Below are positions 1 through 64,000 of a stretch of 64,000 bases of DNA, one piece after another. Numbering within the stretch: the first letter of the stretch is position 1; each line of letters opens with the position of its first letter. The notes under the pieces are model-generated. The model was not told the origin of the DNA and did not search any database. It saw only the letters and a list, made by a program, of their open reading frames with translations. The stretch is from a virus (Duplodnaviria; Caudoviricetes): the IMG/VR virus record IMGVR_UViG_3300005544_000020, positions 172,091 to 236,090 of that record; one strand, 5' to 3'. The translations under genes and the position numbers were made by a program.

Positions 1-627
1 GACGACGGTCTTTAGAAGCGCCTTTTCTTCTTCCTCGCTCAGATCAAGCAGGGCTCTAGGGATAAATTCGCCGCCTAAAGGGCCTTCCCTCCGGAATACC
101 ATGAGCTCGGACCTTTTATCTGCCAAAAGGAAGAAATTGAGGCCTCTGGCGATCGCGCTGATTGTCTGGAGAACGCTCCAGTAGAAATCGTTGAGATAGA
201 CGCCCTTTCCCCCATACGATGCTTTCGCATCCGCGATGACCTGGTCGAGATTCAGCCATTCAGGAACGTATTGAGGAAGTTCCTGGGCTGCCATCCGGAT
301 GACGACATCATCCTTCATCTCGCGCCGGCTATCGACGTCCTGGTACATCATGCTCAGGTTGTCGATTGCGGTTTGGATGCTCTTCGGAAAAGCTAAGTCC
401 TTGGCCGATAAATCACTCATATAGGCCCGCGTGATCGCAGCGCCGTAAACGAAGCCAAGGCCATTCATGAACTTATAGGCTTTGTAATGATCTTCCATGT
501 CCGGCGTGAAATTACGGAATTCCTGAAGGCCGAGTTTTTCAAGATCCTTGGCGTTGGCCTCAAGATAATCCAGGTATTCCTGATAGGCCTCCGTTGCCAC
601 CTTCCCTAGGACCGCTCTCTTGCTCAT
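1..627 (-). CDS. hypothetical protein, helical, runs off the left edge
   Basis: Translated by hand: ATG at 627 overlaps the TGA of 624..1373 (ATGA); frame is open to position 1 (MSKRAVLGKVATEAYQEYLD...). Confidence 0.75.
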   Translation of the reverse strand, partial: MSKRAVLGKVATEAYQEYLDYLEANAKDLEKLGLQEFRNFTPDMEDHYKAYKFMNGLGFVYGAAITRAYMSDLSAKDLAFPKSIQTAIDNLSMMYQDVDSRREMKDDVVIRMAAQELPQYVPEWLNLDQVIADAKASYGGKGVYLNDFYWSVLQTISAIARGLNFFLLADKRSELMVFRREGPLGGEFIPRALLDLSEEEEKALLKTVV

Positions 628-1373
628 ATGGTCGGCCAGGATTCCTGGATATAACGCAGGAGGTCTTCCCGGGTCTTTCCATAGGTCCGATGATCCGTGG
701 CGAAATAGCCCTGCTTCACGGCCTCCCGCACCTCGGTCCACATCTTTATCTCTGGAACCCAGACCTGAATGAAGATAGCGGGTATCGGCCTTTCGATGAA
801 CCAATCGTCCGTAAGAGTGTTAGCCCGCTCGACATCGCCGACGTGAGCACTGTGAACTCGAAGAAGAACAGGATCTCCTGCGCTGATGTAATTGAGCGAA
901 TCGAAGGCCCACTGGATGTGCCGTACCGCTTGACCGATGATTCCAGTGAGATAGAGCTTGGGGTGCTCCTCTCCCGGTTCTTCATCTGGGATCAACCCAT
1001 CTTGGGCAATATTGGGAAGGTCTACCGCGAATGTCGAGTGATATAGCCAGCGACCGGTTCCAGAGGTCAAGGATTCTGGATGCGTCGCTTCGAAATGCTG
1101 ACCGAAGAGCGTCACGCCGCCAGGAGCGAAGGCAAGGACAGCCACGCCCTTGGCGAGCTCGTTGAAAGCCTTTGCCGTGTCGCCCTTCTTGGCGCTCTTG
1201 AAAAGGATGTTGTCACCCTTTTCGGCGACGTATTGGGAAGCGTGGGTGGCGATCTGCTGGAGTTCCGACCAGGGCCGCTTCTGGAACTCCATGATATTGA
1301 GAGAAACCGCCATCGGCAGCATGGTCTTGAGAAGGGCGCCGGAATCCATGCACTCGAGTATATCAGGCACCAT
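624..1373 (-). CDS. ADP-ribosyltransferase-fold protein (Tpt1/KptA C-lobe-like NAD-binding domain) with unknown N-terminal domain
   Basis: Motif order LYHST..LPNIAQDGLIP..KLYLT..A..PVLLRV..DDWFIERPIP..FI matches the ART/KptA-like strand pattern. Confidence 0.6.
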   Translation of the reverse strand: MVPDILECMDSGALLKTMLPMAVSLNIMEFQKRPWSELQQIATHASQYVAEKGDNILFKSAKKGDTAKAFNELAKGVAVLAFAPGGVTLFGQHFEATHPESLTSGTGRWLYHSTFAVDLPNIAQDGLIPDEEPGEEHPKLYLTGIIGQAVRHIQWAFDSLNYISAGDPVLLRVHSAHVGDVERANTLTDDWFIERPIPAIFIQVWVPEIKMWTEVREAVKQGYFATDHRTYGKTREDLLRYIQESWPTI

Positions 1374-1392
1374 CTAGCTTTGCAGCAGTAGA

Positions 1393-1466
1393 TGGTGCTC
1401 CCGACGGGATTCGAACCCGTATGCGGACTTTTAGAGAGTCCTAGCCCGCCTTTGGCCCACGGGAGC
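1393..1466 (-). tRNA. tRNA with CUA anticodon (amber suppressor), CCA end encoded
   Basis: 74-nt cloverleaf: acceptor GCTCCCG/CGGGAGC, D-stem GGCC/GGCT with GG in loop, anticodon stem GGACT/AGTCC with loop CT-CTA-AA, 4-nt variable loop, T-arm ACGGG-TTCGAAT-CCCGT, A73, CCA. Confidence 0.92.
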
Positions 1467-1474
1467 AGGATAAA

Positions 1475-1798
1475 TCAGCCGATCACCCGATAGCGATTCC
1501 CGTCAGGGAACTCGATGAAGACACGATCCTGGATTCCGCCGGAAGTCTGGCCGCCGGAGCTAGAGGCTGGCTGAGAGATCGCCAGTTCTTCCAGCCTCTT
1601 GATTCCCGCTTCCCTAGCCTTCTTTTCCGTGGAGAACTCCTCCAGGTTGTACCACTCATTGGAGAATGTATCGTACCCGAGAAGTTTGAAGACGGCTTTC
1701 TTCTTCTTAGACGGAGCCGGTTCTTTCTCCTTCTTCTTGGGAGCAAGGCGTCCGATTCCGTTCCGCTTCTTCCATTCGTTGATCGACATCCAGGGCAT
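1475..1798 (-). CDS. hypothetical protein
   Basis: ORF track; start moved to the ATG after the GAGGAGG RBS. Confidence 0.7.
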   Translation of the reverse strand: MPWMSINEWKKRNGIGRLAPKKKEKEPAPSKKKKAVFKLLGYDTFSNEWYNLEEFSTEKKAREAGIKRLEELAISQPASSSGGQTSGGIQDRVFIEFPDGNRYRVIG

Positions 1799-1809
1799 GT
1801 CCCCTCCTC

Positions 1810-2421
1810 TCAATTGTCCCGGGCGAGTTCCTTGACCGCGATCTCCTTCAGAACAGGTTTCATGAAGACTTCGAATGCCGCGCTGGCCGTGGATAGCTGT
1901 TCTAGACTCACCGGACGCAGCGGTTCGATCTTGAGCACGGAGCAGCAGTCCCCGCAGATCGACAAGATCCCGCCGCCCATATCCACCAGCATCCGGAAAT
2001 CTTCCCGGATATAGGGTAGCGCATTCTTGCAGGTCTCCGCGCTCAGGACGAAGATGCAGCGCTCTTTGAGCCTGATCCTGTGCTCAGGAGCAAACGGATT
2101 GACCGGACCTCCGTGGATCTTCTCCTGTTTCTGCATTTCGATCAGGATCCGCATGAAGAACTCCTGCTGGCGCAGGCCGGTATTCATGCAGACCCAGCAT
2201 TTCGGCTGCATCGGATCGGAGGACCACTTGGGCTCCATCCGTCGCTCAAGCTTCTGGACGCTCTTCGCCTGGTCGACCGCCTTCTTCACGTCGAGCGCCG
2301 CCTTCTTCTCCATGACGCCTTCATGAACCTTGCAGGCTCGGTCTTCGCCACCGACGTGGTAGGTTGCGGCCTTGTTGACCGTCTGCTTGCAGATCGAGCA
2401 GACGACTTGCTTGATTGGCAT
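1810..2421 (-). CDS. hypothetical Zn-binding protein
   Basis: Several CxxC pairs; in operon context. Confidence 0.7.
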   Translation of the reverse strand: MPIKQVVCSICKQTVNKAATYHVGGEDRACKVHEGVMEKKAALDVKKAVDQAKSVQKLERRMEPKWSSDPMQPKCWVCMNTGLRQQEFFMRILIEMQKQEKIHGGPVNPFAPEHRIRLKERCIFVLSAETCKNALPYIREDFRMLVDMGGGILSICGDCCSVLKIEPLRPVSLEQLSTASAAFEVFMKPVLKEIAVKELARDN

Positions 2422-2422
2422 C

Positions 2423-3892
2423 TCAGCCTCTCAGTTCCTTCATCTTCTCAGGCGAATGGAGCGCCACGTTCACGAGCGCCGCGCCCAATCGGCAGCACTC
2501 GTCATGGAATGACGAGCTCAGGTGGTCGGATACCCGATAATGGCTGAACTCATGGATGAAGAGTTCATCCACCGCCGTCCAGTAGGGCGCGTCGAACCAG
2601 GAATGTCCTAGGCGCCCAAGGTTCAACGTCAGTTCCCCGGAAGGCCCGAAGGTCGCTGCGAAGGGCCAGGAGATATCCGTCACGATCTTGACCCGGATCT
2701 CGGTCGAGAGGATGTTCTTGGCCACGTACTTGGCATAGGCCACGATCTTCTTGACCCCCGGCGTCCACTTCTCCTCCGGAAGGATCTTCTGGGCTTCGCC
2801 ATTCGGAGAGTACGGCCGCGGCGACGGCGTCACCTGTCCCGCCGGCAGCGCCACAGCGAAGCGCTTGACGTTCGTCCACTCGTCTTTCGAAAGCGATCCC
2901 GGGGTGATCACTTCATAGCCCTGGGAGACGGCGATCTTGGTCCCTTCCTGGTCGGAAGGATCCATGATCACGCGCTTCTCGCTGAAGCGCTGGGTGATGA
3001 TGTGTTCCATAGCAGGCTTCGAGATGCTCTCGTCGGAGGCCGCATCGCGGGCCCAGGGCTCGACCGCTTCTTCAGCCGTGATCTCCTTGTACATCTCGTT
3101 CATCACGAGAGTCCGGATTTCGCGGAGATAGGCTGGGGTCACGTTGTCCCGGTCGGCATTCAGCGGGACCTTCTGGAGGACGTTGTAATGCCACTTGTCG
3201 CCGCCTTCCAAAAGGGCGACGACCGGGATGCCCATCTCATAGACCGAGGCCACTTCACCGACCTTGGCCTCGAAGATCTCGATCTGAGTCTTCCTGGCCG
3301 AACGCCGCAGGATGCCCTCGGCGTCCGCTACTTCCGTCGCGAGCGTCGCCTCGATCGTCCGGATGGGGGTCCGGGAAGAGATCAGGGCGCCGTTCACGAA
3401 GGTCTTGACCCCGCGCGGAGGGAGGAGCTTCATGACGGCCTGAAGCGCATCCTCGCGTTCCATCTGGTTCATGCGGATGCAGGCCCAAAAGCGAGAACCC
3501 GCGGCCCGCTTCGTCCTGAGCGTATGACGCCCGTCGACGTCGAACATGACGCCGCCGGTCGTCGTCTCGATCCGAGCCTGCTTGCAGAGCGCCAGAACCA
3601 GCTTCTCGCCCAGGTTGAAGCGGCCGCGCTTCTCCGCATTGCCCTTCTTTTCGCTCTCAGCATAGAGCGTCCAGGCATGGGTAAGATCCTTCCAGCCGTC
3701 CGGGTGATCGTCGATGACCTCGATCTCGGAGTATCCCTTGAGGTCCTCCGAGGCCTTGACCGTCACCATGATCTCCTTCGCATCCGTATCCCAGGCGTTC
3801 TGGATGAGCTCGTAGAGGACGAATTCCTTGCCTTTCCTCTCGAGAAGCTTGGCGAGGCCCTCCTTGTCGACGTCGAACCAGGTCTTGCTCAC
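2423..3892 (-). CDS. GHKL (HSP90/MutL-like) ATPase with C-terminal HExxH metallopeptidase-like motif
   Basis: ELIQNAWD (N box), DDHPDG (G1), RGRFNLGEK (G2), GSRF; C-terminal FIHEFSH. Confidence 0.75.
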   Translation of the reverse strand: MSKTWFDVDKEGLAKLLERKGKEFVLYELIQNAWDTDAKEIMVTVKASEDLKGYSEIEVIDDHPDGWKDLTHAWTLYAESEKKGNAEKRGRFNLGEKLVLALCKQARIETTTGGVMFDVDGRHTLRTKRAAGSRFWACIRMNQMEREDALQAVMKLLPPRGVKTFVNGALISSRTPIRTIEATLATEVADAEGILRRSARKTQIEIFEAKVGEVASVYEMGIPVVALLEGGDKWHYNVLQKVPLNADRDNVTPAYLREIRTLVMNEMYKEITAEEAVEPWARDAASDESISKPAMEHIITQRFSEKRVIMDPSDQEGTKIAVSQGYEVITPGSLSKDEWTNVKRFAVALPAGQVTPSPRPYSPNGEAQKILPEEKWTPGVKKIVAYAKYVAKNILSTEIRVKIVTDISWPFAATFGPSGELTLNLGRLGHSWFDAPYWTAVDELFIHEFSHYRVSDHLSSSFHDECCRLGAALVNVALHSPEKMKELRG

Positions 3893-4026
3893 TTGTTCTC
3901 CTTCCCTTTTCCCCAGAAAAACTTGGTCAGGCCAGCCTTGATGTTTTTGCGCTGTTCAACGGGCGCATCCGGTCGCGCCTTGTCGAATCCACGCATGATG
4001 ACCTTGAGAGTGGCGCGTTTCCTCAC
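3889..4026 (-). CDS. small basic hypothetical protein (45 aa), missed by the ORF track
   Basis: GTGA overlaps at both ends; MRKRATLKVIMRGFDK... Confidence 0.55.
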   Translation of the reverse strand: MRKRATLKVIMRGFDKARPDAPVEQRKNIKAGLTKFFWGKGKENK

Positions 4027-4397
4027 TCCTCGTCTCCCTTCTTGTTCGGATTATCGGGATGACGATCAATGCGGATCGCATACATGTTCGTCCGGCTGGC
4101 GACCTCGAGCAGATTATTTATGCTCTCGGCGACCGTCAGAGAATGCTTCTGCTCGAGTTCCTGGACTGCGGTGAAGATCTCCAGGCCGGGAGCGTCGAGA
4201 TCCGTCAGAGGCTTCCGGTCTTTCAGGTCTTCGACTTTGTTCGTCTCGAGCGCGATCTGGAGGAGAATTTCCACGATACGGTTAATCGTGAGGTCATATT
4301 TCTCCTCGACGCGAATCACGCTCATGTCGAGACTGCACTTCGCCTCGACCACGATGAAATAGCGCGGGTGGATTCGCATTCTTGCGGCTCCGATCAT
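4023..4397 (-). CDS. hypothetical protein
   Basis: ORF track; operon context. Confidence 0.65.
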   Translation of the reverse strand: MIGAARMRIHPRYFIVVEAKCSLDMSVIRVEEKYDLTINRIVEILLQIALETNKVEDLKDRKPLTDLDAPGLEIFTAVQELEQKHSLTVAESINNLLEVASRTNMYAIRIDRHPDNPNKKGDEE

Positions 4398-4443
4398 TTG
4401 TCCACTATCTTTTATCAGTTAAGGATGTCAGGACAGGTCACAA

Positions 4444-4599
4444 CTATTTCGGCTTCCAGTCTTTCCCGAAGAACTTCTTTCCGGCAGCTTCGATCCGCTT
4501 TCTGGTCTTGGCGGAGAAGTCGGAGATCTCGCGCACTTGGTACGGGCCTCCCGTGATAATGACGTCGACCGATCCCAGACGGATCTTCTGCTTCTTCAT
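4444..4599 (-). CDS. small basic hypothetical protein
   Basis: ATGA overlap with the Mom-like gene; ends in TAG. Confidence 0.6.
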   Translation of the reverse strand: MKKQKIRLGSVDVIITGGPYQVREISDFSAKTRKRIEAAGKKFFGKDWKPK

Positions 4600-5432
4600 G
4601 AGGCCACCTTGTCCGTGCTCTTGGGATACGCGGGGGACTTGGATTCCTCGCGAGCAGCGGCGAGAGCCGGACGCATGTGCTTGTCGAGCGCCCACGCGTA
4701 CTTGTGATTCCCCCCATGCTTGAGGGGACGGGTAACGAGCGGGAGCCAGTGGGAGAGCCACACAGCCGGAACCTCGTCCAGCGGGCCCGCGCCGTAGGAC
4801 TGGAGTTCCTGGACGGCGCCCTTCCAGCCCTGCTCCATCTTCCGGATCTTCTGCTCCGTGCGATGATTGAAGACGCGCCCATCCGGCAGCAGATGAAGGC
4901 GGCGTCCATCCGCGCGGCCGAGGTACGTGCCGGACAGCGCCTGATAGATCGTCCCGACGTGACCCGGAAGGACGATCTCGCCGGCGGCGGTCGCCCGGGG
5001 CATCGGATCGCTGAAGCTGACGACGCCCAGAACGCCGCGGAGTTCGCGGCCGGTGTCATCGACGATGACCTTTTTCTTGAGGGCGTCGAAGCAGCGCGCC
5101 AGGAACCACGTCTCGCCGTTCCCAGGAACCTCGTCGAGCAGGACGAAGCGGCCGAGTTCCGTGGCTTCCTTCCGATGGACCGGAAACACGTTCGTCAGGG
5201 TCCGGTCGTTCACCGGATGACTGAAGACCGCGACGCCCACCAGGATTCCATGACGGTAGAGGCCGTAGCGGAAGCGCGCGGCGGGGTAGTCGCCCGAGTA
5301 GTGGTGTTCCTGGACGAAGGCCTTGGGAATCTCGTCCGTGAGGATCTCCGCCACCTCGTACTCCGAGGGGCGGATCACTTCGCCGGACGGGCGCCAGCGG
5401 GCCCGGCCTTCCTCCCAGCGCTGGTTGAGCAT
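4596..5432 (-). CDS. Mom-like GNAT-fold DNA modification protein
   Basis: FVQEHHYS..YGLY...LVGVAVFS..ELGRFVL..NGETWFLARCF..VVSFSDP..GHVGTIYQA are typical Mom-family motifs. Confidence 0.75.
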   Translation of the reverse strand: MLNQRWEEGRARWRPSGEVIRPSEYEVAEILTDEIPKAFVQEHHYSGDYPAARFRYGLYRHGILVGVAVFSHPVNDRTLTNVFPVHRKEATELGRFVLLDEVPGNGETWFLARCFDALKKKVIVDDTGRELRGVLGVVSFSDPMPRATAAGEIVLPGHVGTIYQALSGTYLGRADGRRLHLLPDGRVFNHRTEQKIRKMEQGWKGAVQELQSYGAGPLDEVPAVWLSHWLPLVTRPLKHGGNHKYAWALDKHMRPALAAAREESKSPAYPKSTDKVAS

Positions 5433-5435
5433 GGC

Positions 5436-5801
5436 CTACGCCCCCATCCTGCGCTCGGCCTCGTAGATCGCGTCGACCTCGCGCAGGTCGCGGCGATGCT
5501 GGTAGTAGGCCTTCAGTTCCTTCTCGAGGCCTTGGCGCTTGCACTCTGCGGCGTCGACGACCAGTTCCACGCGCTTGCCCTCGCAGCGCTCGCACGTGAT
5601 GTCGTAGCGGCCCGAGAAGTAGCCTTCCTCGAAGTCCGGGTCGTCATCGAACTCTTCCTGGCCGATGCCGTTTCCGTCGATCGCGGGGTTGACGTGCTTG
5701 CCCTCGCCGTCGCAGCGGCTGCAGACCTCATACTTGGCCGGCAGCTCCACTTCGATCTCGCAGGTTTCCTCATCCAGGGTCGTGAACGTGATCGTCGCCA
5801 T
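5436..5801 (-). CDS. hypothetical Zn-finger protein (CxxCxGxG ... CxxCxG)
   Basis: CSRCDGEG and CERCEG; first gene after a strong promoter; ends in TAG. Confidence 0.8.
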   Translation of the reverse strand: MATITFTTLDEETCEIEVELPAKYEVCSRCDGEGKHVNPAIDGNGIGQEEFDDDPDFEEGYFSGRYDITCERCEGKRVELVVDAAECKRQGLEKELKAYYQHRRDLREVDAIYEAERRMGA

Positions 5802-5831
5802 ACCGCCTCTCCTTCCTATCGAACTGTTGAG

Positions 5832-5860
5832 AGTATATACTCAAGCATATACTCAGTCAA
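5832..5860 (-). promoter_or_regulatory. sigma70-type promoter, class A, with GAGTATA-N10-TATACTC operator
   Basis: TTGACT-N17-TATACT with an A/T-rich UP-like tract upstream. Confidence 0.8.
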
Positions 5861-5895
5861 TAGGTGAAAGCGGAATTCGAAAAAATAAATTCGGC

Positions 5896-6669
5896 CTACA
5901 TTTTCCAGTCAGCGACCTGTCCGGAATCCTGCCCTGCTTCCACGGCCTCGAGGACCTCGGCGATCTTGAAGTCCTTACGAAACGAATGGCCGATCTCCTT
6001 CTCGACGGCGACGTACTCCTTGAGCAGTTCCTTGTTCTCTTCCTGCTTTCCGGCCAGGACAAGCGCCGCCTTCGGCGCGAAGATGCAGAAGACGCAGGAG
6101 AGCCGCGGCATCCCGAGCGAGTAGGCGACGTGCTGTGGGATCGCATTCGCCTTGATCGTCTCCCAGACCTCTTCGATCTTCATGTCCAGGATCGGAAGCC
6201 AGTCGTCAACATGGCGGCGGCCGTTGGTCCGCCGTTCGTTGACCTTGAAAGGGACCTTTTTCGCCCTGGCCGGCGACTCCTGGGCCCTGAGACCCATCAC
6301 GTTCAGGACCTTGAGGCGGCGCTCGAGGCCGGGCGCCAATTGCGTGATCAGCTTGTCTATCGGCGCGCGTTTGAAGTCGCTCGTGCAATACCGGGCCATG
6401 GACGATGGCCACATCTTCCGCCGGCGGACGTAGTCCAGAAGGCCTTCGCCGCGGGTCACGATGTGGAAAGGAATTCCGAGCTGCTCGGCCTGCTTCTTCA
6501 CGACCGTATCCGCTCCCTTCCATTCTTCGCGGAAGGTGGCATGGCCTAGGACCAAGCGATCCTTGACGCCCTGGGCCTCCGCCATCTTGGTCACGTTCCA
6601 GGCCATCACGGAGGAGTCTTTCCCGCCGCTGGTGTTGAGCAGGACCAGGTCGTAGGCCGTGAGATCCAC
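5896..6669 (-). CDS. PAPS reductase-like (adenine nucleotide alpha-hydrolase) protein
   Basis: SGGKDS PP-loop, RYCTSDFK, GLRAQESPARA, RLSCVFC. Confidence 0.85.
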   Translation of the reverse strand: MDLTAYDLVLLNTSGGKDSSVMAWNVTKMAEAQGVKDRLVLGHATFREEWKGADTVVKKQAEQLGIPFHIVTRGEGLLDYVRRRKMWPSSMARYCTSDFKRAPIDKLITQLAPGLERRLKVLNVMGLRAQESPARAKKVPFKVNERRTNGRRHVDDWLPILDMKIEEVWETIKANAIPQHVAYSLGMPRLSCVFCIFAPKAALVLAGKQEENKELLKEYVAVEKEIGHSFRKDFKIAEVLEAVEAGQDSGQVADWKM

Positions 6670-6876
6670 TTAGCCTACTTCTTTCATGGCGACCACATAG
6701 CGAACGTAGGAGTCCAGAGCCTCCTTGAGTTGAAGCTTGGCCTCTTCCTTCGCCTGGCTTTCCCGAGCGCAGAAATACCCTCGGTCATACTCGCACTTTT
6801 CTGCTGCGGCCTTGTACTCGGCATTCGCCGTCGCATACTTCTCGATCGCTGCCAGCAGATTCTCGAATGCACCCAT
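6670..6876 (-). CDS. hypothetical protein
   Basis: ORF track; RBS. Confidence 0.65.
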   Translation of the reverse strand: MGAFENLLAAIEKYATANAEYKAAAEKCEYDRGYFCARESQAKEEAKLQLKEALDSYVRYVVAMKEVG

Positions 6877-6877
6877 A

Positions 6878-7171
6878 TCACCTTCCTTTCATGCGCTTTT
6901 CCAGCGCGCGTTCGCAGACTCCGTTCCCGCAGGACTCCCCGAACTGCTTCGCCGCTTTCTGGGAAAGGGCTTTCATGTTCCGATAGATCTCGCGGGTAAT
7001 CACTCGGGCGTCTTCGAGACCGAGCTCCTTGTTGTAGTATCCCAGGCAGTATTGGCGACCCATGACCTCCACGAAGTATCCACTATCTCCACAATGGATG
7101 TCCATGTGCGCCGGCGACAGGTACACCCGCTTGCGGCCCTCGGGATAGAACCTATGGTCCATCTTCTTCAT
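6878..7171 (-). CDS. hypothetical protein
   Basis: ORF track. Confidence 0.65.
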   Translation of the reverse strand: MKKMDHRFYPEGRKRVYLSPAHMDIHCGDSGYFVEVMGRQYCLGYYNKELGLEDARVITREIYRNMKALSQKAAKQFGESCGNGVCERALEKRMKGR

Positions 7172-7174
7172 GGC

Positions 7175-7909
7175 TCAGTCCCAGTACGCCATAGGATCTT
7201 CGTACGCCGGGAAGTTGGCCTCGATCCACATCTCCATCTCGAGTTGGATCATCTTCTGGACCCGATCGATGTCGAAGACGTTCTTCGGAACGAAGAACGG
7301 CTCGCGGCTGCGATAGACGATCTTCGGCTTGACGCCGCCGTGGTATTCCTCCTTCCGATCGAATTCCACGCCGTTGTCGTGAACCTCTCCCCAGAGCGGC
7401 TTCTCTCCGGGTCCCTTGAACTTATAGTCGCACTGGACCCGGACCGTATACCGACGGCTGAGCGCCCACCCGAAGGCCTCATAGTCGTAGAAAGCCCCCT
7501 TGAAGAAGATCGTCCAGCGGGCCCGCTTCTTCTGGTCGAGGACGTAGCTGTACATCGAATGGAAAGGCGACGCGATCTTCGTCCACCCTTCGGGAAGCGT
7601 GCCCTCCTGGAGCATCTTGTCGATCGGACGGCCGAACTTGAAGCCCAGCTTGTCGAAGAACTCCTTCGGCGAGCCGAGCTTGATCGGAAGCTGCTCGTTC
7701 CGAACGAGTTCCTGCTGCTTCTGTCGTTCCTGGCGCTCGATGCCTCCGGGGGTCGCGGCCGCGATGAAGTTCTCCGTGAACTCCGGACCCTTCTGCATTG
7801 CCCTCGACAGGAGCTCAATCGGGATGTCCGAAGGTTCCACGATCCTGCAATCCTCCTCCTCGATCCAGACTCGTCCATCGAAATCCTGATAGATGCGCTT
7901 GGGTGCCAT
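7175..7909 (-). CDS. hypothetical phage protein
   Basis: ORF track; AAGGAG RBS. Confidence 0.8.
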   Translation of the reverse strand: MAPKRIYQDFDGRVWIEEEDCRIVEPSDIPIELLSRAMQKGPEFTENFIAAATPGGIERQERQKQQELVRNEQLPIKLGSPKEFFDKLGFKFGRPIDKMLQEGTLPEGWTKIASPFHSMYSYVLDQKKRARWTIFFKGAFYDYEAFGWALSRRYTVRVQCDYKFKGPGEKPLWGEVHDNGVEFDRKEEYHGGVKPKIVYRSREPFFVPKNVFDIDRVQKMIQLEMEMWIEANFPAYEDPMAYWD

Positions 7910-7949
7910 CGTCTTCTCCTTCCTTTAGAGGCTGTCCTCACACAGGCGT

Positions 7950-8201
7950 TTAGGCGCGCCCGTCCGCGCCGCAGAGCGAACAGCGATCGTCGTCATTCCA
8001 GACGTGCTGGTGCAGGCGGAGCACCCGAACCTCCTGGAGCGCCTTCTCGAGCATCTCCTCGAGGATCTTGTACGGATCGTGGGGCTCCCCCTCACTGTCC
8101 TCATAGATGCCGGTCAGATCCTGCATCTCCTTATCCCGGTTCGCCTTCTCCTTGGCGCCCTCGATCGCCATGAACAGCGTGTCCATCGTGACTGGAGTCA
8201 T
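7950..8201 (-). CDS. hypothetical protein with C-terminal HxW..CxxC
   Basis: ORF track. Confidence 0.65.
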   Translation of the reverse strand: MTPVTMDTLFMAIEGAKEKANRDKEMQDLTGIYEDSEGEPHDPYKILEEMLEKALQEVRVLRLHQHVWNDDDRCSLCGADGRA

Positions 8202-8232
8202 AACCCTCTCCTATAAAGATTCCGCTTCTCGG

Positions 8233-8430
8233 TTAGCTGTTGAACTCGGAGTCCTTCATCTGGTCCTTCCAGGCATCCCAGTCGAAACCGGAATCATCGT
8301 TCTCCGCCATGATGCGGGCGACATCGGCCCAGCTTCCGGGAGGAGGTCCCTGGATCACAGTATCCTTCTCAGGAATCTGACCGCTCCCGTCACACTCCGC
8401 GCAGGCTCCGATGAATCCATGGTCGCACAT
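8233..8430 (-). CDS. small acidic hypothetical protein
   Basis: ORF track; AAGGAGG RBS. Confidence 0.65.
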   Translation of the reverse strand: MCDHGFIGACAECDGSGQIPEKDTVIQGPPPGSWADVARIMAENDDSGFDWDAWKDQMKDSEFNS

Positions 8431-8450
8431 GATGGCCTCCTTTATCTTTC

Positions 8451-8514
8451 TTTCCGCCCCGGGCTCACCGGGGCGGGAAGGAAGTCCCGGGGCCCCATAC
8501 TGGCGGCCCCAGGG
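8451..8514. other. twin GC-rich intergenic hairpins
   Basis: TTTCCGCCCCGG/CCGGGGCGGGAA and GGGGCC/GGCCCC stems; no U-tract on either strand. Confidence 0.5.
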
Positions 8515-8526
8515 GAGAGGGGTCTT

Positions 8527-9270
8527 TTAGTTCCGAGCTACCCCGCAGGCCGTGTCCATCAGGCCGTGCAGGGCCTGCGTGGCGCGCGGGCGCTCGAAGA
8601 GGTTCGACTCCTTCAGGATCTCGGTGAAGGCGTTGAAGAGACGCCAGCCGTTCCGGGCCGTCGTGAACTCGGCGTGCCGGGGCTCGCGCCACTCCTTCAG
8701 GATCTTGGGGATGTACGTCACGGGCGCGATCCGGTTGTCGAGGGCCTGGATGACGATGTCGTGGGCCTGCGTGTCGGACATCTCGAAGCGCTTGTAGGTG
8801 TCGATCCGGTCGTCCTGCCGCTTGCGGAGGTCGCCGATCCGGCCGACGGCGGACTGGATCAGGTTGGGGAGATCGCGCTCGATGAAGACGGTGTGCTTGC
8901 GGCCGATCTTGACCTCGCCGCTGAAGGCGAGGTTGTCGCAGACGAAGACGCCCGAGCCGACCACGAGACCCGCGGGGAAGCTCTTGTCGTGCGAATTGCG
9001 GAGGCCGACGACCAGCGAGTAGTCGACCGGGTTGTTGCCGTTCTTGAGCTGGAACATGCCGAAGTAGCGCTGGCCTTCGTGCGCGAGCGCATGGGCCTCC
9101 GTCACGACGTGGAGGCCGCTGCGGTCGAGCGATTCGATCACGCCGTTGATGAACCGCTTGTGGGGAATCGGGTGCCACGTCTCCGTCTTCCGAGGGGTCT
9201 TGACCACGTCCACCTGGGCGCGCTCGACACTCATCGCTCCCGCGTGCAACATCAAGTTCAGAGCCTTCAT
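8527..9270 (-). CDS. DUF932-family protein
   Basis: TETWHPIPH, RYFGMFQL, GLRNSHDKS, VFVCDNLAF, WRLFNAFTE. Confidence 0.8.
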   Translation of the reverse strand: MKALNLMLHAGAMSVERAQVDVVKTPRKTETWHPIPHKRFINGVIESLDRSGLHVVTEAHALAHEGQRYFGMFQLKNGNNPVDYSLVVGLRNSHDKSFPAGLVVGSGVFVCDNLAFSGEVKIGRKHTVFIERDLPNLIQSAVGRIGDLRKRQDDRIDTYKRFEMSDTQAHDIVIQALDNRIAPVTYIPKILKEWREPRHAEFTTARNGWRLFNAFTEILKESNLFERPRATQALHGLMDTACGVARN

Positions 9271-9310
9271 CGTTGTCTCCTTCCAATCGCTCCCCTATTG
9301 GAGCTACTGG

Positions 9311-9339
9311 AGTATAGACCCGAGTATATAGCAGGTCAA
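9311..9339 (-). promoter_or_regulatory. sigma70-type promoter, class A
   Basis: TTGACC-N17-TATACT; shares the upstream GATTTCTGAAAAATA tract. Confidence 0.8.
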
Positions 9340-9369
9340 GACCTTAATCGCGATTTCTGAAAAATACTT

Positions 9370-9588
9370 TTAGTCGGGCCCGACGCTTGAGAAGAGAGGG
9401 TCGATCCGGATCTCGAAGCGCCGGCGCGCGACCTCGAGATCATTGAAAGGCCCAAAGATGGCATCAGTCTCCATGCAGGCGACGTAGTTCTCTTCCATCC
9501 CACCAGGGCCTTGCAGCCAACCCCAGAAAGGACCGTAGTCCGACTGCTTCAGGATCCGGACTTCGAAGCCGGTCTTGGGGTCGATCAT
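9370..9588 (-). CDS. hypothetical protein
   Basis: ATGA-coupled start MIDPKTGF. Confidence 0.6.
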   Translation of the reverse strand: MIDPKTGFEVRILKQSDYGPFWGWLQGPGGMEENYVACMETDAIFGPFNDLEVARRRFEIRIDPLFSSVGPD

Positions 9589-10028
9589 GTCTTCTCCTTT
9601 TCGGCCCAATGATCCGTCCCCGGCTTCAGATTCCGATCCGTCTTGCATTCGTTGGCGCCATGCTCTCCACAGCAGCCCCATTCGCCGCACTGATCGGGCC
9701 AGACCATCTGCTGGAGCTTGAACTCGGCGCTCTCCAAGGCCTTCCTGGCCGCGTGGTGAAGACCGGGATTCGTGTCGAGTTCATGCAGGATCAGGTAGAA
9801 CAGATTCCGAGCCTCGCTCGTCGTGAGCGGGCCGTCCTTGGAGCTTTCCGGAACGTACTTCTCCATGACGTGCCCCTGCTTCAAGCACCAAAGGCATCCT
9901 TGCCTTTCAAGGCTCTCGACCTTCTCCTCGGCATGGAAGTCGTTTGAATAGACTCCCATCCTCACTCCGTCCTCGTAGATGGCGCCGCCAGGGCAGAAGA
10001 CGATGTGCAGGGGCTTGAAGTCGTTCAT
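9585..10028 (-). CDS. hypothetical protein
   Basis: ORF track; ATGA overlaps. Confidence 0.7.
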   Translation of the reverse strand: MNDFKPLHIVFCPGGAIYEDGVRMGVYSNDFHAEEKVESLERQGCLWCLKQGHVMEKYVPESSKDGPLTTSEARNLFYLILHELDTNPGLHHAARKALESAEFKLQQMVWPDQCGEWGCCGEHGANECKTDRNLKPGTDHWAEKEKT

Positions 10029-10315
10029 AGGATGTTCTCCAGGATCTCTCGGACCCCCTTCGCCTGGTCCTTCAGGATCTTGTTCTGTTCCTTGGTCGAA
10101 AGCCCGTTCCAGAATTGCGCAAATTTCGTGTGCTTGAGCAGCTTCTCCATGACCCGGTCGATGAGGCGCTTTACATTGTCTTCGATCCGGTGCCGGATCA
10201 TGACCAGCTTGAGGTCGGCCCTCCCCGCGGTCTTCTTGTAAAACTGCCTGGCCGCTTTCTCGCTCGTGAAGAATTTCTTGAGCTCGTACTCGACTTCCCA
10301 GACCTGGCCCTTCAT
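10025..10315 (-). CDS. hypothetical protein
   Basis: ORF track; ATGA overlaps. Confidence 0.7.
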   Translation of the reverse strand: MKGQVWEVEYELKKFFTSEKAARQFYKKTAGRADLKLVMIRHRIEDNVKRLIDRVMEKLLKHTKFAQFWNGLSTKEQNKILKDQAKGVREILENIL

Positions 10316-10518
10316 GCTTGCCTCACGATTTCCATGGCGACGTCGAGCGTCGACTTACGGAGCCGGTCGACGAAATCGTCGCCGACCATCCTCTTCTTCA
10401 GATCCGCGAGCTTCCTGATGATGTCCATCTTCTGCTCATGGAGCTGCTGCTGCCAGCAGGCCCGGTCATGATCGCCCTGCTCCATCCCGCAGGTTGTGCA
10501 ACGAGTCGCGTTCATCAC
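10312..10518 (-). CDS. hypothetical protein
   Basis: ORF track. Confidence 0.65.
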   Translation of the reverse strand: MMNATRCTTCGMEQGDHDRACWQQQLHEQKMDIIRKLADLKKRMVGDDFVDRLRKSTLDVAMEIVRQA

Positions 10519-10739
10519 AGCTTCTTCCCCGTCAACAGATAGACCATGTTGGCCTTCTTGCGGTCCGTATCGAAGCCGCCGTTCAGGATGGATCCCAACA
10601 TCATCCTGTCCCGAAGAGCTTCGCCCTTCATCATGAGATCGGTGACCGTGGCCGCTTGCTGCCGGGCCTCATCGCGTTCCTGGAGCGCCTGGTAAAGTGC
10701 GTTCTCCAGGTCGGCGCAACGGTCGCATTTGTGGATCAT
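10515..10739 (-). CDS. hypothetical protein
   Basis: Start MIHKCDRC after GGAG RBS. Confidence 0.65.
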   Translation of the reverse strand: MIHKCDRCADLENALYQALQERDEARQQAATVTDLMMKGEALRDRMMLGSILNGGFDTDRKKANMVYLLTGKKL

Positions 10740-10750
10740 GGCTCTTCTCC

Positions 10751-11206
10751 TCAGCGATTCGGATTCTTGGCTTCGGTCGACTTCTTGAGCGCATCCCAGC
10801 ATCGAGAGAGGATCACGCCGGCCTCGGTGCCCATGAGGGCGTCCCACTTCTCTCGCTCGAAGTCGCGGACGTAGCGGAGAGCTCCGAGAGCCTGGATCGC
10901 CGCGGCCTCCACGGAAGGAGTTGGATCATCCTTCGCGAAGACCTCTCCCACGATCTTGGGAGACGGCATCGGGACCGCCGCCGCTTTGCTGGACGGAGGA
11001 TCGAACGGATGCATCTCCATGAGATCGCTCAGGCAGCGAAGGGTATCTCCTTCTGGATGATGTCCCATCTTCAGGAAGTCTGCCTTGTTGTTCCGGACAG
11101 CCCGGAAGAGTTGCTCGAGGGTCATCACCCATCGGCAGTTCTTGCTATGGGTGGATTCGAGCCCGCAGAATGGGCACGGCTGCTGGGTCGTTGTCCAGGC
11201 CTTCAC
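10751..11206 (-). CDS. hypothetical protein with N-terminal CxxC
   Basis: ORF track; GTGA overlap. Confidence 0.7.
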   Translation of the reverse strand: MKAWTTTQQPCPFCGLESTHSKNCRWVMTLEQLFRAVRNNKADFLKMGHHPEGDTLRCLSDLMEMHPFDPPSSKAAAVPMPSPKIVGEVFAKDDPTPSVEAAAIQALGALRYVRDFEREKWDALMGTEAGVILSRCWDALKKSTEAKNPNR

Positions 11207-11388
11207 TTGGTTGCCTCCCTATTCCAGTCCTTCTTGTATTCGCCCATCTGGTCGAAGAGTTCCTTGGCCTCTTCCTCTGAAATCTTCATAGTCATTTCGC
11301 CCGAACCCTGACCAACCCTGATGAGGAAGATGCGCGGCTCGCCAGGCGCCTGACCGGACGTCCAGAGGAACTTGATGTCGCGTTTCAT
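11203..11388 (-). CDS. hypothetical protein
   Basis: Start MKRDIKF. Confidence 0.6.
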   Translation of the reverse strand: MKRDIKFLWTSGQAPGEPRIFLIRVGQGSGEMTMKISEEEAKELFDQMGEYKKDWNREATK

Positions 11389-11392
11389 CGCA

Positions 11393-11647
11393 TCACATCG
11401 TGTTGAACACGATCTCCATCGCCTGTTCCTTCGTGAGCCCGATCGACTGGTTCTGCTCGTCGGCGAATTTCTTGGCGTCGTCCCAGGTCTTGAAGTCGAA
11501 GCCGCCCACGCGGATCGGCGTGTAGCCGCGGATCCCGTAGTCCGCGCGGCCGATGATGAAGCCTTCCGGCACCACGATGGCGGTGAAGGCATGCTTCCCG
11601 ATCAGTTCTTTCTTCAGCAGTCCAGTCTTCATCGTTTTCCTCGGCAT
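11393..11647 (-). CDS. hypothetical protein
   Basis: ORF track. Confidence 0.7.
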   Translation of the reverse strand: MPRKTMKTGLLKKELIGKHAFTAIVVPEGFIIGRADYGIRGYTPIRVGGFDFKTWDDAKKFADEQNQSIGLTKEQAMEIVFNTM

Positions 11648-11754
11648 TTCAGGCTATCTGGGCGGCGCACGACGGGTGCGCCAATGCAGATGGCCTTGTC
11701 ATGCGGCACCTCGCGGTACCGGCCGGGCTGCATCCTTCCCAGCCTCGTCTACTT

Positions 11755-12012
11755 CTACCAGCCGAATTCCCGGCCGGTCCTGTTGATCATGGCCTGCACT
11801 TCAGGCGGATTCTTGTTGTACTTGTAGCCGCAGGCCGGCCCGAGGCACATTCCCATCGTACGGCCGCCATTGTGGAGCATCCGATGGAAGCCAAGCGCAC
11901 ACCGGAGCGGCTGCTGCGAGCCGGACGCCCGGAGCTTGTGCCGGAAGATAGCCACCCCCACAACGGCCAGCATGATCACGATTCCAACCGTCATACCGAT
12001 CATGAATTCCAT
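11755..12012 (-). CDS. small membrane-anchored protein with C/H Zn motif
   Basis: N-terminal hydrophobic helix; CALGFH...CLGPACG. Confidence 0.7.
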   Translation of the reverse strand: MEFMIGMTVGIVIMLAVVGVAIFRHKLRASGSQQPLRCALGFHRMLHNGGRTMGMCLGPACGYKYNKNPPEVQAMINRTGREFGW

Positions 12013-12023
12013 GGTGCTCTCCT

Positions 12024-12233
12024 TCAGTGGATCCGGACCTTGACCCGATTCCCGGTCCTGGTGTCCACCAGGATGAAGTACTTCAGATCTTCCGTGGGAT
12101 GGTTCGGGAACATCACGTAGTGATCCTTCCCGAGCTGCTGGCCCATGTGGTAGAGATCGTGGTTGAAAGGGTTGCCGGGGCCGGTGGGCGCCATCGGCTC
12201 CAGATGGCAGATCAGGTTTTCCGTGTCGGTCAT
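12024..12233 (-). CDS. hypothetical protein
   Basis: Start MTDTENL after GAGAGG RBS. Confidence 0.65.
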   Translation of the reverse strand: MTDTENLICHLEPMAPTGPGNPFNHDLYHMGQQLGKDHYVMFPNHPTEDLKYFILVDTRTGNRVKVRIH

Positions 12234-12246
12234 GGTTCCTCTCTTT

Positions 12247-12369
12247 CTAGTCGCAATCCGGCTCGCCCATGCACGGAGGGCACATGGGCTTGTCGGAACT
12301 CTTGGGCTTGCCGCAGTCGCAATGGAACGGGTCGCGATCATCTTCCGGGTCCATCAAATCCTCCGCCAT
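12247..12369 (-). CDS. tiny Cys-rich peptide (40 aa)
   Basis: MAEDLMDPEDDRDPFHCDCGKPKSSDKPMCPPC..., translated by hand. Confidence 0.45.
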   Translation of the reverse strand: MAEDLMDPEDDRDPFHCDCGKPKSSDKPMCPPCMGEPDCD

Positions 12370-12448
12370 GAAAAAGAACCGGGGGAGCTGCTCACTTAAG
12401 CGCGGCCCCGATAGCAGCCATGCCGTACCGCGCGCCCGATTCGTTTCT

Positions 12449-12634
12449 TCAACTGCTCTGTTCGGTCTCCTTGGATTCCTTGGGTTGCGCCGCTTCCCAT
12501 CCGGAGAGGAAGGCGTCCCTGATCCAGTCGCGCACGATCCCCTGGTTGAACTCCCTCGTGTTGCGCTGAACGCCGGGTAGATGCTCCTGCGCGTACTGGT
12601 TTGCCTGGGCTCTGACGTTCCGGGGGATGCTCAC
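12449..12634 (-). CDS. hypothetical protein
   Basis: GTGA-coupled start VSIPRNVR. Confidence 0.6.
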   Translation of the reverse strand: MSIPRNVRAQANQYAQEHLPGVQRNTREFNQGIVRDWIRDAFLSGWEAAQPKESKETEQSS

Positions 12635-12963
12635 GCCTTCACCAATCCCCGATTGGGCTGCTCGGCCCTGGCGATCGCCCGCTGGAGGATCCCCATGGCC
12701 TTGTCGACCCAGCTCTTGCCCGGGGCGCTCTTCGTCTTGTGGGCTTCGAGCCAATCGGCCAGCCGGAAGACCGGGAACTGGCGAAGCTGCCAGTCATGCA
12801 TCCCGGCCTCGAGCATGGTCTCGACGTGGGTGTGGATCCAGGGCTCCTGGATCTCCTTGCCCTTGGCCTCGAGCCAGCAGTCGAAGTGCGCCCAGTGCCG
12901 GGCCGCGTACTTGAACATGTTCTGGCGCTTGTGGTCCTGTTTGCAGAAGCGGCACGTGTGCAT
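12631..12963 (-). CDS. hypothetical protein with CxxC..H..C
   Basis: ORF track. Confidence 0.7.
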   Translation of the reverse strand: MHTCRFCKQDHKRQNMFKYAARHWAHFDCWLEAKGKEIQEPWIHTHVETMLEAGMHDWQLRQFPVFRLADWLEAHKTKSAPGKSWVDKAMGILQRAIARAEQPNRGLVKA

Positions 12964-12964
12964 G

Positions 12965-13324
12965 TTACCCTCTCGAAATCATCTGGTCCGCGGTCGTCAC
13001 CTTCTCCCAGCCGATGGGGACGCAGACGTAGGCATCGTTCCCCATCACGAGGACGTCGCCGATATGCGTCGAACGGAACCGGTTGCGGTCGGCCATCTTC
13101 ACCTCGACCTCGCGATTGAGAGGCCAAGAGTGATTGATGTTCTGGGTCAGCCGGTAGGCCTCGTCCAGAGCGCGCAGATCGATGCTCTTCGTCTCGACGG
13201 AGGCGACGAGCTCGTGATTCTCGGGGAAGTTGATCGGCGTCATGCCGTCGCCGATCTCGGACAGCAGGCTCCGTTCACTCAGGGACCGCGCGTCCTTGAC
13301 GTGGTACACCAGGATCTTGGTCAT
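12965..13324 (-). CDS. YodL-like (RSxSVGDV-type) phage protein
   Basis: RSTHIGDVLV..Y.C..IGW motif; first gene after a class A promoter. Confidence 0.55.
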   Translation of the reverse strand: MTKILVYHVKDARSLSERSLLSEIGDGMTPINFPENHELVASVETKSIDLRALDEAYRLTQNINHSWPLNREVEVKMADRNRFRSTHIGDVLVMGNDAYVCVPIGWEKVTTADQMISRG

Positions 13325-13350
13325 CGCGTCTCCTTCCTTTGACTGGGTTG

Positions 13351-13380
13351 AGTATAGACTCCAGTGTATACTCATGTCAA
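13351..13380 (-). promoter_or_regulatory. sigma70-type promoter, class A, with GAGTATA-N10-TATACTC operator
   Basis: TTGACA-N18-TATACT plus conserved upstream A/T tract. Confidence 0.8.
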
Positions 13381-13422
13381 GCGTTGAAAACGGATTTCTG
13401 AAAAATAAATTCCGGGTGGGAG

Positions 13423-13582
13423 CGTGAGCCTTATGCTACGGCGTGGGCTTGAGAGGAAGTACCTGAGTTACTCACGCCGGCGAAGGCGCCGGCGGTTGTG
13501 ACGAGTCCTCAAGACACTCTTTCAAGAACAGTGGAAATGCAATCCATCGTTGATGACCGCACGCCGTAGCATAAGGCTCACG
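13423..13582. ncRNA. candidate structured ncRNA (160 nt, perfect 23-bp closing stem, multibranch interior)
   Basis: CGTGAGCCTTATGCTACGGCGTG at 13423-13445 and its exact reverse complement at 13560-13582; inner CTTGAG/CTCAAG and GCCGGCG/CGCCGGC stems; no plausible CDS. Confidence 0.55.
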
Positions 13583-13675
13583 ATGACTTCTCTTCCTGCA
13601 TCGGAACAGGGCAAAACACGACTTCTTCTCAACTTCACGCGATTGAACCCAGTTTACCGGATCTAGGAAGGCTGA

Positions 13676-14119
13676 TCAAGGAGTCCTGATGGTGGGATGA
13701 CCAGGATGGGTATCGGTCCAGTGCGCATGATCCTGCGTTAGTTCGGCCTTCTGATAGTCGGAGAGATTCGGGGCGCCGCATTCCACAAATCCCGACTGGA
13801 CCGCCTTCCGGAAGTTTTCTCTAACCTCGCGCAACTCGGTTCTGACGCTGGTCATGGCTTCGCGAGTCGGAGTTCCTTTCAGCAGTTTGGAGATCTTCTG
13901 GACTCCCTCGCCGATCCTTTTCACTTCTTCGGGAGACGTCTTCAGATTCTTCTTGAGCGCCCCAAGACTATCTTTGATTTCGCCGAGCGCGCCGCGGCTC
14001 TTGAATAGATCGATGTCCTCGGTGATATCCACCTCGATATGGAGCTCGTTGAGCGCCTGGCCGATCCGGCCGATGGCGATTCCCTTCCTGAGACAGCTCA
14101 CCTTCATGTTCACCATCAT
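13676..14119 (-). CDS. hypothetical helical protein
   Basis: ORF track; ATGA overlap. Confidence 0.7.
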   Translation of the reverse strand: MMVNMKVSCLRKGIAIGRIGQALNELHIEVDITEDIDLFKSRGALGEIKDSLGALKKNLKTSPEEVKRIGEGVQKISKLLKGTPTREAMTSVRTELREVRENFRKAVQSGFVECGAPNLSDYQKAELTQDHAHWTDTHPGHPTIRTP

Positions 14120-14667
14120 GCCACCAGGAAAGTAGCTCCGACGATCGCAAGAACGCCCAGGACCATGGGCAGCACGGGAGAGCTTTCTTCGGTCTTCTCT
14201 TCAACGAAGGCTGGAAGCTCCATTGGAACGTCCTTCGGCGGCCGCGGCGTCGACGCGCGCTTGATTCTCTTCATTTCCAGAAGAGCTTGGCCTTCACCTT
14301 CCTCCGGCCGACGCTTGCCGCAGGTCTTGACCACGACCTGGGCGACGGACTTGAGCTCCGATCTGGCCGCCGCTAAGTTTTCTGCCGCCTTCTCCTTGTT
14401 GAAGCCGAAGCCGCTTTCGACTTCCTTGTATTCCTGCAGTTTCGCAAGAATGATCTTCAGTTGGGGACGGACGGTTGTCTGAAGTTTCTCGAGCTGCCGG
14501 GCGGCATCGTAAGCGGCTTCTGCGCCTGGACGCACAGCGTAGGCGGGAGACCATTTCTTTTCGTTTCCAAGGCCTCGCTCAAAGGATGCAAGGCCCGCCG
14601 CCATCCGACCTAAGAGGATGCCGCTCGCCATACAGCGGGCAGGCGTGTAGACATCCTTCTTAGCCAT
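14116..14667 (-). CDS. hypothetical protein with C-terminal transmembrane anchor
   Basis: Ends VLPMVLGVLAIVGATFLVA. Confidence 0.75.
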   Translation of the reverse strand: MAKKDVYTPARCMASGILLGRMAAGLASFERGLGNEKKWSPAYAVRPGAEAAYDAARQLEKLQTTVRPQLKIILAKLQEYKEVESGFGFNKEKAAENLAAARSELKSVAQVVVKTCGKRRPEEGEGQALLEMKRIKRASTPRPPKDVPMELPAFVEEKTEESSPVLPMVLGVLAIVGATFLVA

Positions 14668-15131
14668 CAGGCAGCCGGAACGGCCTCGTAACCAGGGACC
14701 TTGCCCTTCACGGCCTGGATCGCCTTCACCATGGCCATGAAACGCTCAGGGTCGAACTCCATGGACTGGAGCGCAACCGCCGTCGGGAGATCGAAGAGGA
14801 TCGTGCCGCGCTCCGTTAGGAAGGCCCGGTTCTCTCCGTCCTCGTAGATCATCTCGGCGCCTTGCCGGAGGCGGTCCAGGCGGATCTTCTTGGCCTCGTC
14901 CGCGATGAACTCGATGGTGTCGGCGTCCGCCAGATGTTCAGGATGCTCGTTGTAGTAGAGCGTCCAGCAGTCCCCGCACCAATAGCGCCCCTGATAGGGG
15001 CCAGCCTGGAATGGATCGCCGGCTGGGATGCCCGACTGAGGCACCTTCACCGGCGCCTCGCAGATGCCGCACCCGCGTTTTGCAGCGTTGATTTTGATCA
15101 GCGGAGTCTTGGGATCATCCAAAGGAAGCAT
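14667..15131 (-). CDS. hypothetical Zn-binding protein
   Basis: CGIC and CGDC; TGATG coupling. Confidence 0.75.
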   Translation of the reverse strand: MLPLDDPKTPLIKINAAKRGCGICEAPVKVPQSGIPAGDPFQAGPYQGRYWCGDCWTLYYNEHPEHLADADTIEFIADEAKKIRLDRLRQGAEMIYEDGENRAFLTERGTILFDLPTAVALQSMEFDPERFMAMVKAIQAVKGKVPGYEAVPAA

Positions 15132-15766
15132 CAGAGGCCTTCACGCAGGAAGTACTTGGTTTCTTGCTCATGTTCGGTATCGCTCGGACAGGAACGACGC
15201 CGGCGCTGGATCTCGATGAAGACGTCTGCGGCCGCCCGGGCATCGACGATCGCCCGATGGGAAGTTTCCGACTTGAGTCCGAAGAAGGCGATGGCTTCAG
15301 AAAGCTTGGGATATTTAGGGGAACCGTTATAGCGTGTTTCCAGGGCTCCCTCGGCTTCCATGATCTCCATGGCCATCAGCATGATGCAATCACCCCAGCG
15401 ATTGATCGGGGTGTTCCAGGGATCCTGTCTCAGGAATTGGCTGTCAAAAATGTTGTTGAAAGAGTGAAGCGTCGCTCCCCGGTGCCTCTCCACAAGCGCC
15501 TGGAAGCCCTCTGCCGCCTCCTGCGACCTCGGGGCGTCCTTGAGGTCCTCCGCGGTCAGTTTATTCACTGCCATGGCCTCTGGATGCGCTTTAGCCAGGG
15601 CCTCCCTGCCGGGATTGACGAGGGTGCCCCAACGCTCGATCTCAACGAGGTCTTGATCTAAGACGATGGCAGCTACCTCCACGATCTTGGAATTATAGGG
15701 ATTGCGCCCTGTCGTTTCAACGTCTGGAATAATGAATTTTAGCACGCTGGTCCCCGCTCTACCCAT
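15131..15766 (-). CDS. DEDDh 3'-5' exonuclease (DnaQ/epsilon-like)
   Basis: DVETTG (ExoI), HSFNNIFD (ExoII), HRAIVDA (ExoIII). Confidence 0.9.
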   Translation of the reverse strand: MGRAGTSVLKFIIPDVETTGRNPYNSKIVEVAAIVLDQDLVEIERWGTLVNPGREALAKAHPEAMAVNKLTAEDLKDAPRSQEAAEGFQALVERHRGATLHSFNNIFDSQFLRQDPWNTPINRWGDCIMLMAMEIMEAEGALETRYNGSPKYPKLSEAIAFFGLKSETSHRAIVDARAAADVFIEIQRRRRSCPSDTEHEQETKYFLREGL

Positions 15767-15786
15767 TGTAACCCATATATTTCGGA

Positions 15787-15814
15787 TTGACTAAGGAATC
15801 TTCGGCGTTATACT
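15787..15814 (+). promoter_or_regulatory. sigma70-type promoter antisense to the surrounding genes
   Basis: TTGACT-N16-TATACT. Confidence 0.65.
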
Positions 15815-15820
15815 TATAGT

Positions 15821-15930
15821 GCGATCGGGAGGCAGAACTCGGCGCCCTTGCGGGGTACCGAATTCTGTTTCCCCCTCTCTCCAGGGCCAGGCCGTCGAGA
15901 AGTAAAACTCGGTGGCCTGGCTCCTTTTAT
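15821..15930 (+). ncRNA. candidate two-hairpin small RNA
   Basis: 15/16-bp stem (15827-42/15858-73), 13-bp stem (15887-99/15908-20), then CTCCTTTTATTT; G-U wobbles fall on the plus strand. Confidence 0.55.
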
Positions 15931-15932
15931 TT

Positions 15933-16727
15933 CTAGACCGCTAGAGCCTGCGGAAACTCCTGAACCTGTAGATCCAGAGGCCATTCCGTCGAGTCCTTCC
16001 CTGCTATGTCCTTGCAATGCATCTCACGCGCCAAGACCGTGCCTTTCTGCTTGAAGTGGAAGGAAGCACCGGTCTCGCGACACTGTTTGAGGATGTCCCG
16101 GGCCCAGCCCGCATCCATCCGGCGCGCACCATGACCGCTTTCGCCGCCGACGACGGCCCAGCGCAGTCGATCAGGAGCCAGCCAGCGGCGGAGATCCAGA
16201 GGCCCCATGAGCGGCTCAGCCGAAAGCCAGTGGCAGACGGCTGGCACCTCGAGCAGCTCCGGGATCCGCTCATCGGCCCAGACCTGATTCGCCGCCGTCA
16301 CACCGAGCCAGACGTTCGGCCGCGGATTCTTGATCCATTCCGGCGGCAGCATGGTCTTGTAGTTCTTATGCCGTTTCGTGAGCAGGAGCCAGATCAGATT
16401 CTCCGTCTGCTCGATCAGAGGCCATAGCCGGGCCCGGCCTCCGTCGAGATCCCGGCGGTCTTCCAGGATGTCCGACATCGAAGCACAGAAGACGTAGGCT
16501 TTCGTGCCTGCCTTCGCCGCCGCCCGGTTCCAGCGCAGCGGATCATTCCAGTAATGATCGCCGTTCATCTTGCGGGGAGCCTTCTCACCCCACAGCTCAT
16601 GCCCGAGCCGCTTGCTGAAGTCCCTCGCATAGCAATGGGAACAGGCGGGATCCTCCGGGACTTCATCGCACCCCCACCAAGGAGAGAAGGTATGATCGGT
16701 CCACGAAATCTTGCTGTCCTTACCCAT
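15933..16727 (-). CDS. DUF5131 (phage Gp37/Gp68) family protein
   Basis: SKISWTDHTFSPWWGC..CSHCYA, VFCASMSD, WLLLTKR, SAEPLMG, VVGGESG, FHFKQKG. Confidence 0.9.
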   Translation of the reverse strand: MGKDSKISWTDHTFSPWWGCDEVPEDPACSHCYARDFSKRLGHELWGEKAPRKMNGDHYWNDPLRWNRAAAKAGTKAYVFCASMSDILEDRRDLDGGRARLWPLIEQTENLIWLLLTKRHKNYKTMLPPEWIKNPRPNVWLGVTAANQVWADERIPELLEVPAVCHWLSAEPLMGPLDLRRWLAPDRLRWAVVGGESGHGARRMDAGWARDILKQCRETGASFHFKQKGTVLAREMHCKDIAGKDSTEWPLDLQVQEFPQALAV

Positions 16728-16729
16728 GG

Positions 16730-16969
16730 CTACTCTTCCTCATCGTCATCTTCGGGGAATGGATCGTCCACGATCAGCGTGCTTGAGGCCCGGTTTACCT
16801 GTAGAAGATACCCGCCCTTCTTCAGATAGGCAACGAGCTGATCGCATTCCTCTTTGGAATGGACTTTCGCAGTCACCTGATCGAGGCACTTGTCATGTGG
16901 CGAATTCTTCCGAGCCTCGATGACGTACATCAGATGGCTCTTGGTCTCGTCGGGCTTATATTCGCTCAT
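16730..16969 (-). CDS. hypothetical protein with acidic tail
   Basis: ATGA-coupled start MSEYKPD; ends in TAG. Confidence 0.65.
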   Translation of the reverse strand: MSEYKPDETKSHLMYVIEARKNSPHDKCLDQVTAKVHSKEECDQLVAYLKKGGYLLQVNRASSTLIVDDPFPEDDDEEE

Positions 16970-18777
16970 GCAAGTACCGGGCTCGCAAGGATCGTCCAGG
17001 CCGACAGCTTCACATGCTGCTTCCACTCGTTGGTACCGTACTCGATCATCTCCGAGGTATGGAGGCGGCTGAGATCGTTCAGGAACGTCCCGCTGACGGT
17101 CTTCTGCAGCTTCTCCGCGAGCTCCTCTCGACCGATCCACTTCGGGAATACCGTCCGGCAGGCCTTGAGGATCGCCTGCTGCGGCCCGGTGACGGCGCTC
17201 AGGACCTGACTGAAGACGCCGTCCGGCGTCACCTGCCACTGAACCTTGGGAGCGTTTCTCAGCCCATCGTTCGTGAGGATGACGGCCTTCTCATTCGAGG
17301 GCGTCGTGTAGTACTCGACCAGATGCAACGTCTTCAGCCGCGAGAGGTCGTTCAGGAAGCTGCCCGTCACCTTCTTCCCCAGCCATCCGGCAAGCTGTGG
17401 CCGCGAGACATGATCAATGTCGATCGCGTTGAACTCTCGGAGAGCCCGCAGCATTGCGATCTGAGGTCTGGAAAGAGGCTCTCCATCAGATTGAAGTTCC
17501 CCTTCCGGCTGATCATCATCAGAAGCGTCCGGCGCCGGCATCCGTGCGATCCGTCCTTCATCCGCGATCACGGGGGTGCGGCGGGCATTTTCCTGAGCTT
17601 CGACTGCATCATTCAAATCCTTGCTCAGCTTCCCGCACCAGTTGTCGATCTCTGCCTTCATCTCGAGAAGCTTGTCGAACCTGCCGGCAGCCCGTTCGAT
17701 GTTCCAGACGACCTGGTGGACCGCCTTGATGGTCTTCGCGTCGACGGCGGGGATCTCTACGACCTTTTCTACCGCCTTCTCGACGGTCACGGTCACCGTC
17801 TTCTCGGTCAGCTTCCGCTCCGCGACGGTCAGGCGGCCCTTCAGATTCGCGATCTCCTGCCGGAGCTCCTCCTCGGTCCGAGCCTTGTTCTCGGCATGAA
17901 CCGGGATATCGGCAAGTTGAGGAAGCAGGTGCTTGATGGACTCCGGCGTCGGCGGGATCATCGCCGCGGCCGGCGTCCCGGGCTCCGGATGGGTCGTCAA
18001 GACCGGTCCTACGTGCAGCAGCTTTCGGTCGGTGGCGACAGCCTGGCCGAAGGCCCAGAAATGGCCGGGCTTCATTTGCTTGAGACCAAGTTCGAACTCC
18101 GCGCGGTCGGCCCGGCGCACGGACATGAGATCCACGGCCCGGTCGACGTCCAGGTCCTCGATCGTCCGGCCGATGAACCGGTTGAGGAGCTCGGCGCTCG
18201 CGTTCTTCGACAGTTTCCCCAGGCGCTGAGTGGCGTAGACGGCACAGAAGCCGCGCTTCCGGCCGTCCGTAGCCAGGTCGATCATCGAGCTGTAGGCTTC
18301 GCTTTCGCCCATGCCGCGCTCGGGGCAGAGACGATGAGCTTCGTCCACCATGACCACGACGGGGTGCCAGAGCGTCTTCGGCGCGTTCATCAGCGCATCG
18401 AGGAAGTTCTTGGCCCAGGTATGGCGATCAGGCTCCTTCAGATCGTACAGATCGAAGATGGCGGAGGCCCCATTCTCGAGGAGCGTATAGCACAGCATCT
18501 CGGCCGTCCGCGGATCGGTGGGTGTTTCGCCATTCTTGCCGGCCTGGACGTATCCGAAGCGTTCGCGGAGGGTCCCGAATTCGCCTTCGCGGTCGATGAT
18601 GAAGGTCTGGACCTTGTCGAAGAGCTGTTCCGCTAGGCGCCGGAGGGTTCGGCTCTTGCCGCCGCCGGAGGAAGCTTGAACGAGGCAGCGGGTAGTGAGG
18701 AAGGTCTTGAGGTCGATTTCGACGGGAGCGCTATCGGTCCCGTTCCCGATGATGATATTTCCAAGAGCCTTGCCCAA
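16966..18777 (-). CDS. HerA/DUF87-like P-loop ATPase with coiled coil and C-terminal winged-helix-like repeats
   Basis: ASSGGGKS (Walker A), VMVDEAH (Walker B), GRKRG, ATQR; two GxFLNDLSRL repeats at the C-terminus. Confidence 0.85.
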   Translation of the reverse strand: MGKALGNIIIGNGTDSAPVEIDLKTFLTTRCLVQASSGGGKSRTLRRLAEQLFDKVQTFIIDREGEFGTLRERFGYVQAGKNGETPTDPRTAEMLCYTLLENGASAIFDLYDLKEPDRHTWAKNFLDALMNAPKTLWHPVVVMVDEAHRLCPERGMGESEAYSSMIDLATDGRKRGFCAVYATQRLGKLSKNASAELLNRFIGRTIEDLDVDRAVDLMSVRRADRAEFELGLKQMKPGHFWAFGQAVATDRKLLHVGPVLTTHPEPGTPAAAMIPPTPESIKHLLPQLADIPVHAENKARTEEELRQEIANLKGRLTVAERKLTEKTVTVTVEKAVEKVVEIPAVDAKTIKAVHQVVWNIERAAGRFDKLLEMKAEIDNWCGKLSKDLNDAVEAQENARRTPVIADEGRIARMPAPDASDDDQPEGELQSDGEPLSRPQIAMLRALREFNAIDIDHVSRPQLAGWLGKKVTGSFLNDLSRLKTLHLVEYYTTPSNEKAVILTNDGLRNAPKVQWQVTPDGVFSQVLSAVTGPQQAILKACRTVFPKWIGREELAEKLQKTVSGTFLNDLSRLHTSEMIEYGTNEWKQHVKLSAWTILASPVLA

Positions 18778-18795
18778 TAATCCTCCTCAACTAAC

Positions 18796-19239
18796 TCAGC
18801 CGGTCACGAGACTGTCCATGGACCAGAAGTTTCTCAGGCCATAGCAGGTATAGCGGGCCGTCGCACGCCGCTGCTTCCCGGAGATTTCCGCGATCTGGAA
18901 TACATAGCCGAAACCATGCTTGGGGAAGTTCTCCCGATCTGGACCGTCTACTCGTACTAGACCGAGACCGCATTCCTGTGCCCAGGTTTGGGCATCCTTC
19001 CTGAGAGTATCAAGATCAACCGGAGGGATTTCTTCAGGAACCCGATGAATGATGGTATCCACAACGGCTGCAGCGGCAGCAATCACCGGTTTCTCCTTCC
19101 TCTTCCTGGGTTTCCTGGGCTTCTTATCCGGCGCGATGCAATTTTGACAGCGAAGCTGTGAAGAATCAACAGCATCCCGAATGAGCGTCCCCTTCTCGAC
19201 TTCCAGTCCGCATCCTTCGCATTTTTCGACTTCAGCCAC
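18796..19239 (-). CDS. hypothetical Zn-ribbon protein
   Basis: CEGC and CQNC; basic linker. Confidence 0.65.
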   Translation of the reverse strand: MAEVEKCEGCGLEVEKGTLIRDAVDSSQLRCQNCIAPDKKPRKPRKRKEKPVIAAAAAVVDTIIHRVPEEIPPVDLDTLRKDAQTWAQECGLGLVRVDGPDRENFPKHGFGYVFQIAEISGKQRRATARYTCYGLRNFWSMDSLVTG

Positions 19240-19241
19240 GG

Positions 19242-19547
19242 CTATCCTTCGATCACATAGAGCATCGGAGGGCCTTGGAGTCCCAGCTTCAAACTGGCGG
19301 CGAGCTCCTTGAGAGCCTGCTGCTCCTGGGCATCCGGGATCTGGATGCCGGCGTATTCCTGGCCGTTTCGGATATCAACCGTTCCCAGATGTCGTCCGAC
19401 GAAGGAGGTCTTGCCGTTCATCGTCATCGTGAGCGTGATGCCGGCATTCAGGGCATCCTCGCCCTTCTCCATCATCATGCTGTTCCGGATCTCGTCGGAG
19501 ACCTGCCAGCCGTGAACCAGGTACAGATTCTTCGGGATCGGCATCAT
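19242..19547 (-). CDS. hypothetical protein
   Basis: ATG at 19547 overlaps the TGA of the upstream read-through gene. Confidence 0.65.
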   Translation of the reverse strand: MMPIPKNLYLVHGWQVSDEIRNSMMMEKGEDALNAGITLTMTMNGKTSFVGRHLGTVDIRNGQEYAGIQIPDAQEQQALKELAASLKLGLQGPPMLYVIEG

Positions 19548-19819
19548 AGGCACACGTATTCCTGATCTGGATCTCCACCTGGCCGGCGACGGCCTGATTT
19601 AGGTTCGCGCATCCAGCCCTTAGGCTCTTTTTCCTTCGTAGGATCCCACCGATAGAGTTCGCGCACGGCGACCTCAGGATCGTCGTATCACCAGCCTTGG
19701 TCGTAGGTCATGAGATCGCCCGGCCCCAGGCAGAGCCGCGCCCGGCCGAACGTCAGGGGCACGACCGCGAGAGCCCGACCATCAGGCAGCATCCGTACCG
19801 CCAGGAATTCGTCGCTCAT
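19544..19819 (-). CDS. 91-codon phage-type protein with in-frame TGA at 19688-19690 (selenocysteine candidate or nonsense pseudogene)
   Basis: MSDEFLAVRMLPDGR...YDQGW*YDDPEVAVRELYRWDPTKEKEPKGWMREPKSGRRRPGGDPDQEYVCL; ATGA coupling at both outer ends. Confidence 0.7.
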
Positions 19820-20118
19820 AGAAGCTGTCCCTGGGCTACTTCGAAGTGCTTTGGCCTGCTCCAGCAGCCGCATTCGGAACCATGGCTCTGCAGGCAGGCC
19901 TCGAACTCCTTCTTCTGGACTGAATCCTGGGCCTTCTTCGCCACCTCGAGGTATTCGGCGCTCGGGCTCTTGTCGACTTCCTGCCCGTTCCGGTAATGGC
20001 GCCAGATGAGCCTTCGAAGATCTGCAGGTACCATCGTCCAGTGCTTGTAGCACATGAAAAGGTCCGGCCTTACCGGAATACCGCAGTATCGGGCATGACA
20101 GAAGTGTGGAGTATCCAT
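19816..20118 (-). CDS. hypothetical Zn-binding phage protein
   Basis: HFCHARYC..FMCYKHW motif. Confidence 0.75.
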   Translation of the reverse strand: MDTPHFCHARYCGIPVRPDLFMCYKHWTMVPADLRRLIWRHYRNGQEVDKSPSAEYLEVAKKAQDSVQKKEFEACLQSHGSECGCWSRPKHFEVAQGQLL

Positions 20119-20124
20119 TATTGG

Positions 20125-20379
20125 TTAAACGAAGTCGTCCTCATCGATTGCCTCGTCCTCGGTGTCATCCGACCCCTTGTCTTCCTCTTCATGCTCTCCA
20201 AAATGTTTATCGTAGAGTTCCGCGAGCCTCGTCTTGTCCCTGGGCTTGAGCTTGCTGCCGGCCCGCAGCGCCTTCAGCACCCTTTCCAGGAGATCCGCAT
20301 TGTCGCTCGACAAGGTCTTCTCCATCTCATCGAGTTCCTCCGCCTTCTCCAGGTCGCTTTTCCCCTTCTCTTCCGTCAT
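20125..20379 (-). CDS. acidic hypothetical protein
   Basis: ORF track; GGAGAGG RBS. Confidence 0.7.
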   Translation of the reverse strand: MTEEKGKSDLEKAEELDEMEKTLSSDNADLLERVLKALRAGSKLKPRDKTRLAELYDKHFGEHEEEDKGSDDTEDEAIDEDDFV

Positions 20380-20399
20380 GATCCTCTCCCCTCAACCCG

Positions 20400-20831
20400 T
20401 CACTTCCACTTCCCGAACCCCTTTTCGAGTCGAGCCCTCAGATTGCTCGGGATCCAGGCAAACATTCCCGTCTGGACGAAGCTCACACCCTCATGAGCCT
20501 GCGGGATCGGCCCGACCACCTTCTCCAGCTCCTTGATCGCGAGATCGACGCCCTTTAGGCCCGACATCACGTCGGCCATGATGTACGCCGCCTTCTGGAG
20601 ATCGTTCATCCGTTTCCAGAGCGAAGGAACATGCTTGCGCAACACCGACAGGCTCTTGGAGAACCGGACCTCTCCAAATTCCTTGAGTTGGCGGACGTCC
20701 AGGCCCAGATCGACCACGTCCTCACGCCGGAAGAACTCGTGGTCGACTGTGTACGACAGCCGATACAGCCGTTCGACTTCTTCCTTGCTCGGGTGCTTCG
20801 TCCCCGGCCAGGCTTCCTTGATCTCATTCAT
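20400..20831 (-). CDS. hypothetical protein
   Basis: ORF track. Confidence 0.7.
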   Translation of the reverse strand: MNEIKEAWPGTKHPSKEEVERLYRLSYTVDHEFFRREDVVDLGLDVRQLKEFGEVRFSKSLSVLRKHVPSLWKRMNDLQKAAYIMADVMSGLKGVDLAIKELEKVVGPIPQAHEGVSFVQTGMFAWIPSNLRARLEKGFGKWK

Positions 20832-21649
20832 GATGGAAGTTTACCTAGAGAAGCGAAAGAAGTACCAACCTGTTTTAGCTGGATGGCGTCGGCCTTCAGT
20901 CTGGAGGCCTTGAATTCGATGTCGGCGGCCAGACGCTCGATCTCGCTGATATCCCTGGAATCCTTGAAGTTCGCCACCATCTTGACCGCCTCACCCATGC
21001 GCTCGCCATTCCACATGGTGATCTTGATGCCGCTCGCTTCCTCGAAGGCCTCGACCTCCCGCTTCAGGCTCTGATGTTCGCGGGTTGAGATCTCGAAGTC
21101 TTCCTTGAAACGTCGTTCCGCTTCCTTCTCGGCCTGGGCCTTGGCCTTCTTGACGAATTCGTCCTTGTTGATCGCCTCGACGGCCCTTTGCCGTTCGCGC
21201 TCGGCCATTTCGTTCGCCCGGCGCAGCATGGCACCCATGAACGTCCGATCGGGCATCATCGCCTTCAGCTTCTTCGGACGTTTTACGACTTCCAGGTTAT
21301 CCCCGGTGTGCACGTAGAGTCCCCAGCCAGCCGGCACTTCTTCCGGCTTGGCGACCGCTTCATTTCCGATCACGAGCCACCAATAGTCGCAGTACTTGGC
21401 GACATGCTCGGCCTTGGCTGGATCCTTCAACTCCTTGAGCCAGTCCTGGCGGTTCAGCTTGAACTCGAATCCTTGAATATCGAGACCGCGGCTCGGAAAG
21501 AGCCCCATCGCAATCGCATCCGCGTATCCGTTCATGGTCTTGCCCATGCCGCTCGCTACTTCGAAGAGGAGAGCATACTGCGGAAGCGGATACTGCTTGC
21601 GAAGAGCCCTGCTCAGAGTAGACCCAGACTCGTGATCGATTCGCGCCAT
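20828..21649 (-). CDS. PD-(D/E)XK nuclease-fold protein (MmcB-like) with coiled-coil tail
   Basis: EV..YADAIAM..GFEFKLNRQDWLKEL..YCDYWWLV..GWGL. Confidence 0.6.
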   Translation of the reverse strand: MARIDHESGSTLSRALRKQYPLPQYALLFEVASGMGKTMNGYADAIAMGLFPSRGLDIQGFEFKLNRQDWLKELKDPAKAEHVAKYCDYWWLVIGNEAVAKPEEVPAGWGLYVHTGDNLEVVKRPKKLKAMMPDRTFMGAMLRRANEMAERERQRAVEAINKDEFVKKAKAQAEKEAERRFKEDFEISTREHQSLKREVEAFEEASGIKITMWNGERMGEAVKMVANFKDSRDISEIERLAADIEFKASRLKADAIQLKQVGTSFASLGKLPS

Positions 21650-21664
21650 GCCCTCTCCCTGGAC

Positions 21665-22027
21665 TTAGATGGCCGCCCCGATGACGACCGCTTCGCCCGC
21701 GCGACGCATGATGGCGAGGGCCTCATCCCGATCCTCGGCCTTGTCGTACGAGATGCTTTCCGCCACGACCTGGTGATTCGCCGCCCGGAGCCGGAAGCCG
21801 AACTTGCCGTCCGTCGGAGTCGTCTTCTCGTAGCGCTGCTCGATGTTGGCGTTTTCCTTCACGTTCCGGATGCCCTCGTAGGCCGTCTCCTTGATCGTGG
21901 TGCCCTTGGAGATCACGATCTCCTTTCCGTCGGCGCCCACGTACTTCCAGTGGATCAGGCTGTTGGGACCGAGGTACATCTCGAACTTGGGTGCGCCCTT
22001 CTTGGCGGTAGTCTGGGGGGTCGACAT
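21665..22027 (-). CDS. YegP/DUF1508 family protein (tandem repeat)
   Basis: FEMY..WKYVGADGKEI ... FGFRLRAANHQVVAESISY. Confidence 0.75.
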   Translation of the reverse strand: MSTPQTTAKKGAPKFEMYLGPNSLIHWKYVGADGKEIVISKGTTIKETAYEGIRNVKENANIEQRYEKTTPTDGKFGFRLRAANHQVVAESISYDKAEDRDEALAIMRRAGEAVVIGAAI

Positions 22028-22046
22028 GCAGCTTCTCCTTGAAAAA

Positions 22047-23168
22047 TCAGATCGTAACAGGAACCTGCTTCTTGTTGTTGGCTTTGATCTGGTAGAGCTC
22101 TGCGAGCGAAACAGGCTCCAAGGTCTCCGACCCGGCCGGAGAAATGTCCGGAAGGCCGTTTCGAGTAAGCCAATCCTGAGCCTCTTCCGTGGTGAACTTC
22201 TGGAATTCCAGACGGGAAATGCAGCGTCCGGGCCTGATGACGGCCGGATCGATTTCCTCGATTTTCTCGTTGAAGGTCGGAAGGAAGATGTCCTCGCGGC
22301 CCTGCCCGATCAAGCCGTCCGTGATGTTGAGCAGCTTGCCGAACTTATCCCAATGACGCTTCCGGCTTTCCACCGAAAGGAGATCCGCAGAATCCTCGAT
22401 GATGAATAGAAGTCGCTTCTTCTTGCTCTGGCTGGAATCATCGTCGTCGTCGTCCGACTGAGCTCCTGGCACGGAGTTCATGTTGGGCGCGCTGGCGATC
22501 TCATAGTAATACGAAGGATTGGCCAGCATCTTTTCGGGATCGGTCACGATCACGAAATTGAAGCGATCACGCCAAGCCATGAGGAGAGCCCGGATGGCGA
22601 AGGTCTTCCCCGTCCCCGGCTCGCCGTGCCAGATCATGAGCCGGCCGTGGTTCCACGGCTTCTTCATGTCAATAAGGCGATCGAGCTCGCCAAGGCAGGA
22701 TGACGCATAGTTCTGGCGTATCTCCGCCCAGGTCGGGCAGCGGAGGAACTGGGTGTTCCGCTCGACCCCTCCCATGCCCCCGGCATATGAGAAGTTCACC
22801 CAGACGCCGTTCTCTTCTTTGTTCTCGAACTTGAACTTCTGGAAGGGCTCGATGATCTTCTCAGCCATCACCTCGGCGCCATGATCGCCGGAGTAGACAT
22901 GCACATCGATCCGGCCGGGCATGAAAGTGGCCGACATGACCATCTTCTTGGCCTTGAAGTAGATCGTGGAATCGAGGACCACGATTGGCTTCCAGCCTTT
23001 GATCAGAGGCAGCAGCTTGTCGGCCGTGAGGTTCGGATCAATCATGAGGCTCTTCTGGGCGCTCGATTGCATGACGAAATCCGACGGGAGTGCCTTCAGA
23101 ACCGCATGGCTCTTCAACATATCCGCCATGGAATGCGAATAGTTGGTAGAGACGATCGCATGATTCAT
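22047..23168 (-). CDS. AAA+ ATPase (DUF5925-like N-terminus)
   Basis: PTWAEIRQNY, GEPGTGKT, LFIIEDSAD, IDPAVIRPGRC. Confidence 0.85.
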   Translation of the reverse strand: MNHAIVSTNYSHSMADMLKSHAVLKALPSDFVMQSSAQKSLMIDPNLTADKLLPLIKGWKPIVVLDSTIYFKAKKMVMSATFMPGRIDVHVYSGDHGAEVMAEKIIEPFQKFKFENKEENGVWVNFSYAGGMGGVERNTQFLRCPTWAEIRQNYASSCLGELDRLIDMKKPWNHGRLMIWHGEPGTGKTFAIRALLMAWRDRFNFVIVTDPEKMLANPSYYYEIASAPNMNSVPGAQSDDDDDDSSQSKKKRLLFIIEDSADLLSVESRKRHWDKFGKLLNITDGLIGQGREDIFLPTFNEKIEEIDPAVIRPGRCISRLEFQKFTTEEAQDWLTRNGLPDISPAGSETLEPVSLAELYQIKANNKKQVPVTI

Positions 23169-23198
23169 TTAAAGTTTCTCTTTGTACTAGTCGGGGTC

Positions 23199-23226
23199 AG
23201 TATATACGAGGTTTACGAGTTGTCAA
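23199..23226 (-). promoter_or_regulatory. sigma70-type promoter, class B (GTAAAC in spacer)
   Basis: TTGACA-N16-TATACT. Confidence 0.75.
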
Positions 23227-23420
23227 GACACTGGTTTACGCTTCATTTGCTTTCGGGCTTTCCGGGCCGTCTCGGAATCGCAGGGCTTGCAGCCTGCATT
23301 CGCATGGATCACCCGGAAGACCGCCACGATCTGCTCGCCCTTCTTTTCGTCGGTGCTCTTTACCTTCCCTTTGAGGGCGCCGCCACACGCGCAATAGGCT
23401 TTGAATTTCATGGAGCTCAT
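23223..23420 (-). CDS. small Cys-rich hypothetical protein
   Basis: ORF track. Confidence 0.6.
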   Translation of the reverse strand: MSSMKFKAYCACGGALKGKVKSTDEKKGEQIVAVFRVIHANAGCKPCDSETARKARKQMKRKPVS

Positions 23421-23426
23421 TTCTTT

Positions 23427-23642
23427 CTACTCGGTTGCGATTTTGACGTTGGCGACGAAAAGGTTACAGGTGGCGCAGGTCAGCATCATGTTGTCGCCTT
23501 CATAGGCCCGCGTCGTCTTCATCCCGGCCTCGGGGTGACACTTCTGCGCCAGATGAATATCCAGCGAAAGGTTTTCCAGCCCTTTGGCTCTCACAGCTTC
23601 ACGAGCCATCGCGTCGAGATCCGCGACGATCAGCGGTTTCAT
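23427..23642 (-). CDS. small Zn-ribbon-like hypothetical protein
   Basis: CH..C..C; ends in TAG in frame with the next gene. Confidence 0.65.
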   Translation of the reverse strand: MKPLIVADLDAMAREAVRAKGLENLSLDIHLAQKCHPEAGMKTTRAYEGDNMMLTCATCNLFVANVKIATE

Positions 23643-23643
23643 A

Positions 23644-23799
23644 TCAGTTCTCCCTACTTGCCTTTTCCTTCTGGAGGTATTCGATCAGCTTATTGTTCTC
23701 GGCAATGACCCTGTTGTTTTCCTCGATCATCATCTTATTGTGGAGAACGAGCCGCTCGTTCCTATCGATGATCATCTTGATGAGTTCGAACTTGGTCAT
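23644..23799 (-). CDS. small coiled-coil hypothetical protein (51 aa), missed by the ORF track
   Basis: AGGAG RBS; MTKFELIKMIIDRNERL... Confidence 0.6.
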   Translation of the reverse strand: MTKFELIKMIIDRNERLVLHNKMMIEENNRVIAENNKLIEYLQKEKASREN

Positions 23800-23805
23800 A
23801 GACTC

Positions 23806-24117
23806 CTACTTGGGCGTCTCCGCCGGCTTCACCTGTTCATAGAACTCGAACATCCGCTTCGACTCGGCCTCGGTCAGACAGTGGCAGGAGAAGAAGATCG
23901 GGCGGCCGTTCACGCTCCGCGGCGCCGCCTTGTCGTAGTACTCGTAGATAAAGTTGATCTTGTCCTCTTCCATCTTCTTCATGGCTTCCGGCTCCATGAG
24001 TGCAATGACCAGGAACGAAGACCTCAGTTCGTACAGATCCTTGCAGTGCCGATCCGTGAAGATCCGGCCGTCCAGCAAGTCCTGGGCGACCTGTTTCAGC
24101 TCTTCGTCGGTCTTCAT
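23806..24117 (-). CDS. hypothetical protein
   Basis: TGATG-coupled start MKTDEEL; ends in TAG. Confidence 0.7.
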   Translation of the reverse strand: MKTDEELKQVAQDLLDGRIFTDRHCKDLYELRSSFLVIALMEPEAMKKMEEDKINFIYEYYDKAAPRSVNGRPIFFSCHCLTEAESKRMFEFYEQVKPAETPK

Positions 24118-24572
24118 CAGTCGATTTCCCCTTTGAAGTCCGCGACGTCGATTGCTCCGGGCACCATCGCCATGGTGCCGCCCTTCACCACATCGACGTA
24201 GGTCTTGTTGATTCGCGGAGACCAGGTCCGGACGAAGAGATAGCCGTCCTTCTCCTGGGCCCAGACCGGCACGTTCAGCTTGTCCCAGTCCGGCTTGGTG
24301 CCCTTTCCCCACAGCCGGATATAGGGTTCCTTGGTGAACTTTTCCCTGGCATCGCCCACCTTGTCGAAGCCCTTCGGCAGGCCCAGGCAGAAGCTGCCAG
24401 TGCCCATCTTCATCGTGCCGGCGACGTGGCCCAGGCAGGTGAATCCGTATTCCGCATGGAGCCTGAAGGCTCCGCACTTGATGTCCATTCCGGCGACGCA
24501 GCCTGGACACTGGAATTCCTCGATCATCTCCTTCTGTTCCTTGGTCGGGGCGGATCCTACTTGGGTTCTCAT
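24117..24572 (-). CDS. hypothetical Cys-containing phage protein
   Basis: ORF track. Confidence 0.75.
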   Translation of the reverse strand: MRTQVGSAPTKEQKEMIEEFQCPGCVAGMDIKCGAFRLHAEYGFTCLGHVAGTMKMGTGSFCLGLPKGFDKVGDAREKFTKEPYIRLWGKGTKPDWDKLNVPVWAQEKDGYLFVRTWSPRINKTYVDVVKGGTMAMVPGAIDVADFKGEID

Positions 24573-24588
24573 GAAGCTCTCTCCTTCT

Positions 24589-24912
24589 TTATTTCGTCTT
24601 GCCTCTCGCGATGGGGCTGTGAATATTCACAGCGGCGCGCATCGTACGGCGCTTCCCTTCGCGTTCGAAAAGACAGCCGTAGATAATCGCTCCCGGCAAG
24701 GTCTTGGACCCGACTACGAAAGTGCCTCCCACATGGAAGTTCACGAGGAGCGGACGCCCGTCCGAAAGTCCGTCCATGAGGGTCATCCACCACTGGTGGA
24801 AGAAATCGTATTTCGGGCTCTCGCGATGGGTCTTCAAGACTCGGCGGGGACGAATACTTCCGAGCGAATCGAGCCATACCCAAGCGTCCGAAATGGATAG
24901 GTTTTCACTCAT
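24589..24912 (-). CDS. hypothetical protein
   Basis: GTGA overlap. Confidence 0.55.
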   Translation of the reverse strand: MSENLSISDAWVWLDSLGSIRPRRVLKTHRESPKYDFFHQWWMTLMDGLSDGRPLLVNFHVGGTFVVGSKTLPGAIIYGCLFEREGKRRTMRAAVNIHSPIARGKTK

Positions 24913-25070
24913 GGCTTGCCGCCTCCAAACGTCGCGAAGTAAGGCTCTCCCGTGTCTCCAGAGTCATAACAGGGTTTGCAGACTTTTCCGTGCTGGGTGT
25001 CCACGACCAACTCCCCCACAAGCTGTAGAGGAATGCCGCACTCGACGCACTTTTGATCTTCGATACTCAT
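24909..25070 (-). CDS. small Zn-ribbon protein
   Basis: CVEC..CKPC; ATGA overlap. Confidence 0.6.
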   Translation of the reverse strand: MSIEDQKCVECGIPLQLVGELVVDTQHGKVCKPCYDSGDTGEPYFATFGGGKP

Positions 25071-25354
25071 GACTTTGCCTTCGACCCGTACTTCCGCCGA
25101 AGCCACGTCGGAAGATGGCTGTAGAGCGCAGCGGCATACTCCCGCTGGCCGCGGCTCCAGCATTTGCTGTCGCCGTCATCTCCCTCGAAGGGGAACTTCA
25201 GCATCTCGAGGATATCGGCCTCCACGTCGGAGTTCCCGAAGGGCCTCTTGCAGTCCACTCCGATGGCGCCGTACTCGCAGTTGTCGCGCTGGAGATTGTC
25301 GAAAAAGGCCTTCTCCAGGATCTCCATGTGCGCCGGTTCCAAGATCAGTCCCAT
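25067..25354 (-). CDS. hypothetical phage protein
   Basis: CEYGAIGVDCKRPFGNSDV..DILE motif. Confidence 0.7.
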   Translation of the reverse strand: MGLILEPAHMEILEKAFFDNLQRDNCEYGAIGVDCKRPFGNSDVEADILEMLKFPFEGDDGDSKCWSRGQREYAAALYSHLPTWLRRKYGSKAKS

Positions 25355-25361
25355 AAGACCC

Positions 25362-26159
25362 TCACCTACGATCATGCTCCTGCTTGTTCATTTGCTTGTC
25401 CCACCATGGGCGTAGAACAGGTTCAGAAGCCGAAAGCACTTTCTCGATGTCTTTCGCCAGCGAATCCAGGTTGCGGGGAAGATGCCGATGGAGAACGAGA
25501 GACAGCAGGCTGTGGAGATCGTTCATGATGCTTAGCTGCTTCTCGCCCTGCTCGCGGAGCACATCTTCCACGGATTTGTAGCAGATCTTCCCCTTGTGGA
25601 TAGGCACGTCGGCCTTTTCCCGGACCCGGGCGATCACCGCATTCTCGATGTTGATCGGACCGTAGGGATGCTTCGAAGCCATCCGGATCGCGCAGATCAC
25701 GAGATCCGCCAGGTAGTTTGCCGTCCGCTGGGCCGGAAAAGACTCGCCGCCATGATCGGCTTCTTCAACCATCGAAACCAGCTTTCCGGTGGCCTTCATG
25801 ACATGCTTGAGCGCATGGTCGAAATCCCGATAGGGCAGCTTCCCGGCTTTGAACTCCTCGCTGTAGGATTCCAAGGTCCAGGTCTGCTGAAGTTCTTCCT
25901 GCAGTTCCGAAAGAGTCACCTGATTGACGTCTCCGGGTACCGGCAGAATGACAGCATCTCCCTCGGGATGAGTTTCTCTGTTCAGCAGCCGCAGCGTTTC
26001 AGCCGCTTTCTCTTTGGATTGGAAATATTGAGGGGGGCAGTTCCAAGGCGACGGCTCCAGAGTAGGATCTTCCTTAGAAGCTGCCTGCCATTCTCCCTTG
26101 GCATTCAGCGTATAGCAGAAGCCCACCTCCGGCGGATTGATCGTGATGATGTAGCGCAT
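25362..26159 (-). CDS. hypothetical protein, central region possibly MazG-like all-alpha NTP pyrophosphatase fold
   Basis: HALKHVMKATGKLVSMVEEADH...LADLVICA helical pattern. Confidence 0.45.
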   Translation of the reverse strand: MRYIITINPPEVGFCYTLNAKGEWQAASKEDPTLEPSPWNCPPQYFQSKEKAAETLRLLNRETHPEGDAVILPVPGDVNQVTLSELQEELQQTWTLESYSEEFKAGKLPYRDFDHALKHVMKATGKLVSMVEEADHGGESFPAQRTANYLADLVICAIRMASKHPYGPINIENAVIARVREKADVPIHKGKICYKSVEDVLREQGEKQLSIMNDLHSLLSLVLHRHLPRNLDSLAKDIEKVLSASEPVLRPWWDKQMNKQEHDRR

Positions 26160-26162
26160 GTA

Positions 26163-26960
26163 TTACCCCTTCAGATCTTCGGTGAAGCCGGCTGCGTCAC
26201 GATGGCCGCCGCCGCCGAACTTCTTGGCGATCGTGGAGACATCGAAGCGGCCCGGTGACCGGAGACCCCAGCACCGTTTGCCGTTCCGTTCGAAGTAATA
26301 GGCCGCGAACGGCGCCGTCGGATGATCCATGCAGAGCTTGTCGCCCGTCTCGCTCCGGAGCACGATCGTATTCACGCAGGGAACGAGATGGCCGTCGATT
26401 TCCTTCATCGAGGCCCCGGCGCAGATCTCAGCCAGCACCTGGGACTGATAGCGCAGAATCACGCCGCCGTCCAGCTTCAGCTTTTCCATCCCCATCGTCA
26501 TGAGCTGCTCCCAGACCTCGAACTTCTGAGGATAGGAAGGAAGCGCGGCACCGACTTCGCGCGAGTAAGGCATGTCGAAGCGCCACAGATCGCGGTCCTC
26601 GAGGTAAAGAATGAACTCCGGTACCTTCCCCTTATGGAAATGGACCCAGGAAAGGTACGCGCCGGAATGGTTGATGTCGAAATAGGTTCCCGGGAGATCA
26701 CCGATCTCCTCCTGGTTGGTGATGTGGTGATCGAGAACAACGACGTCCTTCACCGACTCCCGGAAGGCCAGGAATTTGGCCTTGGGGAAGGCAACGTCGA
26801 CCATGACGACATTCGCCGTCTTGGGTAGGGATGGAGGCGGATCCGAGGGCTGGAGGCCAATATATTCCGCCTTCTTGCCCAGATGCTTCCAGGCCGCGAA
26901 GGCCGCGCCGAAGCCGTCGGGGCAGCCGCCGTGGTAGAGAACGTGCGTATAACTGCGCAT
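26163..26960 (-). CDS. DHH/DHHA1 phosphoesterase
   Basis: YHGGCPDG, VDVAF, LDHH, DRDLW, GLRS, GGGGHRDAAGF. Confidence 0.9.
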   Translation of the reverse strand: MRSYTHVLYHGGCPDGFGAAFAAWKHLGKKAEYIGLQPSDPPPSLPKTANVVMVDVAFPKAKFLAFRESVKDVVVLDHHITNQEEIGDLPGTYFDINHSGAYLSWVHFHKGKVPEFILYLEDRDLWRFDMPYSREVGAALPSYPQKFEVWEQLMTMGMEKLKLDGGVILRYQSQVLAEICAGASMKEIDGHLVPCVNTIVLRSETGDKLCMDHPTAPFAAYYFERNGKRCWGLRSPGRFDVSTIAKKFGGGGHRDAAGFTEDLKG

Positions 26961-26974
26961 ATCTCCTGCCTTTC

Positions 26975-27193
26975 CTAGACCGCGTAGCGCCAAGTCGCCA
27001 GATCAAGGCTCACGACCAGGCTGCTCAACTTCTGATCTTTCATCGTGACCGGATCTTCCAGGTGATGGACAACCTTGATTGCCGCGCTGAACATTTCGTC
27101 CGCAATCTTCTTCTTATGGACGAGCTCTTTGAAGCAGTCCGTGAGATTGTGCGGCGCCGGCAGCCCGCAACTATCGCAGATCTCCTGGTTCAT
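26975..27193 (-). CDS. hypothetical protein
   Basis: ORF track; CxxC..H..C. Confidence 0.65.
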   Translation of the reverse strand: MNQEICDSCGLPAPHNLTDCFKELVHKKKIADEMFSAAIKVVHHLEDPVTMKDQKLSSLVVSLDLATWRYAV

Positions 27194-27465
27194 TGCGGCA
27201 ACTCCCCGATCAGCTTCCGGCAGTCCGGACAGAGCGGCAGCTTGGCAATCTTCTCGACCTCGTCGAGCTGGGCGACGGTCTTTTCGCCCTCATTCAAGCC
27301 GTCCTTCAGCTCCATCCCCTTCAGCATCCAGTCGAGATCCTTGGCAGCGCTCTTTGTCTGGTCCATCAGGCGCTGATTGAAGTCCTCAAGATCGACTTCT
27401 TCGCCCATCCAATAAAGGACAGTTACATGGTCGTTGCTGTCCCAGTAGGCGCCGTGCTTCTTCAT
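27190..27465 (-). CDS. hypothetical protein
   Basis: ATGA overlaps. Confidence 0.7.
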   Translation of the reverse strand: MKKHGAYWDSNDHVTVLYWMGEEVDLEDFNQRLMDQTKSAAKDLDWMLKGMELKDGLNEGEKTVAQLDEVEKIAKLPLCPDCRKLIGELPQ

Positions 27466-27668
27466 GGCTTCGTCTCCATCAACGGCACGGCATACTGGAC
27501 ACCCATCATGTGGGTGAGATCGATGCAGCCCATTTCGCCCAAGTCGGGAATGGGCTTGGGCAGGCTGCAGATCCTAAGCAGCGTTCGACCCGTCTTCTTG
27601 CAATGGACGTAGATCACGCCGCGGTCACCGTCGATCTCGAGCTGGGCATCATGAATGGTCGTCGCCAT
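27462..27668 (-). CDS. hypothetical protein
   Basis: RBS; ATGA overlap. Confidence 0.65.
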   Translation of the reverse strand: MATTIHDAQLEIDGDRGVIYVHCKKTGRTLLRICSLPKPIPDLGEMGCIDLTHMMGVQYAVPLMETKP

Positions 27669-27787
27669 TGCCGCTCTCCTTGATCTCCCTCTTCGACATC
27701 GTGCACATCACGTTGGCGACGAGATAATGAGTCCGGTACTCGCCGTCCACGCAGTCGACGATCTGCTCGCACTTCGGACACTTCACC

Positions 27788-28369
27788 TTACCGGCTTCCA
27801 CGCTCTCCCCCTTTTCGGTCGAAGGCCTCTTCCAGAACCGGCCGGATCTTCTCCAGTTCCTCCCGGCTCGACACCGGATAGAGATTTAGGCGCCGGGAGG
27901 TGTCTTTGTTCCATGCCTGGGTAGGCATGACCACGATCCCGCGCGGACGATGATCCATCCAACGTAGGAAATGGTTCGGGTAATCGTCGACCAGGACGCG
28001 GCCGTAGTAGAGCCCTTTGTCCTGAGTCACCGTCATCTCTACATCCGGCGGCAGATGCTCCGCGATCCAAGCCGCCTTCTCCGACCAGGCATTCTTCGAC
28101 TGCTTGGACGACTTGGTCAGGATCATGATGCGGAAGCCGATCTCCTGGAGCATCTTGACGATCTCGAATCCGAGCGGCAGCGGCTTCAGGTTGTAGTACC
28201 AGCCGGCCTGCCCGCGGATCAGCCATTCGATCTCCTGGATGACGCAGGGAGGCACCTTGACCTCTTCGCCGCGGCCGTTGAGAACTCTCGCCACATCGCG
28301 GTCCAGGGCCCCGCGGAAATCGCAGAGTGTCCCATCCATGTCCACCAGGGCTACTTTTTCATCGTCCAT
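27788..28369 (-). CDS. 5'(3')-deoxyribonucleotidase (HAD, NT5C-like)
   Basis: VDMDGTL, ILTKS, AWSEKAAWI, DK..YGRVLVDD. Confidence 0.85.
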   Translation of the reverse strand: MDDEKVALVDMDGTLCDFRGALDRDVARVLNGRGEEVKVPPCVIQEIEWLIRGQAGWYYNLKPLPLGFEIVKMLQEIGFRIMILTKSSKQSKNAWSEKAAWIAEHLPPDVEMTVTQDKGLYYGRVLVDDYPNHFLRWMDHRPRGIVVMPTQAWNKDTSRRLNLYPVSSREELEKIRPVLEEAFDRKGGERGSR

Positions 28370-28628
28370 AGGGTCTCAGCTTCTCCAGAACATGCGCTTT
28401 ACACGGGACCGTGATTCGGATGTCCTCGTCAACAATCCGGTGGATCCCATTCTCTACCGGGACACCATCACGACAGTCTTCGCATAGCAGCTTTCCGATC
28501 TTCTCTCGTTCGTCTTGACGGGCCAGCCGCTCGACCTCCATGGCCAAGCACCGACAATACGCCTCTGCATGCGGCGGATCGCCGATATTGTTCGTGGCCC
28601 GGTTGTAGATCGGTAGCTCGTCTTCCAT
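28359..28628 (-). CDS. hypothetical protein
   Basis: TGATG-coupled start MEDELPIY. Confidence 0.6.
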   Translation of the reverse strand: MEDELPIYNRATNNIGDPPHAEAYCRCLAMEVERLARQDEREKIGKLLCEDCRDGVPVENGIHRIVDEDIRITVPCKAHVLEKLRPYGR

Positions 28629-29611
28629 CAGTCCTTTTCCTTCCTGGTCAGATATCCCTCGCCGTGGTACTTCAAGATCACGCGGCAGATCCGCTCGTCG
28701 AACCGCTCCTGAGGTACCTTTGCGACGAAGCCTTCGCGAACGTGGTCGATCGACTCGCTGGGTCCCAGAAGGACGGACGTTCCTTCTGCCATCGCCTTCA
28801 GGCTCTCCTTCCATGGACCGCGGTATAGGACCGGGACGGTCGGGACCTCAAGCGTCCTGGCGAGCGACTCGAACGCGTCGTAATCCAGATACCGGTTCGT
28901 GGTGAGATCCATGGCATCGAAGAGAGCCAGGCTCGAATCCCCAGGCTTATGGCCGTAACGCAGATTCTGGATCCAGCCGTAGACCTCGCCGTAGATCGCA
29001 ATCCCCGGCATCGACTGCAGGCGCCTCGCCAAATCATGCTTTTTGGCTGCGCCCCAGTAGACGGAGCCCGGGATCTCCTTCTTCACCTCGTTGTGGGACC
29101 CGACCCAGAGGCGCTCTTCCTTCCAAACATAGCGCGCGGAGGTCCCGTGGATCTTCTCCGTGAGGATGACTTCCTCGCCCTCCTTCAGCACGTCCGGCCA
29201 GCGCCGGATGCTCTCGATGTCCGTGTACTTCGGCCAGTCGAAGGGGCATTTCTCGGCCTCGCCGCCGGTCACGGCGCCGATCGGCGGCTCGTACTTCGTG
29301 ATGCGGAGCTGCTCGGCGACGATCTCGCCTTCCTTCATGCCATCCACGACCTTGATGAGCAGGCCCATGCTGAAGATGCCCCGAAGGCGCTTCGCCTTGA
29401 TGCGGAGATGGCCCTGGAGGAAGGCCCATCTGGGATCGTCCGCCGGCACGACACTCTCGACCGGGACGTAGACCGCGAGATCGCCTTCCTGGAGTTCGCC
29501 GACCGCCGTGATCACCGGATAGTCGAAGACCTTAGTGATCAGAAGACGATCCGCGTTTGGATGCTTCGAGAGTGCGCCGACTTTGACGACCTGGACCTTC
29601 CACTCGCTCAT
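28628..29611 (-). CDS. RNA ligase (Rnl2 / DRB0094-like, N-terminal OB-like domain)
   Basis: HPNADRL N-terminus, TEKIHGT (motif I), YGEVYG, FDAMD, EGFV, VILK. Confidence 0.85.
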   Translation of the reverse strand: MSEWKVQVVKVGALSKHPNADRLLITKVFDYPVITAVGELQEGDLAVYVPVESVVPADDPRWAFLQGHLRIKAKRLRGIFSMGLLIKVVDGMKEGEIVAEQLRITKYEPPIGAVTGGEAEKCPFDWPKYTDIESIRRWPDVLKEGEEVILTEKIHGTSARYVWKEERLWVGSHNEVKKEIPGSVYWGAAKKHDLARRLQSMPGIAIYGEVYGWIQNLRYGHKPGDSSLALFDAMDLTTNRYLDYDAFESLARTLEVPTVPVLYRGPWKESLKAMAEGTSVLLGPSESIDHVREGFVAKVPQERFDERICRVILKYHGEGYLTRKEKD

Positions 29612-30009
29612 CAGGCTGCTCCTAGCTGCTCCCGCAGCTTTTCCTTCACCAGTTCCCCCTTCAAGATTCCCGCCGACATCGTGACCAGGAGGGGAACGCC
29701 ATTCGTCACTTCAAAGACCTTCTTGTACCACGCTTCAAAGGAGACTTCCTTCTCCGCTCTGAGCCAGAAATAGAGAGCCGTGAGCAGATCCTTCATCTCC
29801 TCCTTCGGACCCTTGAAAACCGTCCGGTCCTTGCAGTGGAGGACATGCGTCATGGTCTCGAGCCGGTCTTCCGTCAAGACTGTGACGCTGCCGCCATAGC
29901 CCATCTCGTACTTGCAGAGGGATTCCACTGCATCACCGAGTTCCGCGTATCGGCTCGAGAGCAGGATCTCAGGACCGCCATTCTCACGATAGCTCCAGAT
30001 CTCGATCAT
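29611..30009 (-). CDS. hypothetical protein
   Basis: ATGA-coupled start MIEIWSY. Confidence 0.65.
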   Translation of the reverse strand: MIEIWSYRENGGPEILLSSRYAELGDAVESLCKYEMGYGGSVTVLTEDRLETMTHVLHCKDRTVFKGPKEEMKDLLTALYFWLRAEKEVSFEAWYKKVFEVTNGVPLLVTMSAGILKGELVKEKLREQLGAA

Positions 30010-30320
30010 CGAATGTCCTCCGGAACCGGCGACATGCCCATCTGGTCCGAATAGAAATATCGGAGGTCTTTCTGGCCGCGGAAACCCCATCCAAGCTGCA
30101 GGCTTAGTTGCTGCTGCAGGCCATAGCGTTTGAAGCGGCCGCGCAGCGTCACTTGGGATGGGTTCTTTGCCACCTCATCCACGACCTTCTGGGCGAAGTT
30201 ATACAGCCAGATCTCCGACAGGGGGCCGACCTGGTCGGTCACCTTGAGCTCGATCCGATCCTTGGCGATGGTGAGCTTGTTGGTCGTCGTGCCCTTGCGG
30301 ACAACGGTGATTTCGGCCAC
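30006..30320 (-). CDS. hypothetical protein
   Basis: GTG start after GAAGGAG; first gene after a promoter. Confidence 0.65.
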   Translation of the reverse strand: MAEITVVRKGTTTNKLTIAKDRIELKVTDQVGPLSEIWLYNFAQKVVDEVAKNPSQVTLRGRFKRYGLQQQLSLQLGWGFRGQKDLRYFYSDQMGMSPVPEDIR

Positions 30321-30348
30321 CCGACTATCTCCTTCCCTACAGCCCGGA

Positions 30349-30377
30349 AGTATATCGGGTAAACCGGGTTTAGGCAA
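30349..30377 (-). promoter_or_regulatory. sigma70-type promoter, class B (GTAAAC inverted in spacer)
   Basis: TTGCCT-N17-TATACT. Confidence 0.65.
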
Positions 30378-31293
30378 GCGTTCTTGCGATGTAACCTTGC
30401 TGTCCGAGACCGGGATATGGCGGGAAGACGACAGGCACCGTCATCGCAGTCGAGGCGTTCGTAAAAGACAGGGTCGTGCTGTTGGTACCGGTAAAGACTC
30501 CCGTTCCACTGTCTCCAAGCCCGTATCCGATGGAGATGTTGTTCATCAAGCGTTGCGCTCGCTCGGCCTGCTCTTCGAACTGCGTCGGCGGAAGTTTATA
30601 GCGCTCCTTGGGCGGGATCCGAACCCAGTCCTTCGCTCTTTCGAGGAGCGCACTCCTCATAAGCCAAGGTCTGAAGGCGGCCGAATCGCGGACGGCATTG
30701 CGCCGTGATTGGGCCATCATTGCTTCCGTGGGAAGCTCTGCCTTCAGTTGGAGGGTCCTCACCCAATTCTCCCGCTCGCGGAACTCGAGCGCGGAATCCT
30801 CATTCCAGTCCGACTCATTGGATTGGGTGTACCAGGGGTCGGGAGCTTTCTTCGGAGGTCCGATCTCGTTGTGATATGGATTGGGGAAAGAGGTCTGTGG
30901 GTCAACCCTTCCTCGGAAGGGATCGTTGCTGTAGTGGAACGCGTTCCCGATGGCCCGGAAATGCATCTCCGAGCCTTCGAGGAGATTCTTCATCGCGACC
31001 ACATGGTCCGTCTCCGGCGCGAACGACCGATCCTGCGTGAGGATGCACCAGGACGCCCGAGGCCTTCCGTCCTCGAGCTCCAGAACCGTGGTCCAGCGAC
31101 GCACCATGTACGTCCGCTTCGTCACATTCCCGAGCGCCGGGAACATGCCTGAAAGGCAGTAGAACGAAAACCGCTTCTCGTCGGACATCGACGCAAGAAG
31201 TCCCATTGCCCGACGCTCAGGATCCGGGACCTGACCGGCCTGGAGCGCCGCCCAGTAGTCGAGCTGCTTGTCTTTGCCCCAGAGAATGCTCAT
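30370..31293 (-). CDS. hypothetical protein
   Basis: ATGA-coupled start MSILWGK; 307 aa. Confidence 0.75.
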   Translation of the reverse strand: MSILWGKDKQLDYWAALQAGQVPDPERRAMGLLASMSDEKRFSFYCLSGMFPALGNVTKRTYMVRRWTTVLELEDGRPRASWCILTQDRSFAPETDHVVAMKNLLEGSEMHFRAIGNAFHYSNDPFRGRVDPQTSFPNPYHNEIGPPKKAPDPWYTQSNESDWNEDSALEFRERENWVRTLQLKAELPTEAMMAQSRRNAVRDSAAFRPWLMRSALLERAKDWVRIPPKERYKLPPTQFEEQAERAQRLMNNISIGYGLGDSGTGVFTGTNSTTLSFTNASTAMTVPVVFPPYPGLGQQGYIARTLA

Positions 31294-31472
31294 TTGAAGT
31301 TGATGTCGATCTTTCGAGGTACTCCCATCAGGACGCCCTTGCACTTCTCGCAGTACCAGGCTTCGCCCATCCGATTGCCATTTTCATCCCGAGGGCGAGG
31401 ATCGGGAGTCGCGTCTCCAGGACGCCATTCCCGCATCTCCTGAGGGAACTTGCAGCCCCAGCAGTATTGCAT
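31290..31472 (-). CDS. small Zn-ribbon protein
   Basis: CWGC..CEKC. Confidence 0.6.
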   Translation of the reverse strand: MQYCWGCKFPQEMREWRPGDATPDPRPRDENGNRMGEAWYCEKCKGVLMGVPRKIDINFK

Positions 31473-31474
31473 CT

Positions 31475-31795
31475 CTAGAATTTCCAGTTCTTGTTTCGCC
31501 AATCCTGGGCGATGGCGCCCACGATGTTTTGCAACTCCGGATGAAGAGGATTCATCCAGCGATCATCACCGACGTCGACGAGAAGCAGCTTCTCTCTAGA
31601 CTTGATGAACTTGTCGGCAAACTTGGGTTGCATCACGACGATGTAATCCGCCCACGCTGAGAAGTAGTCCAGGCTTTCCTGAGAGCATTTGGAATAGGAA
31701 ACCGGAACGGCTTCCTGCCCGAAATTGTATTTGAGCGTGAAGGCCATTCCGACGCTGCGGACGTTGCCGCCTTCGCACACCGTCAGGAATTTCAT
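31475..31795 (-). CDS. low-molecular-weight protein tyrosine phosphatase-like protein
   Basis: N-terminal VCEGGNVRS (CX5RS) P-loop, WADYIVVM, DD near the C-terminus. Confidence 0.75.
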   Translation of the reverse strand: MKFLTVCEGGNVRSVGMAFTLKYNFGQEAVPVSYSKCSQESLDYFSAWADYIVVMQPKFADKFIKSREKLLLVDVGDDRWMNPLHPELQNIVGAIAQDWRNKNWKF

Positions 31796-32157
31796 GGATG
31801 GTTTTCCACGTTTGCAATGAGCATTTCATCCACGGTCTCGAAGACCAAGTCTACGACCGCCTGGTTGGCCATCAGCTTCTTCGGGTCGTACATATGGAGA
31901 CGTTCCGCAATCCGCATCATCTGAGTGCAGTTGCCGTGCTTCTCGCTGAAGATGAGCGCGCCGGCGCAATGCCTGGAGGACATCGCCTCCACCAGTTCCC
32001 CATCCCGATCCACCGTCGTCTTGTGGCAGGCGAAGGTCTTGCCCTGGTCGGAGAGGATGTCCCGGCAGATCTGCTTTACCCGGGCCTTCTTGAGCCGGAT
32101 CCCGCCCTTCTTCAGGAAGGGGCAGTTCGAGCACGGGACGTGCAGATCGTAATGCAC
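31792..32157 (-). CDS. hypothetical Cys-rich phage protein
   Basis: PCSNCPF..FACHKT..HCAGALI. Confidence 0.75.
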   Translation of the reverse strand: MHYDLHVPCSNCPFLKKGGIRLKKARVKQICRDILSDQGKTFACHKTTVDRDGELVEAMSSRHCAGALIFSEKHGNCTQMMRIAERLHMYDPKKLMANQAVVDLVFETVDEMLIANVENHP

Positions 32158-32158
32158 T

Positions 32159-32440
32159 TTAAGCAGGAGGCAGATCGACGGATTTCTCGGTCAGATGCTT
32201 CCTCATCATCTTAGCCGCTTCCTTCGCGCCTTCCGGATCCGCGATCGCCGCCTCCAGATGCTGGAGGGCGACGGTGCCGATCTGCAGGTCGATCATCTTG
32301 CCAAGCTTGACCGACCGCTCGCCCATTTTATGGGCAATCGGCGTCATGAACTGGGGAAAGAGGCCCAGCAAAGGCCGAAGGGGATCGTCCTCCTTCATGC
32401 CTTTTGCCAGGAACTTGTCGTAGGAGAAGAAAAGGTTCAT
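32159..32440 (-). CDS. hypothetical protein
   Basis: ORF track. Confidence 0.7.
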   Translation of the reverse strand: MNLFFSYDKFLAKGMKEDDPLRPLLGLFPQFMTPIAHKMGERSVKLGKMIDLQIGTVALQHLEAAIADPEGAKEAAKMMRKHLTEKSVDLPPA

Positions 32441-32443
32441 GGT

Positions 32444-32953
32444 TTAACCGCCGCCCACTTTGGCATGCGAGTTGACAGCCTGCTTCTTGTCCTCTTCCTT
32501 GGCCTTGAATTCGCCGATGGTGATGACCTTCCAGGTGCCGTCCTCCTGGGCCTCGGAGACGACGCGGTTCTTATTCTTGACCTCTTCCTCGACGGTCTCG
32601 AGGGCGAGAGACTCGACCATCTGATGGCTGCCCTTGAGGACGACCTTGCCCTTCTTCTCCATCAGGATGTCCATGAGATCGCTGACGGGCTTCGTTTCCT
32701 TCTCCTTGTCCTTGTCCTTGTCCTCTTTCTCGACGCCGATCACTTCCTTCGCCTTCTCGACGAGAGCCTTCAGGGCTCCGTCTTCCTCCACCGTGTGGAG
32801 CGTCATCCCCTTCTTCTTCGCCTTCTCCACGAGCTGGGCGATCATGCCGCGTTCCTCGGGCGTCGTCTTCTTGTAGGTGATCGTGATCCGCTCTCCCGCG
32901 AACTCGGCTTCCGCGTGACCGAATACTCCGGCTTCCGTCAGCGTCAGATTCAT
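32444..32953 (-). CDS. K/E-rich hypothetical protein
   Basis: ORF track; GGAGAGG RBS. Confidence 0.75.
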   Translation of the reverse strand: MNLTLTEAGVFGHAEAEFAGERITITYKKTTPEERGMIAQLVEKAKKKGMTLHTVEEDGALKALVEKAKEVIGVEKEDKDKDKEKETKPVSDLMDILMEKKGKVVLKGSHQMVESLALETVEEEVKNKNRVVSEAQEDGTWKVITIGEFKAKEEDKKQAVNSHAKVGGG

Positions 32954-32962
32954 AGCCCTCTC

Positions 32963-33016
32963 CTATGGTTGTTCGATCCAGAACGGTTCCCTTGGTTCAT
33001 CACTGCTTTCCCACAT
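32963..33016 (-). CDS. 17-codon minigene in frame with the downstream gene across a TAG
   Basis: TAA-TT-ATG start; MWESSDEPREPFWIEQP*; TAG-GAG-AGG-GCT-ATG junction. Confidence 0.35.
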   Translation of the reverse strand: MWESSDEPREPFWIEQP

Positions 33017-33018
33017 AA

Positions 33019-33342
33019 TTACCCCAGGATCTCGGTATTGTCGACGCGCGGGGCGCCGGGAATCGGTTCCGCGGCCGCCACCGGGTAGACGTTGTTTTGA
33101 TACATTCCCTGTCCACCGGCAATGTGGGGAACGGCAGCGAAAGCGGCGTCTCGCGCCGGCGTCTTCGTCTCATCCTTCTTGAGAAGAGGGTTCGGCGGAA
33201 ACTCCGTGTCCGTCGACAGATAGTCGAGCACCGCCTTCATGCGAAGGCGGATCGCCACCCGGTCGTTGACGTTCTTCTTTTCGATGAACTGCTTCGTAAG
33301 ATGCGCCATTTCATCAGGCGCGATCCCCGTGATGTCCGCCAT
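33019..33342 (-). CDS. hypothetical protein
   Basis: ORF track; RBS. Confidence 0.7.
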   Translation of the reverse strand: MADITGIAPDEMAHLTKQFIEKKNVNDRVAIRLRMKAVLDYLSTDTEFPPNPLLKKDETKTPARDAAFAAVPHIAGGQGMYQNNVYPVAAAEPIPGAPRVDNTEILG

Positions 33343-33344
33343 GG

Positions 33345-33689
33345 TTATCTCCTTCCCTCGAGTACCTGAGTCATCCCGTCGATCATGGCCTTGGCCTGGA
33401 TCTGGCCTGCCTTCATGGCCGTCTGGTCGTTGTAGAAGCGGTCAAAGATCGCGGCAGCGATCGTGACCTGCAGATTTTTGCTTTGTTCCGTCGGATCGCT
33501 ACCGTGACGATGCGTAATGATTCGCGCAGCAGCGCCCATGCACTTTAAGAAGACCTTCTCGTAGACTTCGATGTTCAGGTCTTCCTGGGTCTTCTTGGGT
33601 GATGGAGTTACTACCGGAGCCAGGAGAACTTCTACGCGAGCTGCGGGAAGAGCAAGTGAAGCTTCGGGGCCTGCAGGCGTCTCTGGCAT
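33345..33689 (-). CDS. hypothetical protein
   Basis: First gene after a class B promoter. Confidence 0.7.
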   Translation of the reverse strand: MPETPAGPEASLALPAARVEVLLAPVVTPSPKKTQEDLNIEVYEKVFLKCMGAAARIITHRHGSDPTEQSKNLQVTIAAAIFDRFYNDQTAMKAGQIQAKAMIDGMTQVLEGRR

Positions 33690-33710
33690 TCTTACCTCGT
33701 TACGGGCTGA

Positions 33711-33740
33711 AGTATACCGTGGTTTACCTTACGATGTCAA
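33711..33740 (-). promoter_or_regulatory. sigma70-type promoter, class B
   Basis: TTGACA-N18-TATACT with GGTAAAC in spacer. Confidence 0.75.
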
Positions 33741-33741
33741 C

Positions 33742-34521
33742 TCAAGCAATCAACAGAGACTTTACGGCCTTCATGCAGGAATCCGTGTAGCCTGGATCCA
33801 TTTCGATGAAGCCCTTCGACTCCCGATGGGCCAACGCGAACGGGCAATGTGTCGCCGCGATGACCTGGAAGCGCTTGGCGATGTTCGGAACCGCGATCGT
33901 CCAGAAGTCTTTCTGGAGCGGGATCGACATCGACTGATCCACTTCATCAAGCAGGAGCGTCGAAGGGCCGTCCAGAGTCCGCGACTTCACATACTTCACG
34001 AACTTGTCCATCGCCCTTTGCCAAAGGTCGTTGACGCTGGAATGATTCTTCGGCTTTTTGGTGAGATCCGGAATGTTCTTCAGGACGTCTGCCAGTCGAT
34101 TGAGGCGGATGATCCGCTCCTGTCCACTCGACACCTTGGCCATCATCTCGCCAACGATCATGCCGAAGTCCATGAGTCCGTCCTGGGAATCATCGAGCGT
34201 CGCGCCGCCAGGCGATCCCGTCTTGGGCGACATCAGGAAGGAGGCTGTCCCGTCCCAGCCCACTTGGGCCTTGACCTGGGCCGGCGCATTCTTCGAGAAG
34301 GCCTCCGGATATTCGTGATCCGTGGAATAGAGCGGATCGACGAAAGTAGACCAGCCAGCCCTGGTACCGGAATAGGCGCCCAGGATATTGATCAACGTGG
34401 TCTTCCCGCAGCCGTTTGGCCCGAAGAGGATGTTGATGCCCTTCTGGAACTCAAAGGTCTTCCGGCCTATCCCCGGCAATTGGACTGGGAACCCATTCAT
34501 GACGGTTACGCTGTGGATCAT
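33742..34521 (-). CDS. ABC/SMC-type ATPase
   Basis: GPNGCGKTT, SSGQ signature, LLLDEVD, ATH. Confidence 0.85.
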   Translation of the reverse strand: MIHSVTVMNGFPVQLPGIGRKTFEFQKGINILFGPNGCGKTTLINILGAYSGTRAGWSTFVDPLYSTDHEYPEAFSKNAPAQVKAQVGWDGTASFLMSPKTGSPGGATLDDSQDGLMDFGMIVGEMMAKVSSGQERIIRLNRLADVLKNIPDLTKKPKNHSSVNDLWQRAMDKFVKYVKSRTLDGPSTLLLDEVDQSMSIPLQKDFWTIAVPNIAKRFQVIAATHCPFALAHRESKGFIEMDPGYTDSCMKAVKSLLIA

Positions 34522-34529
34522 GAGACTTC

Positions 34530-34961
34530 CTAACAGATTCGAGCGTGAGGATTCGTTTTGAAGCTCTCCATGTTCCACGCGACGATGACGCTGTCGATCA
34601 TATTGACGACTTCATGCGCAGTCGCCGCGAGCGACTGAATGCCGCAGCCACGATCCGGTTCGTCCTCAGCGCCGATCAGGGTTACCTGGGCGGTGCCGTT
34701 GTGGACGTCTTGTGAGAAGGTGACCAGGATACGGCCGGCGATGCTTCCGGCGATTACTTTGACTCCGGCGATCTGGGCCTGATGATAACGATCCTCCGAA
34801 GCCCGGAGATAGGCCTTCAACTCCTTCCATCTCGAAGGCCATTCTTCGCCTCTGATCCAGCCGCCTTGGGAGAAACGCGAAGCGGCATCCTTGACCGTAG
34901 ACACGATCATCGCCATGTCTATGAAGGAGAGTGTCGTGAGCTCGGTATCATAGGGATTCAT
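34530..34961 (-). CDS. hypothetical protein
   Basis: ATGA-coupled start MNPYDTEL. Confidence 0.65.
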   Translation of the reverse strand: MNPYDTELTTLSFIDMAMIVSTVKDAASRFSQGGWIRGEEWPSRWKELKAYLRASEDRYHQAQIAGVKVIAGSIAGRILVTFSQDVHNGTAQVTLIGAEDEPDRGCGIQSLAATAHEVVNMIDSVIVAWNMESFKTNPHARIC

Positions 34962-35311
34962 TTCTTCTTCTTTCTCACGATCCGGCAGACGCCGCCGGAG
35001 CATTCGATCTCTGGGCCTTTCTTCGGCACAATGCTGACTGCGGCCTTCTTCTTGGCCATATCATTGATCTTCGGATCGTTGCCTGTCTTCGCGGCATCGA
35101 AGAGATCGTTGCGCTGCCGGAAGACCTGGTTCCCGAGCTTCGCGACTTCGTCGATATGCGCGAGCGTCTTCGCCGTGCCGCGGCTGAGATCCTGGGCATC
35201 ACGCCTGACCCGTTCCTCCTTCAGATCCCGGAGGACATTGGTCTTGATGACCGGCTTTACGACGGGCCTTGGCTGCTTCCCCGGGACTGGCTTGCCTCTT
35301 CCTTCACCCAT
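34958..35311 (-). CDS. basic hypothetical protein
   Basis: ORF track; RBS. Confidence 0.7.
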   Translation of the reverse strand: MGEGRGKPVPGKQPRPVVKPVIKTNVLRDLKEERVRRDAQDLSRGTAKTLAHIDEVAKLGNQVFRQRNDLFDAAKTGNDPKINDMAKKKAAVSIVPKKGPEIECSGGVCRIVRKKKK

Positions 35312-35337
35312 TCCAGTAACTCCTTTATCAATAAAGT

Positions 35338-35835
35338 TCAGGGTATTGCTTTCAAGCAGCAGAGGACTTCTCCCCAGGAAAAGACCGGCATTACCGGCCC
35401 AACCAGAGGTCCTGCACGCCTCATTTCCTCAAGGCTCGGATTGAAAAGAATTCGGTGCGGCACGATGTCATACATGTATCCCAGAACCTCGAGCTTGTCG
35501 TCGATGAAGTGGGTCAGGCCCAGTTTTTGAGCGATCGGCGCCTTGTCCGCGCGCTGCCGGCAGAAGTGAACCTTGTCCTCGGACATCCCAGTCTGCTCGT
35601 AGAAGCCGTTGTGCTTCAGCCATTCACGGCTCTTCCGTTCGATGTTCGCGCCGCACTTCGAGATGATGTAAGTTTCATTCGGGAACAATTCCTTGTTGAT
35701 CTTGGAGATTACTTGCATGGCGCCGTCGACCGCGTGGGCATTCAGATAGTTCGCCCCGAACAAGGAGGTATCCGAATTGTCGTTCCGGGCCCGGTCGATG
35801 ATGACGCCGCCGATGTCGATGCCGATCTTGTTCAC
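35338..35835 (-). CDS. HAD-superfamily hydrolase-like protein
   Basis: IGIDIGGVI, ISKC, DKAPI..LGLTHFIDDKLEVL. Confidence 0.75.
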   Translation of the reverse strand: MNKIGIDIGGVIIDRARNDNSDTSLFGANYLNAHAVDGAMQVISKINKELFPNETYIISKCGANIERKSREWLKHNGFYEQTGMSEDKVHFCRQRADKAPIAQKLGLTHFIDDKLEVLGYMYDIVPHRILFNPSLEEMRRAGPLVGPVMPVFSWGEVLCCLKAIP

Positions 35836-36077
35836 TTCACGTCCCTTTTCTTGGTAGCTTCCACCGAAATCACGAACACATCCCCCTTGTCGTTAAGCTC
35901 GAGGCCTAACATGTCGCCGGGATAGAGCATGTAACGGTAAGGACTGCCCTTCTTGGCAAATCGCCCGACATCCCATCTCCGATCCGGCTTCCTGCCCGTC
36001 ATCTCGACGAACGTCTCTTTCGTGACGAGAAGGCAGAAGCACTCCAGATCGCCGGACGGGATTCCTTCGAAGATCAT
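35832..36077 (-). CDS. hypothetical protein
   Basis: Overlapping start/stop at both ends. Confidence 0.65.
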   Translation of the reverse strand: MIFEGIPSGDLECFCLLVTKETFVEMTGRKPDRRWDVGRFAKKGSPYRYMLYPGDMLGLELNDKGDVFVISVEATKKRDVK

Positions 36078-36556
36078 TCCGCAGCCTCTTCCACGATCTC
36101 TTTAGCGTCCACGTTGACGGTCGGCTCCACGATCCCCTGGATCGAAGCATTCGGGAAATGCTTGAGCACAATCAGCGTGTTCTCCAACACCTCGGGGGTG
36201 TTCATCATCTTGCCCATCTCGGACATCTTGGTCACACAGCCCGGCCCGGTTCCCACGACGATCACGTCGAGCTCAGGATGCTGGACCTTGGTCGAGAGGC
36301 CCGTGGCATCCCACTCCGAAGCCCTCATCGCCGTCCACATGCCGAAAGGGCCCTCATCCAAGGGGCGGTCGTCTTCGATCGCCAGAATGATCCAGTGCAA
36401 TCTGGCGATGCAGAATTTCTTCTGAGGCTGGCAGTCGCATTCATTGAGCGACCAGCCGGCGGGACACCGGTTCTCCGGATTCTTCCAGAGCTGGCCCAGA
36501 ATTGCTGCGCCTTTTTTCAGGCGCTCAGCATGCGGAAGCTGCGGTTTTGTCGTCAT
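36074..36556 (-). CDS. hypothetical protein
   Basis: ORF track. Confidence 0.7.
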   Translation of the reverse strand: MTTKPQLPHAERLKKGAAILGQLWKNPENRCPAGWSLNECDCQPQKKFCIARLHWIILAIEDDRPLDEGPFGMWTAMRASEWDATGLSTKVQHPELDVIVVGTGPGCVTKMSEMGKMMNTPEVLENTLIVLKHFPNASIQGIVEPTVNVDAKEIVEEAAE

Positions 36557-37400
36557 TGCTTACCTTTACAAGTTCGCCCATGCACCCGGCATAGAACGGA
36601 CACCATCCTGGCTTGCAGAGCCAAGTGCTTGGATTCGCGATATAGATCCCGTGATGAATCGTCTCCCAGACCTGGGCCGCCACCTTCACGAAATACTCCC
36701 GATGCTTCTGACCCATAGTGAAGGGAATGCGCTCTACATGAGGGTCATTGTTCTCTCCTCGGACGAGGAAAATCTTCTCGCACTTGAGCTCTTGCTCGCC
36801 GACCACGGGCCATGCCCAAAGGCTGTAGGCGGCGAACTGGAGCCAGGTGCTTTTCGCCCGGTTCGAGACCTTCTTGCCCGTCGACTTCCAGTCCATCAGG
36901 ACGCCCGAGGCGTCCAGCATGTCCACGTATCCGATGATCGGGCACAGACCGACCTTCGTACGGACCTCGAGATCAATCCGCTGCTCGACGACCGGAGCAT
37001 TGCCGATCATCCAGGGCCTGACCGTAGGAAGCACCTGTTCCCTGGCGATTCTGATCAAGGGCCGATAGGTCCGACGCAATTCTTCGATAGGATCGTCGGC
37101 CTCTTCCTTCCAGCCGACAAACCAGGGCTTTTCTTCCTGCTCCTTCTGCTCTTTTTCCCAAGCCGGCTCGAAGCGATCGTCCATGGTCTTCCAGTCGGGA
37201 TAGACGCCTCTCTTGGCATACTCCCGGAGTGCATCTTCGATGACGTGGTGGACGACGACGCCGGCGTGAGCCTTCCAGCTCCTGGGCTCGGGAATCTTGT
37301 GGATGTATTGGAGCTCGAAGTTCTTCGGACAAAGGAGAATCTTCTCGATCTTCGAGACCGAGAGATTCTTCATGGGACTAGGAGCGGCGATATCGAACAT
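36525..37400 (-). CDS. PD-(D/E)XK exonuclease, AddB/Cas4-like, with four-Cys cluster
   Basis: LSVSKI..LCP, GVVVH, GYVD, MDWKS, QFAAY, C-terminal CKPGWCPFYAGC. Confidence 0.85.
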   Translation of the reverse strand: MFDIAAPSPMKNLSVSKIEKILLCPKNFELQYIHKIPEPRSWKAHAGVVVHHVIEDALREYAKRGVYPDWKTMDDRFEPAWEKEQKEQEEKPWFVGWKEEADDPIEELRRTYRPLIRIAREQVLPTVRPWMIGNAPVVEQRIDLEVRTKVGLCPIIGYVDMLDASGVLMDWKSTGKKVSNRAKSTWLQFAAYSLWAWPVVGEQELKCEKIFLVRGENNDPHVERIPFTMGQKHREYFVKVAAQVWETIHHGIYIANPSTWLCKPGWCPFYAGCMGELVKVSNDDKTAASAC

Positions 37401-37679
37401 TTAGTCGATGCTTTTTTCCATCACGATCGGCAGACGGCCGCGCTTTTCCGATTCGCTTTCCGCCAGGTCAATAGCCCTGCTTTCTGTGAACTCGAACTGC
37501 CCGAGCTGCTCTTCCTTCCCATCGGGATGAATCAAGTAGATGATCCATCCCGCGCACCCTGTGTCGCAGCCGAAATACGCAGCCGCTCCCTGGATCCGCG
37601 GAGCAGGAGGTTCTCCGGATAGGAGTCTCCATTCCTGCTGGATCTTGATCCAAGATCCGTCATACAGATCCGGCTTCAC
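37401..37679 (-). CDS. hypothetical protein
   Basis: GTGA-coupled start VKPDLYDG. Confidence 0.6.
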   Translation of the reverse strand: MKPDLYDGSWIKIQQEWRLLSGEPPAPRIQGAAAYFGCDTGCAGWIIYLIHPDGKEEQLGQFEFTESRAIDLAESESEKRGRLPIVMEKSID

Positions 37680-38110
37680 GGTTCGAATACCTCGATCGAC
37701 ATCTCCATGTCGCCCAGACTCGCCTGGATCATCGGCTTCACCTTGGCCCATTCCAGACTCCCAAGGCCGCAGCCAAGCGCCGGAAGGGCGAGCGAAAGAA
37801 CCGCCCATTCGTCGAGCTTCGTCCGAAGTGCGGCCAATCCCTTCTCGATGTACTCGTACTGAGAAGGCTTCCGCCAGTCGTCCTTCGTCGGGAAGTTCAC
37901 CACCCACTTCTCCTTCCCTTTCCAGATCGTGGGTGCGCCGATCGCCAGCCGCTTGTCCAAAAGATCGTTCGTATAGGCTTCAAAGAGCCCCGGAAACCTG
38001 TTCTTGAATTCCAAGGCCAAGCCCTTTCCCATCGCCCCTCTCAGATTGACCGTGTTGACGATGGTCTGGGCATTCGCCTGGAAGATATTTCCCTTCAGAT
38101 ATCTGATCAT
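37676..38110 (-). CDS. macrodomain protein (DarG/Poa1p-like)
   Basis: GNIF, IVNTVN..GAMGKGLALEFK, VNFPTK..WRKPS, LALPALGCGLG. Confidence 0.9.
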   Translation of the reverse strand: MIRYLKGNIFQANAQTIVNTVNLRGAMGKGLALEFKNRFPGLFEAYTNDLLDKRLAIGAPTIWKGKEKWVVNFPTKDDWRKPSQYEYIEKGLAALRTKLDEWAVLSLALPALGCGLGSLEWAKVKPMIQASLGDMEMSIEVFEP

Positions 38111-38130
38111 GGCGTCTGAAGATACTCGTT

Positions 38131-38337
38131 CTACTTTGCATCTGCAAGGTCAGGCTCTTTCTTCCATTCCTTGGTGCGCCACCGGATCCCCGGGATCTTT
38201 CCCGTCTTGTCCTTGATCTTGTGGTAGCAGCTCCCGCAAAGCCGGTATCCCCAATCCAGAAACCGATACTTGCGGCAGCGGCCGCAGACGATCATCCGGT
38301 CCCAGGCCATGGCCGTCAGGAGCCGAAGAAGGCTCAT
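38131..38337 (-). CDS. small Zn-binding hypothetical protein
   Basis: CGRC..CGSC. Confidence 0.6.
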   Translation of the reverse strand: MSLLRLLTAMAWDRMIVCGRCRKYRFLDWGYRLCGSCYHKIKDKTGKIPGIRWRTKEWKKEPDLADAK

Positions 38338-38687
38338 TTCGCACCGATCCTATAGGCATCCCCGGATAAGTGCCGCGCGTATTCCGCAGCCGTCTTCCAC
38401 TGGCGCTTGCACTTCCGGCATTGGACAAGATAGGGCTTCTTGCCTTCGATTTTCTCCACGAAGATGACGTCGGACGACGTCCCCCAAGTCGTCACCCGCT
38501 GCATCGAGATCGAATCACAGTGCGGACATCTTCCTGGACCGCCGATCACGAGCTTGCTGTTCCGGCTCCGCTTCTCGAGCGGATCCAGGACCAACCGGAT
38601 GTAGCAATGCCCGCATTTATCGCCGTACACGGCCTGATGACCGCATTTGCAATTCCTAGGTTTCGGAGGATCTGGGATCCTGCACAT
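38334..38687 (-). CDS. multi-CxxC Zn-ribbon protein
   Basis: CKC, CGHC, CPHC, CRKC. Confidence 0.6.
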   Translation of the reverse strand: MCRIPDPPKPRNCKCGHQAVYGDKCGHCYIRLVLDPLEKRSRNSKLVIGGPGRCPHCDSISMQRVTTWGTSSDVIFVEKIEGKKPYLVQCRKCKRQWKTAAEYARHLSGDAYRIGAK

Positions 38688-38689
38688 AG

Positions 38690-39205
38690 CTAAAACAGAA
38701 TATCCCCGGAAGACGCCATCAATTCGTCGTACTTGAAGTGGTTTCCGTGCTCGAGGCAATCCTTGATATTCACCATCGGGCCCGAGAAGCCCAGGTGGCT
38801 GCTCTTCCATTTCAAGATCACGTACTGAGGCACGTTCTCTCGAAGGCTGACGAAATCGACGCCGAACGGGGTGATCGACCACATGCCGCTGGTCTTCTTG
38901 AAGCGGTCGTTGTTCGGCGCTTCTTCGACAAGGCCCCAGGAGGACAGGACGCCGAATTCGCCGCGGGCCTTTTCCTTGTCGAACTGTTTCACATGGAAGA
39001 ATTTCTGCTGATTCATGGATGCGCTGGTCAGGCGATAGAGTCGAACGAGACTGCGCGCCATCGACCGGGACAGTCGACGATGGTAGACCTTCAGAAAACG
39101 TCCGCAGGTCGGGCAATCCTGGCCTTCATCGCGGATCGGATCCTGCCACCAGGGATAATCCCGAAAGACCCCGGTCGGGACGCCCATCGACGCTGTGAGG
39201 TCCAT
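38690..39205 (-). CDS. hypothetical phage protein (CxxC plus winged-helix-like region)
   Basis: CPTCG..KVYHRRL...WGLVEE..GMWSITPFG. Confidence 0.75.
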   Translation of the reverse strand: MDLTASMGVPTGVFRDYPWWQDPIRDEGQDCPTCGRFLKVYHRRLSRSMARSLVRLYRLTSASMNQQKFFHVKQFDKEKARGEFGVLSSWGLVEEAPNNDRFKKTSGMWSITPFGVDFVSLRENVPQYVILKWKSSHLGFSGPMVNIKDCLEHGNHFKYDELMASSGDILF

Positions 39206-39411
39206 CAGCGCCTCATCTTCCTGTAAATCAGAGCCTCGGCAACGATAGCGCCCGTCGCGAAGACTAGGCCATAAAACACCACGAGGTCGATCGCGAAGTG
39301 TCTCCAGTTCTGCTCTCGTGCCTTCGCGAAGATCTCGAATACCGTAGTAACTTGCAGCACGATTAGCAGGATTGCTCCCATGACCACCATCGGACGATTC
39401 GGCTTGATCAC
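39205..39411 (-). CDS. two-TM membrane protein
   Basis: Two hydrophobic helices. Confidence 0.65.
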   Translation of the reverse strand: MIKPNRPMVVMGAILLIVLQVTTVFEIFAKAREQNWRHFAIDLVVFYGLVFATGAIVAEALIYRKMRR

Positions 39412-39983
39412 CACACCACCAGCTTTCCATCGTCGCGCAGCGTGAACGTCGTTTCCTTCACGTCGAAGTGGACCATGATGTCGTAGATCTCGTCGAACTT
39501 CAGATCCGAGGTATATTCCGGCCTGACGGATCTATAAGCAATCCCGTCCTCCCGAAAGACCAGGTTGTTCGGCCCGACCACGATCCGACGGAGATTCTCC
39601 AAGTTCTTGTACATGGCCCGCTGGCTGATCTCCGGTTCCTTGTCGTTCCATTCGAAGAAGACGTGCTCCGGATCCATCTTGACCGCGACCGCCGAATAGC
39701 GCCGGCGAAGGACATTCCCGCACACGATGTACACGCACTTGTCCTGGAACTCATCCCAGACCTTCTGGGCGGCTTCCCGGGTTCCGTGATGGATGAAGGG
39801 AAGGCTGATCGCCTGCGTGGAACCTTCCCTCGTGTCAGCCCTCATGCCCCACGTCTTCCCTGCGCTTTGAAATCCCGCGATCGCCTTCATGATCTCCGCC
39901 TGGTTGAAGCAGACGACATACGGCAGCACGTAGTCCTTGCCGAAGGTCTCTTCAATCCACTTCAAGCGGGCGACTTTCTTCAA
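39408..39983 (-). CDS. hypothetical protein
   Basis: TTGA-coupled start MKKVARL. Confidence 0.7.
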   Translation of the reverse strand: MKKVARLKWIEETFGKDYVLPYVVCFNQAEIMKAIAGFQSAGKTWGMRADTREGSTQAISLPFIHHGTREAAQKVWDEFQDKCVYIVCGNVLRRRYSAVAVKMDPEHVFFEWNDKEPEISQRAMYKNLENLRRIVVGPNNLVFREDGIAYRSVRPEYTSDLKFDEIYDIMVHFDVKETTFTLRDDGKLVVW

Positions 39984-40255
39984 GCGGCTCCCTCTACGGG
40001 GCTCACCTCGATGATGTCGTTCTCGGTGATGCAGTCGGTTTTGAAATAAACCTCGAGCGCGGCGACCGCTGGTTCTTCTCCCTTCACGCCCGTAGCCTTT
40101 GCTACGTCGCACTCGCGATTGAACCATTCGATGGCATTCCGGAGTTTCCGGACCGCCTCTTTCGCACTCTTCGCCCGCATCGTGGCGCAGAAGCCGATAG
40201 GGCCGTTCTGCGAGTCGCCCAGGCTGAACAGATACTCCTTCTCCATCGACATCAA
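39980..40255 (-). CDS. hypothetical protein
   Basis: ORF track. Confidence 0.7.
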   Translation of the reverse strand: MMSMEKEYLFSLGDSQNGPIGFCATMRAKSAKEAVRKLRNAIEWFNRECDVAKATGVKGEEPAVAALEVYFKTDCITENDIIEVSPVEGAA

Positions 40256-40671
40256 CTAAATTCTCCAACGATCAGATCCCAGGTCCCCTCGCCGTGACCG
40301 ATGCAGCGGCGGTTGTCGACACTCGCGCGCACGAGCCCATTGGGGCCCTTTTCCGAATAATTCTTCTCGTGGAAGTCATCCCACGAAGCGTACATGGAAG
40401 GAACCTTGTTCCAGTCTCTTCCGATGCCCTGGCGGTCACGGATGACTTCCAGCATCATCTGTGAGGAGATCTCTCGACCGTATTCGTCTTCGACATGATT
40501 CTTCTTGTCGTGGAAGAGTGGGATCCAGTCGGCAAGATCTTTGATGCCGTCCTCGGGATAGACGTGGAGCGCGAAGGCCCAGCCCGCGCTCGACTTTCCG
40601 ATGTGCTTCTTCTCGTCACTGCGGCCACAGTGAGAGCAGCGGTTCGGACAGAGGTAGTAGTTCGTTCCCAT
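40252..40671 (-). CDS. hypothetical phage protein
   Basis: MGTNYY..HIGKSSAGWAF..DEYG pattern. Confidence 0.75.
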   Translation of the reverse strand: MGTNYYLCPNRCSHCGRSDEKKHIGKSSAGWAFALHVYPEDGIKDLADWIPLFHDKKNHVEDEYGREISSQMMLEVIRDRQGIGRDWNKVPSMYASWDDFHEKNYSEKGPNGLVRASVDNRRCIGHGEGTWDLIVGEFS

Positions 40672-40674
40672 GGC

Positions 40675-40905
40675 TTATAGTTTCAGACGTTTAAATACGA
40701 AAATCACTCCCGGCTCATAGATGCTGCAGGCCACTTGGCCTGCCGCCGGCGAGAGCTGGACGAGTTCCCAGCCCTCTTCGCCGCGGGCGTTGAGAAACGC
40801 CTGGACATGATCGATAGGACTCATCGCATTCGTTTTGACGATCCCGATGCCTTGGCCTTGATAGTACCTCGACACGCCTTCGACCAAGTACTCCCACTTA
40901 GGCAT
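40675..40905 (-). CDS. DUF4177-like protein
   Basis: KWEY..LNARGEEGWELV..FKR. Confidence 0.7.
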   Translation of the reverse strand: MPKWEYLVEGVSRYYQGQGIGIVKTNAMSPIDHVQAFLNARGEEGWELVQLSPAAGQVACSIYEPGVIFVFKRLKL

Positions 40906-41483
40906 CAGATTCCCCTCTCAGCCAGTCGGCCTTCGATCTGGCCGAGGCGATTCTGAAGATCCTGCTGAGTCTTCTGGGTATGGTCCGCGAAGGGACGAAT
41001 GCCCATGGTCGATTCAAACATCGTCTGCATGCTGCTCGCCATCCACTGCACCATTGCCTCGTGGACCGTCTTGGGGAAGGTCTCCTTGATGATCGCGATG
41101 ACCTCATCCTTCATGGCTTGGATCTTCGGATCGCTCTCAATGGTCTTCTTGACTTCGGCCTTGTAGGTCTCCATCACCCCTTCGGTGATCGTCTTGATCA
41201 TGATCTCCTTAGTGGACTTGAAGTCGCGCATCTTGTCGCGGAAATCGTACCCGCCACGGATCTGCTGTTCCGTCTCCTTCTCCCGGTAGGACGGAGTGGT
41301 GGCCTGGATATGAGCGATCACTTCGCGCTCCTTCGTCAGGCGCTCGAAGTCATAGGGCTCCTTGAGCCATTTCTCCATGGTCTGCCGAGCGACATCCACC
41401 TTCTGCTCGGGCGTCAGGTTGTTGAGGATCTCGACCACGGACTTCGAGAGTTCACCGGGATTCACGTCCAGTTCGATCTTCAT
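40905..41483 (-). CDS. helical hypothetical protein
   Basis: ORF track. Confidence 0.75.
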   Translation of the reverse strand: MKIELDVNPGELSKSVVEILNNLTPEQKVDVARQTMEKWLKEPYDFERLTKEREVIAHIQATTPSYREKETEQQIRGGYDFRDKMRDFKSTKEIMIKTITEGVMETYKAEVKKTIESDPKIQAMKDEVIAIIKETFPKTVHEAMVQWMASSMQTMFESTMGIRPFADHTQKTQQDLQNRLGQIEGRLAERGI

Positions 41484-41493
41484 AAGTCCCCTT

Positions 41494-42234
41494 TTACTTG
41501 CTGCTGATGGTAAAGGCCGGTTCTGAGGGCATCTTGCTCTTGTCTTCCGGTTCCGTCGTATATTCCATGACCGTGAAGCCGCAAATGATCTGGAAGGGAG
41601 GATGCTTGAGATCCGCCGGGGCCTGGATCTCCATCCTCACGATCATCTTGTTCTGAACGAAGATGCCCAAGCGCTTCGCCGGATCCGCAGTCATCTCCTT
41701 CTGATTCAGCGCGACCGCCAGGCAGATGTGCTTATGGCCCATGGGATTGATGACCGGAGACCAGCCACGAACGCCGCCTCCGTCCTTGGCGATCAGATAA
41801 TCGTCAATCGGCGATTTGTTGATGACGGGAGAGTCGTCGAACTTGCACTGGATCGTGCAACGTCGGAGCTGCTCGAAGACTTCATCGGTGGTATTCGCGT
41901 GGACCCTGATCCACGGCCGAACGACCATGAAGGCGTTGTTCTGACCGCAGGATGCGCGCAGGAAGAACGTTTCGACGCCTTCCGCCAAGCTATTTTCAGG
42001 AACGTCGTACGAAGATTTCCAATCCGGTTTGAGGAATCGCCTGACGCCGTATGCGACATCCTTGACCTGATCGATCAGCCCGGCATAGTCCGGGAAATCG
42101 AACTCGTCGGGATGCGACAGGTTCGTGCGAAGGCGGTCGAGAAGCCAGCGGACTTCCTCTCTCGAGATGTCCTTGCCCTGCTCCACGACATGAGCCAGGA
42201 ACGCCAGCTTCTTCCGATCTTCGTCTGTCAGCAT
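41494..42234 (-). CDS. hypothetical protein
   Basis: ORF track. Confidence 0.75.
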   Translation of the reverse strand: MLTDEDRKKLAFLAHVVEQGKDISREEVRWLLDRLRTNLSHPDEFDFPDYAGLIDQVKDVAYGVRRFLKPDWKSSYDVPENSLAEGVETFFLRASCGQNNAFMVVRPWIRVHANTTDEVFEQLRRCTIQCKFDDSPVINKSPIDDYLIAKDGGGVRGWSPVINPMGHKHICLAVALNQKEMTADPAKRLGIFVQNKMIVRMEIQAPADLKHPPFQIICGFTVMEYTTEPEDKSKMPSEPAFTISSK

Positions 42235-42235
42235 G

Positions 42236-42649
42236 CTACCGCCGCGGTAAATATCCTAGTGCAGCTCCGAGAATAATGCCGAGAGAAATCAGAGATGCTA
42301 CGAGCACGTAGAAAACCATGCTTGTCAGCCGGAAGGCGTATTTTGTGGGCGGCTCTTCCGGCTTGGCATTCTTGATCGCCTGAAGGCCATAGACCGAACA
42401 GGCCGGGCAAGCCACCGCGAGACTGATTTCCCTGTCGGAACTAAGACAGTATCGAACGCGTTCCGAAGGAAAATACTCCGGCTTGGGCATCATTCCGGTC
42501 TCGGGATTCTGGTCCGCGGGCACGATCGTCAGCACGCTCCAGCCCTTGGGAAGCCCCCTCTGCGAGTCTTCTGCAATCAAGACCTCGTTGTGCTTGCAGA
42601 AATCGCAGACGTAGGTCGTCCGGACTTCCCTGCTCTGCTTAACACCCAA
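42236..42649 (-). CDS. Zn-binding protein with C-terminal TM helix
   Basis: CDFC..CPAC; hydrophobic C-terminus. Confidence 0.6.
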   Translation of the reverse strand: MGVKQSREVRTTYVCDFCKHNEVLIAEDSQRGLPKGWSVLTIVPADQNPETGMMPKPEYFPSERVRYCLSSDREISLAVACPACSVYGLQAIKNAKPEEPPTKYAFRLTSMVFYVLVASLISLGIILGAALGYLPRR

Positions 42650-43769
42650 GGACGACCTCCTTCTCGACGGCGATTTCGCCCAAGCCGTCCGAGGCCGGTT
42701 CGACGCTGAAGGTTGCGAAGTCGGCCGCGTAGCGGCTCTTCTTGAGTTCCGCGAGTGCCTGGACGAAGACCGCCCGGATCTCGGCATCCGCCGGCGCGCA
42801 GGCGCGCATCCGGAGCATGCGCTTCCACTGGCCTACCGAAGCGCTGAAGACCAGCTCCGTCAGGAGCGCATTCCCGAGATAGCCTCTGGCGGCGCCGCGG
42901 GCCTGCTTCCGCGCCGTGAACTTGTCCACGCCCTTTTCGATAAGCCAGGGCTGGAGAGTTTCGACCACCTCAGCATAGACCTTCCGGGCCAGATTTTTTA
43001 CCGACCACAGGCGATCGATCCAGTTTGCCGCATCGCGAACGGAGAGGGTCTTCGCCAGATGCTGGTCGTATTCCTGGACGAGCGGATGGTCGATCCACTC
43101 GGATTCATTCTCCTGGACGAAGCGGGTGCTACGCTGGCTGATCCCGGTGCGATCGCCGTGCCGGACGAGCTCATGGCTGAAGCCGCGGCTGCCGACCATG
43201 AACATCGAGACCCACTTCTCCTCGTCGGTCTCGGGCTCCACGGTCGCGCTCACGGACTTGTAGAACCGGATGTTTTGATCGCTGCGACCGCGAGGAGGAA
43301 CCATCATGGGATAGGCTTGCTCGGCATGGAACGAGAGCAGATCCCCAACGCAGAAGGTGGTAACTTCTCCGACCTTGTCGTCGACTCTGATTTCGTCGCT
43401 CCAGGTGTTCCAGTCGAGGATATTCCGGGGATTGAAGGTCACCCGGAAGCCGTCTTCGAAGCGGTTCTCCACCCAGAGGCCGGGACGATTAAGGAAGACC
43501 AGAGGTTCGATCGGCTGCTTGACTTCGACGGTCATGTGCGCGTGCTCATAGACCGAGAGATGACCGACTTCCTTGATATGCTTGTGGTAGTCCGCCGACG
43601 AGCGGCCCGTGCCGACGCTGTCGTAGCAGACCCGGCCCGCGAGTTCGCTGAGTTGTTCTCGGACCAAGCCCTGGAGTTGATCCGCCCGAGGTGTTCCCAT
43701 CTCGGATGGGATGACGATGTTGGTGCTGCCATCCCAGACGAGTTTCGAAGTGACTCCGTACTTACCCAT
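42639..43769 (-). CDS. thyX: FAD-dependent thymidylate synthase
   Basis: GRVCYDS, GHLSVYEH, SHELVRH..SQRSTRF, ARGYLGNA, MRACAPADAEIR. Confidence 0.88.
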   Translation of the reverse strand: MGKYGVTSKLVWDGSTNIVIPSEMGTPRADQLQGLVREQLSELAGRVCYDSVGTGRSSADYHKHIKEVGHLSVYEHAHMTVEVKQPIEPLVFLNRPGLWVENRFEDGFRVTFNPRNILDWNTWSDEIRVDDKVGEVTTFCVGDLLSFHAEQAYPMMVPPRGRSDQNIRFYKSVSATVEPETDEEKWVSMFMVGSRGFSHELVRHGDRTGISQRSTRFVQENESEWIDHPLVQEYDQHLAKTLSVRDAANWIDRLWSVKNLARKVYAEVVETLQPWLIEKGVDKFTARKQARGAARGYLGNALLTELVFSASVGQWKRMLRMRACAPADAEIRAVFVQALAELKKSRYAADFATFSVEPASDGLGEIAVEKEVVLGC

Positions 43770-43808
43770 GCTCTCCTTCCTTACGTTACGGGACCCTCTT
43801 ACTCGGAC

Positions 43809-44924
43809 TTAGAACATCTCCTCGCCGGTTTCGCCCTCAGGGGCCGACTCGGCCGGGGCTGCCTGGACTTCCGGCCCCTTCCAGAGGATGCTCTTGTCCG
43901 ACAGTTTCACGATGTCGTTTCCCACGATCTCAGCCGTCTTCTTCGCGACGGCGTTGATCGCGTTGCCGACCTTCTTGATGTCGTCGTCCGACAGATCCCC
44001 GGGCGAGGGCTTCCCGGTGATGACCGCGAGCTTCTGCCGCGCGATCGCGCCGTCCTGGGTGTTGAAGACCATCTTGCAGACGGCATCCAGCTTCTGGACC
44101 ATCACTTCCTTGCTCATCTTCGGCTTGGAGTCGGCGGGCGGGGCCGGAGGAGCCGCAGCCTTTTTCGGCTCTTCGGTCTTCTTGGGCTCCTCGACCTTCT
44201 TGGCCTCTTCCGGCTTCTTGACTTCTTCGGTTTTCTTGGGCTCCTCGGGCTTCTTCGCTTCCTCCTTCGGAGGCGTCGAAGGCGTTCCCCCCGAAGCGCC
44301 GGCAGGCGGCGTGACCGGCTTCGCAGTGTCCTTGGGCGGAGCCGTGTTTCCTTTCGGCGGAGCGGTGTTTCCCTTCGGCGGCGGCGGGGTGGTCACCTGA
44401 CCGGTCGCCTTCGCGATCATGTTGGTGACCGCATCCTTGGGCATCAGCTTCAGCTTGCCGTTGCGCTCGGCCTTGGTGATGGCTTTCGTCGTGAACTCGG
44501 GATCCTCCACCATGTCGAAGTCGGTGCCGGAATCATCCTTGTACCGCTTGGTCTTCCGGCTCATGCGCTTGTGGCCGAAGGTCGAGTCGAGCGCGATCTC
44601 CTGACCCGTCGCCGGATTCACGAAGAAGCGCTGGACCTTGACCCAGACGTTGATGCATTCCGGATCGAGCGGGCAGATCTCGATCTTCGGTTCGCCTTGG
44701 ACGCGGTAGACTTCGCCCTGTTTGGCGAACTCCCGGGCCGCCCAAAGGGCGCCTGCCGAGCTCAGGCCGTGCTTGCCGTTCACCTTGTAGGTGAACCCCG
44801 CAGTCACACGCTTCGCCATGGCCTCGATGATCTTCTTGTCGTCCGCCAGGTCGAATCTCTCGAGGAGTCCGCCGTTCGACGGGGCATCAGGCACGCTCAG
44901 CTCCTTGCTCGGATTTTCCGACAT
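43809..44924 (-). CDS. putative single-strand annealing protein (Rad52/Sak-like N-domain) with P/K/E-rich linker
   Basis: TKAITKAERN motif; PEEAKK-type repeats; next to RusA-like and SSB genes. Confidence 0.45.
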   Translation of the reverse strand: MSENPSKELSVPDAPSNGGLLERFDLADDKKIIEAMAKRVTAGFTYKVNGKHGLSSAGALWAAREFAKQGEVYRVQGEPKIEICPLDPECINVWVKVQRFFVNPATGQEIALDSTFGHKRMSRKTKRYKDDSGTDFDMVEDPEFTTKAITKAERNGKLKLMPKDAVTNMIAKATGQVTTPPPPKGNTAPPKGNTAPPKDTAKPVTPPAGASGGTPSTPPKEEAKKPEEPKKTEEVKKPEEAKKVEEPKKTEEPKKAAAPPAPPADSKPKMSKEVMVQKLDAVCKMVFNTQDGAIARQKLAVITGKPSPGDLSDDDIKKVGNAINAVAKKTAEIVGNDIVKLSDKSILWKGPEVQAAPAESAPEGETGEEMF

Positions 44925-44958
44925 GTTCGTTTCCTCGTTTACCTTTTCGAGCTTCCGA

Positions 44959-44988
44959 AGAATACCCGTTTACCTATCATTACGTCAA
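44959..44988 (-). promoter_or_regulatory. sigma70-type promoter, class B
   Basis: TTGACG-N18-TATTCT with GGTAAAC in spacer. Confidence 0.65.
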
Positions 44989-45395
44989 GTTACTTTGCTT
45001 CCCCTCACGCCAGAGCCAGTCTTTTTCTTCGCGTTGATTTCGATGATGACCTTCACTTCTTCGCGACCCGTGTTGCACTGCACTCCGGATTCTTTCCCGG
45101 GAGCTACGTAGCGGTCGTCTTCATACCAGATTCCGTCTTCGATCGCACCGTATACGTTCTTCCAGTCGATGCGGGGTTCGTCCTTCCAGAAAACCTCGAC
45201 GGATAGCTTCGGATTCATTTCCTTAAGGGCAGTGCCCATGTTCGGAGCTCCGGCTTCCATCGAGAGCAAGAGGACGTTCTTCTTGAACTGCCCGTAGGCC
45301 TTCGACCGGGCCCGCTCGTTGGGATGGAACATCGTTTTCCATGTGGTCTGTTTGTACCCCATGAGCGGGCCCGGGACGACGAACTCGATCTTCAT
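44985..45395 (-). CDS. RusA-like Holliday junction resolvase
   Basis: IEFVVPG, RIDWKNVY..IEDG..YEDDRYV. Confidence 0.7.
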   Translation of the reverse strand: MKIEFVVPGPLMGYKQTTWKTMFHPNERARSKAYGQFKKNVLLLSMEAGAPNMGTALKEMNPKLSVEVFWKDEPRIDWKNVYGAIEDGIWYEDDRYVAPGKESGVQCNTGREEVKVIIEINAKKKTGSGVRGSKVT

Positions 45396-45396
45396 G

Positions 45397-45792
45397 CTAG
45401 AACGGAGCGTCCGGATCTCCGATGCCGGCACTCGCGGATTCGCCGGCGCCGCCGTCGCTTTCGGGCTTCGCGCCGAGGAACTGAATGTTGTCGGCGACGA
45501 CCTTGACCTTGCTCCGTTTCTGTCCTTCCTGGCTCTCCCAGCGATCCTGCTGGAGCCGGCCGCAGACGAGGACCTGGCGGCCCTTCTTGCAATACTGCAT
45601 CACGAGCTCGCCCGTCTTGTTCCACGCTTCGCAGTCGAAGAATGACACCTCTTCCTTCGCCTGGCCGTCCGAGCCCTTCGACTTCCGGTTCACCGCGATC
45701 GAGAAACCCACGATCGTGTGGCTCCCGGCCGCCCGGCTCTCGGGATCCTTCGTCAGGTTCCCGATCAACCGCACTTCATTCAGAGTCGCCAT
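45397..45792 (-). CDS. ssb: single-stranded DNA-binding protein
   Basis: LNEVRLIGNLTKDPE, FSIAVNR, FFDCEAW, KKGRQVLVCGRL; C-terminal DAPF. Confidence 0.95.
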   Translation of the reverse strand: MATLNEVRLIGNLTKDPESRAAGSHTIVGFSIAVNRKSKGSDGQAKEEVSFFDCEAWNKTGELVMQYCKKGRQVLVCGRLQQDRWESQEGQKRSKVKVVADNIQFLGAKPESDGGAGESASAGIGDPDAPF

Positions 45793-45809
45793 GCTGATCC
45801 TCCTTCCTT

Positions 45810-47468
45810 TCACTCGTTGGTTCGTACAAGAACTGTATTATCCGTCTCAGGATATCGGTACTCTCGAGTCCAGTCGCCTATGAGTCGTTCACGCACGATC
45901 ATCAGCTCATGCTGCATCCTGGTGGCGCCGACGAAGGCAACACGATGCTCATCATCGCCCGCTTTAGCGAGAGCCTTTGGAAAGGTTTCTGCCCAAAGCC
46001 AGACGCGCTTTGCCTGCCGACCTTTTGAAGCGTGAATCGTTCCGATCCGGGTCTTCGGGAGTTTCTCAAAATCGTATCGGGCCTGGTTCAACTTGTCGTA
46101 GTAGTCTCCAAAATTCAGGTCCACATCCCGACGATTCTTTTCCCGAATGGCTTTCATGAACCCTTCGGTAAAAAATGAGGACAGATCCCCGAAAGAAACT
46201 GTCTCATTTCCTTTTAAGGCCTCTGCCTTCTTTTTTACCCCGTGGAATACCAGCCTTCGTTTATCCACGGTCAAACTCGGAACTTTCTTCAGGAGATATT
46301 GAAGGCCGGTGGCCGTGATGGATTTGCCTTCTGAAAGATCTCGGAAGGCAAGATAAGCATTCAGTTCCGAGGCATTCTTGAAAGGATTCGACCCTCTTCT
46401 CTCGTTGTAAAACGGCACTCCTTCGTCCACGAGGCGATCCGCAATCTCGGAGCATCCCGCCACATGACGATGAAGAAGAAGATCTCCGTCCATCACTTCC
46501 GCAGGATCGAAGGAGAGTTTATTTCTGATGGGATTCTCGCGCCCTGCCAGGCCGATCACGTTTTTCGGCTGCCTTTCCTTGATCCGATCCGTGATCAACC
46601 CTGCATAGCGAACTCCATTGGGGCCGAAGCGATGCGTCTGCTCCAGAATTTTCACCTGAGTATCTGGATAGTTCCGATACTTGAGAAACTCGTGGGCGTT
46701 CGCTCCTTGAAAACTGAAAATCGCCTGATCATCATCCCCGCTGAAAAGGATGGTCTCGCAGCGGCCGAACCACAGTTTTTCAATAACTGCAAACTGAAGC
46801 GGACTCATGTCCTGGATTTCATCGATCACCGCCCTCTTCCATTTCGGCAGGACGATGAATCGCCTTCTCAGGACTTCCGCCAACATATCCGTAAAATCGA
46901 ACTTCTGATCTTCTGCCTTGCCCTTTTCGTAAAGTGCCACGAAATGGGCATAGACTCCGGCAGAAAACCCAGGCCATTGATAATCCGTCGTCCCGGGATG
47001 AGGCTGTTTCTTGACGTAGTCCAGTTCTTCCACCGACCTTGAAAGAAGCCGCGACAGATCATACAGACTCTTGATCCTGGACCCTTCGGTTTGCGCATCG
47101 GGCTTCTCGAGCGTGGCCATGATGTGAGTCACGGCTTCACTAAAATCCTCAAGATCTCCGCCCTCTTCCTCATCCGCTACTTGGAACCCAACTTTCTTCG
47201 CCCATTCCTTCATCCACTTCGGATCGACGACGCTATCGCGGGTCAGTTCGAGGACGCGGAAACAAAGCGAATGGAGCGTCCTGAACCACCGATTATCCTG
47301 CTCGGTGAGGCCGAATCGTTTTGCCCCATCCTTGACTGCTGTTTTCATGAAACTTACGTAGGCAATCTCATCTAGAGAAATTCCTTCGTTCCTCCAAGCT
47401 TCCATCTGCCGGAGGTCGTACTCCGTCTTGCCGGTGCCTGGAGGACCAAAGACTAGAATGAGACCCAT
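45810..47468 (-). CDS. UvrD/Rep-like SF1 helicase, paralog 1
   Basis: GPPGTGKT, RTLHS, IDEIQD, GDDDQAIFSFQGA, THRF, TIHASKG, VGATR. Confidence 0.9.
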   Translation of the reverse strand: MGLILVFGPPGTGKTEYDLRQMEAWRNEGISLDEIAYVSFMKTAVKDGAKRFGLTEQDNRWFRTLHSLCFRVLELTRDSVVDPKWMKEWAKKVGFQVADEEEGGDLEDFSEAVTHIMATLEKPDAQTEGSRIKSLYDLSRLLSRSVEELDYVKKQPHPGTTDYQWPGFSAGVYAHFVALYEKGKAEDQKFDFTDMLAEVLRRRFIVLPKWKRAVIDEIQDMSPLQFAVIEKLWFGRCETILFSGDDDQAIFSFQGANAHEFLKYRNYPDTQVKILEQTHRFGPNGVRYAGLITDRIKERQPKNVIGLAGRENPIRNKLSFDPAEVMDGDLLLHRHVAGCSEIADRLVDEGVPFYNERRGSNPFKNASELNAYLAFRDLSEGKSITATGLQYLLKKVPSLTVDKRRLVFHGVKKKAEALKGNETVSFGDLSSFFTEGFMKAIREKNRRDVDLNFGDYYDKLNQARYDFEKLPKTRIGTIHASKGRQAKRVWLWAETFPKALAKAGDDEHRVAFVGATRMQHELMIVRERLIGDWTREYRYPETDNTVLVRTNE

Positions 47469-47472
47469 ATCT

Positions 47473-47697
47473 TTAGTTCGCCACCTTTCCAGCCTTCTTC
47501 GCCTGGTCGCTGTTGACCAGGACATCCAGACTCACCCGTACTTCCTTGAACTGATGTCCGAGAAGAATATCATCCACGCCGTGCCGCTCCAGGATGTAGC
47601 GGTCCAGGCCGTTTCCCTCGGCAGGCTCGAACCAGACGACGGCCGTGGGCCACTGGCCCTGGGCGGTCCGGCTGAGAAAAGCATCCACCTTCCTCAT
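47473..47697 (-). CDS. hypothetical protein
   Basis: ATGA-coupled start MRKVDAF. Confidence 0.6.
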   Translation of the reverse strand: MRKVDAFLSRTAQGQWPTAVVWFEPAEGNGLDRYILERHGVDDILLGHQFKEVRVSLDVLVNSDQAKKAGKVAN

Positions 47698-48365
47698 GCG
47701 ACCGTCACCTCGCGATGGGCTTCCTTCGAGATGACGCGGAGCTTCGCGTTCATCTTGTGGAAGTACCGCCACCGCTCCTCGAGCCCCTTGTCTTCGAGCT
47801 GCCGGCCACATGTCAGGTCGTTTCCTTCCGTTACTGGAGGGTTCGCTTCGTGGATCCACTCCTCGTCGTTGAAGCGGTCCGCGAGCGCCAGGAAAGTATC
47901 GGGTTCAGTATGGTCAATATAGGACACACTACGAGTCATCATTACTTTCCTCACCGGACAAAGAATCTCCTCGGCTGCGCCGAAGGCCTTCTCGCGCTCC
48001 GCGACGAGATGATCCATCACCGTCGAGCGAAGCGCATCAAGATACTCCTCCCAGTGCGTCGGCGTGCTCACGCATTTCTGGTAGCTGAAGTCCGTTTGCG
48101 TTCCGTCCTTCCTGAAAAGATAGAAGCAGCGGTTCTTGCCTCCATAATTCGTGTTCGTGAGGACCTTGAAATATTTGATTCCCGTTCCGATCTTATCGGC
48201 CGCTTCCTTGTGCCGGCGGATGAGCTGGCAGAGGAAGGAATGATGAGGCTCCTCGATCACGACGCCCTGCGGGATATCCGCGAGCAGTTTCTGGATGTGG
48301 GCCTTGAACTCCGCGCTGGTCGCGAAGAATTGCCCGTTGATCGAGACTGCTTTCCCCCTGCCCAT
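47694..48365 (-). CDS. DUF3223 (DCL-like) protein with HNH-like C-terminus
   Basis: LIRRH..A..KIGTGI..F.V..CFY..RKDGTQTDFSYQKC; C-terminal IDH...W..FH..N. Confidence 0.7.
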   Translation of the reverse strand: MGRGKAVSINGQFFATSAEFKAHIQKLLADIPQGVVIEEPHHSFLCQLIRRHKEAADKIGTGIKYFKVLTNTNYGGKNRCFYLFRKDGTQTDFSYQKCVSTPTHWEEYLDALRSTVMDHLVAEREKAFGAAEEILCPVRKVMMTRSVSYIDHTEPDTFLALADRFNDEEWIHEANPPVTEGNDLTCGRQLEDKGLEERWRYFHKMNAKLRVISKEAHREVTVA

Positions 48366-50014
48366 CAGTCTCCATCCTCGATCGGAAAAGGGAACCTCTC
48401 CATCCTCCAGCTCGTGACGGGAGAGGACACGATGTAGAGCGGACCTTTCGACCTGGTCGCGCCGACGTAGGCTACGCGAAGTTCGGCGGGATCCTTCATG
48501 CATCTAGGAAGGACCTCATCCCAGAGAAAGACCGAGTCTGCATCGCGGCCCTTCGATCCATGAATCGTCGTGATCGTAATCTGCGGTTCGAGGTCGCCGC
48601 CCAGTTCCCAACCAGACTCCTCGAGGGCTTGGTAGTATGACGCGAACCGGACATCGGTGACGCTCCAGTCTCCAGCTCGTAGGGCATCCCAGAAGAATTC
48701 GGTGAAATGCTGGGATAGTTCCAACGGCGTGATGGTCTGATCGGGTTCCATATCCTCAAGCTTGGTCATCGAGCCGTGCTTCAGGAACTTGACCCGTTCG
48801 CCGTTGATCTCTTTCGACGACCGAATCACCTTCGTCATGGATTTGATGTCGCCGCCGTCCAGGATCTCCCCGCGGACAGCTTTCGAAATCGCCTTGAAGC
48901 CGGCGATCTCGATGCCTTTGCCGAGAGGATTCGCGCCGCGTTCTGCCCAGAAGGGAATGCCGTTCATGATGCAGTGCGCGGAGAGGGCGTTGCAGCCTTC
49001 TCGATGCCGATGGAGCCAGAACTTGCTGCCGTAGGCCTCGGTCGCCTCCTCCACGTCCCAGATCCTTTTGATCGTGTTGTTGATGGCCTTTGCCGGAACG
49101 ATGTGTTTGGGTTCGCTGTCCGGAAGACCCTGCACGATCCGCTGGCCCAGGTCGATGATCTTCTGACCGAATCGATGGGTGGTCGGAAGATGGATCCGGC
49201 GGCTTCGATTCCGATACGACAGGAATGATGCGGCCGAGGATCCCTGGAAGGACATGATCGCCTGAAAGTCGTCTCCCGCGTAGTAGGCGACGCGGGCCCG
49301 ATCGGACAGTTTGTCGACCACGAGCCACTGGAGCGGGGAGAGGTCCTGGGCCTCATCGATGAAGACCACCTTCCAGTCCGGAAGGTCGATCGGCCGGAGG
49401 AGGACCTGTTCGAGCATATCCACGAAGTCGAGAAGCTCGCCGCCCTTCCAGGCTTCGTAGCTTTCGACCACGTCGGCGTACCGGCTCCAGTCCATGTGGC
49501 CGAAGTACTGGAGGGCGGAGGGGGAAGGCTCCTTCCGGGCCCGGTCGAGATCGGCCACGCTTTCGGCCGTCAGGCGCGCGTGCTGATACATCCCGAGCAG
49601 CTTCGAAATCGCGCTCCCGGACTCCTCGCTCGAGCTCCGGACCCGTTCGATGGCCAGGATGATCTTGGCGATGTCCGCGGCCTCGTCCTCCTCCATCGCC
49701 AGTTCGTCGTTGATCTCGACGCCCATCCGTCCGCCGAACTCCCGGAGCTTGGCGCCGCTGACCACCTGACCCCGTCCGACCCGGAGGAGCTTGAAGCAGA
49801 CCGAGTGGAGCGTCCGGAACCAGAGATGCCGGCGCTCATCCCCCGTCACCCCGGCCCGGACGGCGGCGTCGTTGGCGGCTTCCCGGGCAAACGTCGAGTA
49901 AAGGACCTGCTCCTTGGAACAGTAGCCGCTCTTGATGTACGTCGCGGCCATGTCCGTGCAGAACCTGGTCTTCCCGCACCCCGCCGAGGCCCAGACCGTG
50001 AAGATGTCTACCAC
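48365..50014 (-). CDS. UvrD/Rep-like SF1 helicase, paralog 2
   Basis: ASAGCGKT, RTLHS, IDEAQD, GDDFQAIMSFQG, THRF, TIHGSKG, VGATR. Confidence 0.9.
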   Translation of the reverse strand: MVDIFTVWASAGCGKTRFCTDMAATYIKSGYCSKEQVLYSTFAREAANDAAVRAGVTGDERRHLWFRTLHSVCFKLLRVGRGQVVSGAKLREFGGRMGVEINDELAMEEDEAADIAKIILAIERVRSSSEESGSAISKLLGMYQHARLTAESVADLDRARKEPSPSALQYFGHMDWSRYADVVESYEAWKGGELLDFVDMLEQVLLRPIDLPDWKVVFIDEAQDLSPLQWLVVDKLSDRARVAYYAGDDFQAIMSFQGSSAASFLSYRNRSRRIHLPTTHRFGQKIIDLGQRIVQGLPDSEPKHIVPAKAINNTIKRIWDVEEATEAYGSKFWLHRHREGCNALSAHCIMNGIPFWAERGANPLGKGIEIAGFKAISKAVRGEILDGGDIKSMTKVIRSSKEINGERVKFLKHGSMTKLEDMEPDQTITPLELSQHFTEFFWDALRAGDWSVTDVRFASYYQALEESGWELGGDLEPQITITTIHGSKGRDADSVFLWDEVLPRCMKDPAELRVAYVGATRSKGPLYIVSSPVTSWRMERFPFPIEDGD

Positions 50015-50059
50015 TTCATCGTCCCGTATACACGTTACTCTTCCGTTTAAATTCAGTAA

Positions 50060-50365
50060 CCAACCTAACGTCCAAAGCGATTAGAGGGTTAAAAAGGCGT
50101 TAGGTGGTGTTAGAGTTTGGGTCGTTTTCAGCGATCCAACCTCACAAGAACCTGTATATTTGATCATATTTTGAAGAATGTTAGAATGTTAGGCTGTTAG
50201 GTGGGTGGTGAACCATTACAGTAATCATTTTCCTATAAACTGTGTATAGGGGAGCGAAAATCACCGCCACAATCGACAGCCTGGACGAGAAGACCGGGAG
50301 TTCGGACGTCCCGTCGGTCGCCATCCGTGTTAGATTGTGTGTTAGGTTTCTCATAGACCTAACTG
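50060..50365. repeat. AT-rich GTTAG-iterated region, candidate replication origin
   Basis: Seven GTTAG (50099, 50109, 50180, 50188, 50196, 50329, 50341) and two CTAAC (50065, 50359) in the primase-helicase intergenic gap. Confidence 0.55.
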
Positions 50366-52641
50366 CCAAAATCCTCTGTTTCTGCGGTTCCTGGGCCCAT
50401 TTCGAACAGCATGTCGCTTCCGGTGTGATCCTCCGGCTTGCTCGGCTCTACAGAGACGATGGAAGCAGGGGTAGGTCCGGAAACGGGCCCTTCAGGAAGG
50501 GCCTTAGGAGGCCCGCCAGCGGGTTCTACGGGCGCTGGATGACCGTTACCACCTCCGTGACCGTTTCCGTTCGTTAAATCCTTGCTCCAGACGTGATCCG
50601 TCCGTTTCCCTAGGCGTTTGGTGCCGCTAACCCACCCGGAACTCTTCAGGTAATGGATGACGTCCTGCTTTTTGGCATCACTCCACCGGTCCTTGAGGAT
50701 CCTCATGACGATCGGCGTCTTGAAGACCACTTGGCCATCCTTGGTCCGGACCGCGCTGTGGTTGATCGAGATATCCGCGCTCTTGGAGTCGACGGCCGTC
50801 TCCTCGAGGAGGTTGATGATGATATCCATCTGGCCTTCGAAGGTACCCTCGGACGATTCAACCTCGACATCCTCGCGCTCGGCGGCCTGGTACATCTTGG
50901 CCCAGGTCGAGTCCTTCTGGAAGGGCAAATGACGGTCAAATTTAGCGAAAAAGGCCTTCGAGAAGTACTCGAACTTCCAGACCTGATCGAGCGAACACTT
51001 CAGGGTGTATTCGATGCCTTCCAGGATGATCGTCACCTCGTAGGTCGGCGGCTCCTGGTGGTACCGGCGAGATTTCTTGACCCGGAAATGCTCGTCCTCG
51101 AAGTTACGATCGACCTTAGCCGCGGCCGCGCGGGCGATCGAGGCAGGCTGCCACTTCGGCTGGGACCGGATGGCCGTCTGGCATTCCCGGATGACGCTTC
51201 CCAGATATTCTTCGGTCTTGTCCTCTTTTTCGTGGGCCTTTTTGGAGATCTTGTTGTTCCGATCCTTGAAGATCGCCGAGACGGCGTGCTCCGTGATGCC
51301 GGCCTGCAGGAGCAGGGTCGTGACCCAGCAGTCGGCTTCCGTTCGGGTCAATTTTCCTTCGGCTTTGAGCTGGCGGAATTTGCCCGGAGTCTCGATGCTC
51401 TTGACCATCTCGACATAGGCGTCATGGCCTTCCAGGATGATCTTCTTCCCGTAATCTGAAATTTGTAATTTGGAGATATCTGGGGCAGCCTCCTCCGGGC
51501 CAGCCGGAGAGGCAAGTTCCCTCTTCTCCGCGGGCACCCGGGCGAGGATCTTGGCGAAGGCCTCGAGGAAGAACGCGGCGTCTTGCTGCGCAGGGTACGC
51601 CAAGGCCTTAGACATCTCATCGAAATGGCGTCGTCCAGTTATCGGCTTGCCCTGCAAGTAGTTACGATAGGTACTTTCGACGTCCTTGAGACGATTTGCC
51701 GTCTCTCCGCCGACGGAATTCGAGGCGGCTTCGATGATCGCCTTGGCTTTGGCTTCGAGAACGCCGGCCCAGGCGAACATGCCCGAAATGTGAAGGGCAG
51801 ATTCGTGCTTAAATCCGTGCCGCCAGATATTCGTAAGAGCCATCGCGAGCTCGGCGACGGAATCTTCCGAAAGATCAATCCAGGGAGCCCTTCTCCCCGG
51901 AGCGGGGCCGGTGGCAAGTTGGGTTTGGGCCGGAAGTTGATGCTCCTGGCCGCCCGGGAAGATTTTCTCGATGGGGAGAAGGTCCTCGAAGTCGTCCAGA
52001 AGATACCGGGAATCGGGCTTCCACCAAGTGATCTCGACCTTCCGCGGCGGATTGTACTTGATGTTCATGGACCCAGGAACCCGGAGGATCCGGGCGAGGT
52101 CCACGGACTGAGGATCGGCGCCGAAGAACTTGGCGAGGGCCTTGTTGATGGCCTTCACCCGCCAGAGATCGTCGCCTTCAGCAACCTCCTTCAGCAGCCA
52201 GTAGACCTGGATGCCACCGCCACTCTTGAGGATGACGGAGGGTTTGTGCGGGAAATCCTTCAAGGCCTTCCGGATGGTCGCTTCCGGGACGGTTTTCCCC
52301 TTGTGGCCCATCTCGGCGAAGTCGGCTTCCAGCCAGACGACCCAGGAGGATTGGGCATTGAGCTCCGTTCCCCGGTGCTCCATGACCGGCTTGCCCTGAT
52401 GGTCCATTTTTCCGGTCGCGCGGGGCCATTTTTCCTTCCGGAGCAGGACGCCCATGTAGACGTTCGCGCTGCGGTTATGGGAAATCGCCGCAGCGGGGAT
52501 CGCCTCGATGGAGTCGGGAACGCGGAAGGGGAAGGCCTTGACTCCGGTCTTCGAAATGGCTGTAAGTTCGGCCCACCCAGGAGTATCTCCCCAGATCAAC
52601 CTGAAGAAATCAAGGGCGGACACGTTGTCCAGCGGGGGCAT
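50359..52641 (-). CDS. RepB-type (AEP-related) DNA primase with helical and low-complexity C-terminal domains
   Basis: NVYMGV, WLEADF, PSVILKSGGGIQVYWLL, DPQSVDLARILRVPGS; no Walker A in the rest of the protein. Confidence 0.8.
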   Translation of the reverse strand: MPPLDNVSALDFFRLIWGDTPGWAELTAISKTGVKAFPFRVPDSIEAIPAAAISHNRSANVYMGVLLRKEKWPRATGKMDHQGKPVMEHRGTELNAQSSWVVWLEADFAEMGHKGKTVPEATIRKALKDFPHKPSVILKSGGGIQVYWLLKEVAEGDDLWRVKAINKALAKFFGADPQSVDLARILRVPGSMNIKYNPPRKVEITWWKPDSRYLLDDFEDLLPIEKIFPGGQEHQLPAQTQLATGPAPGRRAPWIDLSEDSVAELAMALTNIWRHGFKHESALHISGMFAWAGVLEAKAKAIIEAASNSVGGETANRLKDVESTYRNYLQGKPITGRRHFDEMSKALAYPAQQDAAFFLEAFAKILARVPAEKRELASPAGPEEAAPDISKLQISDYGKKIILEGHDAYVEMVKSIETPGKFRQLKAEGKLTRTEADCWVTTLLLQAGITEHAVSAIFKDRNNKISKKAHEKEDKTEEYLGSVIRECQTAIRSQPKWQPASIARAAAAKVDRNFEDEHFRVKKSRRYHQEPPTYEVTIILEGIEYTLKCSLDQVWKFEYFSKAFFAKFDRHLPFQKDSTWAKMYQAAEREDVEVESSEGTFEGQMDIIINLLEETAVDSKSADISINHSAVRTKDGQVVFKTPIVMRILKDRWSDAKKQDVIHYLKSSGWVSGTKRLGKRTDHVWSKDLTNGNGHGGGNGHPAPVEPAGGPPKALPEGPVSGPTPASIVSVEPSKPEDHTGSDMLFEMGPGTAETEDFGS

Positions 52642-52691
52642 TCCGGCCTCTCTCAGGACGCGTTACATTACGTTACAGTGACACTGAACCC

Positions 52692-52773
52692 CAGGATCCG
52701 TGCCGCCGCGCCGCCGTCTTGCTGCGCGCTCGTAACCCGCAGGGAGCGTGGGCAAACGGCGACACGGGTCCTG
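52692..52773. promoter_or_regulatory. 82-nt imperfect hairpin in the primase 5' leader
   Basis: CAGGATCCGTG/CACGGGTCCTG, CGCCGT/ACGGCG, TTGC/GCAA, CGCGCTC/GAGCGTG. Confidence 0.5.
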
Positions 52774-52835
52774 AAGATCATCGAAGACATTTTCTCTTAC
52801 TGTCTCCCCTGCGTTGCGTTGCGAGCGCGAAGCAA

Positions 52836-52863
52836 AGTCTAGCCGCGACATGCCGAAGATCAA
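52836..52863 (-). promoter_or_regulatory. putative sigma70 promoter for the primase gene
   Basis: TTGATC-N16-TAGACT with A/T-rich upstream tract. Confidence 0.45.
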
Positions 52864-52917
52864 GAACAAAGCAAGTTTTTATGATGAAAAAAATGGAATT
52901 CCTTTTAGTCGATACCA

Positions 52918-54630
52918 TTACTTGGGACCCTTGTCGACGGCAGCCACAAACCACTTCGGAAGCAGCCATCCGCAGGTCTGCATGAACCGATCGAAGCCGG
53001 AATCCAGCACGAACGTATCGCAGAAATCGGCGTCGTGCCGGACGGTCCGGCCGTAGGACTGGCAGAGTTTCAGCGCCGCCTGCATCGGGAGATACGAGCC
53101 GTCGATCTTCATCCTGGCTTTCACGAATTTGTCTTCGGTGCCGGGCCACGGGACCTTCGCGATCATCTGGAAACGCGCCAGGTCGTCATGGAGATCGATC
53201 CCCTCATGGAAGCCGGATGCCAGGAGGATGCTGTCTGGCTTGGCCTCGTGGACGCGAAGCATGGCGTCCTTGTCCCGGTTCGTGAACATGTCGAGCGTGA
53301 TGATCCGCGGGCTGTTCACGTTCTCCCGGATCAGCCGGCAGAGACGTTCGCTGTGACCGTGGATGATCCCTCGCTGCCCCGGGTAACGGTCCATGATCTC
53401 GGAGATTTTCCCATAGAGGCTGGGCAGCGTCGCCTCGAGGTTCTGCCAGCCCATGTTGCCGGCGTACTCCCGGAAAATGGGCCTGTTTTCCACTGGGAAA
53501 GTGGAGGGAATATCCACGAACTGCAGGTTCGCCTGGGGGATTCCGAGGTTTCTCGCCCAGGTCTTCGCGTCCAGGATCGTGGCCGAGAGAGCGAGCACCG
53601 TATCGGCCTTCGACCAGAGCATTTCCTTCGTGAAAGGCCGGATGAAAACGGGGCGGATCCGGAGCTTCCGGGTGCGCTCGCCGGGCTTCTCCCCTTCGAT
53701 GAAATCCTCGGTGACGTCGATCACCCATTCGGTGAGGTCGAGATACCGCAGGAGGTCCTCGATCCTGGACAGGAGCTCCTTGAACTGGTCCGTTTCGCTG
53801 GCGCTGAGGCCTTGGGGGACGTCCTCGCTGACGCCGACGGAGTCCTTGTCCCCGACCGCCTTCTTGATGCGCGCGACGACGCGCTCTTTTTCCAGCCAGG
53901 CGAGGACTTCTTTGGTGTCTTTCAGGCCCAGATCTAGCTTGATATCGAGCAATCGGAGGAGCTTGTCTGAGAAAATGATTTGAACAAACCCTAGGAGAAC
54001 GCTCTCGGTATTATGGGCTTCGTCGATGATGAGCAGTTCTCGTTTTCCGAAGCGGCCCAGCCTCTGCTGGAAGAGAAACGAGTGGAAATTGTAGAGCGTG
54101 ATGGGGTTCTCCACGGCCTTGGCGAGCTGCCTCCAGTAGTCGCATTTATGGGCGTCGGGTGGCAGGTCGAAGGAGTTCGCGGCTTCAACGGATCCGTACT
54201 TCAGACACTCCTGGATCAGGCCCTTTTTCTTCGAGTTTCGGCAGTAGCCCCGGGAGGCGTCTTTATACTTGATGGGGTCGTAGCTGCAGGGGTAGTTTGC
54301 GCGGCCCTTGATGGGTTCGACCATGGGAGACGCGAACTCGTTCGCGTACTGGGACATCAGGATCTTCTGGGCCGTGATCAGGTGAGTTTTCCCGCCGCGG
54401 GCTTCCATCTCCCGGGCGTGCGCGATCGCCACATAGCTCTTCCCGCTTCCGACGGGCGCCTGGATCGCGATGAAATTCTTGCCCTCGTGGAGAGCCTTTT
54501 CGGTGGCCTCAATGGCGTGGATCTGCTCGGGCCTGGGACTCTTCCCCTCAGGGAAGAAATCAAGCGCGGACCTCTCTCCAAAAGCTTCAGACACGGCCGG
54601 AGTATAACGCGGAGAATTGGGGAGCGCCAT
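52918..54630 (-). CDS. DinG/Rad3-like SF2 helicase (Fe-S type)
   Basis: QAPVGSGKS, RANYPC plus three more Cys, IIDEAH, LSAT, EGIDL, KVPWP, QSYGRTVRH..D. Confidence 0.9.
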   Translation of the reverse strand: MALPNSPRYTPAVSEAFGERSALDFFPEGKSPRPEQIHAIEATEKALHEGKNFIAIQAPVGSGKSYVAIAHAREMEARGGKTHLITAQKILMSQYANEFASPMVEPIKGRANYPCSYDPIKYKDASRGYCRNSKKKGLIQECLKYGSVEAANSFDLPPDAHKCDYWRQLAKAVENPITLYNFHSFLFQQRLGRFGKRELLIIDEAHNTESVLLGFVQIIFSDKLLRLLDIKLDLGLKDTKEVLAWLEKERVVARIKKAVGDKDSVGVSEDVPQGLSASETDQFKELLSRIEDLLRYLDLTEWVIDVTEDFIEGEKPGERTRKLRIRPVFIRPFTKEMLWSKADTVLALSATILDAKTWARNLGIPQANLQFVDIPSTFPVENRPIFREYAGNMGWQNLEATLPSLYGKISEIMDRYPGQRGIIHGHSERLCRLIRENVNSPRIITLDMFTNRDKDAMLRVHEAKPDSILLASGFHEGIDLHDDLARFQMIAKVPWPGTEDKFVKARMKIDGSYLPMQAALKLCQSYGRTVRHDADFCDTFVLDSGFDRFMQTCGWLLPKWFVAAVDKGPK

Positions 54631-54636
54631 CAAATC

Positions 54637-54664
54637 TTGACGCGACTGGTAAACGCGCTATACT
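54637..54664 (+). promoter_or_regulatory. sigma70-type promoter, class B, at the strand switch
   Basis: TTGACG-N16-TATACT with GGTAAAC in spacer. Confidence 0.75.
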
Positions 54665-54718
54665 CTTGCGCGTGGAGAACAAGCTGACGTTGGCTGAAGC
54701 CTGGTCACGGTAGGGGGA

Positions 54719-54973
54719 ATGATGGCGCCTCAGTGGGGATCTGCAGAGACCTACGAATGCCTGCGCTGTGACACCACCCAAAAAGAACCCAAGAGATCCA
54801 AGAGATCCCAGGGAGCGATCGTCCGCTGCCGTGGCTGCGGTCAGGCGGTTTATCTTGTGACCGAAAAAGCGCCTCCGGCGGAGCCCAAAGCCAAGGTCTG
54901 CAAGACCTGCGGGACCAAGCTCCGAGCGTCCAACAATCGGGAGCAGTGCAGCGTGTGTTGGGGGACCCGATGA
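54719..54973 (+). CDS. multi-CxxC Zn-ribbon protein
   Basis: Four CxxC pairs; GGGGA RBS. Confidence 0.75.
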   Translation: MMAPQWGSAETYECLRCDTTQKEPKRSKRSQGAIVRCRGCGQAVYLVTEKAPPAEPKAKVCKTCGTKLRASNNREQCSVCWGTR

Positions 54974-55182
54974 TCACCTTTCTGAACAGCCCGGAAGACA
55001 TGAAATGGCTCAGAGACGTGCACATTCCAGACCTGCCCTCGGAATATGAAGCCGCCGTAGTCCACGGTAATGAGGACTCTCCGTCCAAAATAGAAGCGTA
55101 CAGATCACCAAATCCAGCTATTCAGGAAACACCCCAAATCTTCGTCGCTGATCAGGATGGTGTCCTCAAACTCCAAACTTGA
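54970..55182 (+). CDS. hypothetical protein
   Basis: ATGA-coupled start MITFLNSPED. Confidence 0.7.
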   Translation: MITFLNSPEDMKWLRDVHIPDLPSEYEAAVVHGNEDSPSKIEAYRSPNPAIQETPQIFVADQDGVLKLQT

Positions 55183-55185
55183 AGT

Positions 55186-55653
55186 TTGGGTATCTGGAAT
55201 AAGATGGACAACTCCGCCGCCTTCCGCAGATCAAGATGGGGTTGTCCCACAAAAAAACGCCAAAAATCAAGAGTCCATCCCATCCGGATAGATTGGCCTC
55301 TGCAAATCAACTCCTTCCGATCTGGCGATTTGGTCGTAGCCAGATCTTTCAAGGCCAAGGCCGTGGCGTCTTTTGACAGATTGGATGGCCATAGCCCAGG
55401 CGAGGAGCCGTCCTTGATGGATTCGATCGATCCTAGGGCCTATTCCGGCCTTCAGGCGGCCCGAGATCTGGATGCGGACCGGCTCGGGCAAGTCCAGATT
55501 GGAAGCTCAGAGTTCCTCGTCAGATCGAGGAGATCTATCAGGCCAGCGAAGGGTGTCTCCAGCGCCTGGTCAATCTGGCCCTCCCCTAGGGAGGAAGCAA
55601 ATTTAAAGCCTCTACAGGCAGATTCCTATCTGCCCTATCTGGATACCATTTAA
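55186..55653 (+). CDS. hypothetical protein (uncertain)
   Basis: Fills the plus-strand operon gap; TTG start; atypical composition. Confidence 0.4.
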   Translation: MGIWNKMDNSAAFRRSRWGCPTKKRQKSRVHPIRIDWPLQINSFRSGDLVVARSFKAKAVASFDRLDGHSPGEEPSLMDSIDPRAYSGLQAARDLDADRLGQVQIGSSEFLVRSRRSIRPAKGVSSAWSIWPSPREEANLKPLQADSYLPYLDTI

Positions 55654-55666
55654 AGAGGGGTGAATT

Positions 55667-56104
55667 GTGGCGGCCGAAGCCAAAAAAGAGCCCTTTAAAA
55701 GAGTCCTTTCTGAGAACGTCGAGATCTATTACGGGTGGAAGGACGCGCACGTCGTGGTCAAGGCCAGATTGCCGATCCCGCTCAAACCTTGGTTCTCGAA
55801 GAAGGTCCCGGCAGATTTGGTCAAGGTCTTCAAGCAGACCTTCCGCGGCGCCGCAGATTACGGCGAAGGCAAATCCAGCCTGGCTCTTGTCGATCCGATC
55901 CAGATCGAGATCCAAGAGGACTGCAAGGTCAGATTTGGCTTCCAGGATAGGCACCTCGAGCTGTCGATGAAGCAATACGGAATCTGGATGAAGCTCAGCT
56001 TTACCTTCGAAGAGATCAAATTGGGGTTGCTGGCGTTGAATGAAGCGTCAGGCTGGGCAGAGCTCTCGAAGGACGTTCGGGATCTGCAGGGAGTCCCAGA
56101 TTAA
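55667..56104 (+). CDS. hypothetical protein
   Basis: GAGGGG RBS; GTG start. Confidence 0.7.
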   Translation: MAAEAKKEPFKRVLSENVEIYYGWKDAHVVVKARLPIPLKPWFSKKVPADLVKVFKQTFRGAADYGEGKSSLALVDPIQIEIQEDCKVRFGFQDRHLELSMKQYGIWMKLSFTFEEIKLGLLALNEASGWAELSKDVRDLQGVPD

Positions 56105-56229
56105 GGACGATCAGCCGGCAGCCAAAATCGTGGTCGATGATCGTGCTCGGCGCCATGACCAAGGGGAGAGAGTCTTGAGTCGGTTTTGAAGATCTGGTAG
56201 ATTGAGACCATTACTGGAGAGGATTGAAG

Positions 56230-56550
56230 ATGAAGATCACCAAGGAGTACCGGGAATTCGCGAATAAGACTCTCGAAGGATTCAAGGAACAGCTCCGGCA
56301 ATCTGTGGCCTTTTCCTGCGCCTGCTGCCAGCAGCAGAAGCAGAAAGGCGAGGCTGCAGGAGCGCATCTCTTTAAGCCCGAGGATCCTGCGCTCTGGAAG
56401 GCGATGGAGGTCCCGGGTGGCCTGCACCGCGTCGGGGTCTATGCTATTTGCCTCGAATGCATGGATGCGTTCTCCGAGGACGTTATTCAGAAGAAGGTAA
56501 TCGCCTATCTGGGCAGTCAGGGTCTATTTGGTGGTGGGCCGAAAACCTGA
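56230..56550 (+). CDS. hypothetical Zn-binding protein
   Basis: CACC..CLEC; GGAGAGG RBS. Confidence 0.7.
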   Translation: MKITKEYREFANKTLEGFKEQLRQSVAFSCACCQQQKQKGEAAGAHLFKPEDPALWKAMEVPGGLHRVGVYAICLECMDAFSEDVIQKKVIAYLGSQGLFGGGPKT

Positions 56551-57002
56551 TGGATCCGTACTCGGTATTAGGGCTTCCTCAATCTGCAAGTGCAGAAGAA
56601 ATTCGGCGCTCATTTAGGAAGCTGGCTGCAAAATACCATCCAGATAGGAACCCTGGAGACCCAAATGCGGAAAAAGTCTTCAGGGAGGCTTCGAAGGCCT
56701 ACGAACTTCTCACGAACCCGAGAAAGCATGCCTCGGATCATACTCAAAGGCCTCAACCGACGCCGGCACCGACTGTCGTGCCGGTCGTCATCCGCGGAGG
56801 CCGGAAAAAGCGCGGCGCGCGCCGCGGATACATGCCGCCAGGCCATCAACCGCGCCCCCATCCGCCGATAAACCCGGGCTCATCGGTTCCACTGAAGTCG
56901 GACGTCAAGCTCGGAGGCGTCCCACTCAAAGATCTCCCGCCTTGGATGCCGCGAGCTCCTCTTTTCGGGAATGATCCGCTGGACAGAGGCGGCCCGTCCT
57001 GA
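56550..57002 (+). CDS. J-domain (DnaJ-like) protein with P/R-rich tail
   Basis: DPYSVLGL..EIRRSFRKLAAKYHPDRNPGD..F.E..KAYELL. Confidence 0.9.
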   Translation: MDPYSVLGLPQSASAEEIRRSFRKLAAKYHPDRNPGDPNAEKVFREASKAYELLTNPRKHASDHTQRPQPTPAPTVVPVVIRGGRKKRGARRGYMPPGHQPRPHPPINPGSSVPLKSDVKLGGVPLKDLPPWMPRAPLFGNDPLDRGGPS

Positions 57003-57008
57003 TACAAT
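56980..57008 (+). promoter_or_regulatory. sigma70-type promoter followed by a 5' hairpin (57015-57037)
   Basis: TGGACA-N17-TACAAT with extended -10 TG. Confidence 0.65.
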
Positions 57009-57074
57009 AGGGCTGCGATCGGTTCCCCACCGATCGCGGAGTCAACCAGGTTTCCGCCCGGCGCCGGAGATGCC

Positions 57075-57824
57075 GTGGAGTTCTATCCTCGCGGGAACTG
57101 GATCGTAGGAACCCCCATCTGGGTCCTCGAAGATCAGGACGAGCAAGAACGCATCAGCATGATGCTCTGTCCGCACCCGCAATGGAAGGAGATCGCGCGG
57201 GCCCAGGAGACGAATCCTGAGGACGGGAAAACGTATCTCGTGGTCTCGGAGGAGTGCACCGTCTGCGGAGCCAAGCGCCTTAGACTGCTGCCGGCTGGAT
57301 TCCCAGAGAACGAGCCGTTCGATTATTCGATCCCTGAAAAAGGACCGTGGTACGAACGGCTCTACAACCTGGGCAACTTCGTGATCCTGGTGAGGAGGTA
57401 CAATAACAATCCCGAGGTTCCTCCTTCCTACATGACCAGGACCGAGACGCAAGCCGGAAATGTTCACACCGGAGTCGTCCAACTTGAGACTCTTCTTTTT
57501 TCGCCGGCCGCGCTCGAACAGATCGTCGACATGGAACGCATGATGAAGCTTGGGCCGAAGCGCTACGCGGGCTACCGCATCCTGAAGGAAGGCCGCAAGA
57601 CGAAAGAAGACAAGGCGGATATCCAAGCGCACGCCGACGCGCTTGCAAAAGTCGTTCAGGACATTGGTCCGGAGTCGATCGCGGCCGCGCGGGCAATCTT
57701 CGAAGCCGAGATCGATCAGGAAGCTGCAGATCTTGAAGAGTACCAAATTCAAATGATGGAAAAGGAAGTCGCTGAGCGCAAGGCTCAGATTGAGAAGCGC
57801 CGGGCCGGCAAGAAGCCCAAATAA
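57075..57824 (+). CDS. hypothetical protein with C-terminal coiled coil
   Basis: GGAG RBS; GTG start. Confidence 0.75.
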   Translation: MEFYPRGNWIVGTPIWVLEDQDEQERISMMLCPHPQWKEIARAQETNPEDGKTYLVVSEECTVCGAKRLRLLPAGFPENEPFDYSIPEKGPWYERLYNLGNFVILVRRYNNNPEVPPSYMTRTETQAGNVHTGVVQLETLLFSPAALEQIVDMERMMKLGPKRYAGYRILKEGRKTKEDKADIQAHADALAKVVQDIGPESIAAARAIFEAEIDQEAADLEEYQIQMMEKEVAERKAQIEKRRAGKKPK

Positions 57825-57843
57825 AAAATTTTCCAAATTACTG

Positions 57844-57872
57844 TTGACATGGCACATCTGAAGTGATACTTT
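57844..57872 (+). promoter_or_regulatory. sigma70-type promoter for the putative structural operon
   Basis: TTGACA-N17-TACTTT, extended -10 TG, A/T UP tract. Confidence 0.65.
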
Positions 57873-57982
57873 CTGTGTGGCTTCCCCCCCCGGGGCGCCA
57901 AATGTTGTTGTAGGCGTTTTTCGAAGGCGTCGTAGGTTTTGGAAAAGTCGGGCCGCCCGCTCGACAAATCCGAGGGACCTCG

Positions 57983-60367
57983 ATGCCTGATTCTGCCGCC
58001 GACGCGGCCGTTCAGCAACCCGGACAGACTCCGTCTGCTCCGAAGGTTCTCTCTCGCAAATCTTCAAAACCAAAAGCAGCTCCCGAGCACGTCGAACAAA
58101 TCATCAGCCTGCATAAACAGGGCTACACAAATAAGCAGATCGCCGATCAATTTGGGATCAACGGTCAGAGTGTAAATGGCGTTATCGCGAGCGCGAAGCG
58201 TCAGGGTCTGCTTCCGCCGTCGGCTCCCGCCGCCAAGGGCGCCGTCGCGACCGCCTTGAACTCGGGCCTTCTCGGAAATCCAACCGTCGAGCCTACCCCC
58301 CAACTCGTGCCGGTCATGCCCCCCAGTCATAATGTGCAGGTGAATCCGCCCATGAACAACGGAATTCCGCAACATCATCAGCAGCCCGCGCCACTGTCGT
58401 CCTCATCGACCCAGGATGACTTCTCAGGCGGGAGGCCCGTTGTGGGCGCTTCCGGCGGATTTACGGGCGCAGGCCAGGTTGTGAAGTACACGGTCGAGCG
58501 CATCGCTCCTCCGGACGGGCTGCTCGGGACTCACTACGGGTCCTTCACAATCGAAGAGCTGGGTCAGAACTACGGCGAAGGCACCTATAAGGTGACCAAG
58601 CACGATCCTACCCAGAAATTCGCGGTCGAATTCATCCAGAAGATCGGGCCCAGCTACGGCCCGGCCCGCGCGACGCCGCATTCCTCGCAGCGCACGCAGG
58701 TTCCCGCCCGGCCCTTCTTCCAGCGCGCCTGGAACCCTCAGGCTCCACAGGCCGAGGGAGAGGAGACGGAACGTCCGGCCTTCCGGCCCATCTACCAGCG
58801 GCCTCCGGAGAACAACACCGCCTTCCTCGAGATCGCGCGGCAGCAGCAGGTCGGCAACACTTCGGCCATGGAAACGGCCCTCAACATGGTCCAGACGATG
58901 CATCAGACATCGCTGGCGAGCATCGAGAACGCCCGCAAGGGCGGCCCCGACAACGTGATGATCAATATCCTGCGCGAGCAGCAGGAGATCACCAACCGCC
59001 GCTGGGAAGAGGAGCGCAGAATCCAGGACCAGCGTCGGAAGGATGAAGAAGAAAAATTCCAGCGCCGGCAGGACGAAGAGCAGCGCCGCTGGGAGCGCGA
59101 TCAGCAGGCCGAGCGCGATCGCCATCAGCGCGAACTGGAGCGCATCAGCCGGGAGACCGAAGCCCGGGAGAAACAGCTCCGGGTCGAAGCTGAGGAGCGC
59201 GAGAAGCGGGCGAACGAAGAGCGCCGCTTCCTCCTCGATCTCGAAGAGAAGAAAATCCAGCTTGTCCGCCAGGAAGCCGAGGCTTCCCAGCGTCGACTGG
59301 AAGCTGAACTCCAGCGTCTCCGGGAAGAGACCAAGGAGCGGACCGAGCAGGCCAACCGGATCGTCGCCGAGAACCAGGAAGCGACGACCCGGCATATCGA
59401 AGAGTCCCAGAAGCAGATCCAGGAGCAGCTAGACCGCGAGCGCGAGCAGCTTGAGCGCGAACACAAGCTCAAGGAGAAGTCCCTCGACAAGCAGCACGAG
59501 CTCGAGGGTCGCATGCTGGAGATCCAGAAGGCCAACATGGAGAACTCCGGCGGCGACCAGATCTTCAACACCATCAACACGGTCATCAAGGAAGTCTCCA
59601 AGGGCCTCGAGAAGGTCGTCGACCTCAAGAAGCTCGAGTCGATGACGCCGGAAGCCCAGATCGCCCACGTCGCCCGCGGCGCCCAGGCGCCGGCCGACGT
59701 TGCGCCTCCTCCTCAGCAGAGAGCGCAGCCTCAGCCCCAGCCCCAGGCGCAGCCTCAGCCTCAACCTCAACCGCAACCTCAGCCCGTCCAGGAAGAGGTT
59801 CCGGTCCAGCAGGCCGAGACTCCCGCTCCTGCGGCTCAGCAGGCACCGCAGAGCCCCGGCGAAGCGATCGTGGAGAACCGCATGGAATCAATGATCCGCG
59901 AGAGCCTGAAGAAGCCCTTCTTCCAGGAGGTCCTGAAGGAGTGGGCGCTGCACGTCGAGGATGCCGCGGAGACCAAGACGATCGACGCGACGACCTTCGC
60001 CAATCTCTATCTGGAGATGATGCGCGATCCGCGCAACGACGAGGCGCGGCAGGGCTGTGCGGCGTTCGCCACGTTCATGAAGCCCCGGAGCTGGAAGAAG
60101 CTCCTCGGGGTGCTGGCCGACGCGCTCGACGCGGAAACCCTCGCTACCTTCCAGCGGAAGGAAGCCGAAGAGTTCTACAAGCAGTTCAAGGCCATGGTCC
60201 TCGAGCAGATCACGGAGTACTGGGAGCAGTTCCTTGCCTCGCGTCAGCAGAGAAACGCGGGCGCCCAGGCTCCAGGCACCAACGGAACCTCCGCCCCTGC
60301 CGCTCCCGTAGAGCAGTCAGGAGCCACCCCGGCGCAGAACACGGATCAAACCGGCCAGGCGCCGTAA
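57983..60367 (+). CDS. 794-aa protein: N-terminal HTH, long E/R/Q coiled coil, QP repeats, helical C-domain
   Basis: LHKQGYTNKQIADQFGINGQSV (HTH); roughly 200-aa charged helix; (QP)n tract. Confidence 0.85.
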   Translation: MPDSAADAAVQQPGQTPSAPKVLSRKSSKPKAAPEHVEQIISLHKQGYTNKQIADQFGINGQSVNGVIASAKRQGLLPPSAPAAKGAVATALNSGLLGNPTVEPTPQLVPVMPPSHNVQVNPPMNNGIPQHHQQPAPLSSSSTQDDFSGGRPVVGASGGFTGAGQVVKYTVERIAPPDGLLGTHYGSFTIEELGQNYGEGTYKVTKHDPTQKFAVEFIQKIGPSYGPARATPHSSQRTQVPARPFFQRAWNPQAPQAEGEETERPAFRPIYQRPPENNTAFLEIARQQQVGNTSAMETALNMVQTMHQTSLASIENARKGGPDNVMINILREQQEITNRRWEEERRIQDQRRKDEEEKFQRRQDEEQRRWERDQQAERDRHQRELERISRETEAREKQLRVEAEEREKRANEERRFLLDLEEKKIQLVRQEAEASQRRLEAELQRLREETKERTEQANRIVAENQEATTRHIEESQKQIQEQLDREREQLEREHKLKEKSLDKQHELEGRMLEIQKANMENSGGDQIFNTINTVIKEVSKGLEKVVDLKKLESMTPEAQIAHVARGAQAPADVAPPPQQRAQPQPQPQAQPQPQPQPQPQPVQEEVPVQQAETPAPAAQQAPQSPGEAIVENRMESMIRESLKKPFFQEVLKEWALHVEDAAETKTIDATTFANLYLEMMRDPRNDEARQGCAAFATFMKPRSWKKLLGVLADALDAETLATFQRKEAEEFYKQFKAMVLEQITEYWEQFLASRQQRNAGAQAPGTNGTSAPAAPVEQSGATPAQNTDQTGQAP
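59726..59785 (+). repeat. coding hexanucleotide repeat (CAG/CAA-CCN) encoding (QP)n
   Basis: cagcctcagccccagccc...caacctcaaccgcaacctcagccc. Confidence 0.8.
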
Positions 60368-60378
60368 TTCGGAGAGAG

Positions 60379-61179
60379 ATGGGCGAGAGGTACTTCCAGC
60401 TCGGACGAGCGGACCAGCCACAGTCTGCCATGGGAACTCGTCGGCAGTCCTCTGTGAAGAGGATGTCCCAGAGCGCCCTCATGTCTCCGCCTCCCGAGAC
60501 GGGTCAGGTCATCCGGACGGCTCTTCCCGATACCTTCGACGGCATCCGCTACGAGATCGGGAAGATGGTCAACTACGTCAAGCAGGCGGCCAAAGACCCC
60601 TTCATGATCGAGCACACCAACCGGATCGTGGACGGCTATTCCCAGGCCGCGGCTGCGATGAACGGGAACTCCCTCGCCGGCATCGACCCCCGGAGCCTCG
60701 CGATCGAGGCCCTCGAGGGCTGGTGCCGTCAGCATTACGCCTACGTCAACGATCCGCCGAACATCGAAGTGATCCAGACGCCCAAGCGGATGGTGAAGCA
60801 GACGATGATCCCGGCGGAAGTGACGCGGGACGTCATGGCACCGATCTTCGAAGCCCTGGTGGTCGCCATCGGGCCAAAAATCAACGAATACGAAGTCCCA
60901 GGCCTCACGGCGGGGGATTGCGATGAGGGCTCGACCCTCATGAACGCCCACTGTGCGGCCTGGGGGAACGGCACCAAGGAGATGTCCGCCGCGGCGCCGA
61001 CCGAAAAGATCCGGCCCATCCGGTTCCGCTTCGGTGGCAACGGCGGGACCCTCCATCACGTTTGGGCCCGGCCTTATTTGGGCGAAGAGGGCATCGACAG
61101 CGATCTGACGGAGCCTGGCTACAATTTGGGCGACTACTCCAAATTTGAGCAGTACGAGGAAGTCGAGGTGGAGCTGTGA
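60379..61179 (+). CDS. transglutaminase-like (papain-fold) protein, intact Cys-His-Asp
   Basis: YVNDP..E.IQTP, GDCDE, HHVW, DSD. Confidence 0.75.
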   Translation: MGERYFQLGRADQPQSAMGTRRQSSVKRMSQSALMSPPPETGQVIRTALPDTFDGIRYEIGKMVNYVKQAAKDPFMIEHTNRIVDGYSQAAAAMNGNSLAGIDPRSLAIEALEGWCRQHYAYVNDPPNIEVIQTPKRMVKQTMIPAEVTRDVMAPIFEALVVAIGPKINEYEVPGLTAGDCDEGSTLMNAHCAAWGNGTKEMSAAAPTEKIRPIRFRFGGNGGTLHHVWARPYLGEEGIDSDLTEPGYNLGDYSKFEQYEEVEVEL

Positions 61180-61808
61180 GTAGAACGCTCGGCCTCGTGA
61201 AGATCCCGGCTCAGACAGATTACGACCTGAACCGGATGACGGATCGGGTGCTCGATGCCCGGACCGACCATATCTACTTCGACTTCTCCCGGGTGATCGG
61301 GCCTCAGTACGCCAAGATCGTCGAGAAGATCTCGACGGACGAGGGCAGCCGGATCCCGGCGCACAACAACAAGACTCTCTTCCTCGAGGCGATCGATCTG
61401 TGGTGCCGCCGGCGTCTTGGCGCCGATCAGCCCCAGAATCCGAGCGCCAAGAAGATCGAGGAGCCGCGCGACGCCATCGTCCATGCCATGGATCAGTGGT
61501 ACAAGGCCCTCGAGCTCGACAACCCGGCTGAGTTCAAGCTGTCGCGGCAGGGTCCTCCGCCGGTCTATGTGGGGGACGACGTAGATGCCGTCGCCACCCT
61601 GATGGGACTGGCGGCGTGCCTCGATATCACCCCGATGCGCTTCGTCTTCGGCGGCCGGAAGGTCGACGGCAAGGAGGACTACCAGCGCGTTTGGGCAAAG
61701 ATCAAGGCGGATGGCAACTGGTACGACTCGGACATCATGACCCCAGGGGCCGTGCTGGGTGATCGCCCGGACTTCCCTCACTATAAGGAAGTGGAGGTGC
61801 CTCTATGA
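61176..61808 (+). CDS. transglutaminase-like paralog, catalytic Cys and His lost
   Basis: GDDVD in place of GDCDE and YQRVW in place of LHHVW; C-terminus aligns with 60379..61179. Confidence 0.7.
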   Translation: MSRTLGLVKIPAQTDYDLNRMTDRVLDARTDHIYFDFSRVIGPQYAKIVEKISTDEGSRIPAHNNKTLFLEAIDLWCRRRLGADQPQNPSAKKIEEPRDAIVHAMDQWYKALELDNPAEFKLSRQGPPPVYVGDDVDAVATLMGLAACLDITPMRFVFGGRKVDGKEDYQRVWAKIKADGNWYDSDIMTPGAVLGDRPDFPHYKEVEVPL

Positions 61809-62512
61809 GGACCATCCGCTACCAACTGGGCGCCGAGGAACTGATCGAGCTGGGCGGCGACAGCAAGGTCATCCTGAAGAACCGGAAGCCGTTTCTGGCT
61901 GGCCGGGTCGTGAAGCTCGGGATTCCGGAAGAGAACATCCTGGATACCTTGGCCATGGTCGGGAAGTTCGTGGCGGAGAGGCTCTCTTTGGCTCTCGACA
62001 CCCTTTCCCAGATCCTGAATGTGCCTCTGGGTGTCATTTCGCAGAGCGTGGACGTGGCGAGCCTGGTCATCTCGGATCTGCTCAAGAAGGTTCCCTCTAT
62101 CGGGAATCTTCTCGCGGAGATCCTTCTTCTGGGCGGAGCCTTGATGAAGTTCGGGCTTTCGATCCCAGGGCTCGTTCTTGGAGGCCTTGCCTGCCTGCTG
62201 GCCGGCATCGCCCAGGCCATGGACGGCCGTCCGGACACCCAGGCCCAGATCGACGCCGCCAAGGGGTCGATTCTGAACCAGGCTTCCGAGGATCTGAAGG
62301 ATCGGGTCGAAAAAATTATCGGAACCATCGGGATTTCAGAGGACAACCTGGCCCCCGACGTCACCGTCAGCGGCCAGCCTTTGACGACGCCCGCAGGCAC
62401 TTCTCTTTCGGGTGCGCCCCCTCCCCCCGTGCCCGGACTGAGCAATGCCTTGGCAGTCGGAGTCCCAGTCGTAGGCGCCGTGGCCTTGGTCACGGCGTTG
62501 GCCATGAAATGA
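61805..62512 (+). CDS. membrane protein, possible virion internal-membrane component
   Basis: Central hydrophobic helices and a C-terminal TM anchor. Confidence 0.65.
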   Translation: MRTIRYQLGAEELIELGGDSKVILKNRKPFLAGRVVKLGIPEENILDTLAMVGKFVAERLSLALDTLSQILNVPLGVISQSVDVASLVISDLLKKVPSIGNLLAEILLLGGALMKFGLSIPGLVLGGLACLLAGIAQAMDGRPDTQAQIDAAKGSILNQASEDLKDRVEKIIGTIGISEDNLAPDVTVSGQPLTTPAGTSLSGAPPPPVPGLSNALAVGVPVVGAVALVTALAMK

Positions 62513-62572
62513 TGGGGAGAAATTCGCCTAGGTCGGGCCTGTCGTCCGGCCGGCGTTTTTAAGGAGAACGAC

Positions 62573-63298
62573 ATGAAGAGCAAGAAGAAGAGCGCCGGCA
62601 AGGGCGACGGCAATGTCACCGTCGATCTGGGTGAGAAGCATCACCAGAAGATCGAGCGGATGATCGAGTCGAAGCTCGCCACCGCTGGCATGTCCGGCGC
62701 TCCGTCGAGCCTCGCGGCGAAGCTCGGCAGCAAGTCCGGCGCCTCGGGCCGTCCCGGGATGTTCGGCGGGGGCTACAAGCCCTGGTATTCGCGGTTCGGC
62801 AAGCCCTGGCTGGGTCAGGGTGAGGCCACGATGACGGCCTTCGCCGCCCCCGGGCGTCGGTTCAACATCATTCCGATCGAAGTCCAGACCGTGAAGACGG
62901 CGGACGTGCTGACCGGGATGGCGCTGGGCCTGATCGGTAACCGGGCCCTCGTCCGGTTGGTGCCGAAGCTCTGGGCCACGGCCGCGAGCAACGCGCTGAT
63001 CAATGAAGGCATCGCCTTCGCCGTGGGCCTCGTGCCCATGCTGTTCCAGCGCAAGGCGATGACGGTCGGTCTGGCGCTCCCCGGCGCGGTGTACTTCGCC
63101 GGAACGCTGGTCGACATGCTGTACAACGCGGTCGGCATGCCGGCGAAGCCCGCCAACATGTCCGGCGGCGCGTCGGCGACCCCGGCGGATCCGAATCAGG
63201 GCGCACGGGCGCGCCTGGCTCAGATTCAGCAGCGGATTAACACTCCGCAGGCGTCCCAGCAGCGCTCCCTTCCGCGGGTGATGGCGGTAGCGCAGTAG
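62573..63298 (+). CDS. G/A-rich multi-TM membrane protein, possible virion component
   Basis: Basic N-terminus, about three hydrophobic segments; ends TAG TAG. Confidence 0.7.
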   Translation: MKSKKKSAGKGDGNVTVDLGEKHHQKIERMIESKLATAGMSGAPSSLAAKLGSKSGASGRPGMFGGGYKPWYSRFGKPWLGQGEATMTAFAAPGRRFNIIPIEVQTVKTADVLTGMALGLIGNRALVRLVPKLWATAASNALINEGIAFAVGLVPMLFQRKAMTVGLALPGAVYFAGTLVDMLYNAVGMPAKPANMSGGASATPADPNQGARARLAQIQQRINTPQASQQRSLPRVMAVAQ

Positions 63299-63310
63299 TA
63301 GCTAGACCCC

Positions 63311-63490
63311 GCGCGGAGGGGGGTGCGTCCGTTGTCCTGCTTGGGGGGGGAAGCGTCGGGCGGACGCTTTCGAAGCAGGGTGGCGTGACGCCCCCCCTGG
63401 CGCGCACCGAAGTAGGGTAGTTGCAGTTGGTGTAAGAAGTACCGGCGGGACGATAAAACCTACCGGAGGCGACCCAGTCTCGAAAGGAGA
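63311..63490 (+). ncRNA. candidate structured RNA / 5' leader of the capsid-like gene
   Basis: Nested stems GCGCG..GGGGGG-T-GCGTC/GACGC-CCCCCC..CGCGC, CCTGCTT/AAGCAGG, AAGCGTC/GACGCTT, CCG-GTAGG/CCTAC-CGG, and GTCTC/GAGAC over the SD. Confidence 0.55.
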
Positions 63491-63495
63491 CAACC

Positions 63496-64000
63496 ATGTT
63501 CAGGCCCCCTGAGTATGCGGCGCTGATCAACCCGATTGCCTGCAACGCGTTCGCGATGCGGTGCGAGGGCCGGAATGACCTCGAGCAGACGCTCGTCGTC
63601 GATACCGGTCTGACCCCGGACGGCACGCCGATCAACGCGGTGGTTCTCGATGCCACCACGCAGTCGCAGGTCTGCGATGCGAAGCTGTTCGTGTGCCCGT
63701 TCATCAAGCTGCTGACCCCGGTCAGCCCGGACTACGCCGGAGCCTTCTTCCTGGCGCGGTTCACCTTCTCGATCGACGGTGAGAAGGTCGTGAACGATTC
63801 GGCGGTCGAGATGCACCTCGTGTGCCCGGCCTGCCAGATCGCGGTCCAGCCCTCGCCGGATTCGTCCGACGCCACGCTGGTCCGCCTCCTCCTCGGCCAG
63901 AGCGAGGACGAGGTCCTGGGCTGCTGCCAGATGTTCTTCCTCCCCAACGGCACGCGCATCGTCGCGACGCTGTCGGGGATCCCGACGGGCGCGGGGGCGA
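63496..64000 (+). CDS. beta-rich, Cys-rich protein, candidate vertical jelly-roll capsid protein (truncated by window edge)
   Basis: Translated by hand: MFRPPEY...FTFSIDGEKVVNDSAVEMHL...MFFLPNGTRIVATLSG; AAGGAG RBS; missed by the ORF track. Confidence 0.45.
   Translation, partial: MFRPPEYAALINPIACNAFAMRCEGRNDLEQTLVVDTGLTPDGTPINAVVLDATTQSQVCDAKLFVCPFIKLLTPVSPDYAGAFFLARFTFSIDGEKVVNDSAVEMHLVCPACQIAVQPSPDSSDATLVRLLLGQSEDEVLGCCQMFFLPNGTRIVATLSGIPTGAGA

What the first reader, a model, noticed from the sequence alone, without database searches (positions are those of the whole stretch)
57983..64000. Possible unusually large tailless (vertical jelly-roll) bacterial virus
Seen: a plus-strand module of coiled-coil protein, transglutaminase-like pair, two membrane proteins and a beta-strand-rich ORF (FSIDGEKVV...FFLPNGTRIVATL). 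I see no terminase, portal, HK97 capsid or tail genes in 64 kb. Established: membrane proteins plus jelly-roll capsids characterise PRD1/PM2/sphaerolipovirus-like viruses, whose genomes are mostly 10-30 kb. Inference: a genome over 64 kb with a jumbo-phage-like accessory load but a jelly-roll virion would be a little-described lineage.
Basis: inference. Interest (0 to 1): 0.75.

Follow-up and report, generated by a model that had tools for sequence, protein, structure and literature searches.

The report
Giant bacterial virus lacking tailed-phage genes
The stretch opens the late structural gene block of a roughly 350,000-base virus of soil bacteria. That block encodes two jelly-roll proteins, many membrane proteins and collagen-like fibres, but no recognisable tailed-phage capsid, portal, terminase or tail gene, so the virus may be the first very large non-tailed, membrane-containing bacterial virus; this is not yet proven.

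Summary
The open reading frame (ORF) at 63496 is cut by the contig end. Its full form is 240 aa and folds with confidence as a single jelly roll. The next gene, 196 aa, is a second jelly roll.

The window is not a 64-kb genome. It is the end of a 236-kb contig of a virus of about 350 kb. I walked 61 kb beyond the window end and 43 kb before the contig start through identical assemblies. Only about 5-24 kb remains unseen.

In about 340 kb, Pfam and PHROG profiles find no terminase, portal, HK97 capsid, sheath or baseplate.

The late block continues for 57 kb or more. It has four collagen-like fibres with a shared N-terminus, other fibre families, and 23 predicted membrane proteins among its distal 36. 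These are mostly C-terminally anchored and carry an R..LG(Q) leader.

Against the idea:
- No A32/FtsK-type packaging ATPase is present, only a 603-aa HerA-like ATPase among replication genes.
- No double jelly-roll protein was found.

I give a non-tailed membrane-containing virus about 45% and a tailed jumbo phage with hidden head genes about 40%. The scan holds no look-alike window.

The parts
57075..57824 (+). 249-aa protein with a C-terminal coiled coil. It is the first sizeable gene of the plus-strand late block.
   Evidence: ORF list. There is a weak PHROG head-scaffolding hit, E 2e-4, over the coiled-coil part only. It is called as a gene in the identical assembly L016.
57983..60367 (+). 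794-aa protein with an N-terminal helix-turn-helix, a long E/R/Q-rich coiled coil, a Pro-Gln repeat and a C-terminal helical domain.
   Evidence: PHROG 3855 HTH DNA-binding protein, E 4e-9. Pfam HTH_7 scores 22.4 bits against a cut-off of 23.8. Sequence.
60379..61179 (+). 266-aa protein with a Cys...His...Asp pattern. It is a candidate papain/transglutaminase-fold cysteine protease and my candidate for the leader-removing maturation protease.
   Evidence: The gene call is from the identical assembly (L016:7807-8607). No Pfam, PHROG or PDB sequence match was found. It is paralogous to the next gene. The fold was not tested.
61176..61808 (+). 210-aa paralog of the previous gene that lacks the Cys, so probably an inactive partner.
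   Evidence: BLASTP E 7e-14 and 25% identity over 218 columns. The Cys position reads Asp-Val-Asp.
61805..62512 (+). 235-aa membrane protein with 3 predicted TM segments. Its N-terminus ends in ..EELIELGG, which resembles a double-glycine leader.
   Evidence: Hydropathy scan and sequence. No family hit.
62573..63298 (+). 241-aa protein with a basic, Gly-rich N-terminal part ending ..PWLGQ, followed by a hydrophobic membrane domain. Its third-position G+C (GC3), used here as a proxy for expression, is 0.89.
   Evidence: Sequence. GC3 rank. Weak MgtE-like hit, E 0.08, over the hydrophobic part.
63496..64000 (+). First 168 of 240 codons of a single jelly-roll protein (ORF F). It is the most codon-biased gene of the late block and my candidate for a major shell or shell-associated virion protein.
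   Evidence: The full length comes from the identical assembly (L016:10924-11646). AF2 gives pLDDT 84.5 with a beta sandwich at residues 1-185. GC3 is 0.92-0.93, top 5 of 384 genes. There are 60 homolog clusters among 1.84 billion representatives.
16966..18777 (-). 603-aa HerA/DUF87-type P-loop ATPase in the replication/repair block. It is the only candidate for a non-terminase DNA translocase.
   Evidence: Pfam DUF87 (HerA central domain), E 1.3e-11. PHROG 2666 'terminase large subunit', E 4e-11. No match to Pox_A32 or FtsK_SpoIIIE at E<=1. No PDB sequence match.

Best explanation
The stretch is the head of the virion-morphogenesis operon of an uncultured virus of soil bacteria of about 350 kb. 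The virus is probably not a conventional tailed phage.

Shown:
- The operon runs on the plus strand for 57 kb or more past window position 57 kb.
- It encodes, in order: an HTH/coiled-coil protein; an active/inactive pair of Cys-His-Asp paralogs; two membrane proteins; a highly codon-biased 240-aa single jelly-roll protein (ORF F); a 196-aa second jelly-roll protein; four collagen-like fibres that share one N-terminal adaptor; further fibre families; a 1211-aa glycosyltransferase; and an array of small, mostly C-terminally anchored membrane proteins with an N-terminal R..LG(Q/E/G/A) leader.

Inferred:
- The membrane proteins populate a virus-specific lipid membrane.
- The two jelly-roll proteins form, or decorate, a protein shell assembled on that membrane, as in PRD1 or sphaerolipoviruses.
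- The Cys-His-Asp protein removes the leaders during maturation.
- The fibres, glycosylated by the large glycosylation cluster elsewhere in the plus-strand gene block, are anchored to the particle through their common N-terminus.

How the DNA is packaged is open. The only candidate motor is a HerA-like ATPase among the replication genes.
For: Genome scale and completeness:
- The window is the end of a 236,090-bp contig.
- Identical assemblies extend it by 54,648 + 6,119 bp after the window end and by 42,969 bp before the contig start.
- One 266,490-bp contig carries genes of both extensions and of our contig up to 145 kb but not at 155 kb. This leaves about 8-24 kb unseen, of which about 2.7 kb is covered by a 95% relative.

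No tailed-phage hallmarks:
- PHROG scans covered 47 of the 50 ORFs of 300 aa or more in the contig and 30 proteins of the extension.
- Six-frame Pfam searches of the contig gave nothing above cut-off for Terminase_6N, TerL_ATPase, Terminase_6C, Phage_capsid, Gp23, Phage_portal, Phage_sheath_1 and GPW_gp25.
- Precomputed Pfam hits on all called genes of the extensions show no phage structural family.

Jelly rolls:
- ORF F has pLDDT 84.5. The next gene has pLDDT 81.0, with its sandwich at residues 64-196.
- ORF F has GC3 0.92-0.93 against a median of 0.71.
- Its closest relatives add a coiled coil and a C-terminal TM anchor.

Membrane proteins:
- In the distal half of the block, 23 of 36 proteins have a TM segment, 13 have a C-terminal anchor and 15 carry the leader motif.
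- Among the 264 minus-strand genes the shares are 11%, 2% and 8%.
Against: - The two jelly-roll families are not detectably related to each other (hhalign probability 0.2%).
- No A32 or FtsK family ATPase is present, and there is no P-loop protein in the late block.
- The HerA-like ATPase is long (603 aa) and sits among replication and repair genes.
- No double jelly-roll protein was found (and the PHROG scans).
- The ESM Atlas clusters closest in shape to ORF F are labelled mostly Uroviricota.
- Every known prokaryotic virus above about 100 kb is tailed (my knowledge).
- About 5-24 kb is unseen.
- Proteins under 300 aa in the 236-kb contig were not scanned against PHROGs.
- TM helices were called with a simple hydropathy rule.
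Confidence: 0.45

Rival explanations
1. This is a tailed jumbo phage (Caudoviricetes). Its terminase, portal and HK97 capsid genes lie in the unseen 5-24 kb or are too divergent for profile searches. ORF F and the 196-aa protein are capsid decoration or cement proteins, or fibre accessory domains. The collagen-like proteins are tail or head fibres. The membrane proteins serve ejection, lysis, superinfection exclusion or remodelling of the host envelope.
For: - Base rate: all known phages above 100 kb are tailed (my knowledge).
- The collagen-like proteins hit tail-fibre PHROGs (E down to 6e-32).
- Jelly-roll cement proteins and fibre tips of tailed phages match ORF F as well as capsid proteins do.
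- The Atlas shape neighbours of ORF F are labelled Uroviricota.
- There is a sub-threshold Phage_portal hit (E 0.0045, 13.1 bits against a cut-off of 39.1) in the 185-aa gene at contig 5286-5843.
- A neighbouring 381-aa protein resembles ADP-ribosyltransferase/MuF-type polyvalent proteins of tailed phages, though weakly (scores 0.87, TM about 0.3).
- The gene content is that of huge phages: 22 or more tRNAs, RF-1, peptide deformylase, ribonucleotide reductase (RNR) and ligases.
Against: - The tail-fibre PHROG hits lie in the Gly-X-Y repeat part only.
- A head gene cluster would have to fall by chance in about 2-7% of the genome, next to a tRNA array and to RNR and deformylase genes.
- A whole tail module (sheath, tube, baseplate) does not fit there, and none was detected in about 340 kb (and the PHROG scans).
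- Terminase is normally the easiest phage gene to detect.
- A late operon in which two thirds of 36 consecutive proteins are membrane proteins is not a known feature of tailed phages (my knowledge).
Confidence: 0.4
2. The block is not a virion module. It encodes surface or envelope structures made in the infected cell (fibres, glycans, membrane proteins), or the element is a non-viral giant extrachromosomal element. In that case the jelly rolls are carbohydrate-binding or adhesin-type domains.
For: - ORF F also matches BcsB, CBM6/35, malectin and PNGase-type sandwiches.
- The 196-aa protein matches GOLD domains and Ena spore-appendage subunits best.
- A roughly 25-kb glycosylation cluster, a VWA protein and response-regulator genes lie in the same plus-strand block.
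- No virion hallmark of any kind was identified.
Against: - The record is classed as viral in IMG/VR.
- The gene content is typical of huge phages.
- Co-directional late-operon organisation, leader motifs shared by dozens of proteins, and a very high codon bias in a small beta-sandwich protein all fit a mass-produced structural component.
- No conjugation or partition genes were seen in the parts scanned.
Confidence: 0.1

Closest known systems
Sphaerolipovirus-type viruses (P23-77, HHIV-2, HCIV-1; vertical single jelly-roll capsid proteins)
Tectiviridae (PRD1) and Corticoviridae (PM2): internal-membrane phages with a double jelly-roll capsid
   Different: No double jelly-roll protein and no P9/A32-type ATPase were found. 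Those genomes are 10-15 kb (my knowledge).
Huge/jumbo tailed phages (Caudoviricetes above 200 kb)
   Same: They share genome size, tRNA arrays, translation-related genes, ligases, helicases, integrase, methyltransferase and two large co-directional gene blocks.
   Different: No terminase, portal, HK97 capsid, sheath or baseplate family is detectable in about 340 kb. No protein is longer than 1211 aa. The late operon is dominated by membrane proteins.
Sulfolobus polyhedral virus 1 (Portogloboviridae), PDB 6oj0
Giant viruses of eukaryotes with glycosylated collagen-like fibrils (Mimivirus-type)
   Same: Collagen-like fibre genes occur together with a large virus-encoded glycosylation cluster. 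BFVD shape matches of ORF F include collagen-like proteins of cedratvirus, klosneuvirus and indivirus.
   Different: The translation and selenocysteine features reported by earlier agents for this genome are of bacterial type. No NCLDV capsid or A32 family is present.

Membership tests
Caudoviricetes (tailed phages) | Terminase large subunit | tested here: inconclusive
   No hit for PF03237 or PF03354. PF17289 gave only 13.7 bits, inside a helicase ORF. PHROG scans of 47 of 50 large ORFs and 30 extension proteins found none, apart from a weak 'terminase' PHROG hit on a HerA-type ATPase. About 5-24 kb of the genome is unseen.
Caudoviricetes (tailed phages) | HK97-fold major capsid protein | tested here: inconclusive
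   PF05065 and PF07068 gave no hit at E<=1. There were no PHROG capsid hits. Only two proteins could be folded, so a divergent HK97 protein cannot be excluded.
Caudoviricetes (tailed phages) | Portal protein | tested here: inconclusive
   PF04860 gave one sub-threshold hit (E 0.0045, 13.1 bits against a cut-off of 39.1) in a 185-aa gene at contig 5616-5828. The adjacent 588-aa protein is proline-rich and has no family.
Caudoviricetes (tailed phages) | Tail (sheath, tube, baseplate or tail fibres) | tested here: inconclusive
   PF04984 and PF04965 gave no hit. The tail-fibre PHROG hits of the four collagen-like proteins cover the Gly-X-Y repeats only.
Vertical single jelly-roll viruses (Sphaerolipoviridae-type) | Two single jelly-roll major capsid proteins encoded together | tested here: inconclusive
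Vertical single jelly-roll viruses (Sphaerolipoviridae-type) | FtsK/HerA-superfamily packaging ATPase next to the capsid genes | tested here: not met
   No Walker-A protein occurs in the 115 kb of late block and extensions. PF04665 and PF01580 gave no hit at E<=1 in the contig. The only HerA-type ATPase is 603 aa long and lies 45 kb away on the other strand.
Vertical single jelly-roll viruses (Sphaerolipoviridae-type) | Virus-encoded membrane proteins in the structural module | tested here: met
   31 of 68 proteins of the block, and 23 of its distal 36, have a predicted TM segment, against 11% of the minus-strand genes. This is a hydropathy prediction only.
Double jelly-roll viruses (Tectiviridae, Corticoviridae, NCLDV) | [quoted passage not shown] | tested here: inconclusive
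   PF04451 gave no hit. No PHROG capsid hit was found. The beta-rich candidates examined (the 374-aa pair) are repeat fibres. Most candidates could not be folded.
Transglutaminase/papain-fold cysteine peptidases | Cys-His-Asp catalytic triad on the papain-like fold | tested here: inconclusive
   The motif is visible in the 266-aa protein and the Cys is lost in the 210-aa paralog. No Pfam, PHROG or PDB sequence match was found.

The most novel reading that the evidence does not exclude
This is the first giant (about 350 kb) non-tailed, membrane-containing virus of bacteria. Its shell or shell-associated layer is built from small jelly-roll proteins on a membrane filled with tail-anchored, leader-processed proteins, and it is covered with glycosylated collagen-like fibres. 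That would be a bacterial counterpart in scale to the giant viruses of eukaryotes. The lineage is missed by virus-detection pipelines because it has none of the usual hallmark genes.
Probability: 0.4. Interest if true: 0.95.

Novelty: new variant of a known kind. Interest (0 to 1): 0.8.

Why it matters
Every prokaryotic virus known above about 100 kb is a tailed phage. The jelly-roll, membrane-containing lineages of bacteria and archaea stop near 30 kb. A 350-kb member would break that size limit. It would show that large genomes also arose outside the HK97 lineage in bacteria, and it would bear on how giant viruses of eukaryotes arose.

It would also expose a blind spot. The relatives of this virus, including a 352,816-bp contig, sit in metagenomes but not in the viral collections searched here, possibly because no hallmark gene is recognised.

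Even if the virus proves to be tailed, two things are new: a late operon with dozens of tail-anchored, leader-bearing membrane proteins, and a head gene set invisible to current profiles.

Tried and rejected
- Joining the contig end to its start as a circle. The read-through is out of frame and there is no terminal repeat, so the contig is simply incomplete.
- The 588-aa protein at contig 3523-5289 as a portal. It is proline-rich and disordered in its middle and has no family, so I rejected it.
- The 381-aa protein at contig 8610-9755 as a capsid protein. It looks like an ADP-ribosyltransferase/RES-type protein.
- The 574-aa protein of the extension as a sheath. The Atlas suggests another fibre, but its model is poor.
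- The 374-aa tandem pair as a double jelly-roll capsid. They are repeat fibres of a large, length-variable family.
- The 380-aa cluster at 116-131 kb as head genes. One member is a PolX polymerase.
- tblastn of the 574-, 464-, 387- and 344-aa proteins and of two distant ORF F relatives against 50,697 GenBank phages gave no match.
- Searches of IMG/VR with ORF F, its family, the 588-aa family, the 196-aa family, the 269-aa protein and an exact DNA word found no relative.
- A profile of the ORF F family against PDB sequences gave nothing meaningful.
- A gut phage contig carrying a relative of the HerA-like ATPase has no Terminase_6N hit. That is uninformative.
Full report
**1. Where the window lies**

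The window is bases 172,091-236,090 of a single 236,090-bp IMG/VR virus record. The record is classed 'linear' and CheckV estimates about 90% completeness. The contig has no terminal repeat. Joining its end to its start gives an out-of-frame read-through, so the ORF at 63496 is cut by an assembly break, not by a genome end.

**2. The genes of the finding**

| Window position | Product | Evidence |
|---|---|---|
| 57983-60367 | 794 aa; N-terminal HTH, long charged coiled coil, Pro-Gln repeat | PHROG 3855, E 4e-9; Pfam HTH_7 just under cut-off |
| 60379-61179 | 266 aa; keeps a Cys...His...Asp pattern | paralog of the next gene, E 7e-14; no Pfam, PHROG or PDB match |
| 61176-61808 | 210 aa; has lost the Cys | same calls |
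| 61805-62512 | membrane protein | hydropathy and sequence |
| 62573-63298 | membrane protein | hydropathy and sequence |

'Transglutaminase-like' therefore remains a motif-level reading. The fold of the 266-aa protein was not predicted.

**3. The beta-rich ORF**

An ENA contig identical to window 52573-64000 shows the ORF complete at 240 aa. Several other assemblies break inside this gene at residues 174-188, as ours does. Downstream fibre genes share about 80% identical stretches of about 685 nt, which could confuse assembly.

An exhaustive HMMER search found 60 homolog clusters among 1.84 billion representatives.
- The closest relatives (330-360 aa) carry the same roughly 185-residue domain followed by a coiled coil and a C-terminal transmembrane anchor.
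- More distant relatives carry the domain alone, behind an N-terminal extension.

AlphaFold2 with 40 sequences gives pLDDT 84.5 and pTM 0.75. Residues 1-185 form an all-beta sandwich and the tail is disordered.

Fold searches identify a jelly-roll type sandwich but no specific family.

| Search | Best result | Main matches |
|---|---|---|
| Foldseek PDB | weak | BcsB, SPV1 (probability 0.99), birnavirus, polyomavirus and hepevirus capsids |
| BFVD | weak | collagen-like proteins of giant viruses, unnamed proteins of uncultured tailed phages |
| ESM Atlas | TM 0.56, 167 residues | an unnamed cluster labelled mostly Uroviricota |

The fold alone cannot tell a capsid protein from a decoration or fibre domain.

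ORF F has third-position G+C (GC3) of 0.92-0.93 against a genome median of 0.71. That puts it in the top five of 384 genes, which suggests very high expression.

**4. A second jelly roll**

The next gene (196 aa) is a conserved core gene. It has 70 homologs of nearly constant length with 45-91% identity, one of them on a 352,816-bp JGI contig. AlphaFold2 (pLDDT 81.0) gives three N-terminal helices and an eight-strand sandwich at residues 64-196.

The two families are not detectably homologous to each other (hhalign probability 0.2%).

**5. The rest of the genome**

I extended the contig through assemblies carrying identical proteins.
- After the window end: 54,648 bp, plus 6,119 bp from a JGI contig.
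- Before the contig start: 42,969 bp.
- All joins are at 100% identity, and the two extensions do not overlap.

One 266,490-bp contig carries genes of both extensions and genes of our contig at 35, 76, 125 and 145 kb, but not at 155 kb or beyond. Arithmetic on those lengths leaves about 8-24 kb unseen. A 95%-identical relative covers about 2.7 kb of that with more tRNA genes. The genome is therefore about 348-364 kb, which fits the 352,816-bp relative.

**6. What the late block holds**

The plus-strand block that begins near window 54-57 kb continues for about 57 kb past the window end. It contains, in order:
- four collagen-like proteins (687, 681, 780 and 396 aa) sharing one N-terminal sequence;
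- a 563-aa protein;
- paralog pairs of 272/275 and 374/374 aa. The 374-aa pair are repeat fibres of a large family of variable length;
- a 1211-aa glycosyltransferase;
- a response regulator;
- a dense array of small proteins.

In the distal half of the block:

| Feature | Distal 36 proteins | 264 minus-strand genes |
|---|---|---|
| Predicted TM segment | 23 | 11% |
| C-terminal anchor | 13 | 2% |
| N-terminal R..[LIM]G[QEAGS] motif | 15 | 8% |

. Some leaders read ..ELIELGG, like double-glycine leaders; that resemblance is from my own knowledge. An earlier first-stage note on this genome had pointed out the LG(Q) motif. I confirm that it is enriched.

The block ends in an array of 18-22 tRNA genes. 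The part before the contig start holds a glycosylation cluster of about 25 kb, a VWA protein, RNR, peptide deformylase and a second PTH2 gene.

**7. Hallmark genes**

PHROG scans of 47 of the 50 ORFs of 300 aa or more in the contig, and of 30 proteins of the extension, found replication, repair and nucleotide-metabolism genes. These include helicases, a primase, DNA and RNA ligases, a methyltransferase and an integrase. They found no capsid, portal, terminase, sheath, tube or baseplate family.

The only 'tail' hits are to the Gly-X-Y repeats of the collagen-like proteins.

Six-frame Pfam searches of the contig gave:

| Families | Result |
|---|---|
| Terminase_6N, TerL_ATPase, Phage_capsid, Gp23, Phage_sheath_1, GPW_gp25, Capsid_NCLDV, Pox_A32, FtsK_SpoIIIE | nothing at E<=1 |
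| Phage_portal | one sub-threshold hit, 13.1 bits |
| Terminase_6C | one sub-threshold hit, 13.7 bits, inside a helicase ORF |

Precomputed Pfam hits for every called gene of the extensions include no phage structural family.

The single non-helicase translocase candidate is the 603-aa ORF at window 16966-18777 (minus strand). It matches Pfam DUF87/HerA (E 1.3e-11) and a PHROG named terminase large subunit (E 4e-11). It lies among replication and repair genes, and no P-loop protein occurs in the late block.

**8. Weighing**

For a tailed phage, terminase is normally the easiest gene to find. To explain its absence, the head genes must either fall by chance into the unseen 2-7% of the genome, next to tRNA, RNR and deformylase genes, or be unrecognisable. 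A tail module does not fit in the gap at all.

The membrane-protein-rich late operon and the two highly conserved or highly expressed jelly-roll proteins are what a membrane-containing, non-tailed virus would show.

On the other side stand the base rate (no non-tailed prokaryotic virus above about 30 kb is known), the unspecific fold matches, the missing A32/FtsK-type ATPase, the lack of an identified double jelly-roll protein, the Uroviricota labels of the Atlas neighbours, and the fact that I could fold only two proteins.

My odds:
- about 45% for a non-tailed, membrane-containing virus in which these jelly-roll proteins are shell or shell-associated components;
- about 40% for a tailed jumbo phage with hidden head genes;
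- about 10% for a non-virion or non-viral reading.

**9. Mechanism proposed (inferred)**

- Tail-anchored virus proteins insert into the host membrane and define a patch or vesicle.
- The jelly-roll proteins assemble on it, as capsid proteins do on the PRD1 membrane (review PMC6356626).
- The Cys-His-Asp protein removes the R..LG(Q) leaders during maturation, with its inactive paralog as partner.
- Collagen-like fibres dock through their common N-terminus and are glycosylated by the virus's own enzymes.

Each of these steps is testable (see next steps).

**10. Comparison and novelty**

No relative was found in 50,697 GenBank phages or in IMG/VR, apart from the record itself. Relatives occur only in soil and rhizosphere metagenome assemblies. 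The scan's own index holds no look-alike window. Three literature searches found no description of a large non-tailed bacterial virus.

Noticed in passing
L045:6021-9239 and L046:10166-15811 (about 58-64 kb past the window end): An array of 17-22 tRNA genes follows the late block directly. It includes two tRNA-Met, three tRNA-Pro and three tRNA-Ser (ARAGORN).
   Followed up: partly
L016:12448-14511, L019:10910-12955, L019:15102-17444, L021:10001-11191: Four collagen-like fibre genes (687, 681, 780 and 396 aa) share one N-terminal sequence and about 80% identical DNA stretches. These repeats may be why many assemblies, including this contig, break near ORF F.
   Followed up: partly
window 61805-61870; extension proteins of 134 and 387 aa (L039:5743-7323): Some leaders read ..E(E/M)LIELG(G/Q), which resembles the double-glycine leaders cleaved by papain-fold C39 peptidases. 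A Cys-His-Asp protein is encoded two genes upstream (the resemblance is from my own knowledge).
   Followed up: no
L023:374-11014 and L026:6921-20641 (about 4-36 kb before the contig start): A glycosylation cluster of about 25 kb has at least eight glycosyltransferases, three epimerase/dehydratase genes and several methyltransferases. It is followed by a second PTH2 gene (L012:3237-3605).
   Followed up: no
L021:13276-15534: Two tandem 374-aa paralogs (51% identical) carry GGNTxGxTGT...TLSQ repeats and a C-terminal beta domain. They belong to a family with more than 300 homologs of 300-650 aa, often several per contig.
   Followed up: partly
L001:8610-9755 (contig 8610-9755): A 381-aa protein's Atlas neighbours are ART-PolyVal, RES and AcrIF11-type ADP-ribosyltransferase clusters (scores 0.86-0.87, weak).
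   Followed up: no
L008:2291-3436, minus strand (contig 128291-129436): A 381-aa protein matches family X DNA polymerases (PDB 3b0x, E 2.5e-11). It is the only DNA polymerase-like gene I came across.
   Followed up: no
G000:C1:5616-5828: There is a sub-threshold Phage_portal match (E 0.0045, 13.1 bits against a cut-off of 39.1) in a 185-aa gene that overlaps the stop of the 588-aa proline-rich gene.
   Followed up: partly
whole genome: The gene layout is two giant co-directional blocks: about 190 kb on the minus strand (replication, repair, metabolism) and 150 kb or more on the plus strand (late block, tRNAs, glycosylation, DnaJ/NIF/ART genes). Genes are short, and only 50 of 384 are 300 aa or longer.
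   Followed up: partly
P0296 (homolog of the 196-aa protein): A relative 61% identical lies on a 352,816-bp JGI contig. That size is close to my estimate for this genome, yet no relative is in the viral collection searched.
   Followed up: no

Follow-up and report, generated by a model that had tools for sequence, protein, structure and literature searches.

A conserved RNA rod ahead of a jelly-roll protein gene in a clade of large uncultivated phages

The locus described here raises the question of what a gap of almost 200 nt between two phage genes encodes, and what the product might do for the gene behind it. The window that was analysed is a stretch of 64,000 nt, the final 64 kb of a 236,090-bp IMG/VR virus record that is linear according to IMG/VR, ~90% complete according to CheckV and has a G+C content of ~58%. 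A first-pass annotation, drawn from the letters of the window, had proposed that nearly the whole gap pairs into a switch-like RNA that hides the ribosome-binding site (RBS) of a capsid-like gene. The coordinates that it gave for the gap are right, as they fit exactly between the two flanking genes, referred to here as up and dn:

62573..63298, + strand: up, the upstream gene, 241 aa, with a Lys-rich N-terminus and hydrophobic segments (from the list of open reading frames)
63299-63495, + strand: the gap, 197 nt between the end of up (63298) and the start of dn (63496)
63496..63999, + strand: dn, the downstream gene, first 168 codons, cut by the contig end; ~240 aa in relatives

Relatives for comparison came from one scan of metagenomes, in which 16 loci (L005-L020) were obtained, their sources being peat, soil and sediment; L011 repeats L010 and L015 ends at up, and the distinct loci number 15. 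Every distinct locus whose contig runs past up keeps the same order of up, a gap of 179-257 nt and dn. Judged by identities among relatives of 53-95% for dn and 35-85% for up, dn is conserved much better than up. Homologues of up number 59 in public protein data, and scans of IMG/VR and GTDB genomes with up, dn and their alignments found no relatives besides this record. A search of a phage database with 62573-64000 (blastn, distant mode) gave no match, and the continuation of dn was not found at the other end of the record.

The two proteins say little by family membership. The up protein has no Pfam or PHROG match in family scans, and dn together with ten more distant relatives has no Pfam match and no informative PHROG match. 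The N-terminus of dn is invariant (MFRPPEYAALINPIACNAFAMRCEGR), the first 26 residues being the same among relatives, and an AlphaFold (AF2) model from a 62-sequence alignment gives a beta-sandwich of the jelly-roll type with a pLDDT of 82.9. Foldseek matches to this model are weak (TM ≤ 0.35), and the best match of an exhaustive structural comparison (VIA) has a Z of 7.0. Capsid proteins appear in that comparison with Z of 6.9 (HHIV-2), 6.7 (SPV1) and 6.2 (HCIV-1), and P23-77 VP17 is also among the single-jelly-roll matches; they are tied with nucleoplasmin, tail-fibre tips and cement proteins. From the description of dn as capsid-like, the predicted jelly-roll fold stands, while the structure matches are weak and mixed (Z ≤ 7.0), the fold is a generic one, and a capsid role for dn is possible but unproven. 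In L005, the second gene after dn matches PHROGs for virion structural, tail-fibre and tail-spike proteins, and the Pfam models Terminase_6N and Phage_capsid have no match in the 236-kb record, a result that is not conclusive.

A conserved rod on the sense strand

The 5' half of the gap folds into one long hairpin, called D1 below, which begins 11 nt after the up stop codon in the window and is built as follows:

63310..63404, + strand: D1, an unbranched 95-nt RNA rod of 38-39 bp (from folding, covariance model and covariation)
63310-14 with 63400-04, + strand: stem P1, the outer stem (CGCGC...)
63317-23 with 63392-98, + strand: stem P2, a G-run paired with a C-run
63325-42 with 63373-91, + strand: stem P3, the variable stem
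63350-57 with 63363-70, + strand: stem P4, the 8-bp apical stem, closed by an apical loop at 63358-62
63343..63349, + strand: a G-rich bulge, the unpaired 5' side of an asymmetric internal loop below P4, ~8 bp from the tip

D1 has a G+C content of 76% and a minimum free energy (MFE) of -65.2 kcal/mol (z = -5.28), which none of 200 dinucleotide shuffles beat, and its region is the most stable of ~9,440 genome windows of 100 nt (-66.9 kcal/mol against a mean of -29.6 and an sd of 6.6 kcal/mol). The 3' half of the gap with the first dn codons (63405-63510, 106 nt) folds no better than shuffles (z = -0.07), and it is for this reason that the whole 212 nt reach a z of only -1.48. The proposal that nearly the whole gap pairs is therefore borne out in its 5' half and not in its 3' half.

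The same architecture of P1, P2, P3, asymmetric internal loop and P4 was obtained in each of the 15 gaps when they were folded separately. The hairpin domains extracted from the relatives hold 34-52 pairs, and the rod dominates the predicted ensembles in all loci, with mean pair probabilities of 0.78-0.97. Trimmed to the rod, D1 is 92-121 nt long over the 15 loci (92-95 nt in ten of them), and it begins 0-42 nt after the up stop codon, within 16 nt in 12 of the 15. A first covariance model (CM), built from the five closest sequences, recovered a full-length, sense-strand D1 from every locus, with E ≤ 0.05 in 12. A second model matched 14 of the 15 on the + strand with E between 2e-14 and 0.025, its best antisense match having E = 0.3; the scores by strand are 87 bits for + and 20 bits for -. 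One locus, L019, is weak in these searches (E of 0.66 to 4.8). A scan of the 236-kb genome returned only the element itself, so that D1 is single-copy.

Covariation points the same way. In the CM alignment of 14 sequences, 92.7% of the pair cells form standard pairs, against 70.3 ± 1.3% in shuffles, a level that none of 500 shuffles reached; 35 of the 38 pairs have changed on both sides, against 19.4 ± 2.3 in the control, and the covariation score is 0.635 against 0.238 in the control. These counts overstate the number of independent events, because the 14 sequences amount to about seven clades and the D1 alignment was fitted to the structure of the model. When the 3' partner was slid by 1-3 columns, only 44-53% of the cells were paired and 10-17 pairs had changes on both sides, and a separate count on 15 rows agrees with the result from 14 sequences. 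The sequences of P3 and P4 differ wholly between clades and keep their pairing nonetheless. P1 and P2, on the other hand, are conserved as sequence, beyond pairing alone.

The first-pass annotation was thus right that the gap holds a structured RNA, for which an Rfam search was run without a match and the covariation check across relatives is strong. The Rfam 15 search of 62000-64000 at E ≤ 10 gave only chance-level matches over the gap (PtaRNA1 at 18 bits, with a gathering threshold of 47, and mir-658 at 20.6 bits, with a threshold of 82), and the gaps of fourteen related loci were without any match at E ≤ 1. All the short complements that the annotation had named are present where it placed them: GCGTCCG (63325-31) with CGGACGC (63361-67), GACGC (63387-91), AAGCGTC with GACGCTT, GTAGG with CCTAC, and GTCTC-GAAAG-GAGAC over AAGGAG. 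The switch that it had built on them did not survive the comparison with relatives, since the alternative pairing lacks conservation and the rod prevails on thermodynamic grounds. Read by eye, GCGUCCG and CGGACGC occur exactly only in the window and L008, occur with one mismatch in L005 and are absent elsewhere; in the window the mutually exclusive pairing is possible because two stems happen to share the word GCGUC.

Several observations assign D1 to the sense strand. In 14 of the 15 loci the fold of the + strand exceeds that of the - strand in stability by 6-21 kcal/mol, an advantage that comes from G-U pairs, and selection therefore acts on the + strand transcript. The gap has stops in all three + frames in 13 of the 15 loci, L019 and L020 each keeping one frame open, and it is not coding. 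An antisense ORF of 63 aa (63302-63493) was dropped as a candidate, being conserved only among near-identical relatives.

The columns of the bulge are invariant or near-invariant in plain MAFFT alignments as well as in CM alignments. It is 7-8 nt long and unpaired in the MFE structure of every locus, and the opposite side of the loop has only 2-5 nt. The bulge reads GGGGGGG(G) in the window and its three closest relatives (the form of the window's clade being GGGGGGGG), GGGGGAGG in 10 of the 11 remaining loci and GGGGGAAGG in L020, the general form being GGGGGRGG. A reading of the internal loop as a K-turn was rejected, as the CM alignment shows G instead of the A in the clade of the window. 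Two other candidates were dropped: base-pairing between the bulge and codons 4-5 of dn (Pro-Pro), which is without covariation and is always possible because these codons are CCNCCN, and a small ORF behind the SD-like bulge, for which an AUG stands at the right distance only in the clade of L007, L010 and L013.

The linker, the second hairpin and the start of dn

Between D1 and the start codon of dn the window has three further parts:

63405..63441, + strand: the linker, C-poor and single-stranded, with 4 AGU copies in the window
63442..63466, + strand: hairpin H2, CCGGCGGG / CCUACCGG with an A-rich loop, weakened in the window
63477..63491, + strand: the SD hairpin GUCUC-GAAAG-GAGAC, which overlaps the Shine-Dalgarno (SD) sequence AAGGAG at 63484-63489; lineage-specific

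No other part of the gap is as poor in G+C as the linker, which spans 23-48 nt from D1 to the following hairpin and over all loci contains 13% C. The triplet AGT occurs 49 times in the linkers against 13.5 ± 3.4 in shuffles, a 3.6-fold enrichment, the largest count in 2000 shuffles being 27. In the form VAGTDD (VAGUDD in the RNA) it is found in all 15 linkers with a spacing of mostly 6-8 nt. The copies number 1-5 per locus, 3-5 in most and 1-2 in L013, L014, L007 and L019. The last of them, a GTAGAAGT-like motif, stands 2-5 nt before H2 in most loci, and AAGU occurs also in the H2 loop of L014, L016, L017 and L018. Motif scans found no comparable enrichment of the linker motif or of AGU clusters ahead of other genes of the 236-kb genome, and RNase E-type RNWUU sites are not enriched in the linker (8 observed, 11 expected).

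At the position of H2, folds of the single loci show an 8-11-bp GC-rich hairpin in all relatives, with a sequence that differs by clade; the 3' domain as a whole has a modest mean folding z of -1.55 over the loci. The second domain that had been proposed here, CCG-GTAGG with CCTAC-CGG, is specific to the window, and in its closest relatives (L005, L006 and L008) the 3' arm lies in a local hairpin, CCGGCGGG...CCCGYCGG. The SD itself is strong (AAGGAGA) and conserved 5-8 nt before the AUG. The idea that it is hidden fails across the relatives: the predicted probability that the SD core is unpaired runs from 0.0 to 0.66 among 14 loci, and the GUCUC/GAGAC hairpin is found only in the window, in L005 and, altered, in L008. 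The SD is placed in a loop in L007, L012 and L013, and the SD region is without a local hairpin in L016 and L018.

Two further arrangements bear on how the parts belong together. In relatives dn is followed by a hairpin, GGGGAGGG...CCCUCCCC, that has no further copy in those loci and none in this genome, and with D1 before it and this hairpin behind it the dn cistron is bracketed by two stable hairpins with G motifs. L009 and L010 carry a second, tandem copy of dn, preceded by a simple hairpin instead of D1. In L010 this hairpin is followed by an AGU linker, H2 and SD, and in L009 the second copy is without AGU repeats, linker or H2. As these second copies are without D1, D1 is not indispensable for the expression of dn; the duplications indicate rather that D1 belongs to the junction of up and dn, and that linker, H2 and SD travel with dn.

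Candidate functions of the leader

The gap is best read as encoding a gene-specific RNA on the sense strand, a leader or intercistronic RNA that runs into dn and consists of D1, the linker, H2, and the SD with its AUG. A cis-acting role is the most economical reading of such a conserved gap RNA. For D1 itself we tentatively favour an intercistronic element for processing and stability, of the kind found in the early mRNA of phage T7. The presumed mechanism would begin with up and dn on one transcript, in which a double-strand-specific nuclease of the RNase III type may cut the irregular duplex, or the duplex may instead block exonucleases. In either case the messages of up and dn would be separated, with the mature dn mRNA starting within D1 or directly behind it. 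Its 5' end would consist of linker and H2, and the G-rich post-dn hairpin seen in relatives would cap its 3' end, an arrangement by which the very conserved and presumably abundant dn protein might be made in excess over its neighbours.

The RNase III sites between the cistrons of T7 early mRNA (R1.1 type) and the sib and N-leader sites of phage lambda are the known systems to which this compares. D1 is, like them, an irregular sense-strand hairpin in an intercistronic gap of a phage operon, with a duplex of more than two helical turns and an asymmetric internal loop, placed after a stop codon and before the next RBS. Unlike them, it has no sequence or Rfam relationship to those sites, is about twice as long, is very GC-rich, with features that are antideterminants in E. 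coli, and has a sequence-conserved bulge of G7-8 followed by AGU repeats; its cleavage is only predicted. A bacterial RNase III substrate is a duplex of at least 22 bp (two turns) with an internal loop, internal loops restrict cleavage to one strand, and GC pairs at the positions of the proximal box act as antideterminants in E. coli (PMC3867540). D1 exceeds the 22 bp with its 38-39 pairs and has an internal loop whose asymmetry (7 nt facing 2-5 nt) is conserved, but by the E. coli rule it may be a poor substrate because of its 76% G+C. The conserved bulge, the sequences of P1 and P2 and the AGU repeats are unneeded for nuclease processing. That model leaves bulge and repeats without a role, and these two are probably where a protein or the ribosome binds.

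A less probable account divides the gap between two transcripts: D1 would be a factor-independent terminator without a U-tract or the hairpin at the 3' end of the up message, the AGU/GTAGAAGT-type linker would be the promoter of dn, and H2 would be the 5' stabilising hairpin of a separate dn transcript. Intrinsic terminators without a U-tract have been reported for high-GC bacteria, and, like intrinsic (Rho-independent) terminators in general, D1 is a GC-rich hairpin directly downstream of a gene, 0-42 nt after the up stop in every locus. The low GC content of the linker, the GTAGAAGT-like motif just before H2, and the joint duplication of linker, H2 and SD with dn behind a simple hairpin in L010 speak for this account. 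Against this, D1 is followed by no U-run in any of the 15 loci and the terminator scan is silent at D1 on the + strand, while the same phages carry a canonical hairpin and U-run just upstream of up. That structure (62531-62560, with UUUUU, ~20 nt ahead of the up start codon and 0.8 kb upstream of D1) is conserved in sequence in at least eight relatives and shows that ordinary intrinsic terminators are in use there. The stem of D1 has 38 bp, where terminators have 7-12 bp, and a rod of this size with a conserved bulge, conserved length and conserved internal-loop sequence goes far beyond what termination needs. As a single-copy structure in 236 kb, D1 is also hard to regard as a generic terminator or promoter element. 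No sigma-70-like promoter was found in the gap, and the linker motif does not recur in the other intergenic regions of the 236-kb genome as a phage late promoter would. The strong asymmetry between the strands of the linker (13% C) fits single-stranded RNA better than a site in duplex DNA. The idea of a generic phage promoter in the linker was dropped, since motif scans show no copies ahead of other genes.

The features that processing leaves unexplained are those on which an operator reading draws, in which the AGU repeats, with or without the G bulge, would bind a putative oligomeric RNA-binding protein, possibly phage-encoded and possibly dn or up, with D1 as a rigid scaffold. We consider this rather unlikely, and the same holds for its proposed logic, likened to TRAP/HutP with their spaced NAG triplets or to autoregulation by phage coat or scaffold proteins, by which the protein would set dn translation; the reading is compatible with processing, and the two are not exclusive. 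TRAP and HutP bind spaced NAG triplets in leader RNAs of Bacillus, and the linker resembles their sites in having NAG-type triplets (NAG-U) spaced closely and fairly evenly along an unstructured leader segment beside hairpins; it differs in having 1-5 repeats, periods of 6-8 nt rather than 5-7 nt, and an extra conserved U. The 3.6-fold enrichment of AGT in a C-poor, unstructured linker with its preferred spacing, the AAGU in the H2 loop of four loci, the specificity of the motif to dn, and the bulge, P1 and P2 being kept as sequence and not as pairs only all speak for an operator. Set against these are the four loci with only 1-2 repeats, the irregular spacing, and the second dn copy of L009 without repeats. 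Improbable, on our estimate, is a conformational switch, perhaps coupled to up translation, in which the C-run pairs with G-run 1 or the bulge and the end of up pairs with the 5' strand of D1. RNAalifold on a plain sequence alignment does join bulge and C-run; in 7 of the 15 loci the final 60 nt of up form the best duplex with the D1 5' strand among 34 control windows; and with extended context another fold is favoured by 2-4 kcal/mol in 3 of the 15, D1 being kept in the other 12. By a rough hand estimate, however, the rod is ~30 kcal/mol better than the bulge-to-C-run pairing and it dominates the ensembles, it forms by simple zipping during transcription, and the signal from the end of up is absent in six loci and may follow from a conserved C-terminal peptide. 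The bulge-to-C-run pairing is possible in all loci but joins homopolymer runs without covariation, and the switch would have no visible output, as SD masking is not conserved and neither is the alternative pair proposed at first. An independent or trans-acting small RNA, for example a decoy for a host factor that binds dsRNA or G-rich RNA or an SD mimic that titrates 30S subunits, seems about as improbable, and for an independent ncRNA the analysis gave no positive support. D1 is very stable, conserved and single-copy, and its exposed purine bulge is complementary to the anti-SD (CCUCC), a pairing that the A/G variation preserves, yet the 0-42 nt after the up stop (≤16 nt in 12 of 15) leave no room for a promoter of its own, it is without its own terminator, and its position and orientation with respect to up and dn never change. 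Least probable is an element at the DNA level, a cruciform, origin, packaging or recombination site. The end of the contig is 0.7 kb away, dn is also where several related contigs stop, and in L010 the similarity between the C-runs of D1 and the post-dn hairpin coincides with the boundary of the tandem dn duplication; but only the sense strand folds well (through G-U pairs), bulge and linker are asymmetric, and breaks of the assembly within the best-conserved gene account better for where the contigs end.

Novelty and meaning

The kind of element to which the leader belongs is known, that of structured phage leader or intercistronic RNAs; the architecture, in which AGU repeats follow a long rod that bears a G bulge, is new, and the D1 motif is probably undescribed. 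A large survey of candidate structured RNAs mined from IMG/VR intergenic regions required at least three distinct IMG/VR 3.0 regions (PMC10690425). Its motifs are like D1 in being covarying intergenic motifs consistently upstream of one phage gene family (PMC10690425), and D1 probably falls outside that catalogue because scans place a single IMG/VR record in this clade. More speculatively, and on balance rather improbably, the leader could stand for a new class of phage RNA operator, in which the rod would display an SD-like GGGGGRGG bulge beside an AGU array and recruit a ring-shaped or oligomeric protein (possibly dn), the 30S subunit, or both.

What the locus offers is a well-supported RNA structure that is absent from the family libraries and is tied to the best-conserved gene of a clade of ~240-kb uncultivated phages from peat, soil and sediment. 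As a defined object of 95 nt with a bulge and a repeat array, it can be tested directly for nuclease cleavage, protein binding and effects on expression. If D1 is only a processing or stability hairpin, then a commonplace type of element has here taken an unusually elaborate shape. The element also marks the jelly-roll protein dn as specially regulated and so bears on what these virions are built from, and if the operator reading were true, it would point to autoregulation of the main structural protein in a clade of large uncultivated viruses of soil and sediment whose capsid may be of another type than HK97.

A conserved hairpin before the upstream gene

Besides D1, the 95-nt hairpin rod between the 241-aa upstream gene (up) and the conserved jelly-roll gene (dn), a second conserved RNA element is found immediately 5' of the up start codon:

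Window 62531-62572: terminator-like hairpin before up

It has the form of a canonical terminator-like hairpin, GGUCGGGCC-UGUCG-(U/C)CCG(G/A)CC followed by GGC(G/A)(C)UUUUU, whose U-run leads directly into the Shine-Dalgarno sequence (GAGGAG/AAGGAG) and AUG of up. The same hairpin lies 5' of up in the related loci L005, L006, L007, L009, L010, L012 and L018, and partly in L016. Because its sequence as well as its pairing is conserved across phages whose up proteins are less than 50% identical, the comparison points less to a plain terminator than to an attenuator or operator under regulation.

At the other end of the gene, the last codons of up (GCGCUCCCUUCCGCG, window 63262-63276) and the 5' strand of D1 (63312-63326) show 80% complementarity, and in 7 of the 15 loci the up tail forms the best duplex with that strand out of 34 control windows. 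This complementarity could reflect a translation-sensitive alternative pairing, or it could be a by-product of the conserved C-terminal peptide of up.

A hairpin after the jelly-roll gene and its tandem copy

In the window the region after dn falls past the contig end. In eight relatives a hairpin of the form GGGGAGGG(CCC)-loop-(GGG)CCCUCCCC, with no U-run, immediately follows the dn stop codon:

L005:4633-4660, hairpin after dn
L006:2573-2598, hairpin after dn
L008:1487-1515, hairpin after dn
L009:4715-4742, hairpin after dn
L010:4548-4573, hairpin after dn
L016:4654-4679, hairpin after dn
L018:4708-4733, hairpin after dn
L019:4641-4658, hairpin after dn

Among loci with a readable region it is missing only from L012 and L014. 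Its sequence is almost the same in L006 as in the distant L018. The G motif of the D1 bulge recurs in this hairpin, which has no other copy in the related loci or the 236-kb genome. Two loci carry a second, tandem copy of dn, beginning ~840 nt after the first:

L009:4799-5023, tandem dn copy
L010:4670-4747, tandem dn copy

The left boundary of the L010 duplication lies inside the C-run common to D1 and the hairpin after dn. This record and many related contigs end inside dn, probably because assemblies break there, dn being the gene that is best conserved (or duplicated).

Other features of the record and the virion type

A motif scan also found GGGGAGGACTTGAACCTCC at genome 169830-169857, 2.2 kb ahead of the window start; its resemblance to a tRNA T-arm makes a tRNA gene probable there.

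Across the whole record (236,090 bp) there were no matches to Pfam Terminase_6N or Phage_capsid (HK97), and the jelly-roll protein is the best-conserved gene product of the structural module. Both observations would fit a virus other than a typical tailed phage; however, a tail-fibre/tail-spike-like gene lies two genes 3' of dn in L005.
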